The position numbers and the translations under genes were made by a program. A stretch of DNA of 64,000 bases from a virus. This document shows positions 1 to 64,000 of this stretch, in pieces. The notes beneath the pieces are model-generated. The model ran no database searches. It had not been told where the DNA came from and saw only the letters and a list, made by a program, of their open reading frames with translations. Each line of letters begins with the position of its first letter. Within the stretch, counting starts at the first letter, position 1. The stretch spans positions 1 through 64,000 of IMG/VR virus record IMGVR_UViG_3300042303_000421. One strand, written 5' to 3'.

Positions 1-56
1 TAGCTTCTAACAGATTATCAGTTCTGACGCTTTACACAGCTTAGCTATTATTTTAA

Positions 57-251
57 AAATCACTTGTCCAAATTCTAGTGGAATATTGTTTTTTCATGGT
101 TCTTATGTCTGACACGGAGTAGTTAATTTCCTCGACAATATCTCTACAATAAACACAACTGCTAGTACAGTTTATAAAGTTGAAAATCAATTTCATTAAT
201 TACATGCTGCGCTAGTAAAAACCTTATTGTTTATCTTCAAGCAAATGATTT
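57..251 (-). ncRNA. Candidate structured ncRNA unit closed by terminal stem
   Basis: AAATCACTTG (57-66) pairs with CAAATGATTT (242-251) with one G-U on the minus strand; no ORF listed; strand inferred from neighbours. Confidence 0.4.
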
Positions 252-271
252 ATATATTTATTTATTTTAAA

Positions 272-405
272 AAATAATATTCTAAATAAGATTTACTTTA
301 ACTACTTCTCGATTTAATATAACGCTAATAATGCATTAAATCTACTACTCGTTATTTTCAAAGGTTTATGTGATAGTTAATCACAACTCATTTAGAATAT
401 TATTT
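272..405 (-). ncRNA. Candidate structured ncRNA unit closed by 16-bp stem
   Basis: Perfect inverted repeat AAATAATATTCTAAAT (272-287) / ATTTAGAATATTATTT (390-405) with internal hairpins; U-tract follows on minus strand. Confidence 0.5.
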
Positions 406-412
406 AATTTTA

Positions 413-718
413 TTATTTGTTAGAATTTCTTCTATTGTGTTTTTTAGTTGTAATAACACCTAATGCTTTTTTATCAGCTTCAGTTAATTTTTTAACTGTT
501 TCAGGATGTGTTTTAACTACTGATTCAATGTGTTTAGTTAAAGCAGCATAACCTTTAGATTCAGATTCTTTTTTAACTTCTTCAAAAGTTTTAGGTTTTA
601 CTGAATTATCCATTGCTTTTTTTTGTTCAATGAATTTATTTCTTTTTTCTTTTGTATCATCTTTAGATACAAAATAAATAATACCTACTAGTATTAAAAT
701 AAACAATGCTATTCCCAT
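413..718 (-). CDS. Small protein with N-terminal membrane anchor
   Basis: 101-aa ORF, hydrophobic residues 1-17 then Lys-rich soluble part. Confidence 0.75.
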   Translation of the reverse strand: MGIALFILILVGIIYFVSKDDTKEKRNKFIEQKKAMDNSVKPKTFEEVKKESESKGYAALTKHIESVVKTHPETVKKLTEADKKALGVITTKKHNRRNSNK

Positions 719-770
719 GATTTTAGTTTTTTTTTGTTAATAATTTGTTATTATATTTTGATAGAGTATA

Positions 771-811
771 AAAAATAAACACACGTAATATAATTTCTTT
801 CTTACGTGTGT
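771..811 (-). terminator. Hairpin plus U-tract (terminator or processing stem)
   Basis: ACACACGTAA (779-788) / TTACGTGTGT (802-811) followed by TTATTTTT on minus strand. Confidence 0.55.
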
Positions 812-827
812 CTACTAACTAACTAAA

Positions 828-1208
828 TCAAATTTCAAAGCGTGTTGCTCCTAAATCTGCTGTTGTTTCAACAAATAATGCTAATACATCATCTAAAGGA
901 ATTGCTTTACTTTTAGTGTCATAAAAACATTGTGTGTTGATTGGTGTGACTTGTTTCCATTCTCTACCTTTTTCTTCAATAGTATGGAATGATTTGTTTT
1001 TTGGATTATTATCTCCACCATAATCATTGAATGTTTTCTTTTCAATGAAATGATATGTTATTACAGCTTCACTATCACCATTTTTAATAGCTCTAAGTTT
1101 AGCGTATAATCCATTTGATTTATTAATCTGATTAGGATTAATATGTTTAGACAATTGTGGTTTAACATTTGTGTTACTTTCCACTTTTTTAAAACTTTTA
1201 CTTGACAT
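828..1208 (-). CDS. Hypothetical protein
   Basis: 126-aa ORF, AT-rich leader, co-oriented with neighbours. Confidence 0.7.
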   Translation of the reverse strand: MSSKSFKKVESNTNVKPQLSKHINPNQINKSNGLYAKLRAIKNGDSEAVITYHFIEKKTFNDYGGDNNPKNKSFHTIEEKGREWKQVTPINTQCFYDTKSKAIPLDDVLALFVETTADLGATRFEI

Positions 1209-1222
1209 AATATTTAATTTAA

Positions 1223-1444
1223 TTAGTTAATTTGTTTTACAACTTCATTGATGTATACTGAACTAAAAAGCCATCCTAATAATGAAAAAAACCAAAATGG
1301 ACCTGTCATAACACAAGACATAAATTCAATATCTGTTGTTATTGTAAGAAATGCTGAAATAAATGTAGAAGGTAATAAACCTAATACAAAAATAGAAAGT
1401 ACAATTAATATACCTTCTAATACTTTTAATAATAAGTGTTTCAT
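1223..1444 (-). CDS. Small two-TM membrane protein (paralog of 1847-2062)
   Basis: MKxLLLKVLExIxIVxSIFVLG...PFW...GWL pattern shared with 1847-2062. Confidence 0.8.
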   Translation of the reverse strand: MKHLLLKVLEGILIVLSIFVLGLLPSTFISAFLTITTDIEFMSCVMTGPFWFFSLLGWLFSSVYINEVVKQIN

Positions 1445-1469
1445 AATATTTAATTTGTTAGTTTACTGT

Positions 1470-1826
1470 TTAATAAATAGAATATGTTATAAAATCAGAT
1501 TCTATTAATCTTATTTTTCCTTCCCATGTATTACAACCTCCGAAAGTATAATAATAAGTATTTGTTACTATTTCTTCTTCAGTATTTAATAATGATTCAT
1601 TATAAACAACTAATTCAGTTGAATAAAAATATACATTTTCTAATACTTGTGATGGATTTTCTTCATAACAAGGATATGTATAATTAGTTGTTTTTTTGAA
1701 TGTATGTTTAAACATATATTCATTTAAAGGTTGATTGTTATCTTCTACATATGTATCATCATTTGTACAAGCTAAAGTAAATAATAGTATAATACATACT
1801 ATTGTTGAGGTTAAAAATGTTTTCAT
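1470..1826 (-). CDS. Putative lipoprotein
   Basis: Signal peptide ending LFTLA-C followed by acidic TNDD, typical of Bacteroidota lipoproteins. Confidence 0.7.
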   Translation of the reverse strand: MKTFLTSTIVCIILLFTLACTNDDTYVEDNNQPLNEYMFKHTFKKTTNYTYPCYEENPSQVLENVYFYSTELVVYNESLLNTEEEIVTNTYYYTFGGCNTWEGKIRLIESDFITYSIY

Positions 1827-1846
1827 TATTTAATATAATAAATAGT

Positions 1847-2062
1847 TTACATTAGATCATAATCTAATATATAAGAACCAGCTATAAGCCATCCTGTAAA
1901 TGTAACAACCCAAAAAGGAATAGTTACAATACATTCAGTCATAGTTACGTCTGTAAATATTGTTATAAATGTAGAAACAAGTAAAGGAAATACAATTCCT
2001 AATACAAAAATAGAAGCTACAATTGTAATAGCTTCTAATACTTTTAATAATAATTTTTTCAT
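1847..2062 (-). CDS. Small two-TM membrane protein (paralog of 1223-1444)
   Basis: Clear sequence similarity to 1223-1444. Confidence 0.8.
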   Translation of the reverse strand: MKKLLLKVLEAITIVASIFVLGIVFPLLVSTFITIFTDVTMTECIVTIPFWVVTFTGWLIAGSYILDYDLM

Positions 2063-2093
2063 TATATTTAATTGTTTTAATTAGTTAATATTG

Positions 2094-2165
2094 TAGTCCG
2101 TATGGGATTCGAACCCATGACTTTGCCGTGAAAGGGCAATGACTTAACCACTTGTCGAACGGACC
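2094..2165 (-). tRNA. tRNA-Glu (TTC)
   Basis: Minus strand GGTCCGT acceptor stem, D arm with TGGTTAAG, anticodon arm TTGCC-CTTTCAC-GGCAA, T arm ATGGG-TTCGAAT-CCCAT; CCA not encoded. Confidence 0.95.
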
Positions 2166-2246
2166 GTTTACATTAGTTTTGAACATGATTAAATATACTT
2201 CACTACGATGTCTTCACGTATAATGTTATTGTTTAGTTAGTTAATA

Positions 2247-2408
2247 AAACTATTAGGTTCAATATAGTGTGTACAAGCACCAGCATACCTTTTAATATCC
2301 ACAGAGCTATTGTTACCAATAGATGCTATTAAATTACAGGTGAAGTAAGTATTGTCATGACTCAATATTGTTTAATTTCTTTTCAACATAGTATTGACCT
2401 AATAGTTT
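2247..2408 (-). ncRNA. Candidate structured ncRNA unit upstream of tRNA
   Basis: AAACTATTAGGT (2247-2258) / ACCTAATAGTTT (2397-2408) extended by CAATA/TATTG; internal CTATTG-GTAA-CAATAG hairpin. Confidence 0.5.
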
Positions 2409-2464
2409 GATTTAATATAATCAGTCAACCCAGCATTACCTGTAATTGACTGACTAAAGTGTTG

Positions 2465-2713
2465 TTAAACTTGTTTAAGAATAAATGTTGAATTGTCGTG
2501 TTGATACCACAATGTACCATTAGGAATACTAATAGCGTATTTATTGTTGATATACTCAACACCATCAAATTCTCTCATAAGAAAGTCTTTTACAAATTCT
2601 GCATCTAATTTACCTAATACTTGATACTCTCTCTTGTCAGTCCAATTAGGATATACAAGATTAGATTCAATAGTATGATGAGATATACGATTAATCACTT
2701 CAAATTGTGCCAT
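2465..2713 (-). CDS. Hypothetical protein
   Basis: 82-aa ORF with plausible composition. Confidence 0.7.
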   Translation of the reverse strand: MAQFEVINRISHHTIESNLVYPNWTDKREYQVLGKLDAEFVKDFLMREFDGVEYINNKYAISIPNGTLWYQHDNSTFILKQV

Positions 2714-2754
2714 AATTTTGTTATTTAGTCAGTTAATAATTTGTTTTAAAAATA

Positions 2755-2993
2755 AACTAATATATGAGGTATTACATCTCATACTGTTACCAACAGCTAT
2801 AATTAGTTAAAAATAAATACAAAGTGTGCAATATACTTGTCTATACACCACTAACTTCCTCTTTGTATTTAAAAAATAAACTCTACAAGGTTGCACCTTG
2901 AAATTATAATGAGGAACCTGTAGAAATGCTCTATTATAATATATCACTTGGTTTACAAGTCTTTGTGATAATTCCTGCAATTGGATAGAGTTT
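2755..2993 (-). ncRNA. Three abutting stem-closed RNA units (2755-2808, 2815-2870, 2878-2993)
   Basis: Inverted repeats AACTAAT/ATTAGTT, AAATACAAAG/CTTTGTATTT, AAACTCTA/TAGAGTTT, each followed on minus strand by TTATTTTT-like tract. Confidence 0.5.
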
Positions 2994-3096
2994 AAAATTC
3001 GTGCATAGCTACGCTAGTATACTATGTTCTTTTTTGTATATCATAATCTATTTGTTCTATTGTTTGTAGCTATATTATAAATAGACAAAATACTAC

Positions 3097-3275
3097 AACT
3101 CACCTGATCTTATTTCTGCGTCAGTGACATAAAAATGCATTTTACACCTAAAACTTTATTTGTTATATCTTTAATAAGATAACCTATAGACTAATAATTA
3201 CCTATTTTATAAGGGAATAAGCTAACTAATAATAAAGAAACTGGTGTCCTCAACATCTTGGAAAGTTATTAAGTT
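3097..3275 (-). ncRNA. Candidate multibranch ncRNA
   Basis: Nested stems AACTCA/TAAGTT, ACACC (3144-3148)/GGTGT (3243-3247), CTTTATT/AATAAAG, CTGA/TCAG; no ORF listed. Confidence 0.45.
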
Positions 3276-3666
3276 TTTTAGTAAATAAATTGTTCTTTCA
3301 TCATTGAACTAGTGTATATAATCAGAATATACTATTTAATTTACTATTTTGATAGACATTTCTACTTATATTATTCAATCAATAAGATAAACCAATTTGA
3401 GGAAATGTGCTATAATAAAAGAGCAATGTGGTTAAATTGAATGATGAAATGAGAGAGAATGTTGATTGTAGGGATAATCCTTCACTCATACCACTACATT
3501 AACCTCTGTCAAACCCTATAAACACTGACATTTCATAGATAATAACTGTGAGATAGAGTTTTAAAAGTAATAAGAGAAATGTCGAGAACTCTTAATACAT
3601 TTAAAGTATATTCTCACAGTCATATCAATGATAGGTTGTTGCATTACTATGTGTAATACTACGTGT

Positions 3667-3689
3667 CAAACAAAAGAGGTCGAAACCTC
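3667..3689 (-). terminator. Intrinsic terminator
   Basis: Minus strand GAGGT-TTCG-ACCTC-TTTTGTTTG directly after the 3697 stop. Confidence 0.75.
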
Positions 3690-3696
3690 AATTGTA

Positions 3697-4122
3697 TTAT
3701 GGGCCTACCTTAACTACAGGCTCTTTAGCAACTTCTTCAAGTACTACAAATTGACGATGTAGTGACTCACGTTGGTCTGCAGGACATAATCTAATTTGGC
3801 TGTAACGTCCTAATTTAGCTTCTGTGGAAGGATTAATATCTTCCTCTTGTCCTTCATAGAAAGGTGTTTTAGAGAAAGCACGATAAGGAGCAATTTTACC
3901 CTTATTAACAGAGTTAATTACTAAGTCTACTTGGCGAGACACTGCCTCTGTAGACATACCTTTAATCCACACTAAAGATTTCTCTTCTCTAACATAACCT
4001 GTGTTCATATCTAATGTTTCATCATTGATTTCAACACACATTGAGGTTTGTTCTCTACCGTCTGAAGTAGTTTTAGTCCATACTGACTGACTGTTTGCGT
4101 CTACGAATTTCTTTGCGTTCAT
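3697..4122 (-). CDS. Hypothetical protein, first gene of the leftward arm
   Basis: 141-aa ORF followed by terminator. Confidence 0.8.
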   Translation of the reverse strand: MNAKKFVDANSQSVWTKTTSDGREQTSMCVEINDETLDMNTGYVREEKSLVWIKGMSTEAVSRQVDLVINSVNKGKIAPYRAFSKTPFYEGQEEDINPSTEAKLGRYSQIRLCPADQRESLHRQFVVLEEVAKEPVVKVGP

Positions 4123-4323
4123 GATACGTTTGTTTATTGTGTAGTGAGTGTTGACAATGTAACTAAAACACTACAATTATACATTAAATTTTAGCAAGCC
4201 TATAAAACATAGGGTATACTCCAAAATTTTGAAGAAGTCGGGGCATGATATTGGCTTAGCAACCACTCTTAATCATAAAAAATTTTAAAAAAAAATATTT
4301 TTCAAAAAAAAATTACAACAATT

Positions 4324-4399
4324 AGCTATTAGAGAATGTAATTATAACAAAAATTTAACTAAAAAAATTTGGAAATTACAAATAAATGTTGTATCTTTG
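4324..4399 (+). promoter_or_regulatory. Bacteroidota-type promoter with upstream AGCTATTAG box
   Basis: TTTG 4368-4371, 20-nt spacer, TATCTTTG 4392-4399; AGCTATTAG at 4324-4332. Confidence 0.8.
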
Positions 4400-4413
4400 C
4401 ACTTATTAAAATA

Positions 4414-4685
4414 TCTTACTTTGAAAGATGCTCTGCTGGATACCATAAATTTGCTCCAGTATCAAAGGGTTAAGTAAGAAGTTGGAATCCAATCGTTCCC
4501 AACAATTCAAGACTATAAATTGATTTAACAAAAAGTGTCACGAACTAAAAATGTTACTAGATAACAGTTAAATCTGGGATAATGCACTGTTTATAGTTCA
4601 AGAAGAAGTTAAAATATGACGGTTTATGCAATACACACCAGTTTGCATATAGGGATTCTTATATCTAATTACTAAAGTTAGATAT
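4414..4685 (+). ncRNA. Candidate structured RNA / long 5' leader
   Basis: At least seven stems between the promoter and the 4714 ATG (see findings). Confidence 0.55.
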
Positions 4686-4713
4686 TAAATAGTTAATTAT
4701 AAATTAATATATA

Positions 4714-5256
4714 ATGGTGTATTTTGTGTCCGATGGTATCTATACTAAAATAGGTAAAAGTAAAACTCCTTTAAATAGAATAAAGGAATTACAAACAAGT
4801 AATGCTAATAAATTATTTTTTACACATTTATTTGATGTAAAAGATAAATATGAAAAAACATTACATAAATTATTTAAAGAATATAAAACTGATTCTAATA
4901 ATGAATGGTTTGATTTAAGAAATGTTAATATTGAAAATATACTTATTGGTAATCTATTTAAAATTCCACAATTTATAGATATTAAACTAGCTGAGTTTAA
5001 AGCTTTACAATTTAATTCTAAAGTTAATAAAACATTTAAACAAAATCAAAATATTCCTAATACAGATAGTTGTGATAAAAGTAAAATTAAATTATTATTA
5101 GACGATATTAAACATTGTTTAAAGAATAAAAAAAATACAAGAATATCCTATCATAAATATATTGTTGATTATGGTTTTACTAAAGAACAAATATCTTTTT
5201 TTGTAAAATCAGCAAGATTAAACAAATTAGTAGCTAAACACAATAATAATATTTAG
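4714..5256 (+). CDS. T5orf172/GIY-YIG-superfamily nuclease-domain protein
   Basis: VYFV...KIGKS..P..RIKELQT.N...E..LH..F......EWF pattern. Confidence 0.75.
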   Translation: MVYFVSDGIYTKIGKSKTPLNRIKELQTSNANKLFFTHLFDVKDKYEKTLHKLFKEYKTDSNNEWFDLRNVNIENILIGNLFKIPQFIDIKLAEFKALQFNSKVNKTFKQNQNIPNTDSCDKSKIKLLLDDIKHCLKNKKNTRISYHKYIVDYGFTKEQISFFVKSARLNKLVAKHNNNI

Positions 5257-5286
5257 TACCCCTCCTATGATAGTATTGTAGGATCC

Positions 5287-5320
5287 AACCACTTTAACTT
5301 AGGTTTTAGTGGTTTTTTTT
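5287..5320 (+). terminator. Intrinsic terminator
   Basis: AACCACT/AGTGGTT stem plus T-run. Confidence 0.75.
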
Positions 5321-5361
5321 ATGTCTATATATGTTAAAGTTTTGTTAAACACTTTAAATAA

Positions 5362-5393
5362 TTTGGATATATCATTTATTTTTTGTATCTTTG
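5362..5393 (+). promoter_or_regulatory. Bacteroidota-type promoter
   Basis: TTTG 5362-5365, N20, TATCTTTG 5386-5393. Confidence 0.75.
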
Positions 5394-5416
5394 TACAAGA
5401 TTTAAAATTAGAGGTT

Positions 5417-5611
5417 ATGACATATAAAGATTGGTGTAGTAAATTACAGTGGTTAAGAGATAAAGTTATATTACCAGATGGTACTTCACTTAGTAAAGCA
5501 GATTATATTACTAAAGATGGATTTGATATTAAATCCTTTAATGAATTACTTTATAACTTATATGAAAAACAAACAAAAGAAGTTAAATATTTTAATGATG
5601 AATGGAATTAA
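5417..5611 (+). CDS. Hypothetical protein
   Basis: Start moved to ATG 5417 because the longer ORF call runs through a terminator and promoter. Confidence 0.65.
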   Translation: MTYKDWCSKLQWLRDKVILPDGTSLSKADYITKDGFDIKSFNELLYNLYEKQTKEVKYFNDEWN

Positions 5612-5794
5612 ATGAGGATAACAGATAATATATTTATAGAACTTAATAATCCTAGAATAGAATTTACATTAGGGTTACATCACGAAATAGATATGGTGAT
5701 GATAGAGAAAGAAGATGAAGAAGAGAATGAAATTATACCAATGTATAGATTGGTTTTAGGATTTTTAGTGTTTAACATAACAATATTTTACTAA
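5612..5794 (+). CDS. Hypothetical small protein
   Basis: 60-aa ORF abutting neighbours. Confidence 0.65.
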   Translation: MRITDNIFIELNNPRIEFTLGLHHEIDMVMIEKEDEEENEIIPMYRLVLGFLVFNITIFY

Positions 5795-6069
5795 TGTTTT
5801 TAGATATACAAAAGAAATACAACGAAATAGAACAAGATATTATAGAGAATGAAAAGGATATATTTTTAAGATATAACTATTTTTCTAAGAAATATAAGGG
5901 TGATAGATTAAATGATGTGAATGTAGGTTTATTTTTAAATGATAATTTAGAACCAGTAGCACAGATATTTGTTAGAAACAAAACGGGTTATATTAAAAAA
6001 CATATAATCTTTAATAGAGAAGGAAATAAAATTTTAAATACAATAACTTTAAATTATAAAATAAACTAA
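5794..6069 (+). CDS. Hypothetical protein
   Basis: TAATG coupling at both ends. Confidence 0.7.
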   Translation: MFLDIQKKYNEIEQDIIENEKDIFLRYNYFSKKYKGDRLNDVNVGLFLNDNLEPVAQIFVRNKTGYIKKHIIFNREGNKILNTITLNYKIN

Positions 6070-6374
6070 TGGGAGATATATTTTTATATAATGAAGCAGA
6101 GCATTATGTTAATACTTTAAATGGAGTATTAAATCAAGGTAATCTTGAATTTGCTAAAAAAACATTACTGTTTGATACAGTAAGACCACACACAGAGGTT
6201 GTATCAGCTAAACAACATTATCCAGAGAATGATCTTTCTAAAGTAGAACTTAAAATTGATGTGGTTCTAATGGATAGAGAAAGATATGATAGATTAATTA
6301 AGTTGGAGAAAGCATTAAATAGTCAATATAATAATAGTACTAAAAAAGAATATTTAAATTTTCCTAAATTATAA
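6069..6374 (+). CDS. Hypothetical protein
   Basis: 101-aa ORF, translationally coupled. Confidence 0.7.
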   Translation: MGDIFLYNEAEHYVNTLNGVLNQGNLEFAKKTLLFDTVRPHTEVVSAKQHYPENDLSKVELKIDVVLMDRERYDRLIKLEKALNSQYNNSTKKEYLNFPKL

Positions 6375-6377
6375 TTT

Positions 6378-6674
6378 ATGAGTAGTTATATGAAAAGTGG
6401 GTTACGTCAAATGAAAGTAGCTGAAGGTAAGAAAACAAAGAAACATGTAAAAGCTTCTTATAAGATTATGCATGACATGGAAGAAATAAGTAAATTTTTA
6501 GATCCAACAATAGATTACAATGAAGAAAATATTAATGAATATGTTTTACCTTTGTACGGTAGGGATCTTGATCCAATGGAAAAGTTTCTAGTGTTAGGTA
6601 AGATACACTCACGTAAAGAAGATGTTGTTAATAATATAGAAGTTAAACATGGCTTACAAAATAACACTGAATAA
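6378..6674 (+). CDS. Hypothetical protein
   Basis: 98-aa ORF in operon. Confidence 0.7.
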   Translation: MSSYMKSGLRQMKVAEGKKTKKHVKASYKIMHDMEEISKFLDPTIDYNEENINEYVLPLYGRDLDPMEKFLVLGKIHSRKEDVVNNIEVKHGLQNNTE

Positions 6675-6930
6675 TATTAAACAGTATATTGAAGGTAATA
6701 CCCAGATGATGTTAGATGGTCTGGGTATAAAACCTGACTATTATAAAGAACAGATTGCTTATAGAATGTTACAATGTAGAGATTGTATGTCTAAAGGTGA
6801 ATGTGCTTATTGTGGTTGTAGTGTACCTGGAAAGTTATATGTTGCTCAATCTTGTAATAATGGTAAAAGATTTCCTGATTTAATGGATGAAACAGAATGG
6901 ACTAAATATAAAGAAGACAATGACATTTAA
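6649..6930 (+). CDS. Cys-rich putative zinc-binding protein
   Basis: CRDC..CAYCGC..C motifs. Confidence 0.7.
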   Translation: MAYKITLNNIKQYIEGNTQMMLDGLGIKPDYYKEQIAYRMLQCRDCMSKGECAYCGCSVPGKLYVAQSCNNGKRFPDLMDETEWTKYKEDNDI

Positions 6931-7138
6931 TAATACATATACATTAAAGGATAAAAACATTAAGAAGCTTTTAGATAAAGTAGAAGCATTTATAACTAAT
7001 ATGAATGTGTTTACAACTAAGCATGAAGGATATTCTTATAAGTTAGAAATTAGTAAGTTTAAAAACTTATGGGAAGCAGAAATACATATAAAAGATGAAA
7101 AGCAAAATAGTATTAAAAGAACTGAAAAAACTCTATAA
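6920..7138 (+). CDS. Hypothetical protein
   Basis: In-frame ATG at 6920 reduces overlap. Confidence 0.55.
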   Translation: MTFNNTYTLKDKNIKKLLDKVEAFITNMNVFTTKHEGYSYKLEISKFKNLWEAEIHIKDEKQNSIKRTEKTL

Positions 7139-7406
7139 ACATTTAACGTATTATAATTGGTTAGCACCTTTTCCAGTATATGATACAGATTATGTAAAAG
7201 ACGTTGATAATAAAATTAAAGAGATAATGGAAAATAATAAAAAAGATTATGACGAGGAACCAGTAGTAGCTTGTAAGTATTGTAAAAGTTTACACATTGA
7301 AACAGATGAATTAAACAATGATGTGTGTATGAAATGTGGTAGTATTAATGAACTACAAACATTTAAAAATATTTTTGACTACAAAAAATTTAAAGAAGAA
7401 TCATAA
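7095..7406 (+). CDS. Zinc-ribbon protein
   Basis: CKYC...CMKC motif. Confidence 0.7.
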   Translation: MKSKIVLKELKKLYKHLTYYNWLAPFPVYDTDYVKDVDNKIKEIMENNKKDYDEEPVVACKYCKSLHIETDELNNDVCMKCGSINELQTFKNIFDYKKFKEES

Positions 7407-7407
7407 T

Positions 7408-8073
7408 ATGCATCAAGCTAACAGACAACGTAAAAATGAAATTAAATATAATGTCACTTTAAATGAAGAACAGAAAGAAGCTAAACGAGCTATTATAGAT
7501 AATCAAATTGTAATAATTACTGGTAGAGCAGGTTCGGGTAAATCATTAGTAGGTGCTGTTACAGCTTTAGATTTTTTAAATACTAAACAATGTGATAAAG
7601 TATTAGTTGCTAGAAGTGCTGTTGAAGTAGGTAAATCATTAGGTTTTTTACCTGGAGATTTAAAAGAAAAGTTTAATCCTTATATGGAAGCTTTAATAGA
7701 AAATCTTTATAAGTGTATGGATAGATTAAAAATTGATGATTTTGTTAAACAAGGAAAAATTCAAGCTTTACCTGTACAGTTTATTAGGGGTAAAACTATT
7801 GATGATATATTGATTGTTGAAGAAGCACAAAACCTAACACCTAAAGAAATGGAAGCAATTTTAACCAGATTAGGTACTACAGGTAAAATAATTGTTAATG
7901 GTGATGCTAGTCAACGAGATATTAGTTTAGATAAAGAAACAGGTGGTATAACAGGATTAGACTTTGCAATTGAGTTATCTAAAAACATTGAAGGTATTGT
8001 ACACATTAAACTTAAAGAAAATCACAGAAGTGGACTAGTCGGAAAAATACTAGATTATATATATGGAAAATAA
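7408..8073 (+). CDS. phoH: PhoH-family ATPase
   Basis: GRAGSGKS Walker A, LGFLPGDL.EK..PY, RGKT, EEAQN, GD..Q.D, HRS motifs; start at ATG 7408. Confidence 0.92.
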   Translation: MHQANRQRKNEIKYNVTLNEEQKEAKRAIIDNQIVIITGRAGSGKSLVGAVTALDFLNTKQCDKVLVARSAVEVGKSLGFLPGDLKEKFNPYMEALIENLYKCMDRLKIDDFVKQGKIQALPVQFIRGKTIDDILIVEEAQNLTPKEMEAILTRLGTTGKIIVNGDASQRDISLDKETGGITGLDFAIELSKNIEGIVHIKLKENHRSGLVGKILDYIYGK

Positions 8074-8459
8074 TGAACAATGTTAAACAAGCAAATATTA
8101 ATATTAAGTTAAAAAACCTATTTTTTAAATGGTTAGAGATAACAAAACCTTTACATAAGTTAACACCACAAGAACAAGATGTATTAGCATTACTATTATA
8201 TTATCATTATAAAACCAAACACGAAACTACAAACGAAAAGATCTTGTGGAAAATAGTGTTTGATTATGATACTAAAATGAAAATTAAAGAAAATTTAAAT
8301 ATGAAAGATAGTGCTTTACAAACAGTACTAACTAAATTAAGACAGAAGAAAATTATAATTGATAATAAAATCTCTCCTATCTTTATTCCTTCATTAGAAT
8401 TAAATAGTAAAAATTTTAAAATGATATATAATTTTAATATTATTAGTGATGAAAAATAA
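8073..8459 (+). CDS. Putative DNA-binding (winged-helix-like) protein
   Basis: LT..E.DVL...Y and C-terminal 'KIKENLNM..SALQTVLTKLRQKKII' HTH-like segment. Confidence 0.5.
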   Translation: MNNVKQANINIKLKNLFFKWLEITKPLHKLTPQEQDVLALLLYYHYKTKHETTNEKILWKIVFDYDTKMKIKENLNMKDSALQTVLTKLRQKKIIIDNKISPIFIPSLELNSKNFKMIYNFNIISDEK

Positions 8460-8718
8460 AACACATGAGAGAAAGGTACAACAATTAATTCACAGAATAG
8501 GTTTAAAACATAACTTAACAGATAAACAGGTTGAGGAGATTATAAATTCTCAATATGAGTTTATAAAAGAAAAAATAATAGAAATAGACATCAATGATGT
8601 TGAAATAAAAAGTAATTTTTTACTTAAATACTTAGGTAAATTGTATATAGATAGAGATAAATTAAAAAGTAAAATTGAATCGTATGAAAGAAGACACGCA
8701 GACAAACATGAATCATGA
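8449..8718 (+). CDS. HU/IHF-like DNA-binding protein
   Basis: Helical N-terminus (LIHRIG.KHNLT..QVEEII) then F.L..LGKL beta segment. Confidence 0.5.
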   Translation: MKNKTHERKVQQLIHRIGLKHNLTDKQVEEIINSQYEFIKEKIIEIDINDVEIKSNFLLKYLGKLYIDRDKLKSKIESYERRHADKHES

Positions 8719-9061
8719 TGATATATTAGATGTTATTACAGATTTTCCTGTAAAACCATTATGGGGGCAAGTGATTATTACAGTTAACACTGATGAAGCA
8801 GACGGAGTATTAGTATTATCTGATAGTTCTTTTTCTGAAAAACAATATGTTGTATCAGGAAGTATTGAATATGGAGATACTAAAGTTGTTCCAGGAACAC
8901 CAGTATTGATTGATATTAAGAAATTAATGAAAACTGTAAAGACAGAAGTTGATAATGTTTATGGAGAATATAAAGTTGTAGAAATTGATCCACTTAAAGT
9001 AAATGGAATAATGTATGCAGTAGTAGATAGTAGAGTAATTAAAGCAATTGATTTAAGATAA
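8684..9061 (+). CDS. GroES-like co-chaperonin (divergent)
   Basis: VKPL...VIITV start, GVLVL loop, V.PG..VL, and Y.VV....I.AID end resemble Cpn10; near GroEL; start could be 8708. Confidence 0.5.
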   Translation: MKEDTQTNMNHDDILDVITDFPVKPLWGQVIITVNTDEADGVLVLSDSSFSEKQYVVSGSIEYGDTKVVPGTPVLIDIKKLMKTVKTEVDNVYGEYKVVEIDPLKVNGIMYAVVDSRVIKAIDLR

Positions 9062-9080
9062 TAAATAAAAAATAGAAAAT

Positions 9081-9329
9081 ATGACAATAGTATTAAGTAT
9101 TGTATTGATTTTAACTGTAGCAGCAGTATTTAAATATAAAAGAAAAATTAGTGAATTGAATGCAACAATAGATGCATTAGAACTTGAAATTTTAGAAATA
9201 AACTATAGATGGGAAAAAGAACTTAATGTTTATCAACTTAGTATTGATAATCTTAAACTTACACAATGTAAGAATGAGTGTAAAGAATCTGAACCAGTTG
9301 TAGTTAAAGTTAGAAAACCTAAAAAATAA
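9081..9329 (+). CDS. Small membrane-anchored coiled-coil protein
   Basis: N-terminal TM followed by heptad pattern. Confidence 0.65.
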   Translation: MTIVLSIVLILTVAAVFKYKRKISELNATIDALELEILEINYRWEKELNVYQLSIDNLKLTQCKNECKESEPVVVKVRKPKK

Positions 9330-9895
9330 TGAAGTTATTTGAAATGAAAAACCATGACCTCCAGACGAACGAAGCTCTCTGGGGGTTATTACCTTTTAAA
9401 GCTTTACTAAAAAGAGATAAAAGTAGAAATAAAGAAATTGTATTTAAAGAAATACTCTTTATTTATTTTTATTGTGATATCCGTTCTGATTATGTTTATA
9501 TAACTAATGATGAACTTAGAGCTAAAGAGATACAAAAAGATGTTGGTTTACCTACAGAATGGAAAATAGATAAAGCTATTTTAGATGCAATTGAAATGTA
9601 TGAATCTAAAACTATAACTCCAGTAGGTAAATTATATAAAAGTTCATTAAAAGCAGCAGACGATATTTCTAATTATTTAGAATCAACAAATGTACTTTTA
9701 AATGAAAGAACGGATAAAGGTAGTGTAGTAACTCCTTTAACAACTATTACTTCAGCTCTTAAATCAGTACCAGGTATTATGAGAGATTTAAAAGCAGCTT
9801 ATAAAGAAGTAGTAGCAGAACAAAAAGAAATGGAAGGAAGAACTAAAGGTAGTCGTACTTTAGGAATGTTTGAAGAAGGATTTGATCTTAATTAA
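9329..9895 (+). CDS. Conserved crAss-like protein upstream of terminase (possible small terminase subunit)
   Basis: 188-aa helical ORF; function inferred from position only. Confidence 0.5.
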   Translation: MKLFEMKNHDLQTNEALWGLLPFKALLKRDKSRNKEIVFKEILFIYFYCDIRSDYVYITNDELRAKEIQKDVGLPTEWKIDKAILDAIEMYESKTITPVGKLYKSSLKAADDISNYLESTNVLLNERTDKGSVVTPLTTITSALKSVPGIMRDLKAAYKEVVAEQKEMEGRTKGSRTLGMFEEGFDLN

Positions 9896-9896
9896 T

Positions 9897-10463
9897 ATGA
9901 AAAATAATATTTGTATTTACAGACATATTAGGTTAGATACTAATAAAATATTTTATATTGGAATAGGTTCTTTAAAAAGAGCTTATAAAAAATATGGAAG
10001 AAATACTTATTGGAAAAATATTACTAATAAAATAGATTATGAAGTACAAATTCTTAAAAAAGATTTGACTTGGGAAGATGCTAAAGAATTAGAAATAATA
10101 TTAATAAAATATTATGGTAGAATAAATAATAATACAGGTATTTTAGTAAATATGACAGATGGTGGTGAGGGACAACTTAATTTTAGGCCTACAAAAGAAA
10201 CTAGAGAAAAAATTGGAAATTTTCATAGAAATAAAAAAGTATCTTCTATTTCAAAAGAAAAAATGTCAAAAGCTAAAGAAGGTATGTATTATTTAGAAAA
10301 TAATCCTAATTCTAAAAAAGTTGTAAATATAAAAACAAATGAAATATATAACACTTTATTAGAAGCGTCTAAAAGTATTAACATGAATTATAGTTCTTTT
10401 AAATGGGCTATTAAACATAAAAAGAATTTTAATTTTAAATATTTACAAATATGGGAGAAATAG
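9897..10463 (+). CDS. Homing endonuclease, GIY-YIG-like with NUMOD3-type repeats
   Basis: IYRH.R.D....FYIGIG...RA, E..LI..YGR, N.TDGGEG, ETREKI / SKEKMSKAK. Confidence 0.85.
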   Translation: MKNNICIYRHIRLDTNKIFYIGIGSLKRAYKKYGRNTYWKNITNKIDYEVQILKKDLTWEDAKELEIILIKYYGRINNNTGILVNMTDGGEGQLNFRPTKETREKIGNFHRNKKVSSISKEKMSKAKEGMYYLENNPNSKKVVNIKTNEIYNTLLEASKSINMNYSSFKWAIKHKKNFNFKYLQIWEK

Positions 10464-11923
10464 AATTTAGTCCGAAAGATAAATTAAAAGAAGGTGTTAG
10501 AAAGTTAGCACAAGCAGTAGGTTCTACAATGGGCCCTAATGGTGCAACTGTTATTATTCCTGACAAAGATAAATTTAATAGTTATAAGATAACTAAAGAT
10601 GGTGTATCTGTTGCTAGAGAAATTAGATTTAAAGATCCTATTGAAAATATAGGTGCTAAACTAATTAAGGAAGTAGCAGAGTTACAAGTTCAACAAGCAG
10701 GAGACGGAACTACTACAGCAATTGTATTAGCTTCTGCGTTTATTGAAAACTTATTTGAATTTGAATATAATGATATTGAAAAAGCATTTGATGAAATTAT
10801 ACCTAAAGTATTAAAACAATTAAAAGCTAATTCTAAAGAACTTAAAAAAGAAAATGTTAAATATGTAGCAACTATATCTGCTAATAACGATTCTAAAATA
10901 GGTGATTTAATTCAAAAAGCTTATAATTTTTCAAACTTAGTTAAAGCTGAAAAAGGTATATCACAAGAAGATAAATTAGATTTGGTAGATGGTATGAAAT
11001 TACTTTCTACATATTTTTCTAAAAACTTTATCACAAATAAAGAAAAAGCTGAGTGTAATTTAGAAACACCTAATGTGTTGTTAATTGATGGTAAATTAGA
11101 AGATTTAAAACCTTATACAGGTATTATTGAAACTAAAGCAACTAATGGTCAATCATTAGTAATTGTAACTGAACACATATCAGATAAAGAATTACGTAAA
11201 TTAGAAGCACATGTATTAAGTAAAAATATAAAATTATGTGTTATTAAAACTCCAGGATTTGGTCAGTTTAGAAAAGATATATTAAGAGATCTTTCAGACT
11301 TTACAGGAGCTTCTGTAATCAATAATCCTAAAGGAGATGTAAGTATTTCTGCTTTAGGTAAATTAAAGTCTATTAAAGTAACTAATGATTCAGCGTTACT
11401 TGTTAAAGATGATTCTATAAATGTAACAGAACTTATTGAAAGTTTAAAAATACTATCTAAAAATTTAACTAGCTACGATAAAGAACAAGTAGATAAACGC
11501 ATTGAACAGTTAACTGGTAAAGTTGCTGTTATTTATGTTGGTGGTGGTTCTGAATTAGAACGAGATGAAAGATTTGATAGATATGATGATGCTATTAAAG
11601 CAGTAGCTTGTGCATTAGAAGAAGGTATTGTAGAAGGTGGTGGTTATGCTTTAGCTGATGTTCAAAAAATTATATATGAAGACTTTTATCAGTATAAAAA
11701 TAATTCAAATATAATTAATAATTTATTATTAGTTTCATTAGTTAAACCTTGGAATACAATAGTAAATAATGGTTATATAAATGTTAAATCAAATACAATG
11801 TTTGAACAAAATATCATAGACCCATTAAAAGTAACCAGATGTGCATTAGAAAATGCGGTATCTGTAGCTAAAACAATTTTGTCAACTAAGACAGTTGTAT
11901 TAAATGAACAAGAATGGAATTAA
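10451..11923 (+). CDS. groEL: Phage-encoded group I chaperonin
   Basis: TMGPNG, ITKDGVSVA, AGDGTTT, ATISAN, K.PGFG, EEGIV.GGG, IIDP.KVTR.ALENA.SVA. Confidence 0.95.
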   Translation: MGEIEFSPKDKLKEGVRKLAQAVGSTMGPNGATVIIPDKDKFNSYKITKDGVSVAREIRFKDPIENIGAKLIKEVAELQVQQAGDGTTTAIVLASAFIENLFEFEYNDIEKAFDEIIPKVLKQLKANSKELKKENVKYVATISANNDSKIGDLIQKAYNFSNLVKAEKGISQEDKLDLVDGMKLLSTYFSKNFITNKEKAECNLETPNVLLIDGKLEDLKPYTGIIETKATNGQSLVIVTEHISDKELRKLEAHVLSKNIKLCVIKTPGFGQFRKDILRDLSDFTGASVINNPKGDVSISALGKLKSIKVTNDSALLVKDDSINVTELIESLKILSKNLTSYDKEQVDKRIEQLTGKVAVIYVGGGSELERDERFDRYDDAIKAVACALEEGIVEGGGYALADVQKIIYEDFYQYKNNSNIINNLLLVSLVKPWNTIVNNGYINVKSNTMFEQNIIDPLKVTRCALENAVSVAKTILSTKTVVLNEQEWN

Positions 11924-14193
11924 AAAATCTCAATCGTTATCAAACACCTATAACAGATGAATTAAAAGAATCAGTTCCTAAAGAAGTTTGGGAGAATTTA
12001 TTAGAATATGTATCTTCAGTTAAGTTTATACAAAGACTTATTGCACCTGAAGAAGTGAGAGGTTATGCTAAAGACAGACCTAAAGAAACAAAATTTTACA
12101 ATGATGGTAGAATTGAAGTAGATATAACCAATCCTCATATACTTGAGGATATGGACTACTTTAGAGAACGTGCAATTTTCTTTGATAAGAATGGTAGATA
12201 TACTAATCTTATTCCTAATAGTAATCCTAAATCTGAATATGCTCAATTTTGGAAAGATGAATTAATTAAATGGAAAGATGGTGTTGTAAGACCGTCTGAT
12301 GGTGAGTGGATTCCAGGACAATTATATTTTTATTGGAATTACAGTCCAATTTGGTTAACTGAAAAAATGGAAACTACTGTTGTTAATACTAATAAGAAAA
12401 GTAAAGGTGAACGTTTAAAGAAGTTTGCCAAACCTTGGTTAGGTGATTATTTGTTTTATCATTATATGCAACAAGGTAGAGATTATGGTAAACATGGTAA
12501 ACTACTTAAAACTCGTGGAGTTGGTTTCTCTTTTAAAATGGGAAGTATCAGCCCTTGTAATATGTATACATATACAGGATCTGGTAATCCAAACTTTCAC
12601 TTAGCATCTGACAAAACATTTCTTATTGGTGATAAAGGTATTTGGGGTAAAGTAGTAGATACTTTAGACTGGGTAGCTGATACAACACCATTACCTCGTA
12701 TGAGGTTAACAGATAGATCACAACCTACACTTGAGATACAAATTGGTTATAAAGATGAGTATGGTTCACGTAGAGGATTATTATCATCAGTTAATGGTAT
12801 ATCTTTAAAAGATAATCCTGATAAAGCAAGGGGTGTTCGTGGACCTTTAATACATTATGAAGAAGATGGTTTATTTCCTAATCTTGAAAAAGCTTGGGGT
12901 GTTAATAGAAAAGCAGTAGAAGATGGTGATGTATCATTTGGATATATGTTAGCTGGTGGAACAGGTGGTACAGTAGGAGCTTCATTTGAAGGTTCTGAAA
13001 GATTATTCTATCAACCAGATGCTTATAATATTTATGGTATACCTAACGTATTTGATAAGAATACAAATGGTGAAAGTAATTGTGGATTCTTTTGGGGAGC
13101 TTATTTAAATAGAAATGAGTGTTATGACCAAACTAATGGTGAACCTGATGTAATTAAATCTTTAATTGAAATTCTTTTAGATAGACATGAAGTAAAATAT
13201 GGTTCATCTGAATCATCTGCTATTACACAGAAGAAAGCTGAGGAACCTATTACACCACAAGAAGCAGTGATGCGTATTGATGGTACTATATTTCCTGTAG
13301 CAGATTTAAAAGAATATTTAGAAAGTATTGGACCTCGAAGAGATTCATTTTTAGTTGAACATTATACTGGAGAATTAGTAGTTAATAGTCAAGGTTTAGT
13401 TGAATGGAAACCTAATGCTGATTTAACTCCTTTAAGAGCTTATGATTCATCAGATACTAATAAAACAGGTGCTATAGAAATATTTACAATGCCTCGTAAA
13501 AATAGTCATGGTGAAATAACTAGAGGTAGATATATTGCTGGTATTGACCCTATTGATTCAGATACAGGTAAATCTTTATTTAGTGTTTTAGTGTTAGATA
13601 CATTTACAGATACTATTGTAGCAGAATACTCAGGTAGACCTAGATTAACTACTGATGCTTATGAGATATGTTTAAGACTTCTTAAATTTTATAATGCTGA
13701 AGCAAATTATGAAGCTAATTTAAAAGGTTTATTTTCTTATTTTGATTCTAAAAATTGTCTTCACTACTTAGCTGATGTACCTCAAATTCTTAAAGATATG
13801 GATATGGTAAAAGCTACTAATTTATATGGTAATAAAGCTAAAGGTACACACGCTAATGCAAACATTAATAAATGGGGTAGACAACTACAAGCAGAATGGA
13901 TGTTAACAAAGTCTATACAATCTGATGATGAAAATCCTAAATTAAATATGCATTATTTAAGAAGTATTCCTTATATACAAGAATGTATAGCTTGGAATGC
14001 TGATGGTAACTTTGACCGTGTATCTGCAGCAGGTATGTTATTTATACTACGTGAAGATAGATTTAAAAGAATACAGTCAACTAAAATAAATGATAGTAAC
14101 AAAGGTAGTAAATTATCACATGATCCATTTTTTGAAAAAAACTTTAAAAAAGATAAAGATAACAATAAGCTATTAGGAAAAATTAATTATTAA
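11914..14193 (+). CDS. terL: Terminase large subunit
   Basis: KTRGVGFS Walker A variant, IHYEE Walker B, GTGG, IAGIDP nuclease motif, NFDRV; directly upstream of portal. Confidence 0.92.
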   Translation: MELKNLNRYQTPITDELKESVPKEVWENLLEYVSSVKFIQRLIAPEEVRGYAKDRPKETKFYNDGRIEVDITNPHILEDMDYFRERAIFFDKNGRYTNLIPNSNPKSEYAQFWKDELIKWKDGVVRPSDGEWIPGQLYFYWNYSPIWLTEKMETTVVNTNKKSKGERLKKFAKPWLGDYLFYHYMQQGRDYGKHGKLLKTRGVGFSFKMGSISPCNMYTYTGSGNPNFHLASDKTFLIGDKGIWGKVVDTLDWVADTTPLPRMRLTDRSQPTLEIQIGYKDEYGSRRGLLSSVNGISLKDNPDKARGVRGPLIHYEEDGLFPNLEKAWGVNRKAVEDGDVSFGYMLAGGTGGTVGASFEGSERLFYQPDAYNIYGIPNVFDKNTNGESNCGFFWGAYLNRNECYDQTNGEPDVIKSLIEILLDRHEVKYGSSESSAITQKKAEEPITPQEAVMRIDGTIFPVADLKEYLESIGPRRDSFLVEHYTGELVVNSQGLVEWKPNADLTPLRAYDSSDTNKTGAIEIFTMPRKNSHGEITRGRYIAGIDPIDSDTGKSLFSVLVLDTFTDTIVAEYSGRPRLTTDAYEICLRLLKFYNAEANYEANLKGLFSYFDSKNCLHYLADVPQILKDMDMVKATNLYGNKAKGTHANANINKWGRQLQAEWMLTKSIQSDDENPKLNMHYLRSIPYIQECIAWNADGNFDRVSAAGMLFILREDRFKRIQSTKINDSNKGSKLSHDPFFEKNFKKDKDNNKLLGKINY

Positions 14194-14243
14194 ATAATAA
14201 TTTGCTTTTTATTTGGAATTTTAATAAAAATTTTGTATATTAG
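14168..14243 (+). promoter_or_regulatory. Portal promoter with AGCTATTAG box
   Basis: AGCTATTAG 14168-14176, TTTG 14212-14215, N20, TATATTAG 14236-14243. Confidence 0.7.
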
Positions 14244-14264
14244 CAAGTTTAATAAAAATATCAT

Positions 14265-16637
14265 ATGAGAATAAATAATTTAACTTTACCAAGACAAAGA
14301 CTTTCGTATAATCAAAAGACTAAAGAATGGCGAAAAGATAATGTTGATTATGCTGATAAGTTTTCTTTTTATAATAGTGAGAATGTAAGAAATACTCTTA
14401 AAAATAAAATTACAAATTTAAATCTGTATAATGGAATAGTTGATGTTAGAGATATGGCTAATGTTGTAAATCCTCATCATTTAGATGCATCATTTATTCC
14501 AGACAATATTCCTCATCATGCAATAGCTGTTCCTAAAATAGATTTATTAGTAGGAGAAGAAGTTAAAAGAAGATTTGACTGGTCAGTTATTGTAACTAAT
14601 CCTGAAGCTGTAACTAAAAAAGAAACAGCTAAAAAGGAATTTATAATGCAAAAATTAACTGAGTATTTACAAGCTAATTATGCAGAAGAGGAACTTGATG
14701 CTAAAATGCAAGATCTTCAAAAATATTTAAAATATGAATGGCAAGATCTTAGAGAAAAGATGGCTAATCAGATTTTAAGACATTATTGGAAAGAACAAAA
14801 GTTTGATTTGATTTTTAATAACTGTTTTAAAGATGCATTATTATTTGCAGAACAAATTGTTCAAGTAGATGTAATTCACAATGAACCAGTACTTATTAAA
14901 TTAAATCCTTTAAAAGTACATGCTGTACGTTCAGGTAATTCAGATAAGATTGAAGATTCTTCTATTATCATTATAGAAGATTATTGGAGTCCTGCATACT
15001 GTATTGATGTATATCACGATCAACTTAAACCTAAAGATGTAGATGCTATTTTAGAATACACTACAGTTAGTTCTAATGGATCATATACAGATGATGATAA
15101 TAACCATACATTACTTCGTGATGGTATGGAAGGTAATCATATGATTGATGGAGTATTAGATTTTGCGGAAATTAATGGACATATATTTAATAATAACTTT
15201 ACAGATGAACATGGTAATATACGTGTACTTAAAGTAATGTGGAGATCACTTAAACTAATTAAGAAAATTAAATTTTATGATGAGTTTGGTGAAGAACAAT
15301 ATAAAATAATGTCAGAAGAATATCAACCTGTAAAAGCACTTGGTGAAGAATCAACTGAATTATGGGTTAATGAATGGTGGGAAGGTGTTAAGATAGGTAA
15401 AGACATATATGTTAATATGCGTCCTAGACCTGTTCAATATAATAGATTAAATAATCCTTCTTATTGTCATCCTGGTATTATAGGTCAAATTTATAATACT
15501 AATCAAGGACGAGCGGTATCTTTAATGGATAGAGTTAAAAACTCTCAATATATGTATGATGCTATGTGGGATAGACTTAATAAAGCTATTGCTACAAATT
15601 ATGGTAAAATTGCAAATATTGACTTAGCTGGTATTCCTGATGGATGGGAAATAGAAAAATGGTTACACTTTGCAATAGTTAATAAGATTGCTTTTAGAGA
15701 TTCATTTAAAGAAGGTAATCAAGGTGCTGCTACAGGTAAACTTGCAGGTTCATTTAATAATGGACAATCAAGTTCAATTGATATGGAAACAGGTAATTAT
15801 ATACAACAACATATTCAATTACTTGAATTTATTAAAATGGAAATGGGTGAACTTTGTGGTGTTAGTAAACAACGTGAAGGTCAAATATCTAATAGAGAAA
15901 CAGTTGGTGGTGTAGAACGTTCAGTAAATCAATCTAGTCATATTACTGAAAGTTTATTTATGTTACATGAAAACTTTAAGATTAGAGTATTAGATGCATT
16001 TCTTGAAACAGCTAAGTTTGCTTTAAAAGGTAACAACTTAAAAACACAATATATATTAGATGACCAAACAGTTGAGATTCTTAATATAGAAGGTGATGAA
16101 TTTGCAGAATGTGATTATGGTATCTTAACTTCTAATTCACCTAAAACAATTGAGTTAGATCAAATGATGAAACAACTTGCACAAGCATATTTACAAAATG
16201 GTGGTTCAATGTCTACAATTATAGATATTTATATGTCACCATCTATTATGGATATGAAACGTAAAATTGAAGAAGCAGAAGAAAAACAAGCACAACAAGC
16301 ACAAGCTCAGAATGAAGCAATGCAAGAACAAACACAAGCAATGGTTCAAATGGAGCAAATGAAAATTCAATTAGAAGATACTAAAAATATTCGAGATAAT
16401 GAAACTAAGATTTATATTGCTGAGTTAACTAAAGGAACAGAGCAGACATCTACAGATGATGGTATTTTAGATCCTCTTGAATTAGAGAAACATGAATTAA
16501 ATAAAGAAAAAGTTAAAAATGATTATTTAGCTAAGATGAAAGCATTACAACAAGATATGGAAAAACATAAAGATAATGTAATGTTGAAAAAAGAATCTAA
16601 TTCTATATCTAGAATTAAGAAAAAATCAAGCAATTAG
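14265..16637 (+). CDS. Portal protein
   Basis: 790 aa, LP.Q.L...K...W start, PKIDLL.GE, G.S.QREG.I...E.VG.V, Q-rich C-terminal coiled coil; between terL and capsid. Confidence 0.88.
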   Translation: MRINNLTLPRQRLSYNQKTKEWRKDNVDYADKFSFYNSENVRNTLKNKITNLNLYNGIVDVRDMANVVNPHHLDASFIPDNIPHHAIAVPKIDLLVGEEVKRRFDWSVIVTNPEAVTKKETAKKEFIMQKLTEYLQANYAEEELDAKMQDLQKYLKYEWQDLREKMANQILRHYWKEQKFDLIFNNCFKDALLFAEQIVQVDVIHNEPVLIKLNPLKVHAVRSGNSDKIEDSSIIIIEDYWSPAYCIDVYHDQLKPKDVDAILEYTTVSSNGSYTDDDNNHTLLRDGMEGNHMIDGVLDFAEINGHIFNNNFTDEHGNIRVLKVMWRSLKLIKKIKFYDEFGEEQYKIMSEEYQPVKALGEESTELWVNEWWEGVKIGKDIYVNMRPRPVQYNRLNNPSYCHPGIIGQIYNTNQGRAVSLMDRVKNSQYMYDAMWDRLNKAIATNYGKIANIDLAGIPDGWEIEKWLHFAIVNKIAFRDSFKEGNQGAATGKLAGSFNNGQSSSIDMETGNYIQQHIQLLEFIKMEMGELCGVSKQREGQISNRETVGGVERSVNQSSHITESLFMLHENFKIRVLDAFLETAKFALKGNNLKTQYILDDQTVEILNIEGDEFAECDYGILTSNSPKTIELDQMMKQLAQAYLQNGGSMSTIIDIYMSPSIMDMKRKIEEAEEKQAQQAQAQNEAMQEQTQAMVQMEQMKIQLEDTKNIRDNETKIYIAELTKGTEQTSTDDGILDPLELEKHELNKEKVKNDYLAKMKALQQDMEKHKDNVMLKKESNSISRIKKKSSN

Positions 16638-16711
16638 CTATTAGAAAAATCAATATTAATGAAAAAAATATAAAATATATTTGCATTCTTAATAAAAATG
16701 TTGTATATTTG
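16636..16711 (+). promoter_or_regulatory. Scaffold/capsid promoter with AGCTATTAG box
   Basis: AGCTATTAG 16636-16644, TTTG 16680-16683, N20, TATATTTG 16704-16711. Confidence 0.8.
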
Positions 16712-16739
16712 TATTTTATAATAAAAATAGGGAGAAATT

Positions 16740-17840
16740 ATGGAAGAAAATGAATTTGAAATGGATCTTTTTGGAGATTCTAATTATGATTTAAATTATG
16801 AGGATAATCCTTTTGAATCTTTTACGGAAGAACAAACTGATGATAATGATAATGATGAATCACAAGATGACAACACAGATGATCAATCTGACAACAATGA
16901 TAATAATCTCGACGAGGACGAAGGTTCAGAGGAAGTAGGCGAGGATGAAGTAGGTGATGAAGGTGGGGGTGAAAGTAACAATTCTCCCAATCTGTATTCT
17001 TCTCTGTTTAGTGTCCTTTATGATGAAGGATTACTGCCCTCACTGGATCCCACTTCCACTGAAGTTAAAACTCCTGCAGATTTAGCAGAAGCTTTTAAAA
17101 AAGAAATTGATGTTCAGACTGATTTAAAATTACAAAAGTATTTAGAAAATATTGATGTTAATCAAATAGCACAAAGTAAAGCACAGATTAATGATTTATC
17201 TCAAATCAATGAAGAATATTTAAGAGATAATTTAGATACTGCAAAAGAAATCATTAAACAAGATTATTTAAATCAAGGTTTACCTGAAGCTAAAGTAAAT
17301 AGACTTTTAAATAAAACTATTGATTTAGGTGAAGATATGATTTTGGAAGAAGCTTTAGAATCTTTAGAATCTTTAAAAGTTTTTAATCAACGTAAAATTG
17401 AACAAGAACAACTTGCTTATAAAGAACGATTAGTTCAAGAGCAAAAAGATAATGAAGTATTACAAAATAAAATTAAAGACAGTCTTTATAATTCAAAATC
17501 TTTTATCGAAGGACTACCTGTAAACAAGGCTATCCAAGATAGAGTATATAAAGCAATGAATGATGTTGTAAGTAAAGATCCAACAACAGGTGAAATGGAA
17601 AATGAATTAATGAAATCTCGTAGAGAAAATCCTCTTGAGTTTGATTTAAAATTATATTATCTATATACACTTACAAATGGATTTAAAAACTTTAATAACA
17701 TTGTTTCAAATACCAAATCTAAAGTAATTAAAGATTTAGAAACTGCAATCCGTAGAACACCTGTTAAAGATAATGGAATACCTTCTTTTTTACAAGATAG
17801 TAATTCATATAGTGGTATGGGGGATGAACTTGTTCTGTAA
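16740..17840 (+). CDS. Putative capsid scaffolding protein
   Basis: Very acidic disordered N-terminus, helical body, between portal and major capsid gene. Confidence 0.65.
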   Translation: MEENEFEMDLFGDSNYDLNYEDNPFESFTEEQTDDNDNDESQDDNTDDQSDNNDNNLDEDEGSEEVGEDEVGDEGGGESNNSPNLYSSLFSVLYDEGLLPSLDPTSTEVKTPADLAEAFKKEIDVQTDLKLQKYLENIDVNQIAQSKAQINDLSQINEEYLRDNLDTAKEIIKQDYLNQGLPEAKVNRLLNKTIDLGEDMILEEALESLESLKVFNQRKIEQEQLAYKERLVQEQKDNEVLQNKIKDSLYNSKSFIEGLPVNKAIQDRVYKAMNDVVSKDPTTGEMENELMKSRRENPLEFDLKLYYLYTLTNGFKNFNNIVSNTKSKVIKDLETAIRRTPVKDNGIPSFLQDSNSYSGMGDELVL

Positions 17841-17866
17841 ACAAATAAAATAATTAAATAATAACT

Positions 17867-19378
17867 ATGAATCTAGGTAAATTTACAATGATCAAAGGAC
17901 AAGCTTGGTCAGGTTTAACTTTGAAAAATCACATTGGAGCCATATTTGGTTCTAAGCCTCAAATGGCTACTAAAATCACAACTGTATTGTTACAAAATTC
18001 AGGAATGAAAAATTTAGATACAACTCTATCTTTATTCCCTGAAAAAATATTAGAATCAGCTGATGACTTTATGTGGAAAGTTGTAGGAAGTGAAGAAAGA
18101 AACATTCCTCTTGTTGAAGCTCGTTGGAATGGTGCTGTTGTTAATAGTGGAACAACTGGTGTTGGTGCTGCTCGTGCAACTTTTGAATTAGTATTCGGTG
18201 AAAAATGGTTTACTAAAATGCATTTAATTGCAGGACATAGACCAGATTTGTATCAAGTACGTATTATCAACGAACCTTTTGAAGAAGGTCAAAACTACGT
18301 TTATACTGTTGAAGTATTTGGTGGTCAAGAAACATTAAATGGTATTCCAGGTGATGAGTTCTTACCAGGAAACAGATTCTCTATTGAGGGTGCTCCTGTT
18401 GAAGATGAATTATCTACTCAAGGTGCTGGAATTCAATTTACATCTCCTTACTTATTGAGAAACTCTGTTACATCTATTCGTATGGAACATAAAGTTTCTG
18501 GTAAAATGATTGACTGTAAAGTTGAGCCAGTTTATTTTTCTGGTATTGAAACTAGAGATCCTAGTACAGGAAAAGTACACAAATCAGTAACTTGGATGCA
18601 AGAAGTTTACTGGCAGTTTGAAAAACAATTATCTCGTATTAAATCTAAAACAGTTATGTTTGGTAAAACCAACCGTGATGAAAATAGTAGATTTTTAAAT
18701 AAAGGTAATTCAAACATTGAAATTAAAGCAGGTTCAGGTATCCGTGAGCAAATGGAAGTATCTAATACAGTGACTTACAACTTGTTCTCTATTAGATTAC
18801 TTGAAGATATGCTTTATGAATTGTCAGAAGGTAAACTTGATTGGGGTGAAAGAAAATTCATGTTACGTACAGGTGAAAGAGGAGCTGCTCAGTTCCATAG
18901 AGCTGTAACACAAGAAGCTTCTGGATGGCAAGCACTTGGTTTTGATAACACTAATTCTAATGCTATCAAACAAACTACTTCTAAATTCCACAGTAATGCT
19001 TTTGTAGCAGGATTCCAATTCACTGAATGGAAAGCCCCTAACAACATTCATGTAATGTTAGAAGTTGACCCAATGTATGATGATAAAGTAAGAAATAAAG
19101 TTATGCACCCAGCTGGTGGTGTAGCTGAGTCTTATCGTTATGACATCCTTTACATTGGTGCAATGGAAGAGCCTAATATTCAAAAAGTAAAAGTACGTGG
19201 TTCTGATGAACTTCGTGGTTACAAAGCTGGTATTAGAGATCCATTTACAGGACGTAGAGGTGGTGTAATGCAACACATGGAAGATTCTGCAACAATCACT
19301 GCACTTTGTGAAGGTATTGGAGCATTAGTAATCGATCCAGGTCGTACTGCAACTTTAAAACCTGCAATCATAGATTAA
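17867..19378 (+). CDS. Major capsid protein
   Basis: 503 aa, W.GLT..NH start, G.G..EQ, TG..G..QF motifs of crAss-like MCPs; synteny. Confidence 0.88.
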   Translation: MNLGKFTMIKGQAWSGLTLKNHIGAIFGSKPQMATKITTVLLQNSGMKNLDTTLSLFPEKILESADDFMWKVVGSEERNIPLVEARWNGAVVNSGTTGVGAARATFELVFGEKWFTKMHLIAGHRPDLYQVRIINEPFEEGQNYVYTVEVFGGQETLNGIPGDEFLPGNRFSIEGAPVEDELSTQGAGIQFTSPYLLRNSVTSIRMEHKVSGKMIDCKVEPVYFSGIETRDPSTGKVHKSVTWMQEVYWQFEKQLSRIKSKTVMFGKTNRDENSRFLNKGNSNIEIKAGSGIREQMEVSNTVTYNLFSIRLLEDMLYELSEGKLDWGERKFMLRTGERGAAQFHRAVTQEASGWQALGFDNTNSNAIKQTTSKFHSNAFVAGFQFTEWKAPNNIHVMLEVDPMYDDKVRNKVMHPAGGVAESYRYDILYIGAMEEPNIQKVKVRGSDELRGYKAGIRDPFTGRRGGVMQHMEDSATITALCEGIGALVIDPGRTATLKPAIID

Positions 19379-19391
19379 GCATAAATAAATA

Positions 19392-19428
19392 GTGTCTCCC
19401 TGCACATTAGCTGCAGGGGTGCACTTTA
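19392..19428 (+). terminator. GC-rich hairpin after capsid gene (partial terminator or mRNA stabiliser)
   Basis: CCCTGCA/TGCAGGG stem, short T tail. Confidence 0.55.
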
Positions 19429-19451
19429 AAATAATATTAAATTCGGGAGAA

Positions 19452-20321
19452 ATGAAAAAAGAGAATACAGAAACAACTTTAGAACAATCAAGTTTTACTT
19501 TACCTAATGAAATCGTAATTGTAAAACACATTCCACGTAGACGTGGTATGGCAGCAAATGTAGATGACAACCATGTAATATCAGGAGGGATGTTAATGGG
19601 TTCAGTTAAGAAATTTTCAGCACCACTGCAACGAAATGGTGGTATTGCTAATATTTTATCTGAAGATGAAAAAGAATATTTAGAAAAAGTAACAGGTACT
19701 AATTTATCTGTTTATGGTGATTTTTGGAAAACCTTTATTGTATCATTATATAAAGAAAGTGAAAATAATAGATTTGATTTAAGTAATCCTTTCGATTACA
19801 TTTCTGTTAAATTACTTCAAAAATATAAAGATGATGTTGCACCTACATGGGAAGAAAGAGATCGAAAGAGTTCATATGAATTTGTTATTACTCGTTCTGA
19901 TGAAGAATTGAATGAGAAAAAACAAAAATATGATTCTAAAAAACAAGCTTTCAAACTTTATGGTAAAATTGAAGATGATAAAGAAAAACTTTTAGGAGTT
20001 CTTAAATTACTTTCTAATCAACCTATTTCTAAAGAATCTTCTTTAAAATGGTTACAAGCTAAAGTTGAAGAATATATTGACACAATGCCTTCATTATTTG
20101 TAAGTGTTATAAATGATGCTTCTTATGAAACTAAAATATTAATTAATAACGCAGTTGATAAAGGTATCATTAAGATTTCAGGAAATAAATATTCTACTGC
20201 AGATGGTTTAGAGTTATCTTCAGCAGGTCAAATTGCAACATTTGATAATGCTGTTAGATATTTAGATGCTCCAAAAAATCAAGAAGTACGAGCAATTATT
20301 GAAGCTAAATTAGATAAATAA
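19452..20321 (+). CDS. Conserved crAss-like protein downstream of MCP
   Basis: Start at ATG 19452 after GGGAGA; synteny. Confidence 0.75.
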   Translation: MKKENTETTLEQSSFTLPNEIVIVKHIPRRRGMAANVDDNHVISGGMLMGSVKKFSAPLQRNGGIANILSEDEKEYLEKVTGTNLSVYGDFWKTFIVSLYKESENNRFDLSNPFDYISVKLLQKYKDDVAPTWEERDRKSSYEFVITRSDEELNEKKQKYDSKKQAFKLYGKIEDDKEKLLGVLKLLSNQPISKESSLKWLQAKVEEYIDTMPSLFVSVINDASYETKILINNAVDKGIIKISGNKYSTADGLELSSAGQIATFDNAVRYLDAPKNQEVRAIIEAKLDK

Positions 20322-20323
20322 TT

Positions 20324-21070
20324 ATGACAGTTCAAGAATTTTCAAATCATTTTGACATTTTATATAATGCTATTGCTACACAATCTGCTCCAGGAATTGA
20401 CAGTTATGAAAAATCTGTTTATTTAACTAAAGCACAGTTAGAAATAATTAAAAATTATTATGACCCTGCTAGTAATAGAAAACAAAAAGGTTTTGAAGGA
20501 TCTGAAAAAAGAAGAGCTGATTTAAAAGAATTAATTAAATCTTATTCTACAACAACAGTTATAAATAATAGTACTAAAATACATTCTAGTGCTAAATTTT
20601 ATCCTGTACCTGAAGATACTTTTTTAATTGTCAATGAACAAGTTAAAATTACTTCTTCAGATTGTTTTAATGGAACTACAATAAATACTAAACCTGTCAC
20701 ATATGATGAGTTTAATATTCAAATTAAAAATCCTTTTAAAACACCAGATAGTACTGTTGCATGGAGATTAGATATTTCTAGATTAAATAATGTTAAAGTT
20801 GTCGAAATTGTTTCACCTTATAATGTGTTAGGTTCTTTAGAATATAAAATAAGATATTTAAAATACCCTAAACCTATTATCTTGGAAAATTTAAATACAG
20901 CTTTTCCAGGTGAAGGATTAACTATTGATGGTAAATTTTTACCACAAACATGTGAATTAGATTCACATATACATGATGAAATTTTAGACAGAGCTGTAGA
21001 GTTGTGTTTAAGAGATTATAAACCACAAAATTTAGAATCTAAAATTCAATTAGGTTCTAGAAATGAATAA
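20324..21070 (+). CDS. Putative head-tail ring/adaptor protein
   Basis: EF...FD.LY, E.S..L..AQ, Y.K.P, CEL...H.EI...AV pattern. Confidence 0.65.
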   Translation: MTVQEFSNHFDILYNAIATQSAPGIDSYEKSVYLTKAQLEIIKNYYDPASNRKQKGFEGSEKRRADLKELIKSYSTTTVINNSTKIHSSAKFYPVPEDTFLIVNEQVKITSSDCFNGTTINTKPVTYDEFNIQIKNPFKTPDSTVAWRLDISRLNNVKVVEIVSPYNVLGSLEYKIRYLKYPKPIILENLNTAFPGEGLTIDGKFLPQTCELDSHIHDEILDRAVELCLRDYKPQNLESKIQLGSRNE

Positions 21071-21107
21071 ATAAAAATTATTGTTTAAAAATTAAAATTA
21101 AAAAATT

Positions 21108-22121
21108 ATGTTTGGACCAAGACAAGTTGGTGAATTAATTGTTGGTAATACTTCTGCAGCTCAGACAACAGTGCCTACATTTATTGCTTCTGCAGCAGAT
21201 AAGGCAATAAAAGTTTTATCAAAAGACGGTACAGTTGTACTAGCTAATAAACCTTTCTTCTTAATGCAAAAAACTGCAGGTGATGCATCTAAAGGACTTA
21301 ATTACGAGTTCTCTGATGTAATCGATCCTCGAAAAGTAGAAAGAGTAACTTTAGCAACTTATGCTGCTGAAGTACAAAAAGCTGTAAAAATTGATGGATT
21401 TGCTGTAGCTGGTACAGTTGCTGCTCAAAGAACTTATGAAGTTGAAATTAGACTTGAAAGTGATTTGTCTCCTGAAAATTTTGAAGTAATTCCAGGTTAC
21501 TATGTAACTGGTGAAGTATTAGGTTCTGATACTGCAACAACTGTTCGTGATGGTGTATTACTATCTTTGAATAAAAATCTTGCACGTAGAGGAAATGGAG
21601 AATTTACTGCTGTAGCTGATGGTACAGGTATTTTAGTTACTTCTAAATATCAAGATAATATTCCTGGAAAAATTCCTGGAAAAATTAAAAGATTTGAAGT
21701 AGTTGGAAAAGTATTTAATAACGTTGCAAACGGTTACAATTCTAATTTAAATTTATTGACTTCTACTACTACTGTACCTGGTACACAAGGTAATGGAACA
21801 GGTAAATTTGCTACAAACTTTGAATGGTTTGTTAAAGGATATAAATATGATTCTAACAGAGGAACTGGTTATCCAGCAGATTTTATGGATCGTATTCCTT
21901 TTTACACTAGTAAAGCAGGTATTTATAATACAATTCAAATTGTATATTTTAGTACTGTAGATGAAACTTCTGTAGAAAGACAATATAAAGTATTAACTAT
22001 TTTGGTTGACAAAGTAACTAATACTTTAGCAAATAATGCAGCTACTAACTCAGTTCTTACTGATATTAGAACAGCTGTAAGTACAAATGCTACAGTTCCT
22101 GCGAACTTACCAGTAGTATAA
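21108..22121 (+). CDS. Putative auxiliary capsid/structural protein
   Basis: 337 aa, Thr/Ala/Val rich, followed by terminator; synteny. Confidence 0.6.
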   Translation: MFGPRQVGELIVGNTSAAQTTVPTFIASAADKAIKVLSKDGTVVLANKPFFLMQKTAGDASKGLNYEFSDVIDPRKVERVTLATYAAEVQKAVKIDGFAVAGTVAAQRTYEVEIRLESDLSPENFEVIPGYYVTGEVLGSDTATTVRDGVLLSLNKNLARRGNGEFTAVADGTGILVTSKYQDNIPGKIPGKIKRFEVVGKVFNNVANGYNSNLNLLTSTTTVPGTQGNGTGKFATNFEWFVKGYKYDSNRGTGYPADFMDRIPFYTSKAGIYNTIQIVYFSTVDETSVERQYKVLTILVDKVTNTLANNAATNSVLTDIRTAVSTNATVPANLPVV

Positions 22122-22146
22122 TTTTACATAACTTAATTAAAAATCT

Positions 22147-22181
22147 AAGGGAGTTGAGTGCAAACTCTTCTCCCTTTTTTT
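22147..22181 (+). terminator. Intrinsic terminator
   Basis: AAGGGAG...CTCCCTT stem plus T-run. Confidence 0.8.
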
Positions 22182-22187
22182 ATACAT

Positions 22188-22781
22188 ATGATACAAATAA
22201 ATAACTTATCAATAAGTAACGATAAAACAAAACTTTATGTAGATGTTGAAACTAACGAAGGAGAAACTATTACATCTGCAACATTATGGAATCATAATAC
22301 ATTTAAAAATTATTCTTTAGGTATTAGTTTAAATAATAAATTAGAACAAGTAAATAATAAAGAAATATTTACTTTAAATGCTTCAGAAATAAATATTTAT
22401 TCTTTTGACGGTATTTACTTTGTAGAATTTACAACATCATATGTAGATGAAGAATGTTCACAATGTCAAAATTCTATAATTGGAATTGCTGCAAATTTTA
22501 ATGATATTAATGAATATATTTTAAATTTAATTTTAGAATTAAATATATGTATTCAATGTAATAAAAATTTAGATGGAATTATTCAATTAAATTTAACATT
22601 AGATGGAATTTGTACAGCATTAAAATTAGGATATTATGAAGAAGCAATATATTTATATAGAAAAATTCTAAAATTATTAGGAAGTAATTTAAAATGTACA
22701 AACTGTTCTAAATTAATAAATCCTACTTTAATTAATGGATTAAATTTTGGAACATTAGATAATACATTAATTTTAATATAA
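22188..22781 (+). CDS. Putative tail structural protein, Cys-rich
   Basis: Start at ATG 22188 after terminator; three CxxC motifs. Confidence 0.6.
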   Translation: MIQINNLSISNDKTKLYVDVETNEGETITSATLWNHNTFKNYSLGISLNNKLEQVNNKEIFTLNASEINIYSFDGIYFVEFTTSYVDEECSQCQNSIIGIAANFNDINEYILNLILELNICIQCNKNLDGIIQLNLTLDGICTALKLGYYEEAIYLYRKILKLLGSNLKCTNCSKLINPTLINGLNFGTLDNTLILI

Positions 22782-23479
22782 TGAATATAATAACAGCATC
22801 TCAAACCTTAATTGGTAGTTTACATAAAAGTTTTGATTTAGCTTCTTTAAATGGAAATTTAAAATTAAAAAATCTTTATCTTTTAAATTTAATTAATAAA
22901 TATATATATGGTTGTGGTTCAGCAATAACTTTCAATCAAAAACAATATTTATTAAATTTAGCTATTGCTATTGAAAATTTAGATAAAAATATATGTAAAT
23001 ATAGAGAACAAAGAAGTATTTATACAAATATTGTAGGATGTAAAAATTGTAAAAATGTTAATCAAAGTGATTATATTGTCATAAACGATGCACCTACTAT
23101 TGGTCCAGATACAGACATACCTGTAAATGTATTAAAACCTATTGTATGTGATATACAATTTCATTATCCTGAAGGATTAAGTGGTTTACTTTTAAATATA
23201 GAAACATTTACAAAATGTTTTGATTATGAAGATAATGTTGATTCATATAGTACTTTAAAAATTACAGAATTACCTATTAAAGGTGTTTTATATAATTCAG
23301 AAAGTAATATTAATGTGAATGATACAATAAGTTTGACAGATTTACCTTTTATTTTAAAATATTTATATACTGAGGATGTATATCCTACAGAAGATAATTT
23401 TAAATTTCAAATAAGTACAAACGAAACAGATCCTGAAGTATTTTCAAATGATTATATAGGAACAATTAAAATGATATGA
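22781..23479 (+). CDS. Putative tail protein with cadherin/Ig-like C-terminal domain
   Basis: ND.P, LKITELP.KG.L, D.F.F pattern. Confidence 0.55.
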   Translation: MNIITASQTLIGSLHKSFDLASLNGNLKLKNLYLLNLINKYIYGCGSAITFNQKQYLLNLAIAIENLDKNICKYREQRSIYTNIVGCKNCKNVNQSDYIVINDAPTIGPDTDIPVNVLKPIVCDIQFHYPEGLSGLLLNIETFTKCFDYEDNVDSYSTLKITELPIKGVLYNSESNINVNDTISLTDLPFILKYLYTEDVYPTEDNFKFQISTNETDPEVFSNDYIGTIKMI

Positions 23480-24132
23480 CACACGAATTAAATAAACCAG
23501 GTGATTTTTATATATTTACATCTACAGATTTTATTTCTTCTTATACAGATAAAAACAATGATTTACCTAAAAGTATAATTTTAATGTCTTTACCTTTATT
23601 TGGAGCTTTATATTTTAAAAATAAACATATAACCAATATAAAAACAATAATAGATTTATTAGCAATAAATGAATTGAAATATGTTAGACTTTCAGTAGAT
23701 GCTTATTCTGACACTTTTAATTTTAAAGTTAATGATATAAATCAAAATACAAAATTTAGTAATATGGCAACATTCACAATTAATGTAAATGCTTATGATA
23801 ATCAACCACCTGTAATTGGAGATAATGAAATTACAATTACTTTTGGTTCAACAAAAGTATTTAGTGTAAATGATTTTACAACAAATACTACTCCTGCTTA
23901 TTCTGATGAAGAAGCAGACGGACCTTATAAATTAAAAATATTAAGTTTACCTGCTACAGGTGAATTAAGATATAATAATATACCAGTAACTATTAACCAA
24001 GAAATTTTATTTACTAATATTGCTTTAGGATTATTAACATATATACCAGATATTGTAGATTTAGATGGATATAATGATGATACATTTGATTTTGCAATAT
24101 CAGATTTAGGATCTCAAGAATATAGTACATAA
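23476..24132 (+). CDS. Tandem cadherin/Ig-like domain protein
   Basis: Two F...DF...Y.D...D....I..LP..G.L...D.F.F repeats. Confidence 0.6.
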   Translation: MTHELNKPGDFYIFTSTDFISSYTDKNNDLPKSIILMSLPLFGALYFKNKHITNIKTIIDLLAINELKYVRLSVDAYSDTFNFKVNDINQNTKFSNMATFTINVNAYDNQPPVIGDNEITITFGSTKVFSVNDFTTNTTPAYSDEEADGPYKLKILSLPATGELRYNNIPVTINQEILFTNIALGLLTYIPDIVDLDGYNDDTFDFAISDLGSQEYST

Positions 24133-24133
24133 T

Positions 24134-24511
24134 ATGGCACAGTTTACAATAAATCATAATGGATTACCTCCATTATTTGCAATGGACATAACATATTTTA
24201 TAGATCCTTTTAATAGAGGTTTAGATCAAAACACTCAAGATATGATTTTTGACGATATATTACCACAATGTGACTTAGGAGCTCAACCTACAACTATAAG
24301 CTTTTTAGATCCTTTATATACTCCTTGTGGAACATTTGAGATAATGACAGAAGATCCTGCTAATACAAGAATAGCATTAAGAGCTCCTTGGCTAGACCTA
24401 GACGACTTAACTCTTCCTGAAAGAACAAGTACTTTAGATTATAAGATAATGGATTCTTTTGGAAGAGAAAGTGCTACAGGAAGAATAACAGTAACATTTA
24501 CAACAATATAA
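24134..24511 (+). CDS. Putative Ig-like tail protein
   Basis: C-terminal Y.I.D..G.ESA...ITV pattern. Confidence 0.5.
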   Translation: MAQFTINHNGLPPLFAMDITYFIDPFNRGLDQNTQDMIFDDILPQCDLGAQPTTISFLDPLYTPCGTFEIMTEDPANTRIALRAPWLDLDDLTLPERTSTLDYKIMDSFGRESATGRITVTFTTI

Positions 24512-24512
24512 T

Positions 24513-24917
24513 ATGATACAATGTAACGAAATAAATCAAAATATTAATTATTTACTTTCAGCTTTTGAAGCATGTAAGGTACCTAAAGCAGAAGATATGC
24601 AACTACTTGTAGAATTAATAGCTGCTGTAAATACTTGTTCAAACGGAGGACCTAATTATGATACTTTAGTTACTGAAGTTTATCAACCAATAATTGATGA
24701 AGTAGTTACTTATCCTATAAATACATATCATTCAATAAGTGTTATGATTTTAGAAGGAAATTTAACAAGAACTATAGGAACTGAAACAATTACTTTTCCA
24801 ACAGGAACAGTATTAGATCATGAAGTAACAACATTAAATCAATATGAATATAGTTTTACTGTTAAAGCAGGAGCTAACGTAGTAGTAGAATATTTAATTG
24901 AAACAATAATACCTTAA
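24513..24917 (+). CDS. Hypothetical tail-region protein
   Basis: 134-aa ORF in tail operon. Confidence 0.6.
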   Translation: MIQCNEINQNINYLLSAFEACKVPKAEDMQLLVELIAAVNTCSNGGPNYDTLVTEVYQPIIDEVVTYPINTYHSISVMILEGNLTRTIGTETITFPTGTVLDHEVTTLNQYEYSFTVKAGANVVVEYLIETIIP

Positions 24918-24918
24918 A

Positions 24919-27366
24919 ATGGCAGATATAAATAATAGTTTAGGACAATCACAAAATAATTTTAATTTAAAAGTTAATGAAATAGGAGAATCTTTAATTG
25001 AAAATATATATAATATTGAATTTGATGGTGCAACGGTTACTGATGAAGGAGATAATAAAGTTAAAGTAACTATTGAATCATCTAGTGATAATAATAGTCC
25101 TTTTGTTCAAGAAACAAATGGTGCAATTCATAGAGCAGATGTAATTGATACAAACGGGGGATTAAATTCAACTAATTTAACTGACTCCGCTTCAAGAGCG
25201 GTTGGTGGATATTCTCATGCAGATAGTAATGGATTAGTCGGGCTTGAAGGAGCTTATAGTCATGCTGATAGTAACGGAACAGTTAATTATTCATATTCTC
25301 ATGCAGATAGTGACGGAACTGCTAATTCTCAGTATTCTCACGCAAACAGTAAAGGCTGGGCAAACGGATACAATTCTCATGCAACTACTAAAGGAAGAGC
25401 TGATGGATATGTGTCTAATGCAAATGGAGATGGTTCAAGATCAAATAGTTATTCTGAAACAGCTGTTGGAATGTATAATGAAGAAATTATAGCAAATGAT
25501 TCAACAGCATGGAATGCGGAAGATTTAGCTTTTAATATTGGTATTGGTGAAAATGATTCAAATCGTTTAACTTCTTTTTTTGCTTTTAAAAATGGTGGTT
25601 TTAAATTTATTGCACGCTCTTTAACTAATATTTTAAATGCTGCAAAAGGATTTTTTGCTTATGACGAAAATGGTAGACCAAACGCACACGATGGTACACA
25701 ATGGAATCCACTAGCTTATTTAAGTGACATTGCTGGTGGTGGCGGTACTCCACCACTTCAAGAGGTTTTGGACGAAGGAAAAACAGCAACGTTTATAGAC
25801 GAACAAGGCACTCAAATTAATATTGATTTAGGTCAATATGATGAAGATAATTCTGAAACTCGAATTCAATTTATACAACAAAGAATTTTTGAAGATATTC
25901 AAGAATATGCCGCTTTAGGAATGCACCTTAGTGGTGCACATTTAAATTCTTATTTTTATGATTTATTGAATGATATAGGATTGTCAGCGGCGATAGTTGC
26001 AGCAAATGGCGAATTATTTATTACAAAACAAAATTACTCACCATTATTTACTGCAAGTCAAAGCTTTCAAATAGAAAACGATTTAACACCATCGTCGAAT
26101 TATGAAGTTGTCTACAAACCAAACCCTAAAAATGTAACAGGCACTTATTATTTAGCGACAACAGAGGATATTCCAACGCTTCAAGAGGTATTGGATAACA
26201 ATCACGATTTAGTTGATGGCAATAACTTTCAGGGCACGGGTGCGGGGGATGGAAATACAGGAACGGAAGTAAATGCTTTTGGAACAGATGCTGGTACAGA
26301 CAACACAGGGAACAATCAAAACGCTTTTGGTAATAGTGCAGGTTATGAAAATCAGGGAGAAAATCAAAATGCTTTAGGAGAAAGTGCAGGTCAAGAAAAC
26401 ACAGGGGCAAATCAAAACGCTTTTGGAGGTTCTGCAGGTTATCAAAACATAGGAGATTACCAAAACGCTTTTGGTGTAGGTGCAGGCTTTTTAAACACAG
26501 GGGCAAATCAAAATGCTTTAGGTAGTAGTGCTGGGGCATACAATACAGGGAACAATCAAAATGCTTTTGGTAGTAGTGCTGGTGTAGACAACACAGCAAC
26601 AAATCAAAACGCTTTTGGGTCTAAGGCAGGTCAAGTTAATAGTGGGGCAAATCAAAATGCTTTAGGGGAAAATGCAGGTAAAAATAATAGCGGGATAAGT
26701 CAAAATGCTTTTGGCAATACTGCTGGGCAAGACAATACGGGTGATAATGTAAATGCTTTTGGGGAAAATGCAGGCGATGGAAACACTTTTAGTAACGTTA
26801 ATCTATTTGGAGAAGGAGCACAAGCGGACGAAGATGGTCAAACGGTACTTTCAAAAGATGGTGCTATTATGGCTCGTATATCAACTGCTGATTTAACTGA
26901 AACAAGGAAATATACTTTGCCTGATGCTGATGGTACATTAGCTCTTTTAGATGATATTCCTCCTGCAATAACAATCGATGCAAATCCTACCGATGGCAGT
27001 AGCAATGCGGTTAGTAGTAACGGTGTGTTTGATGCTTTGGCTACAAAGGTTTCAAAATCAGACTACACTCCATCGCATTCTATTTTAGTTCAACAAAGTG
27101 GAACTGGAAATCCTACAGCATTACAAGTTGGAAATAATACTTTAGTAGGTAGAGTAAGCGGAGGCGGTTCAGATATTGATGACCTTTCAACATCGCAAGT
27201 GCGTACTATGTTAAGTATAAACAACGTAGATAACACAAGCGATGCTAATAAGCCAGTTAGTACCGCTACTCAAACAGCTTTGGATTTAAAACAGAAAACA
27301 ATAACGAGCGGAACGTCCGCACCATCAGGCGGAGTAGATGGAGATATTTATTTACAATATACATAA
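24919..27366 (+). CDS. Tail fibre/spike with beta-solenoid repeats
   Basis: YadA-head-like 13-aa repeats, 16-aa QNAFG repeats, NVDNTSDANKPVS and SGG.DGDIY fibre motifs. Confidence 0.85.
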   Translation: MADINNSLGQSQNNFNLKVNEIGESLIENIYNIEFDGATVTDEGDNKVKVTIESSSDNNSPFVQETNGAIHRADVIDTNGGLNSTNLTDSASRAVGGYSHADSNGLVGLEGAYSHADSNGTVNYSYSHADSDGTANSQYSHANSKGWANGYNSHATTKGRADGYVSNANGDGSRSNSYSETAVGMYNEEIIANDSTAWNAEDLAFNIGIGENDSNRLTSFFAFKNGGFKFIARSLTNILNAAKGFFAYDENGRPNAHDGTQWNPLAYLSDIAGGGGTPPLQEVLDEGKTATFIDEQGTQINIDLGQYDEDNSETRIQFIQQRIFEDIQEYAALGMHLSGAHLNSYFYDLLNDIGLSAAIVAANGELFITKQNYSPLFTASQSFQIENDLTPSSNYEVVYKPNPKNVTGTYYLATTEDIPTLQEVLDNNHDLVDGNNFQGTGAGDGNTGTEVNAFGTDAGTDNTGNNQNAFGNSAGYENQGENQNALGESAGQENTGANQNAFGGSAGYQNIGDYQNAFGVGAGFLNTGANQNALGSSAGAYNTGNNQNAFGSSAGVDNTATNQNAFGSKAGQVNSGANQNALGENAGKNNSGISQNAFGNTAGQDNTGDNVNAFGENAGDGNTFSNVNLFGEGAQADEDGQTVLSKDGAIMARISTADLTETRKYTLPDADGTLALLDDIPPAITIDANPTDGSSNAVSSNGVFDALATKVSKSDYTPSHSILVQQSGTGNPTALQVGNNTLVGRVSGGGSDIDDLSTSQVRTMLSINNVDNTSDANKPVSTATQTALDLKQKTITSGTSAPSGGVDGDIYLQYT
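25200..25470 (+). repeat. 39-bp (13-aa) degenerate tandem repeat, about 6 copies
   Basis: YSHADSxGxxN units. Confidence 0.75.
26221..26820 (+). repeat. 48-bp (16-aa) tandem repeat, about 12 copies
   Basis: CAAAA(C/T)GCTTT recurs at 26317, 26365 and onward; QNA(F/L)GxxAGxxNxGxN. Confidence 0.9.
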
Positions 27367-27369
27367 AAA

Positions 27370-27576
27370 ATGAAAGTAATAAAAAAAACAGAATCAATAC
27401 TCTACATCTCTGATAGTGGAGATTGGGGGTTGCAAGTAAGCAACGAAAACTTTGAGATACTGCCACAAGCAGGTGGTTTGGTATATCAATCGGGTGTTAA
27501 TATTGATAATTTATCACAACTAATTGTTGAAGCGAAAGCTCACGCAATTGAAAACGGAATAACATGGCAGCAATAA
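27370..27576 (+). CDS. Hypothetical small protein
   Basis: 68-aa ORF directly after fibre gene. Confidence 0.6.
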   Translation: MKVIKKTESILYISDSGDWGLQVSNENFEILPQAGGLVYQSGVNIDNLSQLIVEAKAHAIENGITWQQ

Positions 27577-28412
27577 CAGACTTATCGGATTTAATCAACC
27601 GTCAATCAGGTGGCAATAGTGGTACTCCTGAAAATATCTTTTTTCATAAAGTGCCTCGTGTTCAAGGTGTGGCAGCAACCGCACCAGTGTCAGGTAGAGG
27701 TTGTTCGCTGTGGGAGTATGACGGAATGCCTGCCAAAGGAGATGTTCCTACGGCGGGAGCAATACCTACTAAATCAACTCAAGGGGCAATACCTTTTACT
27801 GCTCCCGGTGGTGGTAGAGATAAACACTTAATTGGGGCAAGTATTACACCAATAACCCCAGGCGTGTATTTACTTTATGATAGGTTATTTCACGAGGGTG
27901 GATTATCAGGAACATCAACCGCAGCACAAACAATACAAGGGTCAACTCCAACTCCTGCTTTAACCCGTAATACGGGCGGTGCAGGAAACATAGCGTTTTA
28001 TGAGATTTATACAATAATAGGAACAACATCTACAACCCTTACAATGACCTACACAAATCAAGCAGGGACGGGTTCAAGAACATCAACAATCAATATAGGC
28101 GCAACGGGTTTTAGAGAGGCTACCCGTATGCAACGCATACCTTTAGCAGCAGGTGATTCAGGTATTCGAGCTATTGAGCAAATACAATTAACGGCTACTA
28201 CGGGTACGGCAGGCAACTTTGGTATAACCATTGCACAACCTTTGGCATGGATTCCAGTTGGTGCAGGTGGTACAATGGGGTGGAGAGATTACACAACAGG
28301 ACTTCCCGGCATACCCGTTATTGACCCTAATGCTTGTTTAGCACTAATGTTTATCCCTGGTTCAGGAACTGCACCTGAATTATTCGGTTCAATAGCAACA
28401 ATAGAAAAATAA
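27564..28412 (+). CDS. Putative virion/tail-tip protein (paralog of 28412-29215)
   Basis: Gly/Thr rich; shares L.D.L...GGL.GT, Y..IGTT.TT.T..YTN.AG..GR, IPL...D.G.R.IE...L..TTG.AGNFG, P.ACL with next gene. Confidence 0.7.
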   Translation: MAAITDLSDLINRQSGGNSGTPENIFFHKVPRVQGVAATAPVSGRGCSLWEYDGMPAKGDVPTAGAIPTKSTQGAIPFTAPGGGRDKHLIGASITPITPGVYLLYDRLFHEGGLSGTSTAAQTIQGSTPTPALTRNTGGAGNIAFYEIYTIIGTTSTTLTMTYTNQAGTGSRTSTINIGATGFREATRMQRIPLAAGDSGIRAIEQIQLTATTGTAGNFGITIAQPLAWIPVGAGGTMGWRDYTTGLPGIPVIDPNACLALMFIPGSGTAPELFGSIATIEK

Positions 28413-29215
28413 TGGCACTAACTGACTTTGACGAATACGTAGACAAGCTAAAAGAAAACAGGGTCGCTGATTTTAGCACCAGCACAATAAGAATAGTGAG
28501 ACCGAATGCAAATTGGCAATACTTTAACCCTGCTCCTGCTACACCAACAACAAGCGTTGCATTAGACAAAAATTCTGCACAATCAATGGGCCCTATACCT
28601 GCTGTATCAACAGGTAAATTGACAATGTTAGGGGCAAGGATTAGCACTACAAATTATGGTGCAGCATCAATGATGGTTGTTGATTTGTTAAATGTTAGCG
28701 GAGGACTGAACGGAACTTTAACAACACCTCAAACAACTAATCTTCCAACCGCAGCATTAACAAGATATACATCGGGTGAGGGAGTTATGGCAGGAATTGT
28801 AGTATATGGCATTATTGGCACAACACAAACAACGGTAACAATAAGCTACACAAATTCAGCAGGCGTGAGTGGTAGAATATCTACTGCTACAATAATCGGT
28901 GGAGGGTTTTATCGAGAAGTAGGTATCCTTATTCCTATTCCTTTACAAGGATCAGATAAAGGATTTAGAAGTATTGAGTCAGTAACTCTTGCGGGAACAA
29001 CAGGATCGGCAGGAAACTTTGGGGTGTGTATGTTTAAACCGTTGGCAATGATTTCATTGGAAAGTGCAACAGGTGCAATGCCATTAGATGCAGTTAGTAC
29101 AGGTTGCATAATTAATTCACTTTGTGAAATTCATCCTGATGCTTGTTTAACTTTTAGTGCTGTTACAGTAGTAAATTTTGGAATAACAGGTGCATTAATT
29201 TTAGGAGAAGTATAA
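28412..29215 (+). CDS. Putative virion/tail-tip protein (paralog of 27564-28412)
   Basis: Shared motifs with previous gene; TAATG coupling. Confidence 0.7.
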   Translation: MALTDFDEYVDKLKENRVADFSTSTIRIVRPNANWQYFNPAPATPTTSVALDKNSAQSMGPIPAVSTGKLTMLGARISTTNYGAASMMVVDLLNVSGGLNGTLTTPQTTNLPTAALTRYTSGEGVMAGIVVYGIIGTTQTTVTISYTNSAGVSGRISTATIIGGGFYREVGILIPIPLQGSDKGFRSIESVTLAGTTGSAGNFGVCMFKPLAMISLESATGAMPLDAVSTGCIINSLCEIHPDACLTFSAVTVVNFGITGALILGEV

Positions 29216-29216
29216 A

Positions 29217-29420
29217 ATGGCAACAAGGAGGTTATATGATGGTGCAACGATTGAGATAGGGCAAATTCCTATTGTGGGAGCAGGAGTGCCTCCAATTGCA
29301 GGAACAATAGCATGGATTAAGGTTGCAGGAGTATGGAAGGAAGCTACTGTTCATATAAAAGTAGCAGGAGTTTGGAAAATAGCAACGCCAAATATAAAAG
29401 TTGCAGGAGTTTGGAAATAA
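29217..29420 (+). CDS. Small tail-associated protein with 3x IKVAGVWK
   Basis: 13-aa periodic repeat. Confidence 0.7.
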   Translation: MATRRLYDGATIEIGQIPIVGAGVPPIAGTIAWIKVAGVWKEATVHIKVAGVWKIATPNIKVAGVWK

Positions 29421-29435
29421 TTAAAATACAGAAAT

Positions 29436-29843
29436 ATGAAATTTAGATTTATAAAATTATTATTAGAAGCTTATAAAACTTCAAATTTTAAATTGCATTT
29501 AATATTAGGAACAGGAATATCTTTAATGTTATTACCTTATGAAAGAGCTTTTATTTTACAATTTTTAATAGCAATTATTTTTACAACAGTAATTGCAGGA
29601 ATATTAGAGTATGGACAAAAAATATTTTTTCCTAAAGCTATTCCAGATATGAGAGATGTAATAACTACAGGTATATATGGAGGATTTTCAGGATGGTTAA
29701 TTCATCAAATTATTTATGGATTTACATTATATTCTGAAAACTTACCAAAAGATAATATATTTTTATCAACACAATTTTTTACAGGATTAGGATTAGTTGT
29801 GATATCAATAACATTATGGATTATTAAACAATTTAAAAAATAA
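29436..29843 (+). CDS. Multi-pass membrane protein
   Basis: About four hydrophobic segments, H...G, E..Q, D..D pattern reminiscent of VanZ-like proteins. Confidence 0.6.
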   Translation: MKFRFIKLLLEAYKTSNFKLHLILGTGISLMLLPYERAFILQFLIAIIFTTVIAGILEYGQKIFFPKAIPDMRDVITTGIYGGFSGWLIHQIIYGFTLYSENLPKDNIFLSTQFFTGLGLVVISITLWIIKQFKK

Positions 29844-29845
29844 AA

Positions 29846-30274
29846 ATGATTACAGTTTTAAAAGAATTTTTTTTTAATAACTGGTATACAGTTGTAACAA
29901 CAATTGCTATACCTATTGCTTGGATTTTTGGAGGTAAAGAAAAACAAAAAGTTGAATTAAAAAAATCTAATGCTGATGCTGTTTCAACAATGCAAAGTGT
30001 ATATGATCATTTTTTAGAAGATTATAAAACAAGAATGAATGAAGTAATGTTAGAATTAGATCGTGTAAGAGAACATAATAAATCTTTACAAAATCAATTT
30101 AATAACATACAACTTCAATATGCAAAAGAAATTGAAACATCACAAAATTGGGAAAAATTACATAGAGAATTAAAAGGTCAGTATATGGAATTAGAAAAAC
30201 ATTATATGACATTACAAAAAGATCACGATAAACTTAAAAAAGAATTTGAACAATATAAAAAACAAAATTCATAA
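29846..30274 (+). CDS. Putative holin (one TM plus coiled coil)
   Basis: N-terminal hydrophobic segment, coupled to endolysin. Confidence 0.5.
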   Translation: MITVLKEFFFNNWYTVVTTIAIPIAWIFGGKEKQKVELKKSNADAVSTMQSVYDHFLEDYKTRMNEVMLELDRVREHNKSLQNQFNNIQLQYAKEIETSQNWEKLHRELKGQYMELEKHYMTLQKDHDKLKKEFEQYKKQNS

Positions 30275-30762
30275 TGCCAAAAGCTAAAGATATTAAAAGT
30301 ATAGTAATACATTGTTCTGCAGGATTTAGTAAACGAAAAGATATAGAAGCTTTTTGGAAATCTAAAGGTTGGAAAGCACCAGGTTATCATAGACTTGTTG
30401 AAGTAGATGGTAAAATTGAAAAGCTTGCAGAATTTAACACAATTACTAATGGAGTATTAGGTTTTAATAGTTCCACTTTACATATTTGTTATGTAGGTGG
30501 AATTGAAGTAAGTGGTACAAAAGAAAAACCTATTTACAAGAGTAAGGATACACGAACTGCTGCTCAAAAGCAATCTATATTAAAATGTATAGAAGAAGCT
30601 TTACAATGGCTTAAAATGAACGGTAATACTAATAAAATAACAATTAAAGGTCATAGAGATTTCTCACCAGATAAAAATGGTAATGGAGTTATTGAAAGTT
30701 GGGAAAGAATTAAAGAATGTCCTAGTTTTGATGCTATAGCTGAATATAAACATTTAACATGA
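30274..30762 (+). CDS. Endolysin, N-acetylmuramoyl-L-alanine amidase (T7-lysozyme type)
   Basis: IVIHCSA, GYH, ICYVGG, GHRD, K.CP.FD. Confidence 0.92.
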   Translation: MPKAKDIKSIVIHCSAGFSKRKDIEAFWKSKGWKAPGYHRLVEVDGKIEKLAEFNTITNGVLGFNSSTLHICYVGGIEVSGTKEKPIYKSKDTRTAAQKQSILKCIEEALQWLKMNGNTNKITIKGHRDFSPDKNGNGVIESWERIKECPSFDAIAEYKHLT

Positions 30763-31439
30763 AAAAAGTATTAATAATTATTTTTAGTTTAATTACTATT
30801 TTATCTTGTGGTCCAAAAACAAAAACTCAAACAGAAAATCAATCACAAATTTCTGCTCAAGAAATTACTCAACAAGAAAAAATAAAACAAGCTGAAAGTA
30901 AAAGATTAGATTCAATTAGAGTTGTATTAAAAGAAGAATTATTAAAAGAATTTAATCAAAAATATAATGAAAGTTCTTCTGAAGAAAATACTAGAAAAAC
31001 TACAACAGAAGTAACTGAAACACTTAAAAATCCATTAGAAGGTTTTAGACCTGTAGGTAATGGTGATATTTATATAAATGATTCCAATGGACAACTTTTA
31101 GAAAGAAAAACTAAAACTATTATTGAGGAAAAATTTAAAAAAGAACAACAAAAAGAAATTGAAACAAAACGTATTGAACAAGAGAAAAAAGTAAAAGATT
31201 CTGTTGCTAAAATTAAGTATATTGATTCTACTGTTGAAAAAGTAGTAGAAAAACATATGTTACAATATGAAAAGAAAGATAAAGCAAAAGTTAAAGTAAA
31301 TGAAAAAAAAGGATTTCAATTAGGATTTTGGGGTTGGTTTTGGATTATATTAATTATACTAATTATACTTGCTTTTACAGTATTTAGAAAATGGTTATTA
31401 ATACAATTTCCTTTTTTAAGATTGTTAATAAAAAGTTAA
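30759..31439 (+). CDS. Putative unimolecular spanin
   Basis: Lipoprotein signal (ILS-C) and C-terminal TM helix, directly after endolysin. Confidence 0.65.
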   Translation: MKKVLIIIFSLITILSCGPKTKTQTENQSQISAQEITQQEKIKQAESKRLDSIRVVLKEELLKEFNQKYNESSSEENTRKTTTEVTETLKNPLEGFRPVGNGDIYINDSNGQLLERKTKTIIEEKFKKEQQKEIETKRIEQEKKVKDSVAKIKYIDSTVEKVVEKHMLQYEKKDKAKVKVNEKKGFQLGFWGWFWIILIILIILAFTVFRKWLLIQFPFLRLLIKS

Positions 31440-31443
31440 ATGA

Positions 31444-31475
31444 TTAGGAATTATCAAATATATTTTGTACCTTTG
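31444..31475 (+). promoter_or_regulatory. Bacteroidota-type promoter
   Basis: TTAG 31444-31447, N20, TACCTTTG 31468-31475. Confidence 0.7.
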
Positions 31476-31504
31476 TACAATATATATTAATTTAAATTAA
31501 AAAT

Positions 31505-32476
31505 ATGAGTATTAAACAAATTAAAGAATTTTTAAGAAATCGTCCAGGATATTTAAAAGAAGGTGGAAAAAGATTATCTAAACGTTTACAAGGATCTACA
31601 ATAGCTCAATGTAAACAAGCAATTAGAGAAGTTAATGCTGAATTACCAGGTAAAGATAATAAAACATTTAAATTAATTTTAAATGAACCATGGCAACCTA
31701 CTAAAATTAAAAGATTATTTTATGATATTGAAACTTCTTATAATATAGGATGGTTTTGGAGAGCAGGTTATAATCAAACAATTACTCCTGATCAAATTAT
31801 ACATGAAAGAGCAATTATTACTATTGCTTGGAAATGGGAAGGAGAAGATCAAGTATACTGTAAAGAATGGAATAATGGATGTGATAAAGAATTAATTCAA
31901 ACATTTATTGGTTTAATGAACGAAGCTGATGAAATTATAGGTCATAATATTGAAAGATATGATACTGCATTTATAATGACAAGAGCTTTAAAACATGGAA
32001 TTTTAACACTACCTAAATATAAACAATTTGATACTCTTAAAAAAGCAAAATATCATTTTAATTTTAATTCAAATAAATTAGATTATATTGCAACATTTTT
32101 AGGATTAGGTGGTAAATATAAACACTCAGGATTATCAATGTGGAATGATATTGTAATGTATGATGTGTTTGGTAAAGGTTCTAAAGAACAAAGAGATACT
32201 TCAATGAAAGAAATGGTACATTATAATATGATTGATGTTGCATTAACTGAAGAAGTTTATCAAAGATTAAGATTATATTCTACACATGAAACACATCATG
32301 GAGTTATATTAGGAAAACCTAAGTTTACATGTCCTAATGATGGTTCAGAAAATGTAGAACTAATTAAAACTATTGTTACTGCATCAGGAACTATTAAAAG
32401 ATTAATGCAATGTAATGATTGTGGTCAACAATACTTTATAAGTAATAAAGATTATTTAAAATTTTTAAACACATAA
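31505..32476 (+). CDS. DnaQ/RNase H-like 3'-5' exonuclease with C-terminal Zn ribbon
   Basis: YDIET, GHN...YD, DT, N.LD, Y...DV motifs; CP.D...C.DC. Confidence 0.85.
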   Translation: MSIKQIKEFLRNRPGYLKEGGKRLSKRLQGSTIAQCKQAIREVNAELPGKDNKTFKLILNEPWQPTKIKRLFYDIETSYNIGWFWRAGYNQTITPDQIIHERAIITIAWKWEGEDQVYCKEWNNGCDKELIQTFIGLMNEADEIIGHNIERYDTAFIMTRALKHGILTLPKYKQFDTLKKAKYHFNFNSNKLDYIATFLGLGGKYKHSGLSMWNDIVMYDVFGKGSKEQRDTSMKEMVHYNMIDVALTEEVYQRLRLYSTHETHHGVILGKPKFTCPNDGSENVELIKTIVTASGTIKRLMQCNDCGQQYFISNKDYLKFLNT

Positions 32477-32485
32477 CAAATTAGA

Positions 32486-32509
32486 GCCTCTCCATGGAGA
32501 GGTTTTTTT
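32486..32509 (+). terminator. Intrinsic terminator
   Basis: GCCTCTCCATGGAGAGGT plus T-run. Confidence 0.8.
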
Positions 32510-32521
32510 ATTTATATACAT

Positions 32522-33202
32522 ATGATATTATCAAAATTAATTTACGATGTACGAGAAGGTATAAAACAATACCAAGACGATACAGAAATAGATGATAGAC
32601 ACATTATACATCTATTTAATATTAAACGAGCTAAATATTTAAGACAAGAACTTAATAATTTACAAAGAAGTGTAGATATTTCTATAACACAAAGTTTTTG
32701 TGAAGGATTAGAAGAAGTGTCTATAAATCAATGTAATTTAGATTTTGTTTGTGGAAAAATACTTAGAACTAAAAGACCTATTCCACAAGCATTAGAATTA
32801 CATTTAGCACCTGCAATCACAAGTGTTAAACCTACAAACATAACAAGTTTACCTTTTAATTTTTTACCTAAAGAAAGAGCTTTATATCATCAATTTTCAC
32901 CATTTAAAAATAGTATTTATTCTTTTTTAAATGATGATGGTTATATTTATTTAATTAGTGAAAATAAAGCTTTAAGATTAATTGAATGTATAACTGTTTC
33001 AGGAGTATTTGAAGATCCTTTAGAATTAAAAATTTATAATAATTGTTGTGGATGTGAAACACCTGCACCTTGTTTTGATATAAATTCTACAGATTATCCT
33101 TTACAATCACATTATATAGATTTAATTAAAATGGAAATTATAAGTGAATATGTAAAACTTTTACAAATACCTGAAGATAAAACTAATGATTCAAATGACT
33201 AA
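32522..33202 (+). CDS. Putative tail ring protein
   Basis: R...L.Q, G.FEDP, DYPL, D..ND pattern of crAss-like ring proteins. Confidence 0.6.
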   Translation: MILSKLIYDVREGIKQYQDDTEIDDRHIIHLFNIKRAKYLRQELNNLQRSVDISITQSFCEGLEEVSINQCNLDFVCGKILRTKRPIPQALELHLAPAITSVKPTNITSLPFNFLPKERALYHQFSPFKNSIYSFLNDDGYIYLISENKALRLIECITVSGVFEDPLELKIYNNCCGCETPAPCFDINSTDYPLQSHYIDLIKMEIISEYVKLLQIPEDKTNDSND

Positions 33203-33704
33203 GAAATCTAATAATAAAATTCAAGTTCATTATGGAATTACTGATTATTATAAATATTATAAAGATAAATATAAAAATCATGTTTCTTCAAAAAAATATA
33301 ATAAAATTATTTCAGATTTTAATAATGAAATTATTAATTTAATTTTAAATGAGAATATAGAATATTATATGAATCATTTACATTTAGTTGTAGGTGTTAG
33401 AAAAGTTAAAAGAAGACCTCGTATTGTAAATGGAAAACTACGTAATACTGTACCTATTGATTGGAAAGTTACTAAAGAACTATGGCAATCTGATGAAGAA
33501 GCAAAAGAGAAAAAACTTCTTGTAAGATTTAATAATTCTCATACTTCTGGTTATATTTTTAGTATAAATCTTATTAAGGTAGGATTAGGTTTTAAAAATA
33601 AAAAATATTACAAATTTAAAGCAGCTAGAAATTTTGCTAGAGATTTAGCTAAAAGAATTAAAGATGAAGAAAAAGAAAGATATGACACTTATAAATTATA
33701 TTAA
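33186..33704 (+). CDS. IHF/HU-like basic protein of the crAss tail module
   Basis: Basic; IDWK.T..LW, N.HT.GY, F...R...R.LA; synteny before tail tube. Confidence 0.6.
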   Translation: MIQMTKKSNNKIQVHYGITDYYKYYKDKYKNHVSSKKYNKIISDFNNEIINLILNENIEYYMNHLHLVVGVRKVKRRPRIVNGKLRNTVPIDWKVTKELWQSDEEAKEKKLLVRFNNSHTSGYIFSINLIKVGLGFKNKKYYKFKAARNFARDLAKRIKDEEKERYDTYKLY

Positions 33705-33706
33705 AT

Positions 33707-34432
33707 ATGGCACATAATGGACAAATGATTGGTATGGGTGAAATCTTATGGAGAGTATTAAGACAACCTTTACTTAAAGATTTAAAATATGAAGAAGCAG
33801 CTGAATATGCTTTAGAATGTATTCCTTTATTAGGAGCACCTATGGCTTTAGTTGAAAAAGTTACAGATCCTATTCCAATAGAATCATTTAAATCACCACT
33901 ACCTTGTGATTTAACACAAATTAGAGGAGTTAGATATTTAGGATTAGATGGTTGTCAAGATCCAATTGCTATGAGAGAAGCTACTAATTTATATCATAAA
34001 AGTCAAAATGAATTAAATAGTGAACTTGAATTAATTAGAGAATATACTTATTCAATTCAAAATGGTATTATATTTACTTCTCGTGAAGAAGGTTTTATTG
34101 AAATTTCATATAGAGCAATTGCTACAGATGAAAATGAATTTCCTTTAATACCTAATACTGAAAAAGTTAAATTAGCATTAGAATATTATATAATGTTTAG
34201 ATATTTAGAACAATTATTTTCAGTAGGTAAAATAACTGATAAAGTATTTCAATATTATGAACAAAAAAAATGTTGGTATATGGGAGCAGCTAATACTGAT
34301 TTACAAATGCCTACAATAGATAAAATGGAATCTATGATGAATGCTATTAATAGATTAATTATTAATGATAAAGCTCATGAATCATTTTATAAAAACTTTG
34401 GAATGAAAGAATATATAAAAGATAATAGATAA
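33707..34432 (+). CDS. Tail tubular protein
   Basis: LPCD, Y.I....I.T, ISY.A...D...PLIP, AL..YI; upstream of muzzle gene. Confidence 0.7.
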   Translation: MAHNGQMIGMGEILWRVLRQPLLKDLKYEEAAEYALECIPLLGAPMALVEKVTDPIPIESFKSPLPCDLTQIRGVRYLGLDGCQDPIAMREATNLYHKSQNELNSELELIREYTYSIQNGIIFTSREEGFIEISYRAIATDENEFPLIPNTEKVKLALEYYIMFRYLEQLFSVGKITDKVFQYYEQKKCWYMGAANTDLQMPTIDKMESMMNAINRLIINDKAHESFYKNFGMKEYIKDNR

Positions 34433-37400
34433 TGAATAAAGCAACAAAAATTACGTATAATGGTGGTATGAATAAAGATATTAGTAAATCTAAATTTCAA
34501 CCACAATTTTATTTTGAAGGTAAAAATATACGAATTATTGCAACTGATTCACAAAGTACAGGTTCTGTAACTAATGAAAAAGGTAATAGTCTGATATTAG
34601 AATTACCAAGTATAGTAATTAATGACGGTGTTATTACATATGGTAATAAAACATTATTATATACTACAAATGAATTAACAAATTCAACATCTACAGAACA
34701 AGTAATTATAGGACATTCTTATAATAGAGAATGTTTTATATTATTTACAACAGATAATAATGGTATTGATTGTATTTGGAAATTAAATGAAAGTGATTTT
34801 GATTTAAGATTACTTTATGTAAGAAATTTAAATTTTTCTTCTAATTATCCAATATGGGCATTATCAAATTTTGAAAATAAAAAAATTGATAAAGTATATT
34901 GGGTAGATGGTGTAAATCAAATGAGATTTTTAAATATTAATCATTCTATATCAAATGGAGATTTAGAACAATTAATAGATATACCTGTAACAACTATTAA
35001 CCAAGTAAGTAATTTTAATTTATCACAACCTCAAATAACTGATAAATTAGTTGGAGGAAATCATACTTCAGGTATGATACAATATGCTTACAATTTATAC
35101 AGAATTAATTCTTCTCAAACTAAAATTAGTCCTTTATCTGAATTAATATCTTTAGATAAAAGTACTTTAGGTGGTGGAGAAGTTAATGAAGTAGTAAGTA
35201 CTACACCTATAATATATATACCAAGTATTGATAAAAATTATACTAATTTAAAATTATATTCTATAAAATATACTTCTTATAATCAAATACCTGAAATTAG
35301 TTTACTTTTAGATACAGATATCACAAACAATGAAGATTTAACTTATTATGATGATGGTAATATAATTCAAAATGTATCTTTAGAACAATTTACTTTTTTA
35401 GGTTCAGATATTATTATACCTAAACATATTAATTCTAAAGATAATAGATTATTTTCAGCAAATTATGAAGAAAAAAATTATAATATAGATCTTGATTGCA
35501 GAGCATATAGTTTTCAAGCATTAGGTAATTCAAAAGTAGTAGATAGATTTGAAACAGTTGGTTCTAATCCATTATTTCCAATAGAAGAAATAACAATAGA
35601 TTTTACTACTCCTAATTATGATTCTATTCCTTTAAATCATTCATCAATCAATAAAGATTATGATAAGTATAAATATACTAATAATGGTATTCAATTAGGT
35701 GGTGAAGGTAAATATTTAAAATATGAATTAAAAAGAAGACAAGATTTAACTTTAAAAGCAGATAATGTTTTTAAAGATAATGAAATATACAGAATAGGAC
35801 TTCAATTTTATAATTTAAAAGGACAAATTAGTTTACCTAAATGGATTGCTGATTTTAAAACTCATCCTAATAATTTAGATCAATCTAATTTAAATGGATG
35901 GTTTTCTTATTTAGAAATAACATTAAAATCTGAATTTTACACATGGTTAAATGATTCAAATAATTTTTTAACTGATGAAGGTAATTATGATGAAGAATTA
36001 AAACCTGTAGGTTATAAGATACTTAGAGCAGATAGAACTTTAAATGATAAAACTATTATTTGTCAAGGTATTATAAATACAATGATGTCTATGGGTCGTC
36101 ATGGTGGTGATGGATTTAATGTTAGTGATTTTGGAGAAAATTATGGACTAATTAATACTAATAATGAAATTTCAGCAGACAATGGGTTAAAAATGCCTTC
36201 TTTAATGAGAAGAATAGATAGTTATTTATCTCCTATTCATGGTATGGATAATTATTCTAAACTAGATAGACAAATTCCATTTCATCCTCAATCATCAGCA
36301 TTAGATAGTTCTCCTTCAAATGAAGTTTATAAATCAACATCTTCTTCTGGATGGATTAAAGATTTTTGGCAATATAATCATATGATGCAATTATTTTCTC
36401 CTGAAATATTATTTGATAATATTAATAACATTAATATAAATAGTAAATTAAAAATAATAGGAGGAATAGAAAATAATAACAATGAATGGTGGTCACAACT
36501 TAGAAATCCAGAAACAAAAGAAACTGCTTATGAAGCTAAAGGAAGTAATTCATTAACTCCTTGGGATATTAAATGTTCAGAAACTTTAGGAACATTAGTT
36601 AAATCTATAGCAGATCCTTATCAAAATTTTAAATATGGATTAATAGCAACTAATGAAGGATATACTCCTTTTAGTCAATATTTAAGAGAATATAAAGGAA
36701 ACTTTAAAAGATCTTTAGCAAACACCAGTAATCCATATAATACATTAATTTTTGGAGGTAGAGAATATGATTTCTACGGAACACCAATAATAACAGAAAA
36801 AGGACAAGGAAGAACTGTTTATAATAATGATATAAATTATGCTTATTCAAATTCATGGCAACCTATATTAACTGACGATAGTGTTAGTGCTCCTGCTGTA
36901 ATTGGAGCTAATTCTTACGGAGCTAAAAATTTAACTTTTGTTTTGGGACTAGGAACAAGTATTCTTCCAAAAAATAGAATTAATTATAAAAATCTTCATA
37001 CTCATACTTTATTAACAGATCAAGATATTTCTTTAATAGGAGAAATTAAAATACCAGAGATTCAAATATACATAGGAAATATATACGGAGGAAATACTTA
37101 TGAATCTAAAAAAAGAACTAATTATATTGAAATAGGAGAATATATAAATATTAACAATTCTAATATTATAATTTATAATCCTGGTGATACTTTTATAAAT
37201 GATTTTAAATTTACAAAATTAGTAAAAACTGATGTTGAAAAATATGGAATAAATACAATGCAAACTACAGAAATTGTAAGTGTACGTATTGAAACTTCTG
37301 TAAATTTAAAAAATAGAAATGATTCAAGTATAGGAGCGTGGGATAGTATATTTCAAACTAGATATGATGATTTTCATAAATATAATAAAGTATATTCACA

Positions 37401-38505
37401 ACAACCTAATTTATTTTTAAGAAAAGACTTAAATTATAATTTTAAAAAAGAAAATATTTATGATGCTAATGTAATTGCTTCTAGTCTTAAATCTCCTGGA
37501 GAATTAATTGATAGTTGGACTAATTTACTTCCAAATGAAGTTCTTTCATTAGATGGTAAATATGGACCTATTACACATCTACATAATTTTAAAGATGAAC
37601 TTTATACTTTTCAAGATAATGGTGTAGCTTTTTTATCTATTAATCCTAGAGTACAAGTACAAGGTTCAGATGGTATATCTGTAGAATTAGGTTCTGGTCA
37701 AGTATTACAAGAGTATAAATATATTAGTACAGATTCAGGTACATTAAATAAATGGTCAGTTGTAAATAGTCCACAAACATTTTATTTTTATGATTTAAAT
37801 AATAAATCTATTAAAATGTTTAATAATGGAGCTAGTAAATTATCAGATATAAAAGGATTACATTCATTTTTACAAAATAATACTACTGATGGTTTATTAA
37901 AAAATAATAATCCTATTTTAAGAGCTGGTATAACATCAGGATATGATTATATTAATAATGAGGCATTTATGACTTTTTTACAAGGAAATAAATCTTTTAC
38001 TATTAATTATAATGAATTAACTCAAAGCTTTATAAGTTTGTATGATTACTTACCTAATATGTATATTAGTAAAGGTAATAACTTTTTAGTAACACATCCT
38101 AATAATAAAAAAATATATAAACAGTATGCTGGACAATACAATGTATACTTTGATACATATTATCCTTCTTATATAACTTTAATGTTAAATCCTGAAGCAG
38201 ATTTAGATTGTGTATTTGATAATATTCAATTTAAATCAGAACTTTATTTAAATGATATTGATCAACCTGATGAAACATTAACTAAGATTCAAGCTTATAA
38301 TGAGTATCAAAACTCTGGTTTAATACCTTTAGAGTTGGGTAGAAATAAAAATCTTAGACGTAAGTTTAGAGATTGGCACGCATTAATACCTAGAGAAGGT
38401 AGAAATAGAATACGTAATCCTTGGGTTTATTTAAAATTACAATTAGATAATGAGGATAATTATAAGATGATTTTGCACGATATTATTTGTTACTATACAG
38501 TTTAA
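34432..38505 (+). CDS. Tail stabilisation/muzzle protein
   Basis: 1357 aa beta-rich; GMNKD, N.RI, YWVDG.N..R..N, D.WT, YG.I, R.R..W; synteny. Confidence 0.75.
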   Translation: MNKATKITYNGGMNKDISKSKFQPQFYFEGKNIRIIATDSQSTGSVTNEKGNSLILELPSIVINDGVITYGNKTLLYTTNELTNSTSTEQVIIGHSYNRECFILFTTDNNGIDCIWKLNESDFDLRLLYVRNLNFSSNYPIWALSNFENKKIDKVYWVDGVNQMRFLNINHSISNGDLEQLIDIPVTTINQVSNFNLSQPQITDKLVGGNHTSGMIQYAYNLYRINSSQTKISPLSELISLDKSTLGGGEVNEVVSTTPIIYIPSIDKNYTNLKLYSIKYTSYNQIPEISLLLDTDITNNEDLTYYDDGNIIQNVSLEQFTFLGSDIIIPKHINSKDNRLFSANYEEKNYNIDLDCRAYSFQALGNSKVVDRFETVGSNPLFPIEEITIDFTTPNYDSIPLNHSSINKDYDKYKYTNNGIQLGGEGKYLKYELKRRQDLTLKADNVFKDNEIYRIGLQFYNLKGQISLPKWIADFKTHPNNLDQSNLNGWFSYLEITLKSEFYTWLNDSNNFLTDEGNYDEELKPVGYKILRADRTLNDKTIICQGIINTMMSMGRHGGDGFNVSDFGENYGLINTNNEISADNGLKMPSLMRRIDSYLSPIHGMDNYSKLDRQIPFHPQSSALDSSPSNEVYKSTSSSGWIKDFWQYNHMMQLFSPEILFDNINNININSKLKIIGGIENNNNEWWSQLRNPETKETAYEAKGSNSLTPWDIKCSETLGTLVKSIADPYQNFKYGLIATNEGYTPFSQYLREYKGNFKRSLANTSNPYNTLIFGGREYDFYGTPIITEKGQGRTVYNNDINYAYSNSWQPILTDDSVSAPAVIGANSYGAKNLTFVLGLGTSILPKNRINYKNLHTHTLLTDQDISLIGEIKIPEIQIYIGNIYGGNTYESKKRTNYIEIGEYININNSNIIIYNPGDTFINDFKFTKLVKTDVEKYGINTMQTTEIVSVRIETSVNLKNRNDSSIGAWDSIFQTRYDDFHKYNKVYSQQPNLFLRKDLNYNFKKENIYDANVIASSLKSPGELIDSWTNLLPNEVLSLDGKYGPITHLHNFKDELYTFQDNGVAFLSINPRVQVQGSDGISVELGSGQVLQEYKYISTDSGTLNKWSVVNSPQTFYFYDLNNKSIKMFNNGASKLSDIKGLHSFLQNNTTDGLLKNNNPILRAGITSGYDYINNEAFMTFLQGNKSFTINYNELTQSFISLYDYLPNMYISKGNNFLVTHPNNKKIYKQYAGQYNVYFDTYYPSYITLMLNPEADLDCVFDNIQFKSELYLNDIDQPDETLTKIQAYNEYQNSGLIPLELGRNKNLRRKFRDWHALIPREGRNRIRNPWVYLKLQLDNEDNYKMILHDIICYYTV

Positions 38506-38560
38506 TTATAAACTATTAATAAAATAAGTATAAAATATATTGTTAAATAATTGTGAAAAA

Positions 38561-38592
38561 TTAGGAAATATAGAAAATATTTTGTATATTTG
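38561..38592 (+). promoter_or_regulatory. Bacteroidota-type promoter
   Basis: TTAG 38561-38564, N20, TATATTTG 38585-38592. Confidence 0.7.
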
Positions 38593-38611
38593 TATAAATT
38601 ATAAATAATTT

Positions 38612-39550
38612 ATGAAACAAGGAGTATATCAAATAAGAAATTTAGTAAATAAAAAAAGATATATCGGTAGTTCTATTGATTTAAATAAAAGAAAAGATGA
38701 GCATTTTTACTATCTTAGAAGAAATGCTCATCATAATATACATTTACAAAATTCTTTTAATGAATATGGTGAAAGTAAATTTTTATTTGAAACTATTGAA
38801 TCTAATGATAATTTAGATAGAGATGAACTTTATGAATTAGAGCAGTTTTATATAGATTCTTTTAATTGGGAAAATCTTTATAATATAAATAAAGATGTTA
38901 AAAGTGGTGGTTCAGATGTATTATCTATTCCTATATTACTTTTAGATTTAAATCATAATATTATAGAAGAATTTGAAAGTATTCAACAATGTAGTAGATT
39001 TTTAAATAAATCACAAATTAATTCTAATCGATTAAACAACAATACAATTATTTCTAATAATTATAGAATTGTAACTAAAGATTTTTATGATTCTGAAATA
39101 GAAGAAATTTTAAGTTGGAAAAATAAATTAGAAGAACAACTTGTTGAAGAAGAAAATCGTGAAGAATATAAAAGATTAAATAAAATAATTTATTTAGATT
39201 TAAATAATAAAACATATAGATTTGAAACATTAAAAGAAGCTGGAAATTTTGTAAATCTTTCAAGTGAAAGAGTTAGACAAATACTTAATTCAGATTGGAA
39301 AATTAATCAAAAATATAAATTTTATAATTTGTGTGATAAAGAAACAAAATATCAAAATCAAAAAGAATTAGAAACATATTTACAAAATAAACCCATTAAA
39401 ACAAAATATGATAAATATTACAAATTTGATGAAAAATCAAATGAATGGATAGTTTTTACAGAAGATGAAATTATTGCTAAAGTAGATAATGAACAAAAAG
39501 CTAAACTAATAAGTAAATATTTATTTAAAACATTACAAGAAGAAGAATAA
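38612..39550 (+). CDS. Free-standing GIY-YIG homing endonuclease
   Basis: GVYQI.N..N.K.YIGSS....R...H...L....H.N..LQ, EQ.YID, YNI; NUMOD1-like segments. Confidence 0.9.
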   Translation: MKQGVYQIRNLVNKKRYIGSSIDLNKRKDEHFYYLRRNAHHNIHLQNSFNEYGESKFLFETIESNDNLDRDELYELEQFYIDSFNWENLYNINKDVKSGGSDVLSIPILLLDLNHNIIEEFESIQQCSRFLNKSQINSNRLNNNTIISNNYRIVTKDFYDSEIEEILSWKNKLEEQLVEEENREEYKRLNKIIYLDLNNKTYRFETLKEAGNFVNLSSERVRQILNSDWKINQKYKFYNLCDKETKYQNQKELETYLQNKPIKTKYDKYYKFDEKSNEWIVFTEDEIIAKVDNEQKAKLISKYLFKTLQEEE

Positions 39551-39556
39551 ACACAC

Positions 39557-39591
39557 AAAGGGTAATTAAGTAAAATTAGTTACCCTTTTTT
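39557..39591 (+). terminator. Intrinsic terminator
   Basis: AAAGGGTAATTAA/TTAGTTACCCTTT plus T-run. Confidence 0.8.
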
Positions 39592-39614
39592 AATATAAAA
39601 TTTTTACTAACAAT

Positions 39615-41291
39615 ATGAACAAAATAACAACTTACAATGAAGGTGGTACACATTCCACTAACCCAAATGGTGGAATTCCTATGGGTACAAGTCCTGAAGG
39701 GGCACAAAATACTGTAGAGCAAGGAGAAGCTAGAATGGGTGATATGATATACTCTAATAGAATTCCTTTATCTCAAGAAGCTGTAGAAGCTGTAGGATTA
39801 CCTCGTAAATTTGCAGGTAAAACTCCAGGTCAAATTATGTCTTTAATTGATAAAACATTTAAAGATAGAAATGATCAGCCTTCACAAGCTACTAAAAAAG
39901 ATATTGCTGATAAAGTTGCACAAGCTCAAGAGATGATTAAAGCTCAACAAGAAGCTATGCAAACACAATCACAAGAAGTACCTGATATGATGAATGGTGA
40001 AATACCTGAAGGTATGAATCAATTTGTACTTGGTGGTGATATAACACAAGGTACATTACCTTTAGGAGGTTTAGATGATTTAGCTGGAGGTTTAACTAGT
40101 TTAGCAACAGGTAATAAAGATCAAGCTTTAACTCAAGGTATAACAGGAGGACTTACTTTAGCTGGTACAGCTATTGGTGGACCAGTTGGTGGATTTATAG
40201 GTAAAACAATTGCTGATATTGGAACAGGAATTATAAATGGAGAAAAAGCTAAAAAAGAAGCCCAAAAACAAGCAGTTGTTGATGCTAAAATATTAGGTTC
40301 ACAATATACGTCTGATTTTGCATTAGGTGGTAATATGTATGAAGGTGAAGGTCCTTTAGGATTTCGTAAATCTACAAGTACAATACCTCAAGTTGGAGCA
40401 CCAATTGGTAAAATACTACCAACTGTAATGAATCAAAATATTCGTAGACAAGTAACACCAGTTAATTCATTAAAAGTTGATAATAAAACATTTACAGCTA
40501 ATGGTCCTGTACTAACTGATAAAAGTCAATTACCTCAAATTGGACAATCTACTACTACTGAAAATAAATTTAATTGGAAAAAAGTAGGAGATGAAGTTAA
40601 AAAAAATTATCCTCACGTATTAAGAGCTGCTCCAGTAGCAATGAATCTTGCAGAATTAGCTAGACTTAAAAAGAATGGTTACGATAAAGTAAATCCTGTT
40701 TTAAATGATACTAGATTTAAACCTGAATATATTGATGAGAAATCATTAGTTAATTTAGCTAATAGTGAAATGAATAATTCTATAAATGCAATTAGTCAAA
40801 TGGGAGGTTCGCAAGGAGCTACTAGAAACGCTATAATTGCAGCAGGATTAAATAAAAATAAAGCTTTAAATCAAGCAATGATTGAAGCTCAAGGTAAAAA
40901 TATAGCAACTAATCAATTTGGTCAACAATTTAATAATCAAAATACTGAAGCTAATATAGCACGTACAGTAATGGCTGAAGATTTAACAGCTCGTAATAAA
41001 GGTGCTTATGAAACTAATAGAAGTAAATTAGTTGGTCAATTAGGTACAGATATAGGTTCTATTGGAAAAGAAGAAGTATTTAAAGATATTGCAGAAAATA
41101 TGACAGGTTATACTTGGTTAGGAGAATATTTAAAAATAAATCCTAATGCTACTGAAGAAGAAGTAAAAGCTGCTGCACAAGAAGAAGTTAAAAAGAAAGG
41201 TACAACTTATTTTAAAAATAGACCTTCAATAGATACATCACCAATTACCACAGGAGCTTATGGTGGTAAAATGAAATTTAAAAAATATTAA
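39615..41291 (+). CDS. Putative ejection/cargo protein
   Basis: GGTH..NP.GG....VE.GE start, Gly-rich hydrophobic segment, Q/N-rich coils. Confidence 0.6.
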   Translation: MNKITTYNEGGTHSTNPNGGIPMGTSPEGAQNTVEQGEARMGDMIYSNRIPLSQEAVEAVGLPRKFAGKTPGQIMSLIDKTFKDRNDQPSQATKKDIADKVAQAQEMIKAQQEAMQTQSQEVPDMMNGEIPEGMNQFVLGGDITQGTLPLGGLDDLAGGLTSLATGNKDQALTQGITGGLTLAGTAIGGPVGGFIGKTIADIGTGIINGEKAKKEAQKQAVVDAKILGSQYTSDFALGGNMYEGEGPLGFRKSTSTIPQVGAPIGKILPTVMNQNIRRQVTPVNSLKVDNKTFTANGPVLTDKSQLPQIGQSTTTENKFNWKKVGDEVKKNYPHVLRAAPVAMNLAELARLKKNGYDKVNPVLNDTRFKPEYIDEKSLVNLANSEMNNSINAISQMGGSQGATRNAIIAAGLNKNKALNQAMIEAQGKNIATNQFGQQFNNQNTEANIARTVMAEDLTARNKGAYETNRSKLVGQLGTDIGSIGKEEVFKDIAENMTGYTWLGEYLKINPNATEEEVKAAAQEEVKKKGTTYFKNRPSIDTSPITTGAYGGKMKFKKY

Positions 41292-41293
41292 TA

Positions 41294-43147
41294 ATGAATA
41301 GATATACAAATATGTCCGTTTCTGCATATGATCCGTTATCACTACAAGAAGTATTAATGGCCCCAGTTATGAAACGTCAGCAACACGATCAAACTTCTGC
41401 TCAATTAGGTGCATTAGAAGCTGAATTAGCTAAAATAGATCCTTTAGATGTTCATAATGAATATGCTAAAGCTGAAAGAGCTAAATTAGCTGATAAAATA
41501 AATCAACAAGCTGAGTTATTAAATAAACAAGGTTATACAAATAATACTAAAGGTGATTTATTAAAATTTAATAGAGAATTTCAAGAAACTATATCACCTA
41601 CAGGTACAATAGGTCAAATAAATCAAGCAAAAGTAGTACACGATCAATTATACAAAGATTGGATGTCTACAGAAGAAGCTAAGAAAGCAGGACCTGAAGT
41701 AGCTACTCAACGTTGGTTAGAACATAGAAAAAAATATGCTGATGATTTTGGTCTTAATCAAAAAGTTAAACCAATTGGTCAAATGGTTGCTCCTAAATTT
41801 CAAGATTTAGAAGCAGATATAAAAGATTTTATGACAGGTTTAGGTGAAACAACTAAAGGTTGGATTACAAAAAACGGTTATGGTTTTGATGAAGGTCCTG
41901 AAGGTACTTTAATTATGGTTACAGAAACAGGTAAAAGAGTTACAAGTGATAATGTAAAACAAATTGAAAGTGCTACACAAAGACTTGCTGAAAAATGGAT
42001 TAAAGAAAATGCACCAGGTCGTGAGTGGGCAGATTTTACAAGTACAGATAAAAATTATATTATAAATCAAATTAATTTAGCTGCTGGTTCTAAAATTAAA
42101 ACTAAAGTAGATGATTCTTTATCTACAGGTAGAACTTGGAAAGGTGATTTAAAGAAAAAAGAAGAAGAAAATTCCAATGTACCTTCAGTTACAGAACCTG
42201 TAGTTGAATTTAATAATAACAAAACAAATTTAGCTTCTTCTTTAAATAAATTAGGTCAATATAAACCTTCTGTAACAAATGTTAGAATTACTAGTACTGG
42301 TCCTGGAGGATTTAATACTAAGGAATCAGCTGCAAATGGTGTTTATACTGAAAAAGATTTAAGTAAATCTGAGTTAGAATATTATGATACTATGTATAAT
42401 GCTATGAAAAATAGTGGTCAAATAGATGCTAAAGAACCTAAGTTTTCTAAAGCTAATGTTACTAAAATCCAGCAATATATTAAAAATACACAAAATTATT
42501 CTTTTTCTAATAAAATATTAAAACCTACAGCGGTAGATAATAATTTACAAAAACCTTTAGTTTTTACATCTAAAAAAGGTACAGATATGAATACTCATCT
42601 TTTACAAGAAGTTTCTTCAGGTAGAAGAACTTTAATAGACAAAGATTCTCAAAAAACAATTGATTTATCTAAATATCCAAATTATAAAGTAGAATATGTA
42701 GGAATGGTTTCACCAGATAATGTTTTAACTAAAAATGATAAAACTACTTTTAATGATGATTCTTTTGTTTTACCACATGTTGTACAAATTACATATAAAG
42801 AAGGTGGTGTAGAAAAAAGAAAAGAAGTTTACATGGATAGAGATTCTGAAGAAATTAAAAAACCAGAATTTAAAGCTTCTAAAACAATTAAAAATATTAC
42901 ATTAAAAGGAAAACAAGCTCCTGGTTTAATTAATAAATATGAAGATAAAACTTTAAACGAAATTGGTTTAAAAGAAATTGAAAGTGTTTATGTAGCTGAA
43001 CAAGATGGATATATTGTTAAATATAAAAAAGCTAATGGTGAAACCTATCAAGAAACAGATGATAATGGTAATCCTTTAGTATTACCTTCTGAATATGTAC
43101 AAAATCAAATTTATGAAATGTACGATAGAAGATTTAATAAAAAATAA
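41294..43147 (+). CDS. Putative ejection/cargo protein
   Basis: 617 aa between cargo genes, upstream of vRNAP. Confidence 0.55.
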   Translation: MNRYTNMSVSAYDPLSLQEVLMAPVMKRQQHDQTSAQLGALEAELAKIDPLDVHNEYAKAERAKLADKINQQAELLNKQGYTNNTKGDLLKFNREFQETISPTGTIGQINQAKVVHDQLYKDWMSTEEAKKAGPEVATQRWLEHRKKYADDFGLNQKVKPIGQMVAPKFQDLEADIKDFMTGLGETTKGWITKNGYGFDEGPEGTLIMVTETGKRVTSDNVKQIESATQRLAEKWIKENAPGREWADFTSTDKNYIINQINLAAGSKIKTKVDDSLSTGRTWKGDLKKKEEENSNVPSVTEPVVEFNNNKTNLASSLNKLGQYKPSVTNVRITSTGPGGFNTKESAANGVYTEKDLSKSELEYYDTMYNAMKNSGQIDAKEPKFSKANVTKIQQYIKNTQNYSFSNKILKPTAVDNNLQKPLVFTSKKGTDMNTHLLQEVSSGRRTLIDKDSQKTIDLSKYPNYKVEYVGMVSPDNVLTKNDKTTFNDDSFVLPHVVQITYKEGGVEKRKEVYMDRDSEEIKKPEFKASKTIKNITLKGKQAPGLINKYEDKTLNEIGLKEIESVYVAEQDGYIVKYKKANGETYQETDDNGNPLVLPSEYVQNQIYEMYDRRFNKK

Positions 43148-43149
43148 TT

Positions 43150-46100
43150 ATGGAAAAAGAAAAAGAATTTGATCCTTTTAAAGTATTATCTAAATCTACA
43201 TATGATCAAAAATTTACATCACCTATGTCTAAAACTACAGAAAGTGGTTCTGGAGACATGTATGGTTATAATGTTGGATTAGGTTCTTCTAAATATGATA
43301 AAAATTTATCTCCCACTACAAGTATTGAGTTTAATGATTTTGTAGATTCTTTAGAAGACTATAGATCTAAAAATCAACCCTGGATAGATAAAGCAGGTGC
43401 AGGTTTAGCTAGAGTAGGACTTAAAGTAGGTGTAGAATTAGCTAAAATGCCAGGATTTATTGGTGGTGCAATAGCAGCTCCATTTGCTGAAGAAGGTCAA
43501 GGTTGGGAAACATTTGTTAATAATTCCTGGGTTAAATCATTAAATAATTTAAATCAAAAAATTAATAATGAGTATTTACCTGTATATGTTAAAAAAGCTG
43601 TAGCAGAAGGTAATTTATGGGCAAATATTACATCTATTGATTTTTGGGCTACAGATGGTGCTGATGGTATAGGATATATTGTATCTATGATGGCACCAGG
43701 AGCTATTTTAAAAGGAATTGGTGTAGGTAATAAATTAGCAAAACTTGGAGCAAATGAAAAACTTTTAAAAGTTTTAAATAGAGCTGATCCTTTACTTTCT
43801 GCACAAAAAGGAGATGTTATTACTGCAACAATTGCAAATACTATGTTTGAATCTGCTGCTGAAGCAGGTAATGCTATGGAAAATTTTGATAAAACTAAAG
43901 ATACTTTTATACAATCACAATTATCTAAAGGTTTAACCGCAGAAGAAGCAGAACAAACATTTACTGAACAAAAAGCTAGATTAGGTAGAGATATATTTAT
44001 AGCAAATACTGCTATTTTAATGGGTCCCAATGCTTTACAATCAAACATGTTATGGGGTCGTACAGTTAATAAAACAGCCACTGAAGTTTTTGATAAAAAA
44101 GGTACTTTATTACAAAACGTGATAAATCCTCAAATATATAAAAAAGTTAGTCGCAGACTTGGAGATATTGGTAAAGCAACAATTTCTGAAGGTTTATGGG
44201 AAGAAGGAATGCAGATGAGTGTTGAACATATGTTTACTAATTCAGCTAAAAAAGGTCAGTTAACTAATAATATGTTTAATGATTTTAATTTAGGAGAATT
44301 AGGTGATGCTTATTTAAATACTATCTCGTCTACTGAAGGTCTAAAAGCAATGTTTTTAGGAGCTTTTTTAGGTGGTGGTATGCAAGCATTTAGTGGAGGT
44401 AAACAAGATATTAGAGATAGAAAAGCAACACAATCATTATTAGATGTAGCACATACATCTATTGATAGTTATTATAAAGCTTTAACTGAAAATGTATATA
44501 ATGAAGATGGTTCTGTTAATGTAACAAAAGCAAGATCTAAAGTAGCTGCTTTAAAAAACTTAGAAACTTTAGACGAAATGTATCAAAATGCATTAGCTAA
44601 AGGTGATTTTGAAGTTCTTGAAGAATTAAGAGATATTGCAGGTTCTCAACTTGCAATGGGTTTTATAATGAATGATAAATTAGGACTAGAAGTTTTAAGA
44701 AAGCATTTAGAAGAATCTACTCAATTAGAAGAAGTATTACAAAAAGAACAAGAGTTAGGTAATAAAGTTTCTAAAAAAGATATTGTAGAGCGTGTAATGT
44801 CTAAAGCAACTTTAATGGAAAACGCTTTAAGTAATTTTCAAAAGTTTGCACCATCATTATATAATCCTACATTTAAAGATGAATCTTTAACTGAAGAAGT
44901 TAAACAACAAAAAACACAAGAGTTTAGAAAGGTTTTAGCACAAAATTATTTAACTAATAAAGTAGTTAAAGATATTTATAATAAAAAAATTAAAGAACTC
45001 GAAAAAGATAAAGCTCAAATATTAGCAGATTTAGGTTATTCATCTAGTGTCAATTTAGATTTAGATAATTATACTGTTGATATAGAACAAGCAAATAAAG
45101 TTGATAAAGATGTTTTAGAAACTTCTGATGAGCGTTTACGTAAAGTAACAGAAGATTTAAAAGAATTAAAAGAAGAATTTCAACAAGTTGATAAATTAGA
45201 TAAATTATTTTGGAATAAAGAAAGAATTCAAAAAGATTTTGATAAATATAACAATCAAGTTAAAAAAGATGAGAAAGCTGTTACACCTGAAAAATTAGAA
45301 CAATATGATTCAGTATTAGGTGAAATCGCAGAAATAGAATCAATTAAAGAACTTGAAAGTTATGCTAGAAATCTTAAAGAAGAATATCAGACAAATCCTG
45401 TAATACTTGATAAGTTAGCTGAACATAAAGTAGCTTTAGAAACAGCATTAGAACTTAAAAAAGCAAAAGAAGAAGCTGATGTAATTCAAGAAGATGAAGA
45501 ACAATTTGAACAAGATGAAGTTATTGGTACTACTACAGTTAATACTGATACTAAAAGTGCTACAGATATAACAATTGTTACAGATTTAGAAACATTACAA
45601 AATTCTGAAACTTCAGAAGTAGAAGATACTATTGAAGATCCTAATAATTTTTTAGAATTAAAAGAAAATACAAATCCTGAATTTTCAGATAAAAATCAAA
45701 GTGCTGCTAGAATTATTAGTACTTATCAAGATACTGGTGAATCAATTCCAGGATTAGAATCATTTGTAGAATATGAAAAAGAAACACGAAATAAAACAAA
45801 TGATAAAGTTACATTTAGTTTAGGTGATTTAACACAACAAAAACAAGATCAATTAATGAGTTCCATATTAGATAAATTAAAAAATGATGGTACATTAAAT
45901 GATAAACAAATTGAAATGTTAGAAAATTATTTACTTATTAAAGTTACACTTTCAAATGGTACTAAATCAGCATCATCTTTTATAGATTCAATGTCACATC
46001 CTAATCCTGATATAGTAACTAGAGAAACATTACCTTTACGTAAAGCTATTATAAAGGCTTTAGTAGACAATCAAGGTAGTTTTGAAGGTATAGAAGGTAA

Positions 46101-47703
46101 AGTAGATAAACAGTTCACAGGAGTGCTTAAAATAGGTGAGCAAGGTGGTAGTATATTAAATCTTGCAGTATTTGAAGGAATGACCGAAAAAGAAAAGATT
46201 AATTACTTTAAAAAGAATACCATATATGTAGGTAATAAAGGAATGGTTAAACATACGGCTACTGATTTACCAGTTCATAATTTAAATCTTAAAGCTAGAA
46301 GTAAAGGTGAAGTATTTTTACTTATACCTATGATTAATGGTGAAATGTTTCCTTTAAAATTAAACACTAATAAATTAAGTGATGAAAAAGCATCAGCTAC
46401 ATTAGATTTAATTATATTACGTTCAAGATTATTAAGTCAAAAACAAGATATGACTTTTGATGAATTACAAGAGTATATTACTAATAATGATTTAGGAGCT
46501 ATTCAAACTGAATTTGATTTTGTTAAACGTGAAGAAGATAATATTGATCAAACTTTAGAAAGACTTATTAACTTTATAGTATTTTCTCAAAATACAAATA
46601 CTAAGACTAGATTAGAATTAAAACCTAATGGTGTTTTATTATTAGGAGAATTACTTCATAAATTTAATGATAAATTACCTGCATTTGATGGAGATAAAGT
46701 AAAACATTATTATTATACTAATGAAATACTTGAAAGTTTATCTGGTGTACAAAGACAATCATTAATTGATTATTTAAAATATAAAAGACATAATGTATTA
46801 ATTACTAAAGATGGTAATGCTACATTTAATAATGATGCTTATATTAAATATTTATTAGGAACTGAAACAGGTTATTCTGTTTTATCTACTAACGCAATAA
46901 CTAATGAACCAACATTTCAAGGTTATTCAAATATTTATTTAAGTCAATCAGTTACTAATAAAACAGAACCTAAAATTAAAAAAGCTGAAGATACTGATGA
47001 TACACAAAGTCTTTTAGATAGTCTTAATTATGGTAATATTGTAGAAGAACCTATAACTACTCAATCTGAAATAGAAGCTAAAAAAGCTGATATAGAAAGA
47101 AGATTAGGAATAAAATTACCTGTAAAAAACACTTCTCTACCTGTATCTTCTAAAACATGGGGAGATAGAAAATCTCTTGCAAATCAATTATCTTCTGAAT
47201 TAAAAGGAGTAGTTGAAAGAGGTGTATCTATGCAAGAATGGTTAGATAAAGGATATGGAAGACAATTAGCTACTTGGACAGACGAAACTATTATTGAGTT
47301 TTTAGAAGTAGCTGATATAGAAAAAAGAAGACAAGAAAAGTTAGAAGCTTATAAATTAAAAAAAGACGGAACTCCTAAAAATGAAGCAGAATTAACCAAA
47401 GTATATGCAATAGATGATGTTAGAATTATCAATGCTAAATATGATGCAGAACTAAAAACATTAGAAACTCAAAATGTTCTTCCTACAGCTAATATTAATC
47501 AACCAGTATTAACTACTGAAAGTGAATTAGTTACCAAATTTAATAGTTTATCAGAAACTCAACAACTTGAAACAATTGAAACTTTAGCTGAAAAACTTAA
47601 TAAACCTATTGATTCTTTAGTTGGTGAATCATTCATTGAAATGTTTAAAGAATTAACAAAAGGTGTAGAAAATAATAAAATTATAAAAATATGTGGATTT
47701 TAA
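43150..47703 (+). CDS. Large virion ejection protein
   Basis: 1517 aa; Gly/Ala hydrophobic helices, SEG..EEG.Q motif, long coiled coils. Confidence 0.65.
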   Translation: MEKEKEFDPFKVLSKSTYDQKFTSPMSKTTESGSGDMYGYNVGLGSSKYDKNLSPTTSIEFNDFVDSLEDYRSKNQPWIDKAGAGLARVGLKVGVELAKMPGFIGGAIAAPFAEEGQGWETFVNNSWVKSLNNLNQKINNEYLPVYVKKAVAEGNLWANITSIDFWATDGADGIGYIVSMMAPGAILKGIGVGNKLAKLGANEKLLKVLNRADPLLSAQKGDVITATIANTMFESAAEAGNAMENFDKTKDTFIQSQLSKGLTAEEAEQTFTEQKARLGRDIFIANTAILMGPNALQSNMLWGRTVNKTATEVFDKKGTLLQNVINPQIYKKVSRRLGDIGKATISEGLWEEGMQMSVEHMFTNSAKKGQLTNNMFNDFNLGELGDAYLNTISSTEGLKAMFLGAFLGGGMQAFSGGKQDIRDRKATQSLLDVAHTSIDSYYKALTENVYNEDGSVNVTKARSKVAALKNLETLDEMYQNALAKGDFEVLEELRDIAGSQLAMGFIMNDKLGLEVLRKHLEESTQLEEVLQKEQELGNKVSKKDIVERVMSKATLMENALSNFQKFAPSLYNPTFKDESLTEEVKQQKTQEFRKVLAQNYLTNKVVKDIYNKKIKELEKDKAQILADLGYSSSVNLDLDNYTVDIEQANKVDKDVLETSDERLRKVTEDLKELKEEFQQVDKLDKLFWNKERIQKDFDKYNNQVKKDEKAVTPEKLEQYDSVLGEIAEIESIKELESYARNLKEEYQTNPVILDKLAEHKVALETALELKKAKEEADVIQEDEEQFEQDEVIGTTTVNTDTKSATDITIVTDLETLQNSETSEVEDTIEDPNNFLELKENTNPEFSDKNQSAARIISTYQDTGESIPGLESFVEYEKETRNKTNDKVTFSLGDLTQQKQDQLMSSILDKLKNDGTLNDKQIEMLENYLLIKVTLSNGTKSASSFIDSMSHPNPDIVTRETLPLRKAIIKALVDNQGSFEGIEGKVDKQFTGVLKIGEQGGSILNLAVFEGMTEKEKINYFKKNTIYVGNKGMVKHTATDLPVHNLNLKARSKGEVFLLIPMINGEMFPLKLNTNKLSDEKASATLDLIILRSRLLSQKQDMTFDELQEYITNNDLGAIQTEFDFVKREEDNIDQTLERLINFIVFSQNTNTKTRLELKPNGVLLLGELLHKFNDKLPAFDGDKVKHYYYTNEILESLSGVQRQSLIDYLKYKRHNVLITKDGNATFNNDAYIKYLLGTETGYSVLSTNAITNEPTFQGYSNIYLSQSVTNKTEPKIKKAEDTDDTQSLLDSLNYGNIVEEPITTQSEIEAKKADIERRLGIKLPVKNTSLPVSSKTWGDRKSLANQLSSELKGVVERGVSMQEWLDKGYGRQLATWTDETIIEFLEVADIEKRRQEKLEAYKLKKDGTPKNEAELTKVYAIDDVRIINAKYDAELKTLETQNVLPTANINQPVLTTESELVTKFNSLSETQQLETIETLAEKLNKPIDSLVGESFIEMFKELTKGVENNKIIKICGF

Positions 47704-47735
47704 TTTGGAATTGTCAAATAAATTTCGTATATTTG
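47704..47735 (+). promoter_or_regulatory. Bacteroidota-type promoter for vRNAP gene
   Basis: TTTG 47704-47707, N20, TATATTTG 47728-47735. Confidence 0.75.
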
Positions 47736-47750
47736 TAAAAATGTATAAAT

Positions 47751-50700
47751 ATGAAATGTAAAAGAATAGCTTACACAGGAAAAGCTGAATCAATATTATT
47801 TGATACTATTTATGATAAAATAGCAAATCAAAATGAAAAAGTAGCAGAAGAACTGTTTGCATATTTTGGTAAAGAATCATTTATTGAAGATTTTGGAGAT
47901 TATCTTCAAGATTATAAAAATAATAAATATGATTCTAACAGAATTGATGAGAATGGTGAACCTGCTTTATTTTATGATGACACAGCTAAAAAACATTATT
48001 ATTTAAATAAAAATAATGAAAAAGTATATTTTCCTTTAGTTGATAGAGGTTTACGTGCTATTTATAGTTATAAACAAATTGCTAAAATTAAATCAAGATT
48101 AGCTTTAAATTATTTTAAAAATTCTGGATTAGATTTTAATAATATTGAATTTAGTGAAGGTGAAAGTTTACCAAATTTAAGAAATTTTATTATTAAAGAA
48201 ATTACAGATAAAGCTACAGAACTTAAAGAACAAGGTGGAGTGAGTTTACTTAAAGCACGAAGCCTTGAACGTTCTTTAAAATATGTTGATGAATTAGTTG
48301 AAAATGTAGAAAACTTTTTTAGAGAGTTATCTATTGAAATTATAGAAAATGAAGAAGATACTTCTTTTTTAGAAGAAGAAGGTAGAGATCCATCATTTAA
48401 TCAACATTCTGCAGAAAGAAATACTAAAGATAATATTAGTGCTAATGTTAAACTTAGATTAAGTTTATTAGAAGACCCTAATACCTTAGATCCTATATGG
48501 AATGAACCTACTTTTTTAGATAGAGATATGGTTTATTCTACATTACAAAGTGTATTGTCTAATGAAATTGCTTTACCTAGTGAAGATTTGTTTGAAAATT
48601 ATAAAACATATTTAAGTAGAGTTCAAGATAAAAAACCATACTTAAAAGGATTATTAGAATATTTAAATAAAGTTACATCTGAAAATCAAAAAAGTGAATT
48701 TGTTCAAGCATTTAATCTTATTAAAAATAATCATATAGTAACTCAATTTGAAATTACTAAACGTGTTGTTAATGAAGAAACTGGTGAAACAGAAATGTTT
48801 GTAGAACATAGAAGTTTACCTATTTCAGATACAGGTTCTAAGATTACAGTAGTTAAAGATGCTTGGGATATTAATTTTCAAAATAATTTTTTAACTGCTG
48901 ATAATACATTAAAAACAGGTTCAATTGAAAGATTGAATAAAGCTTCTAATGTATTAAAACAATATTTTAAAGATAGTGAGTTATTAACAGAAGATAATGT
49001 AGAAGGATTTGAAATTTTAGCAAATAAATCAATTAAATTTTTAGAAACATTAGGTGTTAATTTAACTAAAGAGGGATTTGATAATTTTATAGACAATTTT
49101 GGTAAAGATATTACATTTAATGATAGATTAAAAAACTTAAAAACTTTAATTAATCAAACAGAATATGTTGTAAATGGTATTAAAACTAAATATAGTTATA
49201 AATCAGAAGATTACTCTAGTTTTATAGGATTGTCTCAAACACTTACAAAGTTAGCTTCATCTGAAGCTTTCTTTTTAAATGAAGGTTCTGATGCTACAAT
49301 TGTTACATCTTCTTCTACTGGTAAATCAAAACAAAAATGGATTTATTCATATCCTTCTTATGTATCAACAAAAGTTAAACAATGGAAAAAAAATCCTAAA
49401 TTATTATTAGATTTGTATAAATCTGGTAATTATCAATTAGGTTCTTTCTATATGGGTGTTTTAACAGGTACTATTAATAATAAAGGTGAAAAATTAAATC
49501 TTGAAGAAAAAGATCAATTAGAACTATCTAAGAAGATTTTAGAAGGATTAGATGTTGCTATTATGAATCAAATGTCTTCTGATAGTGAGTACAAAGAAAC
49601 TACCAATTTATCTTATAAAGATTATTTAGTAGATTATGTTAATAAAGTACTTAAAGAAGATGATTTTATTAGAACAACAACTCCTGCAGATAAAACAACA
49701 GAATTACAAATTAAAACAGGAATTAGATTAAATTCATTTAATGGTTTAAATCAAGATAAAAAAATTAATATTAGACCTAGAACATTAGACATATTTTTTA
49801 ACTATTTTAGTTCAGAATATAATAGAATGTTAGAAGCTAATCAAGATGTTATTAATGCTGAAACTAATCCTGAAAAATATAAATTAACACCTCATTATCA
49901 TTATCAATATGAAATTAAAGATAAAAATGGTAATAAAATTATAAATCCAAATCCTTATGATAAAAGTGGTAATGCTTTCAAATCACAATATTTTGAAAAG
50001 TTGTCACCAAATTCAAAAGGTCAAACTAATTTAGAAGACCAAATTACTAATTTATTATATGATAATAAAGGTAATTTTAACTTTCAGAAATTAACAAGAG
50101 AAAGTAGTGAAGAATTAAATAGTTTATTTAATCAATATATTACTACTAACTTAAGATCTCGTATTGAACAAACAATTAGTTATTTACAAGCTAATGAAGT
50201 ATTTATTAGAAATAAAGAAGGTATAATTGTACCTAATAAAATAGATTCTAAAATATTAACAAGTGGAGCATATAGAAACGTATCAGCAGCTCAAAAAGCA
50301 ATTGCGTTTGCTACTGACTTTATAATTAACGGTTTAGTTTCTAATGTTGAATATTCTAAAATGTTTACAGGTGATGTAGCATTTTATAAGAATATGGTAG
50401 ATTATAAAAAACGTGTACCTGCATCATATACTGATGGTTTGCAATTAAGAATAACTCAAGGTAATGAATTTTTTAATATTGCTACTATTGAAAGTGTATA
50501 TCGTAAATCACCTTTTTATGACTTACTTGTTGAAAGTTTAAGTGAAGAAGGAGCTAGACCTTATGAAAATATTAACTCTGCTGATGCTCAAGCATGGATT
50601 ACACCTAAACGTTGGAAATTTTTAATTCAAGCATTAGGTAAATGGACTAAAGTTCATGATGAAGTTTATAAAAAAATGATTTCTAATAATATTGAACAAT

Positions 50701-53700
50701 ATACTGAAAAAGAATTAAAAGTTGCAGCACAACCTTTAAAAGGTGTGTATTTCTTTAGAGATAATAGTGGTAAACCTACATATCTTAAATATTCACAAGC
50801 AGTATTAACTAAATCATTAATACAAGATTCTGATTTAGAAAAAGTATTCAATCAGATGGAAGTTGATAATGTTGATGAATTGATTACTTTTGATGGTGTT
50901 AAAGTTGGAGCAATTGAACCAACTAAAATACATGATGAAAATGGTAATGTTGTTCAAGATATTAAATATAATGTACAAACACTATCTAATTATGGTTGGA
51001 AACTTCAACAAGATTTACCAACTAAAACATATAAAGATACTGATGTAGGTTCTCAGATTCAAAAAAATATATTTGCAGGATTATTACATTTACAAAACGA
51101 TACTAATTTTGAATTAGATGGTCAATTAGTAAGTGGTAAATATGTTAAAGATGAAATTGTTAAAACTATTACAGGTTTAACTAATCAAGGTTTAGAATCT
51201 CTTAAAAAAGAATTTAAAATTGATGATGATTTTAGAATTGGAGATATTTCAGGATTTTATAATGCATTAATTTCTGAATTACAAAAACGTGGTGGTTCTG
51301 AAAATGTTATTAAAGCATTACAATCAGAAGTTACAATTGTAGGTATTCCTCAATCATCTGAAAAGTTATTTAATATGTTTGCTTCAATTATGAATAGTAG
51401 ACTTGTTAAAATTAAAACTAATGGTGGTTCTTTTATTCAAATGAGTAACTTTGGTTTAAATAAATCTGAAGCTGATTCTAAAGGTGTTATATGGCATCCT
51501 GAAGCATTATCTACAGTACATGAACCACATATATATATTCATCCTGAAACATTAAGACCAACAGTAAGACCTGGTGGTGTTTTAATATCAGGAAGTTTTA
51601 TAGCTAAATATATTCCTAATTGGAAAAGTTATGATGAAGTAGAATTATTTGTAGGTAAAGATGGTAAACCACCAATTATAGATAAAAAAATACAAGATAA
51701 CATTATAGGTTATCGTATTCCTAATCAGGGTTTAGCTTCTAATGATGCTTTACAAATTGTAGGTATATTACCTGAAACATCTGGAGATACTATTGTAGCT
51801 TATACAGGTATTACTACTAAAACTGGTTCAGATTTTGACGTTGATAAAATGTATATAATGTTTCCATCTTATAATAAAAAAGACAAACAACTTATATATA
51901 AAGAAAATGATTTAGGTAACAGATTAATAGAATTATATAAATCTGTGTTAACACATCCTGAAGTTTATAAATCTGTAATGAAACCTATTGATATTGAATT
52001 TATTAAAAATGAAATTAATACTTTATTTCCAGAAACAGATTCTGTATTTATGAGTCATTTTGACCCAGAAGTAGATTTAAAACTTAGATATTATTTTTTA
52101 GGTGGTAAAGCTGGTGTTGGTCAAGAAGCTAATGCTTTAGTTGATATTAGTAGAGAAGGTAAACTTTCTTTAAATGATATTAAATATATAACTTGGGGTC
52201 ATCATAACACTGAAGGTGAAAGTGCTTTTGATTTTGAATATTCTGAAGAATTATCTGATAAAGACTTAGATTATTATGTTAAACAAATAGTTAAAAGTAC
52301 TGCTACTCAAAAAGAAATTGATGAATTTAAAAATGAATTACGTAAAGTAAAAGTAGGTGATTCATTAACAGCAATTCTTAATGCGTTTGTGGATATTGCA
52401 AAAGACCCATATATATCTAAAGGTAACTGGACAACAGCTACAACTAATATAGGTAATCTTTTATTACGTATTGGTGCACATCCTTTATATGTTGTTAACT
52501 TTTTAGCTAATCCTGTAATTGCAGAATATATTGAGTATTTAAAATCTAAAGAAGGTATTACTAATACTGAAAAAGATTTAGGTTCATTAGATAGTTTTAA
52601 AAAGTTTAAAAAACATATTGTTAAAACAGCTTTAAATGCTTCTACACCTGAAAGTTCAAATACTTTATTGGGTAATTTATATTTAGATTATTATAAAAAT
52701 TTTAATATTGATTGGCAAAAAGAAAAGCTTTCTCAAGATCTTAAAAATAATTTTGTAACTAAAGAACAATATGATAAAGAAATAATTAAATTAGATAATT
52801 CATTTAATACTTCAAAAACAAAAGTTAAAAAACTTTTAAAAGTTTCAGATGAAGAAATTACAAATATTATTAATTTAATGAATCAACAACATTCTAAAGT
52901 ATTTTTACATGAAAAATATAGTGTATTTAATAAAGATAGATTTGATTTAGAATATTTTAGAAATCAAGTAACTACAACTAAACCAGATTCTGAGTTTAGA
53001 ATGAATATTTTAAATACTTTTAAAGAATTAAATGAGTTTAGTAAGAATGTTAGAGAAAATGTAATGGTTTCTAAACTAGATACTGATGGTATGGGTAAAG
53101 ATCATAATAAATTATTCACAATATTTAATATGATACAAATTATTAATGATAAAGTTGAAAATAATGTACCAGGAGCTATTAAAGGCTTTAATAGTAAATT
53201 TGAAGGTACAACACTAGAAGCATATTATAATAGCTTAAAATGGGTTAAAAACGTTGTAGAAAGCAATCCTTTATTATTTCCTACAGGTACAATTCAAACT
53301 AGACAACAATTTAATGAAATTTCTCAAGATGTCTATAGTAGTTTATTAACTAATGAAGAAATGAGTAATGATTTAAGTAGAGAATATAATTCTTATTTAA
53401 TGGAACAATTCTTTAATATTACTAAAGAAGAAAAGTTAGATTTAATTGATAATTTACCTAATAGATTTAAAGAATTTAAAGAAGCTAATAAAGATAAGTA
53501 TTTTATACTTGATGAATTAACATTAGATATTCCTAAAAGTAAAAAACGTAAAGCTATTATTTCTTTAACTAATAGAAAGAAATCTAAAGCATATGAAAAA
53601 ATATTTACAGATTCTTGGAGAGATTTATTTATAGATAATCCTACATTAGCAGAAGATTTAGTTAAATATTCTTTTGTTACTTCAGGATTTAAAATGAATG

Positions 53701-55733
53701 CAACACAATTTTATACATACATACCATTTGAATATTTTGTTCAAAATCAAATTAATAGTAAAGTTAATGATATTATAAATAATAACACATTTGACTTTTT
53801 AGATAAGTTTTACTTAAATAAATTAGAAAATAAAAAATATGTTAAAAAAGTATTTGATAATAATTTAAATTTAGCAATTGGTACTAATGTTGTTAAAAAA
53901 GACAATGGTTTTAAATTAGAAAAAGGTTCTAAGTATTATGTAGAATTAGAAGTTAAAATTCCAGATAATGCTCCTGCTGATTTTGTACCAAAACTTAAAT
54001 ATTATAAATTGGTTGGTTTTAATAAAAATGAAGACGGATTATATGTTAGAATTAATAATACACCATTATCTTTAAATAAACGTAAATTAACAGACTATAG
54101 TGATAATATATTTGATGATGTTATTAATGAAGAAACACAATACATTAAATCACAAGTAATATTTGATAGAAATATGAATAAAATAAATGATATTGTTGAT
54201 GATGTTATTGAAACTACAGAAGTTCAACCTCAAGTTCAACCTCAATCTAATAAAATATTATTTAAAGAAGAACTAACATTAGGATATAAAAATAGAACTA
54301 TTAAAAATGCTAGTGCAGATGCTACAATAGCAATAGCAATAGATTTTAATAGTGCTGGAGAAAGATTAACTAAATCATCTGTATTAAGTCAAAATAAAAA
54401 ATATATTTCTTTAGATGCTAGTAATTTAACTGTTACACAAGAAAGAGTTGATAAAATAGTAGAACAATTAAACTCTGCTAAAGAATATACTTCTGAAAAT
54501 ATAACTTCTTTAAAACCAAATGAAGTATTTGTATTTGGTAGTAATGCAGAAGGAGTTCATGGAAAAGGTGCTGCATTATTAGCTAAAACTAATTTTGGAG
54601 CTAAACAAAGTCAATCAGAAGGATTACAAGGACAATCTTATGCAGTTATTACAAAGAAAAACTGGAGAGTTGAAAAATCTTCTACATTAGAAGAAATTGG
54701 TAAAGGACTACAAGATATGTTACTATTTGCTAAACAAAATCCAGACAAGAAATTTTTAGTTACTAAACTTGGTAGTTCATTAGCAGGATATTCAGTAGAA
54801 GAAATTAAAGAATTATTTGAGAAATTAAAAAATATTATTCCAAATAATGTTATTTTACCTAAAGAATATGAAATTAGAGGAATAACTTTAAATATTGCTG
54901 GTAATGGTATTTATACTATGAAAGGTAAATATACTCAGCAGCAAGTTGATGATTTTACATATAATTTATTAAAAGCTGTTATTGAATCTCCAAATCTTAA
55001 AACTAAAATAGAAAGTATTAGAAGTGGTGGTCAAACAGGTTTTGATGAAGCAGGTACAAAAGCAGGTATTAAATTAGGTTTACCAACATTAACTTTAGCT
55101 CCTAAAGGTTGGACTTTTAGAGATATAACAGGTAAAGATATTTCTAATGAACAACAGTTTAAAGCTAGATTTGGTGAAGTAATTACTCAACAACCTCAAT
55201 TAGTTGAAAATATTTATAATCAATTAGGAAATAAAACAGTTTCTAATAATGTAGAAATATTAGATTGGAAAGACTTAAAAGAATATGATGCACCAATTGA
55301 AAAAGATCTTGAAGGAAATTTAGAATTTATTATTTCTACCAGAATACCTAAAGTTTTTAATCATTTTGGAAATCCTTTTAGTCATGATCCAGCAGGTAAA
55401 ACTCAAGGATTAATTAAAACAGAAACTATAAAAGAAGCTGTTGAAAAATATATTGATTGGGTTATTAATTCAAAAGATGATAGAGCTGAATGGATTAGAA
55501 AACAAATTCAATCAGGTAAATTAAAAGGTCTACCTATTTTGTACTATAAAGAATTAAATCAACCTTCTCACGCTACAGCTTTAGATTATTTAATAAATAA
55601 ACATAATTGGAATATTGAAACAAATAATCAACCATCTCAATTATCTTTATTTCCAGAATTATCTGAACAAGAATTTAATAACTTAACTGAAGAAGAACGA
55701 GCTACAATTTTGTGGCAAAAAAATAATTGTTAA
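47751..55733 (+). CDS. Virion-packaged DNA-dependent RNA polymerase with C-terminal accessory domains
   Basis: YRIPNQ and GSDFDVDK (DxDxD at 51831-51845), D..KR, AD.Q, KVG motifs like the crAss-like phi14:2 gp66 family. Confidence 0.92.
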   Translation: MKCKRIAYTGKAESILFDTIYDKIANQNEKVAEELFAYFGKESFIEDFGDYLQDYKNNKYDSNRIDENGEPALFYDDTAKKHYYLNKNNEKVYFPLVDRGLRAIYSYKQIAKIKSRLALNYFKNSGLDFNNIEFSEGESLPNLRNFIIKEITDKATELKEQGGVSLLKARSLERSLKYVDELVENVENFFRELSIEIIENEEDTSFLEEEGRDPSFNQHSAERNTKDNISANVKLRLSLLEDPNTLDPIWNEPTFLDRDMVYSTLQSVLSNEIALPSEDLFENYKTYLSRVQDKKPYLKGLLEYLNKVTSENQKSEFVQAFNLIKNNHIVTQFEITKRVVNEETGETEMFVEHRSLPISDTGSKITVVKDAWDINFQNNFLTADNTLKTGSIERLNKASNVLKQYFKDSELLTEDNVEGFEILANKSIKFLETLGVNLTKEGFDNFIDNFGKDITFNDRLKNLKTLINQTEYVVNGIKTKYSYKSEDYSSFIGLSQTLTKLASSEAFFLNEGSDATIVTSSSTGKSKQKWIYSYPSYVSTKVKQWKKNPKLLLDLYKSGNYQLGSFYMGVLTGTINNKGEKLNLEEKDQLELSKKILEGLDVAIMNQMSSDSEYKETTNLSYKDYLVDYVNKVLKEDDFIRTTTPADKTTELQIKTGIRLNSFNGLNQDKKINIRPRTLDIFFNYFSSEYNRMLEANQDVINAETNPEKYKLTPHYHYQYEIKDKNGNKIINPNPYDKSGNAFKSQYFEKLSPNSKGQTNLEDQITNLLYDNKGNFNFQKLTRESSEELNSLFNQYITTNLRSRIEQTISYLQANEVFIRNKEGIIVPNKIDSKILTSGAYRNVSAAQKAIAFATDFIINGLVSNVEYSKMFTGDVAFYKNMVDYKKRVPASYTDGLQLRITQGNEFFNIATIESVYRKSPFYDLLVESLSEEGARPYENINSADAQAWITPKRWKFLIQALGKWTKVHDEVYKKMISNNIEQYTEKELKVAAQPLKGVYFFRDNSGKPTYLKYSQAVLTKSLIQDSDLEKVFNQMEVDNVDELITFDGVKVGAIEPTKIHDENGNVVQDIKYNVQTLSNYGWKLQQDLPTKTYKDTDVGSQIQKNIFAGLLHLQNDTNFELDGQLVSGKYVKDEIVKTITGLTNQGLESLKKEFKIDDDFRIGDISGFYNALISELQKRGGSENVIKALQSEVTIVGIPQSSEKLFNMFASIMNSRLVKIKTNGGSFIQMSNFGLNKSEADSKGVIWHPEALSTVHEPHIYIHPETLRPTVRPGGVLISGSFIAKYIPNWKSYDEVELFVGKDGKPPIIDKKIQDNIIGYRIPNQGLASNDALQIVGILPETSGDTIVAYTGITTKTGSDFDVDKMYIMFPSYNKKDKQLIYKENDLGNRLIELYKSVLTHPEVYKSVMKPIDIEFIKNEINTLFPETDSVFMSHFDPEVDLKLRYYFLGGKAGVGQEANALVDISREGKLSLNDIKYITWGHHNTEGESAFDFEYSEELSDKDLDYYVKQIVKSTATQKEIDEFKNELRKVKVGDSLTAILNAFVDIAKDPYISKGNWTTATTNIGNLLLRIGAHPLYVVNFLANPVIAEYIEYLKSKEGITNTEKDLGSLDSFKKFKKHIVKTALNASTPESSNTLLGNLYLDYYKNFNIDWQKEKLSQDLKNNFVTKEQYDKEIIKLDNSFNTSKTKVKKLLKVSDEEITNIINLMNQQHSKVFLHEKYSVFNKDRFDLEYFRNQVTTTKPDSEFRMNILNTFKELNEFSKNVRENVMVSKLDTDGMGKDHNKLFTIFNMIQIINDKVENNVPGAIKGFNSKFEGTTLEAYYNSLKWVKNVVESNPLLFPTGTIQTRQQFNEISQDVYSSLLTNEEMSNDLSREYNSYLMEQFFNITKEEKLDLIDNLPNRFKEFKEANKDKYFILDELTLDIPKSKKRKAIISLTNRKKSKAYEKIFTDSWRDLFIDNPTLAEDLVKYSFVTSGFKMNATQFYTYIPFEYFVQNQINSKVNDIINNNTFDFLDKFYLNKLENKKYVKKVFDNNLNLAIGTNVVKKDNGFKLEKGSKYYVELEVKIPDNAPADFVPKLKYYKLVGFNKNEDGLYVRINNTPLSLNKRKLTDYSDNIFDDVINEETQYIKSQVIFDRNMNKINDIVDDVIETTEVQPQVQPQSNKILFKEELTLGYKNRTIKNASADATIAIAIDFNSAGERLTKSSVLSQNKKYISLDASNLTVTQERVDKIVEQLNSAKEYTSENITSLKPNEVFVFGSNAEGVHGKGAALLAKTNFGAKQSQSEGLQGQSYAVITKKNWRVEKSSTLEEIGKGLQDMLLFAKQNPDKKFLVTKLGSSLAGYSVEEIKELFEKLKNIIPNNVILPKEYEIRGITLNIAGNGIYTMKGKYTQQQVDDFTYNLLKAVIESPNLKTKIESIRSGGQTGFDEAGTKAGIKLGLPTLTLAPKGWTFRDITGKDISNEQQFKARFGEVITQQPQLVENIYNQLGNKTVSNNVEILDWKDLKEYDAPIEKDLEGNLEFIISTRIPKVFNHFGNPFSHDPAGKTQGLIKTETIKEAVEKYIDWVINSKDDRAEWIRKQIQSGKLKGLPILYYKELNQPSHATALDYLINKHNWNIETNNQPSQLSLFPELSEQEFNNLTEEERATILWQKNNC

Positions 55734-55734
55734 T

Positions 55735-58700
55735 ATGAATTGTATAAACATAAACGACTCAAAGTATAAAGAGTTATTAGAACAAACAAAATTAAATCCA
55801 TTAATCCTGAAGGCTAGAATTTCTATCTTTCAGGATAAAAATGGTTTAGAATCATTTCCTAAATTAGAAGATGTTATTCAATCTAATGAAGTTAATCAAA
55901 GTTTAAAATCTGTTGATATATTATCTTCTGATAAAGCAAAACAAATTTTTGAAAAAGGTAAAAAGTCTAATTGGGATTTAAATAAAATTTTAACAGAGCT
56001 GCAGATCCCTAAAGATCAAAAACAATTAATATTGGATTTAGATAAAACTAATAGAGAAGAAATCATTACAGACCTATTAGCTAAATATAGTTATACTATT
56101 GAGATTAATACTGCTAAAGAACAAATTAAAACTGGTACAAAAAAAGTTCAAGGTTCTCCTATTAAGTATTATTCAAAATCTGAAAATAGATATTATAGAG
56201 ATACTGAAGAATTAGGATGGATTAGTTCTGATGAAAATAATAAAAATCAAGAAGTAGATGTTCAAACACCAGAAGATTTAGAACCAATTGAATTTGATAC
56301 TTATAATATTGATACTTTTTCAGAATTAGAAACTAAACATTACTCTAACCTAACAGTTCCAGGTGGTACTAATTATACAGAAAATGAAATATCTACTCCA
56401 TTAATTACACCTAGTATTAAAGGTCATGCTCAATTTAGTACTGATAAAGGTATAGGTTGGTTTAGAAGTGACGAGCAGCAATCTAATAATGACTTAGAAG
56501 AACAAAGAGAAGAAGAAGAATATCAGATAGCTAATAATCCAAACTATGTAAAAGGAAGTATTCAATTTGAAAAGGGAGAGGGCTCTAAAACTCGTAGAAT
56601 ACTAGAAGTACAATCAGATTTATTTCAGAAGGGTAGAGATAAAGATTATTTGCCTAAATATCCTTTTAAAAGCAATGATAATAAATTTCTTCAACTTCTA
56701 AACAAAGATAATAATTGGGTAACATTCTTTGTTAAATCTATTATACAAGATAGTGTTAAGAAAGGATATGAAAAAATATTATTTCCTTCTGGTAATACAG
56801 CTAGTAAAGTGGAAGGTCATACTACTTTAGAAGAGTTTAAGAAACAGAAAGAAGATAGGTTAAAAGAGCTTGAGGATAAAGTTAATAAAGGTAGATATGT
56901 ACTTACTGATAATACTGGGTTTCCAATGGGTATAGCTCCAATAGATTCTGACATCAATGTATTAAAAAGTAATAATCCAACATTAAAAATTGAAAAAGAG
57001 TCTTTGACGCAAAAAGAATTAGATGATACAAATAATGAAATAAACCAACTTAAACAAGAACTTGAAAGAGTAGAAGGACCAGAAGGATTTGGTGCATTAA
57101 AACCTATCTATAACTTCTATGAGAACACTGTAAAGAATGTTCTTAATAAACAATATGGTAAAGAAAATGTAAAACAAGTTACTGATGAATATGGTAATAC
57201 TTGGAATGAATTAACTTTAGAAGAAAGTAGAGATACTTCAACTATTTTATTTAATAAAAAAGATTTAAATGATTTTGTTGGAGATAATTCAAAACCTTTT
57301 TTTCCAGAAAGTACAACAAATCAACCTCAAGTAAATAATAGATTTCAAATAAATAAAGAATTATTATTTAATGATAAAAATATTAATAATTCTTTTAAAG
57401 CTAAAGATGTATTACAAAATATAATTAATTCTAATTTAGAATTTTCAGATGCTGGTAATAATTTAGTATTTAAAGCAATGAATGTTTTAAATCGTTCTAA
57501 TAGTAGAGTTAAAGTTATTAGTCAAGAACAATTTGATAAAATGACTGAAAATTCTGAAGGGAACGGAACTGCTGTAATGGCTTATGAATCAGAATTAAAT
57601 GTTATTTATACGACAGAAAATTCTTTAAGTATTTTTACAAAAGAACAAATATTAGAATCATTTTTACATGAAGTTGCTCACAATTTAAGTATTAAAGCAA
57701 TTATTAATCCTGTAACTTTTGAAGAAATACAATTTAATGAATTAATTAAAAAAGCATTTGAACAATATAAATATTTAGGTAAAAATTTAAAAGGTTCCAA
57801 AAGCTATGGTTTTACAAATGAAAAAGAATTTGTAGCAGAATTATATTCTAATGAAGAATTTCAAAATGAAATTAAATCATTAGATAAAAACTTTTGGCAA
57901 CAATTTAAAGACGCTATTAGAAGATTATTTGGATTAACTAAATCATTACAAAATAATGAATTAATTAATAGTATTTTATTAATTGAAAATGTTGAAAAAT
58001 TTATTGAAACTAGTCAACAATCTTTAGACGGTTTAGCTAGAAATGATTATTCAAACTCTTTTAATAACATAATGTTTAAAAAAATAGAACAACCTAAAGA
58101 AATTGAATTAGATACTTTAGATAAACAATTAAATTATACTATTGAAAAAGCGTTAGATAAAATTGATGCAATTATTCGTAGAACCAAAAAATCTAAAAAT
58201 TCTAAAAACAAACAAGATAATGAAGCTTTTGTAAAATCTTTTACTGAATTATTTAAAGAAATTGAAACTTTAGAAAATACTAATAAATGGCAAGCTGTTA
58301 ATGCATACGTTACTTCATTTTCAAAAACAGTATTTCATTTAAATCAAATGTTAAAAACTAAATTATATAATAAAGATACTGAAACATTTAATAAAGATAT
58401 AAGTTCTGAAGAAATGTTAGACTTATCTTATAGATATGAAGAATATCTTACTGCGTATGATTTATTAGAAGATATTAAAAAGTTATTACAAACAAGTGAA
58501 ACTGATGAATTTGTTACTAAACAAAATCAGATAGAAATAAATAAAATTAAAGATATTTTAGCTAATTTAACTAAAGATCATAATAGTTTAACTGGAATAA
58601 TATTAAATATTAAAAAAGCACATGCTGTAAAAATGATGTCTGAAGCTGATTTAAATACAGAAGTTGTTGCTAAATGGAGAAATAAATTATTTCAAGAACA

Positions 58701-61260
58701 TACTGATTTAAAAATTACAAATGAAACCAAAGAAGCTTATTTTGGTAGAATGATTGAAGGTAAATATAAAGATGAATATAATAAAGCTTTAGTTGCTAAT
58801 GCTCGTAAAATAGTTAATGATCCATCTTTTGATATTGAAAGTGTTACTCGTTCTGTTGTAGATATTTTAAACACCAATTCACCATTATTAAACATGATGT
58901 CTAATGTAATTGGTAAAATGAGAGATTCTATTATTTCCGCAGCAAGAACTAAAAATTTTGAAATAGATAAAGTTTATAAAAAATATTCTGCTGAAAAAGG
59001 TCAAAATAAACAATCTCAAATGTATAAAAATCTTGTAGAATTATCTAAATCAGATGATAGATATTATTTACATGGAGAATATTCTACAACATATTTAGAT
59101 TCATTTAATAGTTTACAACCTGTATTTAAAGCACGTAAAGAGTTAGTAGCTTTAAAATTAGCAGAAGGTTTAACTAATTCACAAATTAAAAAATTACCTG
59201 AGTATAAACTTTTAAATAAACAAATAGCAAATTGGTTTAAAGCAAACACTATTAAAGTTGATGGTATTACTTATCCAAATCCTAAATATAAAAATAAAGA
59301 ATTAACAGGTATTGAAAAAGAAACATTAGATTATTTTATTTATGAAACTGAAAAAAATGATGATTCTTATAATGGTACAGCATCTTTAATAACTTTAATA
59401 CCTGGAGCTACATTTTATAAATTACCTTCAGTTACTAAAAGTGATTTAGAACGTACATTAGAAGGTGATATTAAAGGTCAGTTTGTAGATAAATGGAAAG
59501 ATTTAAATGAAGTACGTGTTGATGATGTTAGTTATGGTGAAGCAATTAATAATAAAAATGAAGAATTACGTACTGTAAGAGTTCATTATAGAGGTAAAAT
59601 AGAATCTAAAAATCAATCATTAGATTTATTTACAGTTTATCGTAAAGAAGCTTTTAATGCAATTAATTATGCTGAAAAGAAAGAAAATGAATATAAACTT
59701 AAATTGTTTGTAGATATTGCTTCTAGTAAACAATATAAGAAACGTTCAAAATCAGGAGGATGGGCTCAAAATGTATTTGCAACTAAACAACCAGGTGTTA
59801 TTGTAGAAGGTGAATTTAGTGAAGAATTAAAACGTATTAAAGGTTTACTTGAAAGTACTGCTTATGATATTTTATCATATAATGGACAAAAAGTATTAGG
59901 TACTAATATTGAAGCAAATAAATTATCATCATTAATTAATGGTACAGCAGCAAGTATTGCAATGACAATGAACTTAGGTTCTGGTGTAGTCAACGTAATG
60001 AACGGTGTTACACAAATGTTTATTGAATCTGTTGGTGGTAGAAATTTTAAAAAAGCAGATTTATTAAAAGCTGAAGCTAATTATAGTAAAAACTTAATGA
60101 ATATTTTAGCTGATTTAAATGAACCTGTTAAAAAATCATTTCATAATCAAATGTTAGAAATGTTTGATGTATTTGGAGGTTTTGATGTTTCTACTCAAGA
60201 ATTTTTAAGAAATTCATATGCTAAGAAATTAATTTCCAAACAACAAATGAATATGTTAAATGAAATGGGTGAACATATGATGAACTCAGTTTTAACAGAA
60301 GTTATGTTAAGAGGAATTAAAGTAATGAATGAACAGCGTCAATTTATTGATAAATCAGGAAATGTTGTAGAAGAATCAAAAGCTGCTTCATTATTTGATA
60401 TGTTATCTTTAAATAAAGATGGTGTTTTAGAAATGGATAGTAAAGTTGTTTATACTCTTAAAAATTTAGATTCTAAATATCATGAAAGTGGTAAATATCA
60501 TATTAATTATGTTATTAAGAAAAAAGCTCATGATATATTTGGTGTTTATGATCCATTAATGAAAGCTGAAATAGCTAAACATTGGTGGGGTAAAACAGTT
60601 TTAATGTTTAAGAACTTCTTTTTATCAGGACTTAAATACAGATATCAAGGTATTAGTAAATCTTTAAAGAAAAAAGAAGATTTAACTGATGATGATATAG
60701 TATTTAATAACGCTGAACAGGAGTTCACAGAAGGTACTTATGTTACTTTTATTAGATTTGTACGTAATGTTGTTTTTCCTGCATTAAAAGGGCTACAATT
60801 AGCTCATATGAGTGATGGTTATAATAAGTTAACAGACTATGAAAAAGCTAATTTAAGAAAAACTACATTAGAAGTAGGTTTAACTATGGTATTGTTACCG
60901 ATGTTAGGTTACTTATTAGCATCTCTTGGTGGAGATGATGATGATAAACCATATTTTGCATTATATGTATTTAGAAGATTAGAGTCAGAACTTTCACAAT
61001 ATAGAAATCCTATAGAGTTAAATAGAATGATTCAAAATCCTGTAGCAGCTAATAGATTTATTCAAAATTCATTAAATGCTTTAGGTGAAATAATTACACC
61101 ACTTAATTTTAATCCTGGAAATAATGAATATTTGTTTGATTATTTAAGTGAAGATTCTAAAGGTAAAAATAAAGTAGTTAAATCTATTAAGAAAATTACA
61201 CCATTTTATGCTCAATTTCAAAAACCATATAGAGAAATGCATAATCTTATAAATAAATAA
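55735..61260 (+). CDS. Large polyvalent virion protein with zincin-like metallopeptidase domain
   Basis: HEVAH (57667-57681) plus downstream EFVAE; hydrophobic C-terminal region. Confidence 0.7.
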   Translation: MNCININDSKYKELLEQTKLNPLILKARISIFQDKNGLESFPKLEDVIQSNEVNQSLKSVDILSSDKAKQIFEKGKKSNWDLNKILTELQIPKDQKQLILDLDKTNREEIITDLLAKYSYTIEINTAKEQIKTGTKKVQGSPIKYYSKSENRYYRDTEELGWISSDENNKNQEVDVQTPEDLEPIEFDTYNIDTFSELETKHYSNLTVPGGTNYTENEISTPLITPSIKGHAQFSTDKGIGWFRSDEQQSNNDLEEQREEEEYQIANNPNYVKGSIQFEKGEGSKTRRILEVQSDLFQKGRDKDYLPKYPFKSNDNKFLQLLNKDNNWVTFFVKSIIQDSVKKGYEKILFPSGNTASKVEGHTTLEEFKKQKEDRLKELEDKVNKGRYVLTDNTGFPMGIAPIDSDINVLKSNNPTLKIEKESLTQKELDDTNNEINQLKQELERVEGPEGFGALKPIYNFYENTVKNVLNKQYGKENVKQVTDEYGNTWNELTLEESRDTSTILFNKKDLNDFVGDNSKPFFPESTTNQPQVNNRFQINKELLFNDKNINNSFKAKDVLQNIINSNLEFSDAGNNLVFKAMNVLNRSNSRVKVISQEQFDKMTENSEGNGTAVMAYESELNVIYTTENSLSIFTKEQILESFLHEVAHNLSIKAIINPVTFEEIQFNELIKKAFEQYKYLGKNLKGSKSYGFTNEKEFVAELYSNEEFQNEIKSLDKNFWQQFKDAIRRLFGLTKSLQNNELINSILLIENVEKFIETSQQSLDGLARNDYSNSFNNIMFKKIEQPKEIELDTLDKQLNYTIEKALDKIDAIIRRTKKSKNSKNKQDNEAFVKSFTELFKEIETLENTNKWQAVNAYVTSFSKTVFHLNQMLKTKLYNKDTETFNKDISSEEMLDLSYRYEEYLTAYDLLEDIKKLLQTSETDEFVTKQNQIEINKIKDILANLTKDHNSLTGIILNIKKAHAVKMMSEADLNTEVVAKWRNKLFQEHTDLKITNETKEAYFGRMIEGKYKDEYNKALVANARKIVNDPSFDIESVTRSVVDILNTNSPLLNMMSNVIGKMRDSIISAARTKNFEIDKVYKKYSAEKGQNKQSQMYKNLVELSKSDDRYYLHGEYSTTYLDSFNSLQPVFKARKELVALKLAEGLTNSQIKKLPEYKLLNKQIANWFKANTIKVDGITYPNPKYKNKELTGIEKETLDYFIYETEKNDDSYNGTASLITLIPGATFYKLPSVTKSDLERTLEGDIKGQFVDKWKDLNEVRVDDVSYGEAINNKNEELRTVRVHYRGKIESKNQSLDLFTVYRKEAFNAINYAEKKENEYKLKLFVDIASSKQYKKRSKSGGWAQNVFATKQPGVIVEGEFSEELKRIKGLLESTAYDILSYNGQKVLGTNIEANKLSSLINGTAASIAMTMNLGSGVVNVMNGVTQMFIESVGGRNFKKADLLKAEANYSKNLMNILADLNEPVKKSFHNQMLEMFDVFGGFDVSTQEFLRNSYAKKLISKQQMNMLNEMGEHMMNSVLTEVMLRGIKVMNEQRQFIDKSGNVVEESKAASLFDMLSLNKDGVLEMDSKVVYTLKNLDSKYHESGKYHINYVIKKKAHDIFGVYDPLMKAEIAKHWWGKTVLMFKNFFLSGLKYRYQGISKSLKKKEDLTDDDIVFNNAEQEFTEGTYVTFIRFVRNVVFPALKGLQLAHMSDGYNKLTDYEKANLRKTTLEVGLTMVLLPMLGYLLASLGGDDDDKPYFALYVFRRLESELSQYRNPIELNRMIQNPVAANRFIQNSLNALGEIITPLNFNPGNNEYLFDYLSEDSKGKNKVVKSIKKITPFYAQFQKPYREMHNLINK

Positions 61261-61267
61261 AAGGTCT

Positions 61268-61313
61268 AAAAAAACCCTACTACGACTCGTTTGAGTTATA
61301 GTAGGGTTTTTTT
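61268..61313. terminator. Bidirectional intrinsic terminator
   Basis: A-run, CCCTACTA...TAGTAGGG stem, T-run, between convergent arms. Confidence 0.9.
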
Positions 61314-61317
61314 GTTT

Positions 61318-61416
61318 TTAATTATGACATGAACAATTACATGTTTCAGGATGACAATTTCCACTGTTACATCTATGACAAGTATATGGACTGTTTATCA
61401 TATCTTTTCTTTTCAT
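61318..61416 (-). CDS. 32-aa Cys/His-rich peptide (not in ORF track)
   Basis: MKRKDMINSPYTCHRCNSGNCHPETCNCSCHN*; ATG one nt after upstream stop, ends just before terminator. Confidence 0.6.
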   Translation of the reverse strand: MKRKDMINSPYTCHRCNSGNCHPETCNCSCHN

Positions 61417-61417
61417 A

Positions 61418-61834
61418 TTAAATATATTTTTTTAAAATTTCACTAATTATATCTTTAGAGCCACTAATTGAACCTAAAACTATATCACTTTGAATTTCTG
61501 ATCTTTTAGGTAACATTTCATTTAATTGTTTTTCAACTTCTTTATCATACATTAACATAAGATTTTTTAAATCTGGTGTAAAATAATTAAATTTATCAAA
61601 AGGGTTTTTAATTTCTGTAGATAATAAATTAGCTTCTTGACCTAAAATTTTTAATTTTTCTTGAATTTCTTCATATCTTTTAGCTTTTTTCTTTAATTCA
61701 TCATAATTAATTGATTCTGCTACCATTGTACAAGTATCTTTATATACTTTACCTGTAATAATATGTTTTCTCAATTCAGACATTATTCTATTACAAATAA
61801 TATCTAATTGAATGTTTGTTAAGTTTTTACTCAT
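61418..61834 (-). CDS. Hypothetical helical protein
   Basis: 138-aa ORF in operon. Confidence 0.7.
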   Translation of the reverse strand: MSKNLTNIQLDIICNRIMSELRKHIITGKVYKDTCTMVAESINYDELKKKAKRYEEIQEKLKILGQEANLLSTEIKNPFDKFNYFTPDLKNLMLMYDKEVEKQLNEMLPKRSEIQSDIVLGSISGSKDIISEILKKYI

Positions 61835-61845
61835 TTATTTTATAT

Positions 61846-62544
61846 TTACATAAACATTCCTTTTCTCCAATCAATATTACTAAATACATTTGGTAGTTCT
61901 TTTTCAAGTTCTTCACCAATAGCTGTAGCAATATCTCTCACTTCTTTCTGTGCATGTTCATCACATCTAACATTAAGAAATCCTAATAAATCTCTTAATG
62001 TAGCTGTAATGTGTATTGTAGTTTTAGTACATAAAGGTAATATATCTCTAGCACATTCACGAGCTACACCTAGACTTATTAGTCCTTCATAAAGTTCTTG
62101 AATTTGTCTTAAAACACTATCAATAGCATCTTTAGGATAAAAATGACTTCCTGCACCATAAGCAGCATCAGACAACTTAATTGTATCAAATTCTTTATCA
62201 AAAATTATTTCTTCAGTACTACTTTGTCTATTAGTAGGATGTTCACGTCTTAATTCAATTTTTTCAAAACCTAATGGTTCTGCATATCTTAAAGACCATT
62301 CTTGACCATTTAAACTTCTATGTCTAAATATTTGTGCAGATATACTACGTCTAGTTTCTATTTTAAATCCAAATGAAATATGTTGTAATGGACTCCAATG
62401 TGCATGATCCATTAAATACTTAACAAGTTTACCATTATCTTCTTTTACAGTACCATGACGTGCAATAGCAGCTATAATTTCTTCATTATTTAATTCACCA
62501 TATGAATTAACTCCTACTGTTTTACTTATTAATTCTACTTTCAT
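61846..62544 (-). CDS. thyX: FAD-dependent thymidylate synthase
   Basis: HWSP, Q..RHRS.....S.RY, GVARE.AR..LP, R...HAQ.E.R. Confidence 0.92.
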   Translation of the reverse strand: MKVELISKTVGVNSYGELNNEEIIAAIARHGTVKEDNGKLVKYLMDHAHWSPLQHISFGFKIETRRSISAQIFRHRSLNGQEWSLRYAEPLGFEKIELRREHPTNRQSSTEEIIFDKEFDTIKLSDAAYGAGSHFYPKDAIDSVLRQIQELYEGLISLGVARECARDILPLCTKTTIHITATLRDLLGFLNVRCDEHAQKEVRDIATAIGEELEKELPNVFSNIDWRKGMFM

Positions 62545-62710
62545 TCAATTTTTCTTTATGTTCTTTAATTTTTTGTTCTAACAATTCTAAATCAAATTGT
62601 ATTGGTCCATATTCACCCCAAGAATCATCAAATATTACAAAATTATTTTCTAATTTTAAATATGCTATTCTCTCCCATTGTGCAGAACCTTCAAAAACTT
62701 TAGTTGTCAT
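62522..62710 (-). CDS. Hypothetical small protein
   Basis: 62-aa ORF in operon. Confidence 0.6.
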   Translation of the reverse strand: MTTKVFEGSAQWERIAYLKLENNFVIFDDSWGEYGPIQFDLELLEQKIKEHKEKLNESRINK

Positions 62711-62712
62711 AA

Positions 62713-63507
62713 TTATCTTCCTTTAAATTCTGGATATAAAGTTTTACCATCATCTGATTGCCAAACTTCTTTAGTATCTACATCCATTATTGTTACAAAT
62801 CCATTCCAACCACCACCAGTATCTAAATTCCAGATATTAGCAGCTTTCATAGGTTTATCTTCTTTCCAAAATTGTGTAGAAGTATGACCTATAAATACTT
62901 CACTAAAATTATCAGACATTTTAAATGATGGTTTTTTTTCTAACATTCCATTTCCCATTGATTCCCAAGATAAAGCTTGTGACCATAAATCTCTATCCCA
63001 CATTAATACATCTTCATTATTATGTATAGGATCTTCAATACTAAAATGTCTATTAAATCCGCCATGTACAAATAATCTGTTTTGATTATCAACATAATGT
63101 GATAATTGAGATTGAAAAAATATTTTATGTGTAATAGGTAAATGTGCAGAAGTTAGTCTAACTCTAGCGTGACCAGTTGAATAATCATATAAAAAGAAAT
63201 CTTCTTTACTAATTAAATTTTTAATATATGATTCGCCTGTAGCTTTAGCACCTTGTTGCCATTGTGCAGGATGTGTACCACGCATTATCCAATATAACCA
63301 CCAATCATCATGATTACCACGAATAGGAATTAAATTTTTTATTTTAAGTAATTCTTCAACTACTTCATAACTTTGACTATGACCATCTACAACATCTCCA
63401 AGAGATATTAATGTATCATTATCATAATCAAAATTACATCGTTCTAAGGTTTGTTTAAAGCCTTTAAAATTGCCGTGCAAATCACCAACCACTAATGTTC
63501 TACTCAT
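62713..63507 (-). CDS. Metallophosphoesterase (lambda phosphatase/ApaH-like)
   Basis: GDLHG, GDVVD, GNHD, HGG, W.R, GHT, LDTG. Confidence 0.9.
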   Translation of the reverse strand: MSRTLVVGDLHGNFKGFKQTLERCNFDYDNDTLISLGDVVDGHSQSYEVVEELLKIKNLIPIRGNHDDWWLYWIMRGTHPAQWQQGAKATGESYIKNLISKEDFFLYDYSTGHARVRLTSAHLPITHKIFFQSQLSHYVDNQNRLFVHGGFNRHFSIEDPIHNNEDVLMWDRDLWSQALSWESMGNGMLEKKPSFKMSDNFSEVFIGHTSTQFWKEDKPMKAANIWNLDTGGGWNGFVTIMDVDTKEVWQSDDGKTLYPEFKGR

Positions 63508-63992
63508 AATAATTCTTCTAATAATTTTGGTTTATAATCTATAACTTCAGCAGACACGTTAATATAACGTTTATCTGGTAAAGTATTTTCATGTACATGA
63601 CCGTGAATATTAATATTAAATCTATATTCTAATTCACAAGGATGAATAGGAGCATGACTTAATATAATATTACCATATTGTTTATGTTTTAAATATTTCA
63701 TTGCTGCAACATTATTAACATATTTTAATAATTCTGGTACATGTTGAGGTTCATCATGATTACCAAGAATAACTTTTTTAATACCATTTAATTCATTTAA
63801 CCAATAATATTGTGTAGCTTTTTCCATAGTGATGTCACCTAATATATAAGTGACATCTTTTTTACTAACTATAGAATTCCATTGCTTTACAATATGTTTA
63901 TTCATTTTTTCTTCATCTTTAAATCCACGTCTTATAGCCATATTTCTATGTCCAAAATGTGGATCTGAATAATATCTAACTACTGATGACAT
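63504..63992 (-). CDS. Calcineurin-like metallophosphoesterase
   Basis: SDPHFGH, LGDI, GNHD, SHAP, HGHVH, INV. Confidence 0.9.
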   Translation of the reverse strand: MSSVVRYYSDPHFGHRNMAIRRGFKDEEKMNKHIVKQWNSIVSKKDVTYILGDITMEKATQYYWLNELNGIKKVILGNHDEPQHVPELLKYVNNVAAMKYLKHKQYGNIILSHAPIHPCELEYRFNINIHGHVHENTLPDKRYINVSAEVIDYKPKLLEELL

Positions 63993-64000
63993 TTTGTTCA

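Follow-up and report, generated by a model that had tools for sequence, protein, structure and literature searches.

Do the stem-closed units that line the non-coding DNA in the left arm of this phage form one system of small RNAs, or are they separate elements? CrAss-like phages are among the most abundant viruses of guts and fresh water, and to our knowledge almost nothing is known of how they take over their hosts early in infection. The window analyzed here (the whole stretch of 64,000 nucleotides) comes, judging by phage identity and gene layout, from a freshwater (lake) crAss-like phage with a gene-poor left arm read from the minus strand. We favor, with a probability of about 0.6, the explanation that this is the early arm of the phage, read along the minus strand, and that independent modules make up its non-coding DNA as a mosaic rather than as a single repeated cassette system. 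The mosaic comprises three uncatalogued folded RNA families (A, B, and C), terminator hairpins, an exchangeable gene slot, and several unconserved hairpins.

Ten perfect inverted repeats of at least 9 bp were found in the 1803 nt of left-arm non-coding DNA, against 3.65 ± 1.97 expected from 200 dinucleotide shuffles, none of which reached 10; same-length coding blocks held a mean of 4.4 (range 0–10), and the enrichment is real but moderate. The first-pass annotation had placed closing repeats and minus-strand U-tracts at about ten units. Such repeats indeed lie at or near those positions, with perfect arms of 9–16 bp in six units (16 bp in 272–405, 10 in 779–811, 12 in 2247–2408, 11 in 2814–2871, 9 in 2877–2994, and 9 in 3545–3620), and a run of five to six U stands behind the closing stem in 6 of the 10 units. 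Its claim that the units tile almost all intergenic DNA was too strong, as 2166–2246, 2994–3096, and 3286–3544 show no signal. The comparison with shuffled controls that it had proposed worked for simple long hairpins only, with strong z-scores at 272–405 (−5.0 on the minus strand, −3.8 on the plus strand), 779–811 (about −5.2 to −5.6), 2421–2453 (−4.0), and 3545–3620 (−6.0 to −6.6), whereas A, B, and C resembled shuffled sequence. Conservation is thus not tracked by fold stability, and there is a practical warning in this: the scores missed all three conserved RNAs and favored unconserved hairpins. Repeats of the ToxI-like type III toxin-antitoxin kind and CRISPR-like arrays were also considered and rejected, since no family of direct or tandem repeats exceeding 28 nt is present in positions 1–4800.

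The tRNA reported amid the units is genuine, as both ARAGORN and the Rfam tRNA model (64.6 bits) call a tRNA-Glu (UUC) at 2093–2165 on the minus strand, the only segment recognized in this way. It was also the sole match in an Rfam 15 scan of positions 1–6000 of the window with E up to 10, which covered hammerhead, twister, pistol, hatchet, and HDV-like ribozymes, riboswitches, GOLLD, ROOL, Y RNA, and 6S among other families; A, B, and C therefore match no Rfam family. All seven left-arm ORFs searched against Pfam and PHROGs were orphans, and a search for close relatives through two left-arm proteins found none. Hidden coding under reassigned stops was rejected, as reading TAG as Gln or TGA as Trp (table 4) opens no sizeable ORF in the gaps. 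The motif TTAACTNAYTAAA, a candidate promoter or leader element, lies 9–13 nt upstream of three start codons and 66 nt upstream of the tRNA.

Element A (1–50, minus strand), defined by 18-mer matches and a covariance model, is a 48-nt three-way-junction RNA with helices P1 (UAGCU/AGCUA), P2 (GCU-GUGUAA-AGC), and P3, a covarying 6-bp hairpin whose loop ends in AUAA. The corresponding unit had been recorded at 1–47 as partial; it is complete, at most 1 nt being cut by the contig end, and because A stops at that end, its downstream partner is missing here. An exact 18-mer of A occurs in at least 48 IMG/VR contigs, and the covariance model finds a single copy in this contig at 73 bits. In the alignment, 93.6% of cells are paired and five of the six P3 pairs change on both sides, the little variation in P1 and P2 being partly due to the collection of copies with exact seeds. 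Elsewhere, A is placed directly 5′ of tRNAs, tmRNA, or another uncatalogued RNA: among 42 contexts it precedes a tRNA by 0–2 nt in 7, a terminator in 4, and an uncatalogued RNA, with tmRNA then following, in about 19. It also occurs in some phages as a stand-alone unit bounded by a terminator, and it is carried by Flavobacterium phages elemoA and elemoC. An Rfam scan of 19 A-carrying loci returned tRNA and tmRNA only. A itself does not qualify as either: a T arm is absent, and the loop ranges from 7 to 10 nt in length. Inspection by eye also spoke against a hammerhead or an anticodon loop, neither of which would account for the junction strands and for a loop of varying length. HDV-like theta ribozymes are likewise small conserved RNAs adjoining phage tRNA genes, but they reportedly follow the tRNA on its 3′ side, whereas A precedes it on the 5′ side and is a plain three-way junction with no nested double pseudoknot; no HDV-type Rfam match was obtained for A in positions 1–6000. 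A was seen in phages only, and a host origin was rejected as well, as a true copy appeared among 185,579 species genomes only in one small MAG contig.

Element B (3134–3283, minus strand), for which the earlier borders of 3097–3275 were wrong, was delimited by motif matches and covariation as a pseudoknotted scaffold RNA with a hypervariable arm. Its P1 (CUYAA/UUGAG) bears the invariant loop AACUUUCCAAG and is joined by a helix ACACC/GGUGU and then by P2, which closes a variable arm of 84 nt, while the P1 loop forms a 2-bp pseudoknot with the 3′ tail. The motif is present in more than 109 IMG/VR contigs; 78 distinct copies bear arms of 15–207 nt, 76 of the arms being distinct, and arms have been exchanged between contigs with common flanks. 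Over the four helices, 92.8% of cells are paired and 8 of 18 pairs have changed on both sides. Pairing in the pseudoknot extends to 154 of 154 cells, and as few as two to four evolutionary events may account for this. The ACACC/GGUGU helix has compensatory variants (ACGCC/GGCGU and ACACU/AGUGU); most of it is otherwise hardly variable, in part because of exact-seed collection. A minimal 81-nt copy compared with Rfam yielded nothing meaningful. About 60 nt of B are near-invariant across phage families whose capsid proteins are only 22–35% identical, and the retention of this core across such divergent families would point to a conserved binding partner. A hairpin (3097–3125) with a U-rich tail comes after B, and a hairpin with a U-run also follows it in record G040 and in gut crAss phages; elsewhere B can also stand alone, bounded by a terminator.

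Element C (49–253, minus strand), defined by its homologues, RNAalifold, and nhmmer, is a multi-helix RNA of about 200 nt closed by its two ends through the helix AAAUCAYUUG/CAAGUGAUUU and followed by U5. The closure claimed for the unit at 57–251 thus holds: an 8–10 bp helix containing a G-U pair, conserved across an alignment of 22 homologues, brings its ends together. Three invariant blocks alternate with two hypervariable arms, and the U-tail is present in every copy. Homologues were found in 5 phage records and 72 metagenome loci, 29 of the copies being complete and distinct; the RNAalifold consensus contains 38 pairs, 9 of them with compensatory changes, and the closing helix covaries like an RNA helix. 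The nhmmer profile used to search for copies in the contig detected one, with E = 2e-38.

Taken together, at least three of the units are real structured RNAs: the helices of A, B, and C show changes on both sides or compensatory changes, their G-U pairs are compatible with the minus strand only, and their homologues reach from dozens to more than 100 phage contigs. The three share neither sequence nor fold, and in other phages each is found independently of the others, A being absent from the C loci and from the B loci. Each is single-copy in the contig, and a search for extra or divergent copies among the other units found none. It follows that the units are not one cassette system, as the first-pass annotation had supposed; besides these separate families, two units look like gene-end terminators, and for five, which folding speaks for, no homologue was detectable. 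We accordingly consider it unlikely that cleavage at the closing stems turns one polycistronic early transcript into some ten stable RNAs with decoy or anti-defense roles. A common architecture (an arm rich in A on the 5′ side and one rich in U on the 3′ side, with a U-run behind it), the position of the units on the early-gene strand, and the hypervariable arms of B and C, as an arms race predicts, agree with such a system; the unrelatedness and independent occurrence of A, B, and C, the two plain terminators after ORFs, and the five units with no homologue do not, and no evidence of processing sites or of a link to defense was seen.

Precedent for stable early non-coding RNAs, which would also suit a single system, comes from Cellulophaga crAss-like phage phi14:2, where abundant RNAs from long intergenic regions of the early arm (g004–g006) run in the early-gene direction, are present from the first time point, and are stable (Drobysheva et al., bioRxiv 10.1101/2020.03.07.982082). 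Its relatedness to our phage shows in a 7.3-kb structural-arm query, 9% of which aligns at about 70% DNA identity, and both phages have long ORF-free stretches in the early arm. No sequence match was found between the phi14:2 non-coding region and this left arm, and A, B, and C were not found in the parts of phi14:2 searched, so the analogy is positional only. Furthermore, the phi14:2 RNAs are known from expression, whereas the left arm studied here is known from sequence.

A different kind of module occupies 2409–2752 (minus strand), where an 82-aa orphan ORF (2465–2713) lies between a conserved 5′ leader (2714–2752, AAACAAAUUAUUAACUGACUAAAUAACAAAAUU-AUG; 91–100% identical in nine other contigs) and a conserved 3′ hairpin (2409–2469, with the 10-bp stem at 2421–2453, inverted repeat I21). 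The latter is 93–100% identical in five phage records (G002, G003, G004, G005, and G009) and five metagenome contigs, and a segment of it is the complement of sequence in the slot's leader. Unrelated ORFs of 75–121 aa take the place of the orphan ORF in other phages; in the five records, both the hairpin and positions 2714–2746 of the leader are 93–100% identical, with five unrelated ORFs between them. Recombination at these conserved flanks most likely exchanged the ORFs among phages. Shared short regulatory sequences thus surround non-homologous ORFs in related phages, as in the PeSL cassettes of T4-type phages (PMC2839356, PMC4122927), which likewise consist of short conserved sequences around unrelated small ORFs. 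Both lie in a plastic early region, which fits shuffling through recombination at conserved ends. The comparison concerns 2409–2752 only; the sequences differ, and the 5′ piece of our slot is a promoter or leader.

Hairpins at gene ends form a further class. The arrangement expected of an intrinsic terminator, namely a hairpin followed by a U-run at the end of a gene, is seen in the terminator-like hairpins at 779–811 (10-bp stem, then UUAUUUUUU; after ORF 828–1208) and 3676–3689 (then UUUUGUUU; directly after ORF 3697–4122), and the tails of 272–405, C, 2755–2808, 2815–2870, and 2878–2993 would also qualify; A and the core of B lack it. The hairpins at 779–811 and 2421–2453 are predicted gene-end terminators, the latter lying 3′ of its ORF with a mixed A/U tail and no U-run. 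Directly after the stop of ORF 413–718, the Y-shaped long hairpin at 272–405 (19-bp closing stem with a 16-bp perfect inverted repeat, then U6) is probably a large, lineage-specific terminator or 3′-UTR structure. The remaining stem-closed units, all on the minus strand, are most simply explained as large terminators, insulators, or young small-RNA genes: 2247–2408, between the slot hairpin and the tRNA, has a 12-bp perfect closing repeat (z −2.1 on the minus strand, −3.1 on the plus strand); three units lie back to back, each followed by AUUUUU, with 9- and 11-bp inverted repeats, at 2878–2993 (z −2.8), 2815–2870 (z −1.9), and 2755–2808 (z −0.7 on the minus strand, no better than shuffles); and 3545–3620 is a very stable long hairpin. 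The first of the three terminates in a small hairpin, CAAGGUGCAACCUUG, and recurrence within 2755–2993 is limited to its 30-nt hairpin-plus-U tail, found at two loci (L218 and L232). Searches of about 100 records of related phages and of the 72 metagenome loci otherwise gave no homologues of 272–405, 2247–2408, 2755–2993, or 3545–3620.

Two other explanations bear on these features. An origin of the units as miniature inverted-repeat mobile elements, intact or in remnant form, which terminal inverted repeats of 9–19 bp in an AT-rich context might suggest, is highly improbable, as every unit is single-copy in the contig, no target-site duplications were seen, the orphan units were not found in the roughly 100 related records, and the closing helix of C covaries as an RNA. 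It is unlikely that all of these elements act in cis only, as terminators, attenuators, mRNA-stabilizing ends, and recombination anchors, with no trans-acting RNA. Most ORFs and units do end in hairpin-plus-U tails, swapped ORFs are bracketed by leader and hairpin, much as conserved blocks bracket the exchanged arms of B and C, and B directly adjoins the ORF-slot leader in five phages (G003, G004, G005, L103, and L034). Terminators, however, have no need of 50–100 invariant nucleotides, pseudoknots, and multi-helix junctions, which are nevertheless kept across families with capsids of 22–35% identity, and A and B also occur as stand-alone, terminator-bounded units.

Under the mosaic explanation, the arm would be transcribed early by an injected virion RNA polymerase, short hairpins with U-runs would end the small ORFs, and structured segments may persist as discrete small RNAs with 3′ ends set by a closing helix and U-tract; RNase P cleavage of the tRNA-like RNA downstream could set A free. 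The near-invariant core in each of A, B, and C probably docks a conserved host or phage factor. Like A–C, GOLLD (RF01998), ROOL (RF03087), and the T4 small stable RNAs are phage-encoded structured RNAs, often near tRNA genes, whereas A, B, and C are much smaller (48–250 nt), with folds of their own and no Rfam match at E up to 10. C also recalls Y RNAs and YrlA, bound by Ro/TROVE, whose two ends form a closing stem that encloses variable modules, and a TROVE protein is among the early products encoded by gut phage crAss001 (PMC8375218). The Y RNA/Ro reading was rejected, as no TROVE gene was found in the contig or in 28 of the 29 complete genomes in which A, B, or C occurs, no Ro-binding bulged helix was recognized, and none of the three matches the Rfam Y RNA; a Ro partner could come from the host.

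More speculatively, and with a low likelihood, B and C could be display scaffolds, in which the invariant pseudoknotted or multi-helix core would recruit a conserved factor of host or phage, and the hypervariable arms, exchanged among co-circulating phages through recombination at that core, would serve as specificity modules (decoys, sponges, or guides) in an arms race with the host, an RNA counterpart of diversity cassettes; relatedly, A or B may be a new self-cleaving RNA class that punctuates the early transcript. Several distinct RNA families, strongly conserved and not represented in Rfam, are present in the early regions of crAss-like phages. Of two large computational surveys of structured RNAs, the text of one (PMC10690425) does not mention crAss-like phages. 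The family definitions enable annotation of A, B, and C and allow tests of whether RNA scaffolds and swappable cassettes serve phages during early infection, with elemoA and elemoC as cultured carriers of A for experiments. The arms of B and C differ completely even among near-identical phages. Mimicry of tRNA by the B arms was rejected (T-arm-like hairpins in 1 of 72 arms, 1.4 expected), and such hairpins occur in 7 of 90 C arms against 1.0 expected.

The 64-kb window was taken from one end of an IMG/VR virus contig that is 79.6 kb long and has an estimated completeness of 79%; window position 1 coincides with that end. Strong matches to phage families were obtained for the major head protein, portal and large terminase, the structural arm is in parts ~70% identical to the Cellulophaga crAss-like phage phi14:2, and lake and freshwater metagenomes contain this phage's DNA. 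Between 1 and 4122 the minus strand encodes seven small ORFs, all of them orphans, and a single tRNA-Glu, and a large rightward arm begins at 4714; judging by position, orientation and the comparison with phi14:2, the left arm is taken to be the early arm. Four exact copies of the motif TTAACTNAYTAAA (1218-1230, 2076-2088, 2232-2244 and 2724-2736) are present, all of them in the left arm and in minus-strand orientation; three lie 9-13 nt upstream of start codons and one lies 66 nt upstream of the tRNA-Glu, and the motif may be an early promoter or leader element. The divergent intergenic region between the arms (4212-4413) shares 74-77% identity over 100-200 nt with a related phage record (G008, locus L166) and another contig locus (L235), and may be an additional conserved non-coding element.

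The first-pass annotation had interpreted positions 1-3620 as a possible cassette system of about ten stem-closed non-coding RNA units rather than junk spacer. The signal behind this interpretation proved mostly real, and the DNA is not junk spacer. Ten perfect inverted repeats of ≥9 bp with a span of ≤200 nt were found in 1803 nt of left-arm non-coding DNA, compared with 3.65 ± 1.97 in dinucleotide shuffles (0 of 200 shuffles got to ten) and a mean of 4.4 in coding blocks of equal length. Closing repeats were recovered at the unit ends of 272-405, 779-811, 2247-2408, 2814-2871, 2877-2994 and 3545-3620, and the U-tract said to follow most units on the minus strand was present, as five or six U, in six of the ten. 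The proposed tiling was too strong a claim, as 2166-2246, 2994-3096 and 3286-3544 carry no signal and 2755-2808 folds as shuffled sequence does. Alternative genetic codes reading TAG or TGA as sense opened no ORFs in the gaps, and neither tandem repeats nor long direct repeats are present in the left arm. Folding the units against shuffled controls, a check suggested with the original proposal, yielded strong z-scores for simple long hairpins alone (272-405, -5.0; 779-811, -5.6; 2421-2453, -4.0; 3545-3620, -6.0), with the conserved elements near random (A, +0.2; B, -0.4; C, -1.0). Conservation of the left-arm units is not tracked by fold stability. The search for homologues and covariation divided the units, with strand-specific covariation in each of A, B and C and no homologue for five others. 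What was read as a ten-unit system resolves into three unrelated RNA families, a single slot in which genes are shuffled, punctuation of an ordinary kind and several hairpins that gained no support. Element A (a 48-nt three-way-junction RNA), element B (a pseudoknotted scaffold RNA) and element C (a ~200-nt multi-helix RNA), each single-copy in the contig and independent of one another, are three new, mutually unrelated RNA families.

Element A lies at 1-50 on the minus strand, abutting the contig end. An 18-mer taken from it matched 48 IMG/VR contigs exactly, with lengths from 4 to 430 kb, and is also present in elemoA and elemoC, two cultured Flavobacterium phages with Flavobacterium sp. BAL314 as host; a survey of 185,579 species genomes gave a single true copy, on a 4.5-kb MAG contig. 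The 27 distinct copies align as a three-way junction with 93.6% of cells paired, versus 20-42% with slid partners. P1 (UAGCU/AGCUA) and P2 (GCU-GUGUAA-AGC) are invariant among these copies, which were collected with exact seeds, and P3 (6 bp) shows double-sided changes in five pairs and a closing G-U pair compatible with the minus strand only. Among 42 distinct contexts, element A lies 0-2 nt upstream of a tRNA in 7, directly precedes an uncatalogued RNA starting RGGYUAAACAUUGA, often with a phage tmRNA thereafter, in ~19, and is followed by a short hairpin and tmRNA in 3 and by a terminator in 4. With the terminator after it, element A is a stand-alone gene in these four. A Bacteroidota-type TAnnTTTG box is located ~9 nt before the start of some copies. 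No homologue of this phage's capsid protein was detectable in 12 complete genomes with A and without B, so element A is not confined to crAss-like phages.

The uncatalogued RNA, located between element A and the phage tmRNA gene, is 280-415 nt long with RGGYUAAACAUUGA at its 5' start (L116 2585-2990, L120, L123, L124, L143 and ~15 other loci), and tmRNA was the sole Rfam match at these loci. At locus L148, element A is immediately followed by a suppressor-type 'tRNA-Stop' called by ARAGORN. Several further A-linked tRNA-like sequences, starting with GUCAGGUG, escaped recognition as tRNAs; inserts may be present in them.

Element B lies at 3134-3283 on the minus strand. A 16-mer from it occurs in >109 IMG/VR contigs, a lower bound, and its GenBank occurrences are confined to genomes of uncultured gut crAss-like phages, none of which annotates it. 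Of the 18 complete genomes with element B, 12 encode a protein detectably homologous to the capsid protein of this phage (22-58% identity). The near-invariant 5' block (AAAAAACUYAAUAACUUUCCAAG-NNN-UUGAGGACACCAGUUUC) and 3' block (AAGUUUUAGGUGUAAAAYRC) enclose an arm of 15-207 nt, of which 76 distinct versions were counted among 85 copies; unrelated arms occur in contigs with identical flanks, and different flanks around identical arms. Across 14 short copies, 92.8% of cells are paired and eight pairs show double-sided changes. P1 has 5 bp and an invariant loop (AACUUUCCAAG), P2 closes the arm with five covarying pairs, and the helix ACACC/GGUGU is compensated as ACGCC/GGCGU in a second copy at locus L064 and as ACACU/AGUGU in a second copy in phage record G040, which has three copies in all. 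The last two P1-loop bases form a 2-bp pseudoknot with two bases after GGUGUAAAA (UG:CA; CA:UG; CG:CG or CG:UG; UA:UA), paired in 154 of 154 cells versus 121 ± 4 in shuffles, with few independent changes because these forms follow clades. A hairpin with a U-rich tail lies 3' of element B in the window, in cr6_1 and in G040 copy 2, whereas in five lake phages the element abuts an ORF leader instead; element B is thus a module able to stand alone or to lead a gene.

Element B lies ≤~150 nt from the contig end in L029, L019, L071, L091, L175 and MT835473, and its conserved core and variable arm probably break metagenome assemblies. Some lake phages (L026, L072, L081 and L018) share a block, UUACAACUGAGUGCARAGGGA, just upstream of element B, which may be the end of another RNA.

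Element C (49-253, minus strand) corresponds to the unit annotated at 57-251. Homologues were identified in five phage records and, by a 20-mer scan, at 72 loci in lake, sludge and sea metagenomes, yielding 29 complete distinct copies; a search of GenBank phages found none. Two arms, of 31-127 and 42-141 nt, lie between the three invariant blocks of the element, and RNAalifold predicted 38 pairs with compensatory changes in nine. A 10-bp closing helix pairs the two ends, another helix pairs blocks 1 and 2, arm 1 is closed by a strongly covarying stem, and two hairpins carry CUAG in their loops, one of them with three A-U to C-G switches. Every copy ends 3' in GUGAUUUU, a terminator-like end for which the closing helix would provide the stem. 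T-arm-like hairpins, as in tRNA (GGUUNRAGYCC), were found in 7 of 90 element C arms (e.g. L222, L229 and L192) versus 1.0 expected, with no enrichment in element B arms.

Among the remaining units, terminator-like minus-strand hairpins at 779-811 and 3676-3689 each follow an ORF. Unit 272-405 (minus strand), which starts 8 nt past the ORF 413-718 stop codon and has U6 at its end, is therefore placed like a large terminator. No homologue of 2247-2408, 2755-2808, 2815-2870, 2878-2993 or 3545-3620 was found in INPHARED, ~100 whole related records and 72 metagenome loci, except for the 30-nt hairpin-plus-U tail of 2878-2993; that these five are divergent copies of A, B or C was ruled out.

We know of no description in crAss-like phages of a conserved-end ORF slot like the promoter/stem-loop (PeSL) cassettes. 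Here, an 82-aa minus-strand ORF (2465-2713) is bordered by a leader (2714-2752) and by hairpin 2421-2453 together with flanking sequence (2409-2469). Both borders are 93-100% identical across phages and conserved in several metagenome contigs and no fewer than five further phage records (loci including L165, L167, L168, L169 and L171). The protein encoded in the slot, 75-121 aa long, is unrelated from phage to phage, and the leader and part of the hairpin region are complementary (inverted-repeat pair I21). In the relatives, element B touches the leader; in the window the two are ~400 nt apart, an interval that contains units 2755-2993. The slot follows the same logic as the PeSL cassettes of T4-type phages (PMC2839356, PMC4122927).

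Terminator-like tails are present, and ORF cassettes are swapped among phages. In phi14:2, early intergenic RNAs are abundant and stable (bioRxiv 10.1101/2020.03.07.982082); by analogy, an injected RNA polymerase would transcribe the left arm early, and its structured segments would persist as RNA. Element A could be set free by RNase P, the invariant cores may bind a conserved partner, and recombination at the cores would lead to arm exchange. A phage-encoded Ro-type (TROVE) partner was tested and was unsupported.

In two gut crAss-like records (G088 38385-41595 and G097 86914-90124), the major head protein match is split over ~3.2 kb among three separate open frames (287, 169 and 87 aa), a pattern suggesting that introns or other inserts interrupt the capsid gene.

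Follow-up and report, generated by a model that had tools for sequence, protein, structure and literature searches.

A conserved box at a fixed distance upstream of the portal and capsid promoters in a lineage of crAss-like phages

A short sequence box stands exactly 68 nt upstream of the -7 element at three host-type promoters of a crAss-like phage, among them those of the portal gene and the capsid operon. Comparison with related sequences strongly supports two conclusions: the box functions as a cis element bound to host-type promoter geometry, and the promoters it marks are those of the portal and capsid (late) genes. The crAss-like phages rank with the most abundant known. They rely on an injected virion polymerase for transcription of their early genes, and on the host RNA polymerase for that of their middle and late genes. 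The DNA analysed here, referred to as the window, comprises positions 1 to 64,000 of IMG/VR record IMGVR_UViG_3300042303_000421, which has a total length of 79,654 bp. The phage is present in lake and freshwater metagenomes (public sequencing runs); the RNA-labelled runs that contain it number four, offer contigs only, and in two of the four cases are probably DNA.

The 9-mer AGCTATTAG occurs only three times in the whole record, at 4324, 14168 and 16636, always on the + strand. All three copies share a 14-nt extended box, CAATWAGCTATTAG, of which no further copy with one mismatch was found elsewhere in the window. The 9-mer count by itself is unremarkable, with 0.85 copies expected by chance and at least three copies in 7 of 100 shuffles; the weight therefore rests on the 14-nt match, the common promoter offset and the conservation in relatives. 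A sequence-only reading of this DNA had placed the box at these starts, exactly 68 nt before the -7 elements, had described an overlap with the end of terL and with the portal stop codon, a TAG said to be rare here, and had proposed a genome-wide count of the 9-mer as a check. The positions and the offset were re-found, and all three copies proved to be promoter-linked. The copy at 14168 lies inside the terL ORF (11914-14193), where it is read as K-L-L-G, and the portal TAG overlaps the copy at 16636; TAG ends only 3 of 46 ORFs, as against 40 for TAA. The box in the window reads (C)AATWAGCTATTAG, and the family consensus is AAATAGCTATTA. The centre of this consensus, AATAGCTATT, is a 10-bp palindrome. 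Its left half is imperfect both in the window and in phage phi14:2, and binding of the box by a dimer is therefore uncertain.

All three box promoters consist of TTTG, a gap of 20 nt and TAnnTT(T/A)G, in agreement with the Bacteroidota sigma-A pattern (TTTG near -33 and TAnnTTTG near -7, about 19-21 nt apart). The -7 octamers start at 4392 (TATCTTTG), 14236 (TATATTAG) and 16704 (TATATTTG), and the distance from the box to the -33 TTTG is 44 nt in each case. A wider class of promoters, with the consensus TTTGGAAnT ... AAAT ... TGTATATTTG, is represented at seven sites in the window, including those before the portal, the g092 homologue and the virion RNA polymerase genes. A scan of the record with a position weight matrix returned eight promoters of this class, seven of them in the window, compared with one in a shuffled control. 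The other four promoters of the window (5362, 31444, 38561 and 47704) carry no box at the 68-nt offset, as the sequence-only reading had also noted. A second candidate box, TTATTATAC..., at other promoters was rejected: it belongs to a single orthologous promoter, P070, where it is partly the coding end of the upstream gene, and it does not define a class. The spacer between the box and the core promoter is rich in A-tracts and probably curved. No hairpin was detected between the box and the promoter in the window (z -0.45 and +1.2, near-identical L004 modules).

Table 1. Coordinates of the box copies, the promoters and the candidate genes in the window.
Feature	Position	Strand	Context
Box copy 1, CAATTAGCTATTAG	4319..4332	+	Divergent intergenic region; no + strand ORF ends there
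Box copy 2, CAATAAGCTATTAG	14163..14176	+	Within the 3' end of the terL ORF
Box copy 3, CAATTAGCTATTAG	16631..16644	+	Contains the portal stop TAG, 16635-16637
Promoter 1	4368..4399	+	-33 TTTG, -7 TATCTTTG; before a 307-nt structured leader and the T5orf172 ORF
Promoter 1 transcription unit	4404..5256	+	Conserved structured RNA (4404-4710) and T5orf172/MUG113 ORF (4714-5256)
Promoter 2	14212..14243	+	-33 TTTG, -7 TATATTAG; before the portal gene (14265-16637)
Promoter 3	16680..16711	+	-33 TTTG, -7 TATATTTG; before the phi14:2 g092 homologue (16740-17840) and the major head protein (17867-19378)
Box-less promoter	5362..5393	+	Heads the 5.4-14.2 kb operon (small proteins, PhoH, chaperonins, terL), which carries the candidate regulator genes
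Box-less promoter	31444..31475	+	Same class; -33 variant TTAG
Box-less promoter	38561..38592	+	Before a GIY-YIG/NUMOD1 endonuclease ORF
Box-less promoter	47704..47735	+	Before the 2660-aa virion RNA polymerase ORF
Candidate factor, 128 aa	8073..8459	+	Orthologue of phi14:2 g098 and crAss001 Gp13; winged-helix-like model; putative factor
Alternative candidate, 90 aa	8446..8718	+	Weak HU-like N-terminus; gene-order position of crAss001 Gp14 'protein HU'
Alternative candidate, 103 aa	7095..7406	+	Zinc-ribbon protein; crAss001 Gp11 'zinc-finger fold' factor in the same gene block
Alternative candidate, 93 aa	6649..6930	+	Cys-rich; phrog_13610; matches the phi14:2 g100 region

The same arrangement is encountered in phi14:2, where AACGCTATTAAAA lies upstream of g093 (portal) and g092 at the same distance. 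With three core blocks before homologues of g093, g092 and the virion RNA polymerase gene, the promoters of the window belong to the crAss-like class described in phi14:2 and relatives as 'extended tripartite', which precedes homologues of phi14:2 g093, g092, g066 and further genes (Drobysheva et al., bioRxiv 10.1101/2020.03.07.982082). According to that preprint, the phi14:2 promoters likewise have -33/-35, A-rich middle and -7/-10 blocks, stand before the same genes as here (portal, g092 homologue and virion RNA polymerase), and have reported primer-extension ends. The preprint classes g092 and g093 as late and P070, P075, P108 and P110 as middle, gives both classes as rifampicin-sensitive and transcribed by the host RNA polymerase, and names the transcript of g091, downstream of P092, as the most abundant. 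By these assignments, the box is present at both late phi14:2 promoters (g093 and g092) and at none of the four middle ones. In the available text, only the core motif is given, with middle and late promoters pooled, and nothing is said of the box, which lies a further 44 nt upstream. Our literature searches found no description of the box, nor of what separates middle from late expression in crAss-like phages. No AGCTAT box is present at the portal or gp31 promoters of crAss001, and DAC15 has no intergenic promoter before its portal gene; the box is thus lineage-specific. Both of these are Bacteroides phages of the same family.

Conservation of the box at a fixed spacing in relatives, whose absence the sequence-only reading had named among the grounds for refuting its proposal, was borne out. 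Across 80 related loci (portal identity 52-98%), the core AGCTAT is kept at the terL/portal junction and at the portal/capsid-operon junction alike. About 85% of the relatives have a box-to-(-7) spacing of 68±1 nt, even though the intervening DNA has completely diverged; such counts are inflated by phage relatedness. At the terL/portal junction, 35 of 58 non-redundant modules have a spacing of 68 nt and a further 13 have 67, 69 or 70 nt; the counts at the portal/capsid-operon junction are nearly equal, and both junction promoters have the same spacing in 29 of 35 genomes. Across relatives, the 40 nt that separate the box from the -33 element vary almost freely. A strong hairpin or terminator is embedded between the box and the -7 element in 17 of 62 modules, and still the spacing is kept. 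The flanks of the box, scored at positions that had not been used for picking it, are also retained in 46 modules less than 80% alike (on the left, A in 44, A in 39 and T in 35; on the right, T in 39 and A in 41).

Two departures from this spacing were observed, each a concerted shift of the box promoters. In a divergent clade, the distance is 48 nt at all three box promoters, which is 20 bp, or about two helical turns, shorter, and the -33 TTG is missing from these promoters. A single genome shows 62/62 nt, whose offset from 68 is not a whole number of helical turns. Whole-genome scans of seven genomes gave 5-11 promoters of the class in each, with the box confined to the portal, post-portal and (usually) long-leader RNA promoters; in the six complete relatives, just 2-4 of the 5-11 promoters have it (control 0-2). 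As judged by these comparisons, the box is under selection. The promoter at 4368, before the structured RNA and the T5orf172 ORF, is a conserved member of the box regulon. An nhmmer profile of the structured RNA matched only its three source genomes (G000, G002 and G007), with no match in G001, G003, G004, G006, phi14:2 or the first 30 kb of crAss001. Rfam at gathering thresholds reported only tRNA in the whole window, and a permissive scan of 4380-5340 gave nothing meaningful.

The explanation that we favour, with some confidence, is that the box is a docking site for a protein that acts on the host RNA polymerase from about -80, probably a late activator made by the phage. The sequence-only reading had proposed an activator site at late promoters, with ORF 8073-8459 or the HU-like proteins as candidate factors. 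Of this, the cis element at the portal and capsid promoters is upheld by the comparative evidence, while we only infer that a protein binds the box, the sign of its effect, and the phage origin and identity of the factor. The box would be a cis-acting DNA site for a sequence-specific protein, which would work from a fixed distance with the host sigma-A RNA polymerase at the -33/-7 promoter. Assuming a transcription start some 7 nt beyond the -7 element, the centre of the box would lie near -80. The regulon would be a small one of three promoters, namely those of the portal, the capsid operon (g092 homologue and major head protein) and the structured-RNA unit. Class-I-type activation is the most likely mechanism: the box would be bound by a phage protein whose gene lies in the box-less 'middle' operon (5.4-14 kb), and this protein would recruit or stabilise RNA polymerase across the A-tract-rich, probably curved spacer, and the outcome would be a delayed and very strong expression of late head genes. 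The palindromic core, which contains G and C, speaks in favour of double-stranded DNA recognition; it speaks against a UP element, which would be rich in A/T. Why an activator should be needed is not obvious, since good -33 and -7 elements are present at the box promoters in any case.

Several known classes of site were compared with the box. UP elements are A/T-rich, lie at about -40 to -60 and are contacted by the alpha C-terminal domain; the box is ruled out as one of these by its invariant core AGCT (G + C), about 76-85 nt upstream of the presumed start. The IHF site WATCAANNNNTTR was rejected: only one of the three regions contains a match, located immediately before box 3, and the box itself contains none. 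The T4 MotA-box, which replaces the -35 element at about -30, was likewise rejected, the box lying 44 nt upstream of an intact -33 TTTG. In Bacillus phage phi29, protein p4 binds a site centred near -82 at the late promoter A3, bends the DNA and recruits the host RNA polymerase. The likeness lies in an upstream site at about -80 before a late promoter used by the host RNA polymerase; however, A3 has no -35 element and p4 binds to a long inverted repeat that is interrupted, whereas here the -33 is mostly good and the palindrome is a compact 10 bp. Class I CRP sites of Escherichia coli work only at whole-turn positions (about -61.5, -72.5 and -82.5), and the estimated box centres are at about -80 and about -60 in the two clades. 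The 68±1-nt spacing of most relatives and the 48-nt clade fit such a geometry, while the 62/62 genome does not, being off-phase by about half a turn. CRP sites also differ in being 22-bp palindromes for a known dimer that contacts the alpha C-terminal domain. In the scheme proposed here, a phage DNA-binding protein switches on a few late morphogenesis promoters read by the host RNA polymerase, as is the case for Mu C, P2/P4 Ogr and Delta, and staphylococcal RinA (PMC2582627, PMC3152322). The sites of those proteins, however, are at about -30 to -55, near or overlapping the -35 position of promoters without a -35 element, and the box is much further upstream.

The protein that binds the box might instead come from the host, as a Bacteroidota transcription factor or nucleoid protein through which the head genes of the phage would be placed under borrowed host regulation. 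Gene profiling singles out no phage factor, the promoters are host-type, the orthologous phi14:2 genes are transcribed by the host RNA polymerase according to the preprint, and the clade-specific box variants and spacings could track differences between hosts. Nevertheless, we find this unlikely, given that just 2-4 promoters in each phage genome have the box, that the gene junctions concerned are always the same, and that a factor made during infection is a simpler account of late timing. Very doubtful is a negative role, in which the box is a timer site and a protein near -80 keeps the head promoters off early, for example by looping or by spreading over the A/T-rich spacer, until it is displaced. 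The near-consensus core elements, which should be active unaided, and the later class of the phi14:2 box promoters in the preprint would suit such a timer. But one short site placed 35 bp ahead of the -33 element is poorly suited to repression, conservation reveals no second operator close to the core promoter, the absence of the -33 TTG from the 48-nt clade is typical of activator-dependent promoters, and the same source gives the capsid transcript as the most abundant in phi14:2.

Still less credible is that the box acts in RNA rather than in DNA, by signalling processing, termination or antitermination where the upstream message ends. An RNA signal would be in line with three observations: the box lies at the extreme 3' ends of terL and portal; in 35 of 50 non-redundant relatives, the TAG that terminates portal falls within it; and a hairpin or terminator follows it directly in about 27% of relatives. 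Yet the box keeps its distance from the -7 element rather than from the hairpins, and the window and most relatives have no such hairpin; the terL frame at the box varies, reading through here and stopping before the box in relatives; and the box consensus is palindromic. Moreover, the copy at 4324 cannot be a 3'-end signal of an upstream message, because there is no + strand gene upstream of it. The least probable account, and a highly improbable one, dispenses with an extra factor and has RNA polymerase contact the box directly, with the box serving as a distal counterpart of a UP element or with the contact made by a Bacteroidota-specific alpha or sigma domain. This would agree with the fixed geometry relative to the core promoter, but not with a G/C core near -80, far from the A/T-rich -40 to -60 region of UP elements, nor with the absence of the box from other strong promoters of the same phages.

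If a phage-made activator does bind the box, the product of ORF 8073-8459 is a plausible candidate only. The ORF is kept in 7 of 7 box-carrying genomes checked (six complete relatives and phi14:2, as g098), and its crAss001 homologue is deposited as a 'VpsT-like transcriptional regulator'. The AlphaFold2 model (pLDDT 90, pTM 0.83) bears a weak likeness to the winged helices of LexA, MarR, the Crp C-terminal domain, ORC and DnaD (Z 6-6.8; VIA), and the comparison with MotA (Z 6.2-6.8, rmsd 6.5-7.5) was rated as non-discriminating. Foldseek gave no match at E<=0.001, the top weak rows being of MarR type, and the ORF has no Pfam or PHROG family and no PDB sequence match. Since crAss001 has a homologue and lacks the box, the presence of this gene does not separate box-carrying from box-less phages. 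Among the alternatives in Table 1, the Cys-rich protein is present in 6 of 7 box-carrying genomes and absent from crAss001. Gene presence/absence profiling singled out no factor, and no candidate co-varies with the box. The IHF-like ORF 33186-33704 has no Pfam match.

A bolder proposal would be that of an ancient three-promoter regulon, in which an RNA of ~300 nt, switched on with the portal and the capsid, is a component of morphogenesis or packaging, and in which a new kind of factor acts at -80 on the Bacteroidota sigma-A polymerase. The packaging RNA of phi29 is the model for reading a structured RNA of ~300 nt in this way. We consider the proposal distinctly unlikely, if somewhat less so than a timer site; if true, such a regulon with a new -80 factor would explain the middle-to-late transition of crAss-like phages. 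Irrespective of this, the box is the sole sequence feature found here that separates the late head-gene promoters from other host-type promoters, and it offers a simple annotation marker for late promoters in this phage lineage. It also places the structured RNA in the same regulon as the portal and the capsid. Because the box is conserved in phi14:2, a culturable model, the question of the middle/late switch becomes directly testable, and the box is a testable candidate for the docking site of the switch that turns on the late genes.

The viral record is 79,654 bp long with 26% G+C, the window being its initial 64 kb. Gene order in the window is crAss-like: small genes, PhoH, chaperonins, terL, portal, a g092 homologue, the major head protein and tail genes, followed by three giant ORFs, among them a virion RNA polymerase. 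The head genes match those of the cultured Cellulophaga crAss-like phage phi14:2 at the DNA level (protein identity 58% for the portal and 63% for the major head protein), and near-identical DNA is contained in lake and freshwater metagenomes. A strong Shine-Dalgarno-like GGGAGAA lies 5' of the g092-homologue start codon, and in the same place in nearly all relatives; it is notable because such sites are usually absent from Bacteroidota genes.

Coordinates of features in the window and, where named, in relatives
Feature	Coordinates	Remark
Structured RNA leader	window 4404-4710; G002 99155-98850; G007 71022-70727	~307 nt
T5orf172 ORF	4714-5256	endonuclease-type
Cys-rich conserved small protein	6649-6930	not found in crAss001
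Zinc-ribbon conserved small protein	7095-7406	
HU-like conserved small protein	8446-8718	
NUMOD3-bearing ORF	9870-10463	endonuclease-type
terL	11914-14193	
Portal	14265-16637	
GGGAGAA	16726-16739	
phi14:2 g092 homologue	16740-17840	
Major head protein	17867-19378	
GIY-YIG/NUMOD1 ORF	38612-39550	endonuclease-type
P070-type palindrome	G004 ~43655-43730; G006 ~93690-93765; G007 ~39640-39564 (-); phi14:2 5' of g070	

The box, AGCTATTAG, starts at 4324, 14168 and 16636, and the full stretch common to the three copies is 14 nt, CAATWAGCTATTAG. At every copy, TTTG follows 44 nt and TAnnTT(T/A)G 68 nt from the box start and, with an A-rich middle block, they form a host-type promoter. Scored by position weights, the record contains eight promoters of this class and a shuffled control one; seven of the eight lie in the window. 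The box is absent at the other four window promoters (5362, 31444, 38561 and 47704), and no one-mismatch copy of CAATWAGCTATTAG occurs elsewhere within the window. The eighth promoter, at 67747 on the minus strand in the replication arm, beyond the window, is also without a box. Copy 14168 is translated as terL codons, and the portal stop, a TAG (rare in this phage, 3 of 46 ORFs), falls within copy 16636. The points that the sequence-only reading had described are reproduced: the three positions, the identical 68-nt offset, both overlaps and the four promoters without a box. The genome-wide count of the 9-mer that it had proposed yields no further copy in the record. By itself, this count is not significant, since three copies are reached in 7 of 100 shuffles; the case for the box is made by the shared offset and by conservation.

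A portal query returned 80 loci on viral contigs, 52-98% identical, and in almost all of them AGCTAT (rarely AGCCAT or CGCTAT) lies both 5' of the portal and just 3' of it. In a set of 46 modules that are less than 80% alike, conservation extends to flanking positions that played no part in finding the box, which yields the consensus AAATAGCTATTA; the 40-nt stretch separating the box from the -33 element is almost free of information. The consensus centre, AATAGCTATT, is a perfect 10-bp palindrome with a right half better conserved than the left, the window copies reading TTAGCTATT or TAAGCTATT and phi14:2 AACGCTATT. The box is a real, strongly conserved element. In the present phage, terL continues through it (14167-14193) and ends 17 nt beyond (…K-L-L-G-K-I-N-Y-stop); several relatives have a terL stop, TAA, just 5' of the box, whose DNA is kept regardless of reading frame.

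The sequence-only reading depended on a fixed spacing in relatives. When the best -7 element of each non-redundant module is taken, its distance from the box at the terL/portal junction is 68 nt for 35 modules out of 58; a further 13 have 67, 69 or 70 nt, one has 62 nt and eight have 47-49 nt, with nearly equal counts at the second junction, 3' of the portal. Of 35 non-redundant genomes, 29 have equal spacing at their two junction promoters, including matched deviant spacings (48/48 three times, 62/62, 67/67, 69/69 four times, 70/70); none of 10,000 permutations reached this match, the phages being related and hence not independent. The difference of 20 bp between 68 and 48 nt, roughly two helical turns, is consistent with a protein needing to face RNA polymerase; the 62-nt genome is an exception to such a whole-turn rule. 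In 17 of 62 modules, for example at portal-query loci L038 (3' of portal), L024, L051, L054 and L016, a strong hairpin separates the box from the -7 element, and it is often a plain intrinsic terminator; the distance of 68 nt is nevertheless retained. The stem of this hairpin sometimes encloses the -33 TTTG; the window has none between box and -7.

Six complete relatives, assembled from fetched stretches and scanned for class promoters and the box, have 5-11 such promoters each. All six carry the box at two promoters, that of the portal and the following one, which serves the g092 homologue and major head protein. A third box promoter, with a 290-395-nt leader, is present in relatives G001, G006 and G007; the third promoter of G002 has a degenerate box, ATGCTAT, and a fourth copy is present in G001. 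The 48-nt clade, G006 and G007 (loci L072-L081), is the most divergent; there the 48-nt spacing extends to the third promoter, none of the three has a recognisable -33 TTG, and in G007 AGCCAT replaces AGCTAT at two of the three.

The third box promoter in relatives makes copy 4324 a conserved regulon member. A conserved structured RNA leader followed by a T5orf172 ORF is found in the window, G002 and G007, and the box appears to place this RNA under common control with the portal and capsid genes. The RNA is either strongly constrained or a mobile cassette; it seems near-identical in the present phage and G002 despite portals only ~66% identical. A terminator follows the T5orf172 ORF. Two of the three endonuclease-type ORFs have their own phage-promoter copy, as expected for mobile cassettes.

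In phi14:2, according to the text of a preprint (bioRxiv 10.1101/2020.03.07.982082, Drobysheva et al.), middle and late genes are transcribed by rifampicin-sensitive host RNA polymerase, and the most abundant transcript is g091 capsid. The same text describes an 'extended tripartite' motif, with two blocks like -35 and -10, 5' of middle transcripts g070, g075, g108 and g110, and similar motifs 5' of homologues of late genes g092 and g093; it mentions no element 5' of the core promoter. Literature searches found no description of the box. The phi14:2 genome has AACGCTATTAAAA 5' of both g093 and g092, and at P092 GCTAT stands 43 nt 5' of the -33 TTTG, a distance equal to that in the window. None of the four middle promoters has a box-like sequence, and a pattern search found no further promoter-linked copies in this genome. 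The earlier proposal that the box marks late portal and capsid promoters is supported in phi14:2. Promoters orthologous to P070 of phi14:2 have an A/T-only palindrome of their own, about TTATTATAC-N3-GTATAATAA, 45-65 nt 5' of the -33 element.

The best-supported reading, drawn from sequence comparison, is that the box, at about -80, is a putative protein-binding site whose occupant would work together with host RNA polymerase. This position assumes that Bacteroidota transcription starts ~7 nt after the -7 element. The spacer of the box promoters is 89-94% A+T with A-tracts, and so probably curved. Direct contact of RNA polymerase with the box, as with an UP element, is unlikely, given the G and C in the core and a location too far upstream. 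Action at the RNA level is also unlikely: no plus-strand gene ends at copy 4324, where the box cannot be the end signal of an upstream message. As to the protein that would bind, a host factor may do so. Three points favour activation over repression: where the site lies, the lack of a -33 element at promoters of the 48-nt clade, and how very strongly phi14:2 expresses its capsid operon late in infection.

The leading candidate factor is phage-encoded: ORF 8073-8459, also named by the sequence-only reading. It occurs in 7 of 7 genomes with a box that were compared; identity is 44-66% across the six complete relatives and 49% to phi14:2 g098. In database entries for crAss001 and related Bacteroides phages, its homologues bear the name 'VpsT-like transcriptional regulator'. 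It has no Pfam match. Its confident AlphaFold2 model (pLDDT 90) resembles winged-helix DNA-binding domains, with Z of 6-6.8 only, which is non-discriminating. The block of zinc-ribbon protein, ORF 8073-8459, HU-like protein and GroES-like protein has the gene order of crAss001 Gp11-Gp15 and, in the window, is predicted to be transcribed from the box-less promoter 5362. The conserved small proteins 6649-6930, 7095-7406 and 8446-8718 are alternative candidates. Since crAss001 has the homologue of ORF 8073-8459 and lacks the box, gene presence or absence does not decide the factor. The box is best explained as a docking site from which a late-gene regulator would act on host RNA polymerase. Such a regulatory design, of which no description for crAss-like phages was found in the literature, is familiar from other phages.

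Follow-up and report, generated by a model that had tools for sequence, protein, structure and literature searches.

A covarying RNA family and a putative GIY-YIG endonuclease in an exchangeable cassette of crAss-like phages

What is the relation between a large structured RNA and the nuclease ORF that lies directly behind it? The question is raised by a unit at positions 4368 to 5320 of the window, a stretch of 64,000 nucleotides that represents the first 64 kb of a linear virus record of 79,654 bases (GC 26%, completeness 79%). The terminase of the window matches crAss-like phages at ~40-43% (145 records), and a gene near the unit matches Cellulophaga phage phi14:2 at 44%. Lake and freshwater metagenomes hold sequences close to the window. 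The unit is the first rightward unit past a strand switch, and no relatives were found for its leftward neighbor gene. A reading of the letters alone (the sequence-only reading) had offered three explanations: a ribonucleoprotein nuclease, a ribozyme remnant, or an abundant late ncRNA invaded by an endonuclease. The last of these fits best, with the reservation that the promoter is of the "middle" type, not strictly late.

The unit is on the plus strand and begins with a host-RNA-polymerase promoter at 4368..4399, with -33 and -7 elements of the Bacteroidota type. It is followed by the structured ncRNA "type A" (RNA A, 4405..4690, ~285 nt, with ends inferred from conservation) and the nuclease ORF (4714..5256, 180 aa). 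The distance from the -7 element to the first ATG is 314 nt, compared with 15-29 nt at six other strong promoter-like sites of the same type on the same genome, in agreement with the short leaders that had been noticed at other promoters. Behind the stop codon are a small hairpin (5263..5283) and an intrinsic terminator composed of a hairpin and a T run (5287..5320), which was identified by reading the sequence and is absent from the terminator-scan output. The small hairpin had been proposed as part of the unit; it is present here but is not conserved, being absent from 7/7 homologues displayed. The next copy of the promoter, at 5362..5393, starts the following operon. The position in phi14:2 that is equivalent to 4368..4399, before g110, has a mapped middle promoter of the host polymerase (10.1101/2020.03.07.982082).

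RNA A is a real, conserved and uncatalogued structured RNA. Its 5' domain (4414..4479) is closed by P1 (4414-4421/4472-4479), which encloses P2 (4434-4439/4456-4461) and an invariant GGG (4467-4469). The 3' domain (4484..4659) contains P3 to P7. Two long-range helices, P3 (4484-4490/4653-4659) and P4 (4491-4497/4618-4624), are followed by an invariant CCC (4498-4500), which can pair either with the 5' GGG (4467-4469) or with a 3' GGG (4652-4654), so that a pseudoknot or a switch can be formed. P5 (4511-4520/4589-4598) surrounds P6 (4522-4529/4567-4574) with two small hairpins and a conserved unpaired GCACT (4584-4588). P7 is at 4625-4631/4643-4649, and P8, the last hairpin, is at 4661..4685. 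All seven stems of the sequence-only reading lie where it had placed them. One of them, 4481/4499, gives way to P3 and P4: its pair probability is 0.01 and only 44/60 cells pair in homologues. A kissing-loop reading of segment 4484-4490 was dropped in favor of the nested helix.

The fold is supported by compensatory changes among homologues and not by folding of the single sequence. The sequence-only reading had called the RNA highly structured; its own fold is not beyond chance (z -1.43; 15/200 shuffles equally good), but in a MAFFT alignment of 12 sequences, 25/80 pairs are changed on both sides. In the same alignment, 90.4% of 937 cells are paired, which was reached by 0/500 shuffles and compares with 33-46% in slid controls, although relatedness alone can beat shuffles. 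In a model-fitted alignment of 16 distinct rows, which leans to the model, 40/76 pairs are changed on both sides. Further pair types, as one measure, are not above shuffles (476 and 144 of 500). The covariance model (CM) matches 4407-4692 of the window with 297 bits. RNA A is 91-95% identical to its close relatives, while their ORFs are 82-84% identical. Single-base indels in 11/11 RNA A homologues exclude a reading frame.

No known RNA family corresponds to RNA A in Rfam. There was no type A match at the gathering score in the window and none at E up to 10 in 4100-5500. The search that had been recommended with group I models included gave no match of type A to group I, group II, HEARO or small self-cleaving ribozyme models, and at E up to 10 no intron or ribozyme model matched the window or two divergent relatives (L173 and L165). 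The large ncRNAs in Rfam 15 (GOLLD, ROOL, OLE, and raiA), together with all other families, gave no match. Two other RNAs described below, types B and C, have no Rfam match, either. Blastn against 50,697 phage records returned only promoter-sized or chance matches for type A and none for types B and C. A pattern scan of viral contigs for type A gave 31 matches; six are real, all of them already known, and the rest are without HMM or CM support. In bacterial genomes, the type A pattern gave 7 matches, none to the full CM (best 32 nt, 18.5 bits), and type C gave none. The type B pattern returned only its two known loci. The literature search found no description of RNA A or of an RNA-dependent T5orf172 nuclease. 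RNAs A, B, and C may be among the unnamed candidates of PMC10690425. The candidate DNAVirus_1375 of Fremin et al., located upstream of T5orf172, was judged to be different by its table row alone (81 nt, 4 sequences, rhizosphere).

There is a hint that RNA A is expressed. Metatranscriptome contigs of relatives cover 4497-4660 and 4539-4690 with 91-96% identity; they come from three runs, two of which are apparently one data set, and, as contigs only, they could represent DNA. No contig covers the ORF in these three RNA-seq runs, an absence that carries no weight at the low depth of these contigs of relatives.

The relation between the RNA and the ORF becomes clearer when the same slot is compared among related phages. 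Through a neighboring conserved gene, 58 related crAss-like loci were fetched, of which six end before the slot and 52 cover it. The slot is headed by the same repeated promoter. It contains RNA A with the nuclease in seven loci, RNA A alone in seven (three clear and four divergent copies), type C in 30, type B in two, and none of these in six. RNA A thus does not always precede this nuclease, as 7/52 loci have the RNA and no nuclease. RNA homologues independent of the nuclease were the first of the two findings that the sequence-only reading had named as refuting its ribonucleoprotein. The clear copies without the nuclease (L161, L171, and L166) score 91-100 bits with the CM, and each is followed by a terminator. 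In L161 and L171, the terminator and a new promoter are followed by the gene of a different protein, 235 aa long and GIY-YIG-like at its N-terminus, so these two RNAs are not far from any nuclease. The divergent copies (L165, L173, L176, and L177) share motif order and spacing with RNA A. Their assignment is weak, as it comes from a motif descriptor, weak HMM cross-matches (E 3e-4 to 0.6) and helices rebuilt by hand; L177 alone among them scores with the CM (19.7 bits). The descriptor, which was fitted after the copies had been seen, finds 13/60 loci and the window, with 0.05 expected per shuffled set.

Type C, the commonest occupant, is an RNA of ~180-200 nt unrelated to type A (for example, L142:4478-4655 and L144:5575-5750, both on the plus strand; 30 loci in all). 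In type C, 3/11 predicted pairs are changed on both sides, and the loop of its 5' hairpin apparently pairs with a downstream segment. Type B is an RNA of ~330 nt found on the plus strand of L129 (4076-4409) and L172 (3896-4235), two phages that are far apart on the phage tree. In both loci, type B is followed by an ORF of 72-73 aa with similarity to the nuclease's C-terminal domain. The small proteins form a conserved family of 70-73 aa with 19 clusters or intact relatives, and their link to the C-terminal domain is modest (HMM E 5e-4 and 1.3e-3; hhalign probability 15%). Such a domain is always 3' of a large structured RNA of type A or B (9/9 such ORFs in the 58 loci).

Two RNA types were never seen in one locus (0/58 loci of 14 kb, plus the incomplete genome of the window). 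The distribution of types A and C among the 52 loci gives a Fisher p of 1.8e-7, with loci that are not independent. Protein-coding cassettes, unlike the RNA types, stack at the slot under their own promoters. At a single promoter of an environmental crAss-like clade, three covarying RNA families new to Rfam 15 take each other's place, a pointer to a phage function based on RNA that is so far unassigned. In phi14:2, the models of the three types gave no match in 1-9000 and 86661-100418. Since phi14:2 has no such RNA in these stretches and 6/52 loci have none of the three, the RNA is dispensable in some phages.

Near-identical phages reveal how the occupants are exchanged. Over most of 14 kb, the identity between L145 (RNA A with the nuclease) and L144 (type C) is 97-99%, falling to 87-94% in some blocks on the left side of the slot; their difference runs from just past the -7 element to the terminator stem. 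This pair offers a donor and its predicted target DNA. The window and L163 are 86.5% identical over 4367-5255 and ~72% elsewhere. In a tree by a quick method from six concatenated neighboring proteins (57 rows; L160, L180, and L181 left out), the eight nuclease carriers occupy seven places, several of them sister to type C phages. Nuclease presence requires seven changes for eight carriers among 46 rows, compared with 7.55 for shuffled labels. RNA type requires 11 changes, compared with 14.7 when shuffled (8/500), and therefore keeps some tree signal. As far as genome comparison tells, everything between the promoter and the terminator travels from phage to phage as one cassette, and the terminator is the right-hand limit of the exchange. 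The self-contained unit, with the promoter and the terminator that the sequence-only reading had described, is thus borne out, and it is exchanged whole.

The ORF assigned earlier to GIY-YIG/T5orf172 does encode such a domain. The 180-aa protein matches the Pfam families MUG113 (E 1.7e-10) and T5orf172 (E 3.1e-7) over residues 9-75, and no other Pfam family. Residues Y3, G14, R22, E47, H51, and E64 are invariant in 29/29 homologues, and from the GIY-YIG superfamily we infer catalytic-type roles for them. The structure model (mean pLDDT 92.8) predicts an N-terminal GIY-YIG domain, a long helix, and a C-terminal four-helix domain in a helix-turn-helix-like arrangement (residues 120-180; 5071..5253 on the plus strand; pLDDT above 90). 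The N-terminal part of the model matches Slx1 (Z 5.5, rmsd 3.3, 92 aligned) and HIGLE (Z 5.0), and residues 112-180 match many HTH proteins (Z 4.5-5.8), in both cases below the reliable level of the tool. Foldseek gave no match at E 0.001 for the whole protein or the C-terminal domain. The latter has no Pfam assignment and no usable match in Atlas, and a scan for it returned only the same seven viral loci. Protein searches with the nuclease found 38 relatives and then 603 weaker ones (7 below 1e-30), while tblastn against the 50,697 phage records gave no match. The net charge of the protein is +15. One family member, P0044, has a tandem duplication of the C-terminal helical domain. Tandem duplicates occur in DNA-binding modules of other homing endonucleases.

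From its sequence and model, the protein looks like a putative endonuclease resembling homing endonucleases. A GIY-YIG domain with a separate domain is the usual layout of phage homing endonucleases (PMC10448857). Two features expected of a free-standing T5orf172 homing endonuclease were found here: a GIY-YIG/T5orf172 domain with conserved catalytic-type residues, and sporadic presence in close relatives at an exchange boundary. The RNA likewise has features of an autonomous structured ncRNA, as it is covarying, non-coding, equipped with its own promoter and terminator, and present without the ORF.

While RNA A occurs without the nuclease, the reverse was not seen. Besides the window, 15 loci contain the full-length nuclease (L001-L005, L011, L012, and L028-L035). 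Upstream DNA of 300 nt or more is available for the window and for 13 of these loci, some of which are near-duplicates, and RNA A is located directly after the promoter in 14/14 cases; no full-length homologue without RNA A was found among these 14. Of the remaining two, L003 shows the 3' half of RNA A where its contig ends, and the upstream DNA of L034 is limited to 59 nt. At generic T5orf172 loci, some with short upstream DNA, RNA A was found in 0/65.

A pairing between the RNA and the start of the ORF may account for this one-way dependence. The P7 loop hexamer (4635..4640) is complementary to 4715-4720 at the start of the nuclease ORF. The pairing energy of -8.4 kcal/mol is lower than those of 46/46 other starts in the window and 515/515 internal 13-mers. 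Among 12 nuclease-linked RNAs, 11 keep 4-7 such pairs; L029/L030 show two compensatory changes, and L031/L032 pair at just four bases. Own loop-start pairs beat 4954/5000 permutations (p ~0.009, with related rows). L011 is the sole exception among nuclease carriers, having the nuclease and no loop hexamer. In the nuclease-free L161 and L166, there is a short loop at the position of the P7 hexamer. It is predicted from these sequences that the P7 loop pairs with the nuclease start codon and controls translation in cis. Such control would explain in cis why the nuclease depends on RNA A, and a ribonucleoprotein is not required for it. Hairpins sequester the translation start in homing endonuclease genes of T4. 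RNA A is similar in that RNA pairing covers a translation start, but the pairing comes from the loop of a 285-nt RNA ~75 nt upstream. A second start-codon pairing with 4582-4593, which appears in the MFE structure of the window, was rejected as its bases differ in L012, L029, L031, L032, and L011.

The explanation that we consider probable is that an autonomous phage ncRNA acquired a free-standing homing endonuclease. The enzyme would replace rival alleles of the RNA, and its translation would be restrained in cis. RNA A would be an autonomous ncRNA whose transcription by the host RNA polymerase starts at the first promoter in the rightward direction, which is of the middle type. In an aquatic crAss-like clade, it would alternate in the slot with two other structured RNAs, B and C; the three are unrelated and mutually exclusive. 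One lineage of RNA A would have gained the nuclease. Phage comparison indicates that the cassette travels whole, from promoter to terminator. During mixed infection, the nuclease may find DNA through its own C-terminal helical domain and may cut the rival phage in or beside the slot, with the common type C allele as the most likely target. The break would then be repaired by way of the conserved flanks, the promoter on one side and terminator/promoter on the other, and RNA A would be copied in together with the nuclease, so that the converted phage keeps a working RNA. Covariation predicts that the P7 loop on the nuclease start codon keeps translation low. This would be a case of homing in which an ncRNA allele is the cargo and the RNA apparently controls the translation of its own nuclease. 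Against parts of this explanation, swaps at repeated promoters are possible without cutting, and the C-terminal domain alone after a different RNA (L129 and L172) also fits an RNA-binding domain.

The role of the RNA in trans is the weakest step. RNA A might be abundant during infection and bind protein, either as a decoy or as a scaffold. Its target would most likely be a host or anti-phage factor, and such a role would account for the interchangeability of unrelated alleles. We hold this role only tentatively. Some function outside those named here is a lesser possibility, a ribozyme or processing role is rather unlikely, and packaging and replication priming are each improbable.

The observations that RNA A accompanies 14/14 full-length homologues and 0/65 generic T5orf172 loci, and that the C-terminal domain occurs only downstream of large structured RNAs of type A or B (9/9), would also fit a ribonucleoprotein nuclease, in which the protein binds RNA A through its C-terminal domain and depends on it for scaffolding or activation, whether or not there is a guide. 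The net charge of +15 and the better conservation of the RNA than of the ORF also suit this explanation, in which the nuclease-free RNAs would be partners of proteins encoded elsewhere or ancestral forms. However, no guide was found. In six RNAs, the longest exact matches to the own genome (G000) and 30 type C loci of 14 kb are 14-17 nt, AT-rich, and within the shuffle range (10-96 of 100 shuffles as long); RNA A has no hypervariable segment, and the 5' leader before its structure is only ~10-25 nt and A/T-rich. The deepest RNA variants lack the nuclease, and the start-codon pairing accounts for the link in cis. RNA and ORF identities are weakly correlated (Spearman 0.40; 0.24 for the C-terminal domain), and the RNAs of L012 and L032 are 95% identical while their proteins are 57% identical, indicating that the RNA and the ORF are loosely coupled. 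The RNA and protein trees disagree in part, although not firmly: RNA data reject a protein split (p-AU 0.011, for a group named after the tree was seen), and protein data reject 0/3 RNA splits (p 0.09-0.19). The ribonucleoprotein of the sequence-only reading is weakened by RNA homologues without the nuclease, although the nuclease was never found without the RNA (14/14); we consider it unlikely. The same low probability applies to its fullest form, in which RNA A would be a scaffold or catalytic partner of a GIY-YIG ribonucleoprotein, the helical domain would dock a nuclease or nothing on two large RNAs, the three exchangeable RNAs would share one function in infection, and an RNA-controlled nuclease would drive allele replacement. 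Should the protein depend on the RNA, it would represent a kind of GIY-YIG nuclease of which no report was found in the literature.

Another possibility is that RNA A is a ribozyme or a derived intron core, processing itself or neighboring stable RNAs, and that the nuclease is its former intron-type homing endonuclease. GIY-YIG genes are often located in group I introns. Invariant unpaired bases and a probable pseudoknot across RNAs otherwise little alike, as well as a tRNA directly upstream in the same unit in L165, agree with this possibility. It is doubtful in view of the absence of any intron or ribozyme match, of a promoter and a terminator of its own with no interrupted gene or exons, and of a helix order that does not fit the group I core. 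Alternative alleles contain another RNA, not joined exons. The loop-to-start-codon pairing with its covariation could also mean that RNA A is only a cis-regulatory leader, or an antisense cassette, of the nuclease gene. In seven loci, however, such an ORF is missing behind the RNA, and most of the 285 nt are far from the start codon and better conserved than the ORF. The antisense reading was rejected, as the fold favors the sense strand (75 G-U versus 27 A-C cells) and no opposing -7 motif exists in 4401-5400. We regard the leader as the least probable of all the explanations. Hardly more probable is a domesticated anti-satellite or anti-phage weapon similar to Odn of ICP1, accompanied by a counter-defense-slot RNA and swapped by recombination at repeated promoters instead of homing. 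The locus that encodes Odn, which belongs to T5orf172, can be swapped (PMC9040626 and PMC10448857), other cassettes stack at the slot under their own promoter copies, and the exchange borders are the promoter and the terminator. No satellite or captured origin-binding domain was identified, however, and a selfish cycle is at least as good an explanation of the tree scatter and of the loss in most lineages of the RNA.

The homing cassette proposed here shares features with several known systems. In ICP1, the T5orf172 gene tcgC accompanies helB and not helA, and odn alternates with CRISPR-Cas at one locus (PMC9040626). As in these ICP1-type genes, a T5orf172 domain with a separate accessory domain is sporadic, tied to one alternative allele, and flanked by homology (PMC9040626 and PMC10448857). 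In contrast to them, the co-travelling allele is a structured RNA gene instead of a protein gene, the nuclease and the RNA are on one transcript, and the accessory domain is helical, whereas zinc fingers are reported for 200/229 T5orf172 genes in PMC10448857. SegB of T4 cuts tRNA genes (PMC13565253). The T4 seg genes, with SegB beside tRNA genes, are similar in that a GIY-YIG enzyme is tied to stable-RNA genes, but the RNA here is not a tRNA.

Like HEARO and IscB-omegaRNA (OMEGA), the unit is mobile and has a compact nuclease ORF immediately preceded by a large structured RNA. Unlike these systems, it has no RuvC or HNH, encodes only 180 aa with a Slx1/HIGLE-type fold, matches no HEARO model in Rfam, and gave no guide-like segment in the search by exact matches; it occupies a fixed slot instead of dispersed transposon sites, and its RNA persists without the ORF. 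The analogy to HEARO drawn earlier is weakened by these differences. RNA A resembles GOLLD, ROOL, OLE, raiA, phi14:2 g004-g006, and the ICP1 lncRNA in being large and covarying and in having its own promoter, but differs from the catalogued large ncRNAs in having no Rfam match and in sharing one slot with two other exchangeable folds. Two abundant long ncRNAs are described for phi14:2 (10.1101/2020.03.07.982082), and a lncRNA with a fixed place and a divergent sequence for ICP1-like phages (PMC9040626).

Several further elements were observed around the slot. The slot region is rich in nuclease cassettes. A GIY-YIG-like protein of 235-242 aa is encoded past the slot under its own promoter in L161 (from ~4525), L171, and L001 (3691-4419, plus strand), and an HNH-like ORF precedes it in L004 (2232-2606). 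The tRNA upstream of the divergent RNA A of L165 is at 5605-5677 on the plus strand. L127, which also has type C, encodes a tmRNA at 1785-2147 on the minus strand. Inserts of ~70 nt with a similar start lie between the promoter and the RNA in L166 (204-271, type A) and L127 (5435-5510, type C), both on the plus strand.

A conserved G/C-run element is located at the strand switch of the window (~4210-4250), just upstream of the first leftward gene, and is found in about two dozen loci, including L183:2374-2432 (phi14:2), L124, L127, L129, L138, L142-L145, L150, L152, L154, and L161. It could be a genome end, an origin, or a start site of the virion RNA polymerase. The window also has a tRNA-Glu at 2094-2165 on the minus strand. 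At 9870-10463 on the plus strand, just before groEL, a 197-aa ORF with a NUMOD3 motif is probably another free-standing homing endonuclease. A PhoH-like gene (7336-8073, plus strand) is 82-87% identical to those in L147, L148, L163, and L172 and ~33% identical to those in other relatives, suggesting its own horizontal exchange.

What the first reader, a model, noticed from the sequence alone, without database searches (positions are those of the whole stretch)
54225..55733. Virion RNAP carries nested nucleotide-processing cassettes: macro-like domain inside a SLOG domain, then DUF4326-like
After the polymerase and a QPQVQPQ linker: a SLOG/YpsA-like domain (Y..RT..NA.ADATIA.A.DF...GE.LT; LNIAGN; IRSGGQTG.DEAG) is interrupted by a 127-aa macro-like domain (VFVFGSN..G.HG.GAA..A...FGA...G.QG.SYA...F.VT..G..LAG). 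A CTAAAGAATAT direct repeat flanks it (54478-54488 and 54859-54869, in frame). A GNPF...AVE.Y..W...L....HA..L domain follows. SLOG and macro folds act on nucleotides and ADP-ribose. Inference: counter-defence enzymes injected with the RNAP, acting before any phage gene expression.
Basis: partly seen in the sequence, partly recalled or inferred. Interest (0 to 1): 0.75.

Follow-up and report, generated by a model that had tools for sequence, protein, structure and literature searches.

The report
Nested ADP-ribose-handling cassette on virion polymerase
The giant RNA polymerase that this crAss-like phage most likely packs into its particle ends in three small nucleotide/ADP-ribose-handling domains, one inserted inside another; they are probably ready-made tools against ADP-ribose-based host defences, a new variant of a known phage strategy, and no activity has been tested.

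Summary
Observation confirmed, with corrections. ORF 47751-55733 (2660 aa) is a phi14:2 gp66-type virion RNA polymerase (PDB 6vr4, E 1e-207; DFDVD at aa 1361).

Its last 500 aa hold three passenger domains:
- A cpYpsA-type SLOG domain in two pieces (aa 2166-2243 and 2377-2475). It is circularly permuted relative to PDB 3imk.
- A macro domain (aa 2244-2376) inserted in a SLOG loop. AlphaFold pLDDT is 94.7; the best structural match is the M. tuberculosis DarG macrodomain (Z 12.4).
- A cysteine-less DUF4326 relative (aa 2485-2625). Pfam scores it below threshold, but hhalign to a bona fide member gives 95% probability.

All 99 stand-alone SLOG homologues among the 120 listed short hits lack the insert, so the nesting is real. 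The same loop holds other inserts in relatives.

The CTAAAGAATAT repeat is real but is not an insertion scar. Both copies encode the 'KEY' motifs at the two ends of the macro family, written in strongly biased codons.

Of 119 giant relatives, 93 carry the polymerase core and 80 of those carry the SLOG. Module identity is about 75% against about 24% for the polymerase core, which points to swappable cassettes.

Injected counter-defence is plausible and untested. The domain combination was already described for DNA viruses (Iyer et al. 2022). This scan has also reported similar cassettes on other crAss-like genomes.

The parts
47751..55733 (+). Whole ORF, 2660 aa: virion RNA polymerase plus passenger tail
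   Evidence: One open frame. phmmer to PDB 6vr4 (phi14:2 gp66) gives E 1e-207 over aa 2-2056.
51831..51845 (+). DFDVD catalytic motif of the two-barrel polymerase (aa 1361-1365)
   Evidence: Motif search. The DFDxD motif defines crAss-like virion polymerases (preprint 10.1101/2020.03.07.982082).
54225..54245 (+). Q/P-rich linker QPQVQPQ between polymerase body and tail
   Evidence: Translation. A second Q/P spacer, QQPQ, lies within aa 2476-2484, between the SLOG and the DUF4326-like domain.
54246..54479 (+). SLOG domain, first piece (aa 2166-2243; YxxRTxxNASADATIA, GERLT)
   Evidence: Pfam cpYpsA profile positions 46-114. It aligns with the N-terminal half of 99 stand-alone SLOG proteins. A profile of these proteins matches 3imk residues 54-137.
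54480..54878 (+). Macro domain of the A1S_2505 family, DarG/TARG1-like, inserted in the SLOG loop (aa 2244-2376)
   Evidence: NCBIfam NF049995 scores 119 bits and PHROG 2072 gives E 8e-31. The AlphaFold model has pLDDT 94.7. Foldseek top hits are DarTG/DarG/TARG1, best E 4.8e-4. VIA-align gives DarG 5m3i Z 12.4, rmsd 2.7 over 126 residues.
54879..55175 (+). SLOG domain, second piece (aa 2377-2475; LNIAGN, SGGQTGFDEAG, APKGW, FKARF)
   Evidence: PHROG 10774 profile positions 77-165. It is contiguous with the first piece in stand-alone homologues. The Gly-loop block matches 3imk residues 7-41, which shows the permutation.
55203..55625 (+). Cysteine-less DUF4326-like domain (aa 2485-2625; HFGNPFSHDP, AVEKYIDW, ILYYKELNQPSHATALDYLIN)
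   Evidence: 377 clusters of relatives were found. Pfam DUF4326 scores below threshold (E 0.17), with 12 of 37 relatives at E<=1. AlphaFold pLDDT is 90.7. BFVD top hits are mostly DUF4326 proteins, best E 0.011. hhalign to a bona fide DUF4326 protein gives 95.2% probability, E 2.5e-8.
55626..55730 (+). Conserved C-terminal peptide ending in the last-residue cysteine (QLSLF...NLTEEERATILWQKNNC)
   Evidence: Similar ends are seen in many relatives, whichever domain precedes. 96 of 120 giant relatives have a Cys in the last 6 residues.
43150..47703 (+). Upstream neighbour: phi14:2 gp67 homologue (virion protein)
   Evidence: BLASTP E 1e-11. Its single Cys lies 3 residues from the end.
55735..61260 (+). 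Downstream neighbour: phi14:2 gp65 homologue with an HExxH motif (LHEVAHN)
   Evidence: BLASTP E 8e-108, 27% identity over 1315 aa. Its single Cys is at residue 3.

Best explanation
The gene encodes the virion RNA polymerase of a phi14:2-like crAss phage. A cassette of three passenger domains has been added to its C-terminus:
- a SLOG nucleotide-binding domain of the cpYpsA type, in a further circular permutation;
- a DarG/TARG1-like macro domain plugged into a length-variable loop of that SLOG;
- a cysteine-less relative of DUF4326.
The short C-terminal peptide shared by these cargo proteins follows the cassette.

Most likely mechanism (inferred). The whole chain is packed into the capsid with the other cargo proteins and is ejected into the cell with the DNA. 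The three domains would then act at time zero on ADP-ribose chemistry used by host defences.
- The macro domain would remove ADP-ribose from DNA (DarT-type marks) or from small ADP-ribose derivatives.
- The SLOG would bind such nucleotides or cleave their base-ribose bond.
- The DUF4326-like domain would bind or process the phosphoribose end.

Shown here: the identity and boundaries of the domains, the nesting, the conservation of ligand-loop residues, and the recurrence and shuffling of the modules on polymerase homologues.

Inferred: packaging of the tail, catalysis, and the targets.
For: Carrier. It is homologous to virion-packaged gp66 and syntenic with gp67 and gp65 homologues and a crAss cargo-protein-1 gene. 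phi14:2 g065-g067 are annotated as virion proteins from MS/MS.

Domains..

Nesting..

Conserved ligand-binding elements. The macro family keeps invariant G23, N25, H30, G33, T61, K62, G106 and Y107. The T-K pair aligns to DarG model positions 78-79. The SLOG family keeps invariant R22, T23, G134, Q136 and D140.

Recurrence. 690 giant proteins match the tail. Of 119 examined, 93 hold the polymerase core. Of those 93, 80 carry the SLOG, 19 the macro and 15 the DUF4326-like domain, mostly C-terminal to the core. Module identity is about 75% against 24% for the core.

Retained terminus. The C-terminal Cys peptide sits after the passengers, which argues that they lie inside the functional protein.

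Literature.
- SLOG, Macro and DUF4326 are often fused in DNA viruses and are predicted to counter ADP-ribose signals (PMC9503650).
- The polyvalent-protein concept (PMC5512222).
- gp66 transcribes single-stranded DNA well (10.1101/2020.03.07.982082).
- From my own knowledge, not checked here: single-stranded DNA is the substrate that DarT modifies.
Against: There is no direct evidence that residues 2166-2660 are in the virion or are active.

The DUF4326-like domain has Y, Y/K and S where a bona fide member has three cysteines, so it may not be catalytic.

The macro scores far below the DarG equivalog cut-off (20 against 250 bits), and a profile search of the PDB by sequence found no macro.

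The authors of the gp66 work suggest that fused forms are cleaved (10.1101/2020.03.07.982082), so the tail could be removed.

The nested SLOG-macro unit was not folded as a whole.
Confidence: 0.6

Rival explanations
1. The passenger domains serve the phage's own early transcription or RNA metabolism rather than counter-defence. They might process NAD-capped 5' ends made by the polymerase. They might also act in RNA repair, on ADP-ribose 1''-phosphate or 2'-phosphate products, as in tRNA-splicing chemistry.
For: The domains are covalently tied to an RNA polymerase. The Poa1p ADP-ribose-1''-phosphatase macro is the second-best structural match (Z 10.9). Iyer et al. mention molecules derived from NAD caps as possible substrates (PMC9503650).
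Against: The same modules sit on many non-polymerase carriers and exist as stand-alone phage proteins. The closest vRNAP relatives among the hits (P0021, P0089, P0071; 36-44% identity) have the SLOG only, and phi14:2 gp66 has none of the three, so they are not needed for transcription. The best macro match is DarG, a DNA de-ADP-ribosylase.
Confidence: 0.15
2. The domains are ligand-binding, non-catalytic modules. They would sense a nucleotide or ADP-ribose derivative and regulate the polymerase, for example by releasing its self-inhibited state, or they would sequester a host signal as a sponge.
For: The DUF4326-like domain has lost all three family cysteines. From my own knowledge, not checked here: a Cys-to-Ser change commonly turns cysteine phosphatases into substrate traps. 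YpsA-clade SLOG domains include non-catalytic sensors (PMC9503650). gp66 is packaged in a self-inhibited form (10.1101/2020.03.07.982082).
Against: The macro keeps the invariant T-K pair and both Gly loops. The modules move freely between carriers and positions, which fits autonomous enzymes better than allosteric parts of one polymerase.
Confidence: 0.12
3. The tail is cut off before or during assembly, or is made for use in the producing cell. It would then act late, or not be injected at all.
For: Fused cargo polyproteins of crAss-like phages are thought to be cleaved. The neighbouring gp65 homologue carries a zincin-type HExxH motif (10.1101/2020.03.07.982082). Q/P-rich linkers bound the cassettes.
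Against: The conserved C-terminal Cys peptide that ends tail-less gp66 (phi14:2) is kept at the very end of the extended protein. Cysteine depletion typical of the cargo proteins extends through the tail. Cleavage after ejection would still deliver the domains.
Confidence: 0.1
4. The macro domain arrived by a transposition-like event, and the flanking CTAAAGAATAT copies are its target-site duplication.
For: The repeat is an exact 11-nt direct repeat, in frame, at both borders, and occurs only twice in the window.
Against: Both copies lie inside the macro family's own conserved end motifs. K, E and Y each use one codon in 94-96% of cases, and about 165 comparable repeats occur in the window. 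A third KEY at aa 2510 gives a further 11-mer repeat.
Confidence: 0.03

Closest known systems
Polyvalent proteins of phages and conjugative elements (Iyer, Burroughs, Anand, de Souza, Aravind 2017, PMC5512222), including N4-type virion RNA polymerases
   Same: One very large virion-delivered polypeptide strings together unrelated enzymatic domains that are predicted to act at the start of invasion. The modules vary between relatives.
   Different: The carrier is the two-barrel crAss-like polymerase (gp66 type). The 2017 paper does not contain the words crAss, SLOG or YpsA. Here the passengers are NAD/ADP-ribose 'eraser/reader' domains rather than ADP-ribosyltransferases, and one domain is nested inside another.
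SLOG-Macro-NADAR-DUF4326 combinations in DNA viruses (Iyer et al. 2022, Viruses, PMC9503650)
   Same: The same three domain families occur together. They were predicted to process low-molecular-weight ADP-ribose derivatives early in infection. That paper assigns DUF4326 to the rhodanese-phosphatase superfamily.
   Different: That paper says viral exemplars are 'typically standalone proteins', and it does not contain the word crAss. Here the domains are fused to the virion polymerase, the SLOG is a further permutation, the macro is an insert within the SLOG, and the DUF4326 relative lacks the family's cysteines.
DarG antitoxin macrodomain and human TARG1
   Same: This is the best structural match: 5m3i at Z 12.4, rmsd 2.7 A over 126 residues with 24% identity, and TARG1 at Z 10.6. 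A weak sequence match covers DarG model positions 78-134, including an invariant T-K pair.
   Different: The score is far below the DarG equivalog cut-off (20 against 250 bits). No DarT partner or DarG C-terminal domain is present. The Gly loop reads GSSLAGY, where some relatives have GCG or GCS. Activity on ADP-ribosyl-thymidine is untested.
cpYpsA / 'molybdenum carrier' SLOG family (Pfam PF12694; PDB 3imk)
   Same: The Pfam score is above the gathering cut-off. A profile hit to 3imk gives E 2e-8. The GGQTGxD Gly loop, PKG, YxxRTxxN and LNIAG motifs are shared.
   Different: The order of elements is rotated. The block that opens 3imk (residues 7-41) closes the phage domain. The phage domain tolerates 127-140-aa domain inserts, and a 263-codon one in L058, before the LNIAGN strand.
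Anti-Avs ORF83, a phage SLOG/DprA-like protein (discussed in preprint 10.1101/2025.06.06.658234)
   Same: It is a phage SLOG-fold protein with experimental anti-defence activity. Its homologues in giant viruses carry a C-terminal DUF4326.
   Different: ORF83 is described as LOG/DprA-like, not cpYpsA-like, and it is a free protein.

Membership tests
crAss-like virion RNA polymerase (phi14:2 gp66 type) | Sequence homology to gp66 over the polymerase body | tested here: met
   phmmer against 6vr4 gives E 1e-207, aa 2-2056 in four stretches. tblastn shows 33% identity to phi14:2 g066.
crAss-like virion RNA polymerase (phi14:2 gp66 type) | DFDxD catalytic motif | tested here: met
   DFDVD at aa 1361-1365.
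crAss-like virion RNA polymerase (phi14:2 gp66 type) | Gene flanked by gp67 and gp65 homologues in the cargo block | tested here: met
   A crAss_CARG1 domain lies in ORF 39615-41291.
crAss-like virion RNA polymerase (phi14:2 gp66 type) | Protein present in the virion and ejected into the host | not testable with these tools
   Known for phi14:2 by MS/MS (record annotation). No data exist for this phage or for its tail.
SLOG superfamily, cpYpsA family (PF12694) | Pfam model at or above the gathering score | tested here: met
   28.3 bits against 26.2, in two stretches.
SLOG superfamily, cpYpsA family (PF12694) | Homology to a solved member (3imk), with the Gly-rich loop and YxxRTxxN motif | tested here: met
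   A profile of 43 stand-alone homologues against 3imk gives E 2.2e-8. SGGQTGFDEAG and YKNRTIKN are present.
SLOG superfamily, cpYpsA family (PF12694) | Same linear order of elements as cpYpsA | tested here: not met
   Profile positions 4-87 match 3imk 54-137 and positions 121-155 match 3imk 7-41. This is a further circular permutation.
SLOG superfamily, cpYpsA family (PF12694) | Rossmann-like SLOG fold of the interrupted domain | not tested
The mixed alignments needed for the nested unit came out misaligned.
Macro domain superfamily | Macro fold | tested here: met
   The model has pLDDT 94.7. All 46 Foldseek PDB matches listed are macro domains or designs built on macro scaffolds. Nearly all of the 30 chains with VIA-align Z of 8 or more are macro domains, and DarG is best at 12.4.
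Macro domain superfamily | Match to a sequence model of classical macro families (Pfam) or to solved macro sequences | tested here: not met
   No Pfam macro family appeared at E<=1. A profile search of PDB sequences found no macro.
A1S_2505 family (NCBIfam NF049995) | Model score above the curated cut-off | tested here: met
   119.2 bits against 45, covering profile positions 1-109 of 109.
DarG antitoxin (NCBIfam NF048014 / PADLOC DarG) | Equivalog score, DarT partner and DarG C-terminal domain | tested here: not met
   20.4 bits against a cut-off of 250. PADLOC gives E 3.4e-4 over 57 positions only. No DarT was seen in the ORFs examined.
DarG antitoxin (NCBIfam NF048014 / PADLOC DarG) | Catalytic lysine of the DarG/TARG1 clade | tested here: inconclusive
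   An invariant T-K pair (aa 2301-2302) aligns to DarG model positions 78-79. The identity of the catalytic lysine (K80 in DarG, K84 in TARG1) comes from memory. No residue-level structural alignment was available.
DUF4326 (PF14216) | Pfam model at or above the gathering score | tested here: not met
   13 bits against 25 (E 0.17). 12 of 37 relatives match at E<=1, best 0.006.
DUF4326 (PF14216) | Homology to a bona fide member by profile comparison | tested here: met
   hhalign of family alignment A4 against the Bacillus phage Thrax2 DUF4326 protein (Pfam E 2e-24) gives 95.2% probability, E 2.5e-8, over 73 columns.
DUF4326 (PF14216) | Fold similarity to DUF4326 proteins | tested here: inconclusive
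   About half of the top 35 BFVD hits are annotated DUF4326, but the best E is 0.011. There is no significant PDB match: NADAR is top at Z 3.4. The nearest ESM Atlas clusters are DUF4326 at scores of 0.84-0.85.
DUF4326 (PF14216) | The three cysteines seen in the one bona fide member examined (Thrax2 protein: CCFCK...ACH) | tested here: not met
   They align with LYYKELNQPSH. The cysteines are replaced by Y, Y/K and S, and the His is kept. YYKEL..PSHATAL is nearly invariant in the subfamily.
Polyvalent proteins (Iyer et al. 2017) | Several unrelated enzymatic domains in one large protein of a phage, with a variable set of modules among relatives | tested here: met
   Relatives also carry NADAR, ART-PolyVal, AlkB, Zeta-toxin and helicase domains (Pfam column).
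Polyvalent proteins (Iyer et al. 2017) | Delivery into the host with the DNA | not testable with these tools
   Inferred only from homology of the carrier to gp66.

The most novel reading that the evidence does not exclude
The loop before the LNIAGN strand of this permuted SLOG domain is a reusable docking slot into which crAss-like phages plug interchangeable effector domains. Here the insert is a DarG-type macro. Elsewhere it is a DUF4326-like domain, an RNase H-like domain, or one of three unannotated insert types.

On this reading the SLOG would act as a ligand sensor that gates the inserted enzyme. A DNA de-ADP-ribosylase riding on a polymerase that reads single-stranded DNA would strip DarT marks from the template as early transcription starts.
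Probability: 0.15. Interest if true: 0.8.

Novelty: new variant of a known kind. Interest (0 to 1): 0.55.

Why it matters
crAss-like phages are among the most abundant viruses of gut and marine Bacteroidota, yet how they get past host defences in the first seconds of infection is largely unknown.

If the polymerase carries ready-made ADP-ribose erasers and readers into the cell, that is pre-expression counter-defence, and it is directly testable against DarTG, Thoeris and related systems.

The nesting shows a concrete route by which cargo proteins gain functions: insertion of whole domains into permissive loops. The modules are highly conserved (about 75% identity on carriers whose polymerase cores are only about 24% identical), which points to a shared pool of exchangeable cassettes.

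The cysteine-free passengers and the conserved terminal cysteines may reflect constraints on proteins that have to pass through the tail.

Tried and rejected
1. Target-site duplication reading of the CTAAAGAATAT repeat. Rejected.

2. One alignment for folding the nested SLOG-macro unit. MAFFT placed the stand-alone SLOG rows on the macro insert (A2). With half-domain rows taken from 80 IMG/VR loci it stacked the fragments on one region (A5). The nested unit was therefore not folded, and the two jobs went to the macro and the DUF4326-like domain.

3. Profile of the macro family against PDB sequences. Only chance-level hits such as cofilin appeared. The fold search was needed.

4. Foldseek and VIA-align of the DUF4326-like model against the PDB. 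Nothing was significant: the best Foldseek E was 2.3, and the best VIA-align hit was NADAR at Z 3.4. This does not show that the fold is new.

5. Drawing bona fide DUF4326 or DarG sequences from related genomes. The control genomes gave no DarG above the cut-off. A DUF4326 protein was taken from Bacillus phage Thrax2 instead.

6. Pfam on the other inserts in the SLOG loop. No family was found apart from a weak NrS-1 head-domain hit.

7. PHROG and Pfam on the polymerase body and its neighbours. No families were found except crAss_CARG1, a virion structural protein and a homing endonuclease.

8. Literature searches for 'crAss-like' with macro domain, SLOG or ADP-ribose, and for a cysteine feature of cargo proteins. 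Nothing relevant was found. This covers the held library only.

Full report
**Context**

The window is part of a 79,654-base IMG/VR virus record with about 25% G+C.

ORF 47751-55733 encodes 2660 aa. Residues 2-2056 match the crystal-structure sequence of Cellulophaga phage phi14:2 gp66, the virion RNA polymerase of a crAss-like phage, at E 1e-207. The DFDxD catalytic motif is present as DFDVD at aa 1361.

The neighbours are homologues of phi14:2 gp67 (upstream, E 1e-11) and gp65 (downstream, E 8e-108, with an HExxH motif). ORF 39615-41291 carries the Pfam crAss cargo-protein-1 domain.

In phi14:2 these three gene products are annotated as virion proteins from MS/MS. The gp66 preprint shows that gp66 is delivered to transcribe early genes, and that it transcribes single-stranded DNA efficiently (10.1101/2020.03.07.982082).

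**The tail**

After a QPQVQPQ linker, the last 502 aa give these matches:
- Pfam cpYpsA above its gathering score, in two stretches.
- PHROG 10774 in two stretches.
- PHROG 2072 and NCBIfam A1S_2505_Nterm (119 bits against a cut-off of 45) on the segment between those stretches.
- A weak DarG match.

**Nesting**

A search for short relatives returned 99 stand-alone SLOG proteins of about 177-200 aa among the 120 listed hits. In these the two halves are 2-29 aa apart, mostly 2-5 aa.

With residues 2244-2376 removed, the window's SLOG aligns end to end with them. The junction lies in the loop ...LNS(V)-NAK-TLNIAGN, and that loop varies in length among the stand-alone proteins. The macro domain is therefore a true insertion into the SLOG domain.

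**Permutation**

A profile of the stand-alone proteins hits PDB 3imk, a cpYpsA or 'molybdenum carrier' protein, at E 2.2e-8 in two pieces. Profile positions 4-87 match 3imk 54-137, and positions 121-155 match 3imk 7-41 (also seen with the single sequence).

The Gly-loop block (SGGQTGxD...PKG) that opens 3imk therefore closes the phage domain. From memory of the YpsA sequence, this would be a third rotation of the same three elements. I could not test the YpsA order with the tools.

**The inserted domain**

Stand-alone members of the family begin M(R/K)EYTPENI and end LPKEYEVR.

An AlphaFold model built from 22 family members has pLDDT 94.7. Foldseek against the PDB returns only macro domains or macro-based designs. 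DarTG, DarG and TARG1 lead, with a best E of 4.8e-4. VIA-align puts the M. tuberculosis DarG macrodomain first (Z 12.4, rmsd 2.7 A, 126 residues, 24% identity), ahead of Poa1p at 10.9 and TARG1 at 10.6.

The family keeps the two Gly-rich loops and an invariant T-K pair. That pair aligns with DarG model positions 78-79. From memory, the catalytic lysine of DarG and TARG1 lies in that region.

Sequence models of classical macro families do not detect this domain.

**The third domain**

The conserved unit is aa 2485-2625. phmmer over 1.84 billion representatives finds 377 clusters, mostly inside giant proteins.

Pfam DUF4326 is below threshold (13 against 25 bits) but recurs in 12 of 37 relatives. 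The AlphaFold model has pLDDT 90.7. It has no significant PDB match. About half of the top 35 BFVD hits are annotated DUF4326, with a best E of 0.011, and the nearest ESM Atlas clusters are DUF4326.

The decisive test was hhalign of the family alignment against a bona fide DUF4326 protein of Bacillus phage Thrax2 (Pfam E 2e-24). It gives 95.2% probability and E 2.5e-8.

In that alignment GNPFSH, EA(V/I)EKY..W and LKGK are shared. The member's CCFCK...ACH aligns with LYYKELNQPSH, so the three cysteines are replaced by Y, Y/K and S. YYKEL..PSHATALDYLIN is nearly invariant in the subfamily.

This is a cysteine-less sister group of DUF4326, and its catalytic competence is open.

**The direct repeat**

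CTAAAGAATAT is exact at 54478 and 54859. Both copies encode x-K-E-Y, which is the macro family's own N- and C-terminal motif.

K, E and Y each use one codon in 94-96% of cases. About 165 distinct direct repeats of 11 nt or more, spaced 50-600 nt apart, occur in the window. The repeat is therefore not a scar of insertion.

**Distribution**

The tail matches 690 proteins of 1463-4655 aa. I examined 119 of them:
- 93 contain the polymerase core (query aa 850-1400).
- Of those 93, 80 carry the SLOG, 19 the macro and 15 the DUF4326-like domain.
- The passengers lie mostly on the C-terminal side of the core, in varying order.

Median identity to the window is 75-76% for the SLOG and macro modules, against 24% for the polymerase core. 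The hit list was selected by tail similarity, so the module figures are biased upward, but the contrast within the same proteins remains.

The closest vRNAP relatives among the hits (P0021, P0089, P0071; 36-44% identity) carry only an uninterrupted SLOG. phi14:2 gp66 has none of the three domains.

In annotated crAss genomes:
- The macro lies near the C-terminus of the Kolpuevirus 'frurule' polymerase.
- It lies at the N-terminus of the cr112_1 polymerase.
- A SLOG lies at the end of a 4460-aa cr10_1 protein.

**Insertion hot spot**

Six giant relatives and two IMG/VR loci have inserts at the same SLOG loop, 127-140 aa in most and 263 codons in L058:
- a DUF4326-like domain (P0011);
- three unannotated sequence types (P0014; P0020/P0029/P0032/L053; P0042);
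- an RNase H-like segment (L058).

In P0113 a macro is inserted inside a DUF4326-like domain. Several other relatives are split at the same point of that domain.

**Comparison with the literature**

Iyer et al. [quoted passage not shown] They predict processing of ADP-ribose derivatives early in infection. They state that such viral domains are typically stand-alone, and the paper does not mention crAss.

The polyvalent-protein paper (PMC5512222) supplies the concept but has no SLOG or crAss content. A preprint notes an anti-Avs phage SLOG protein whose giant-virus homologues carry DUF4326.

I found no paper in the held library that links crAss-like polymerases with these domains.

Earlier notes of this scan report permuted SLOG, macro-like and cysteine-less DUF4326 modules on polymerases of other crAss-like genomes. 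I reached the same points independently here. The nesting is the feature particular to this window.

**Verdict**

The domain calls are supported. The injected counter-defence reading is the best explanation (about 0.6) but is untested.

I class it as a new variant of a known kind: a polyvalent-type NAD/ADP-ribose cassette on a new carrier, with domain-in-domain architecture.

Noticed in passing
window 43150-47703, 47751-55733, 55735-61260; L089 (phi14:2 g067-g065): The three cargo proteins are almost free of cysteine except at their ends. The gp67 homologue has one Cys, 3 residues from its end. The polymerase has two: C3 and the last residue, C2660. The gp65 homologue has one, C3. phi14:2 shows the same pattern. 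In 120 giant relatives, 96 have a Cys in the last 6 residues and 52 of 117 have one in residues 2-7, with a median of one interior Cys in about 3560 aa. An independent set gave 59 of 82. One possible reading is end-to-end linkage or anchoring of cargo that must otherwise stay disulfide-free in order to unfold.
   Followed up: partly
P0011, P0014, P0020, P0029, P0032, P0042; L053:1087-1497; L058:727-1515: The SLOG loop before LNIAGN hosts at least five other kinds of insert in relatives. The one in L058 looks like RNase H and contains two in-frame stops, which may mean a recoded stop codon in that contig.
   Followed up: partly
P0113 aa 2499-2733; several hits with two stretches split near query position 96: The DUF4326-like domain is itself a host for inserts, after the WVINS helix. 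In P0113 a macro domain is inserted there.
   Followed up: no
window 38612-39550: A GIY-YIG-type homing endonuclease gene sits between the large virion structural gene (34432-38505, PHROG 28748) and the cargo genes.
   Followed up: no
window 55735-61260: The gp65 homologue is about 420 aa longer than phi14:2 gp65, mostly at its N-terminus (its residue 559 aligns with residue 175 of gp65). No family was found for the extra part.
   Followed up: no
window 54225-54245 and 55176-55202: Short Q/P-rich spacers (QPQVQPQ, and QQPQ within aa 2476-2484) bound the passenger cassettes. They could be flexible linkers or protease sites.
   Followed up: no
Pfam column; Other polymerase-type giant proteins with these modules also carry NADAR, ART-PolyVal, AlkB-type dioxygenase, Zeta-toxin/AAA_33 kinase, PIF1-type helicase and DUF7831 domains. 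The passenger repertoire is therefore much wider than in this window.
   Followed up: no
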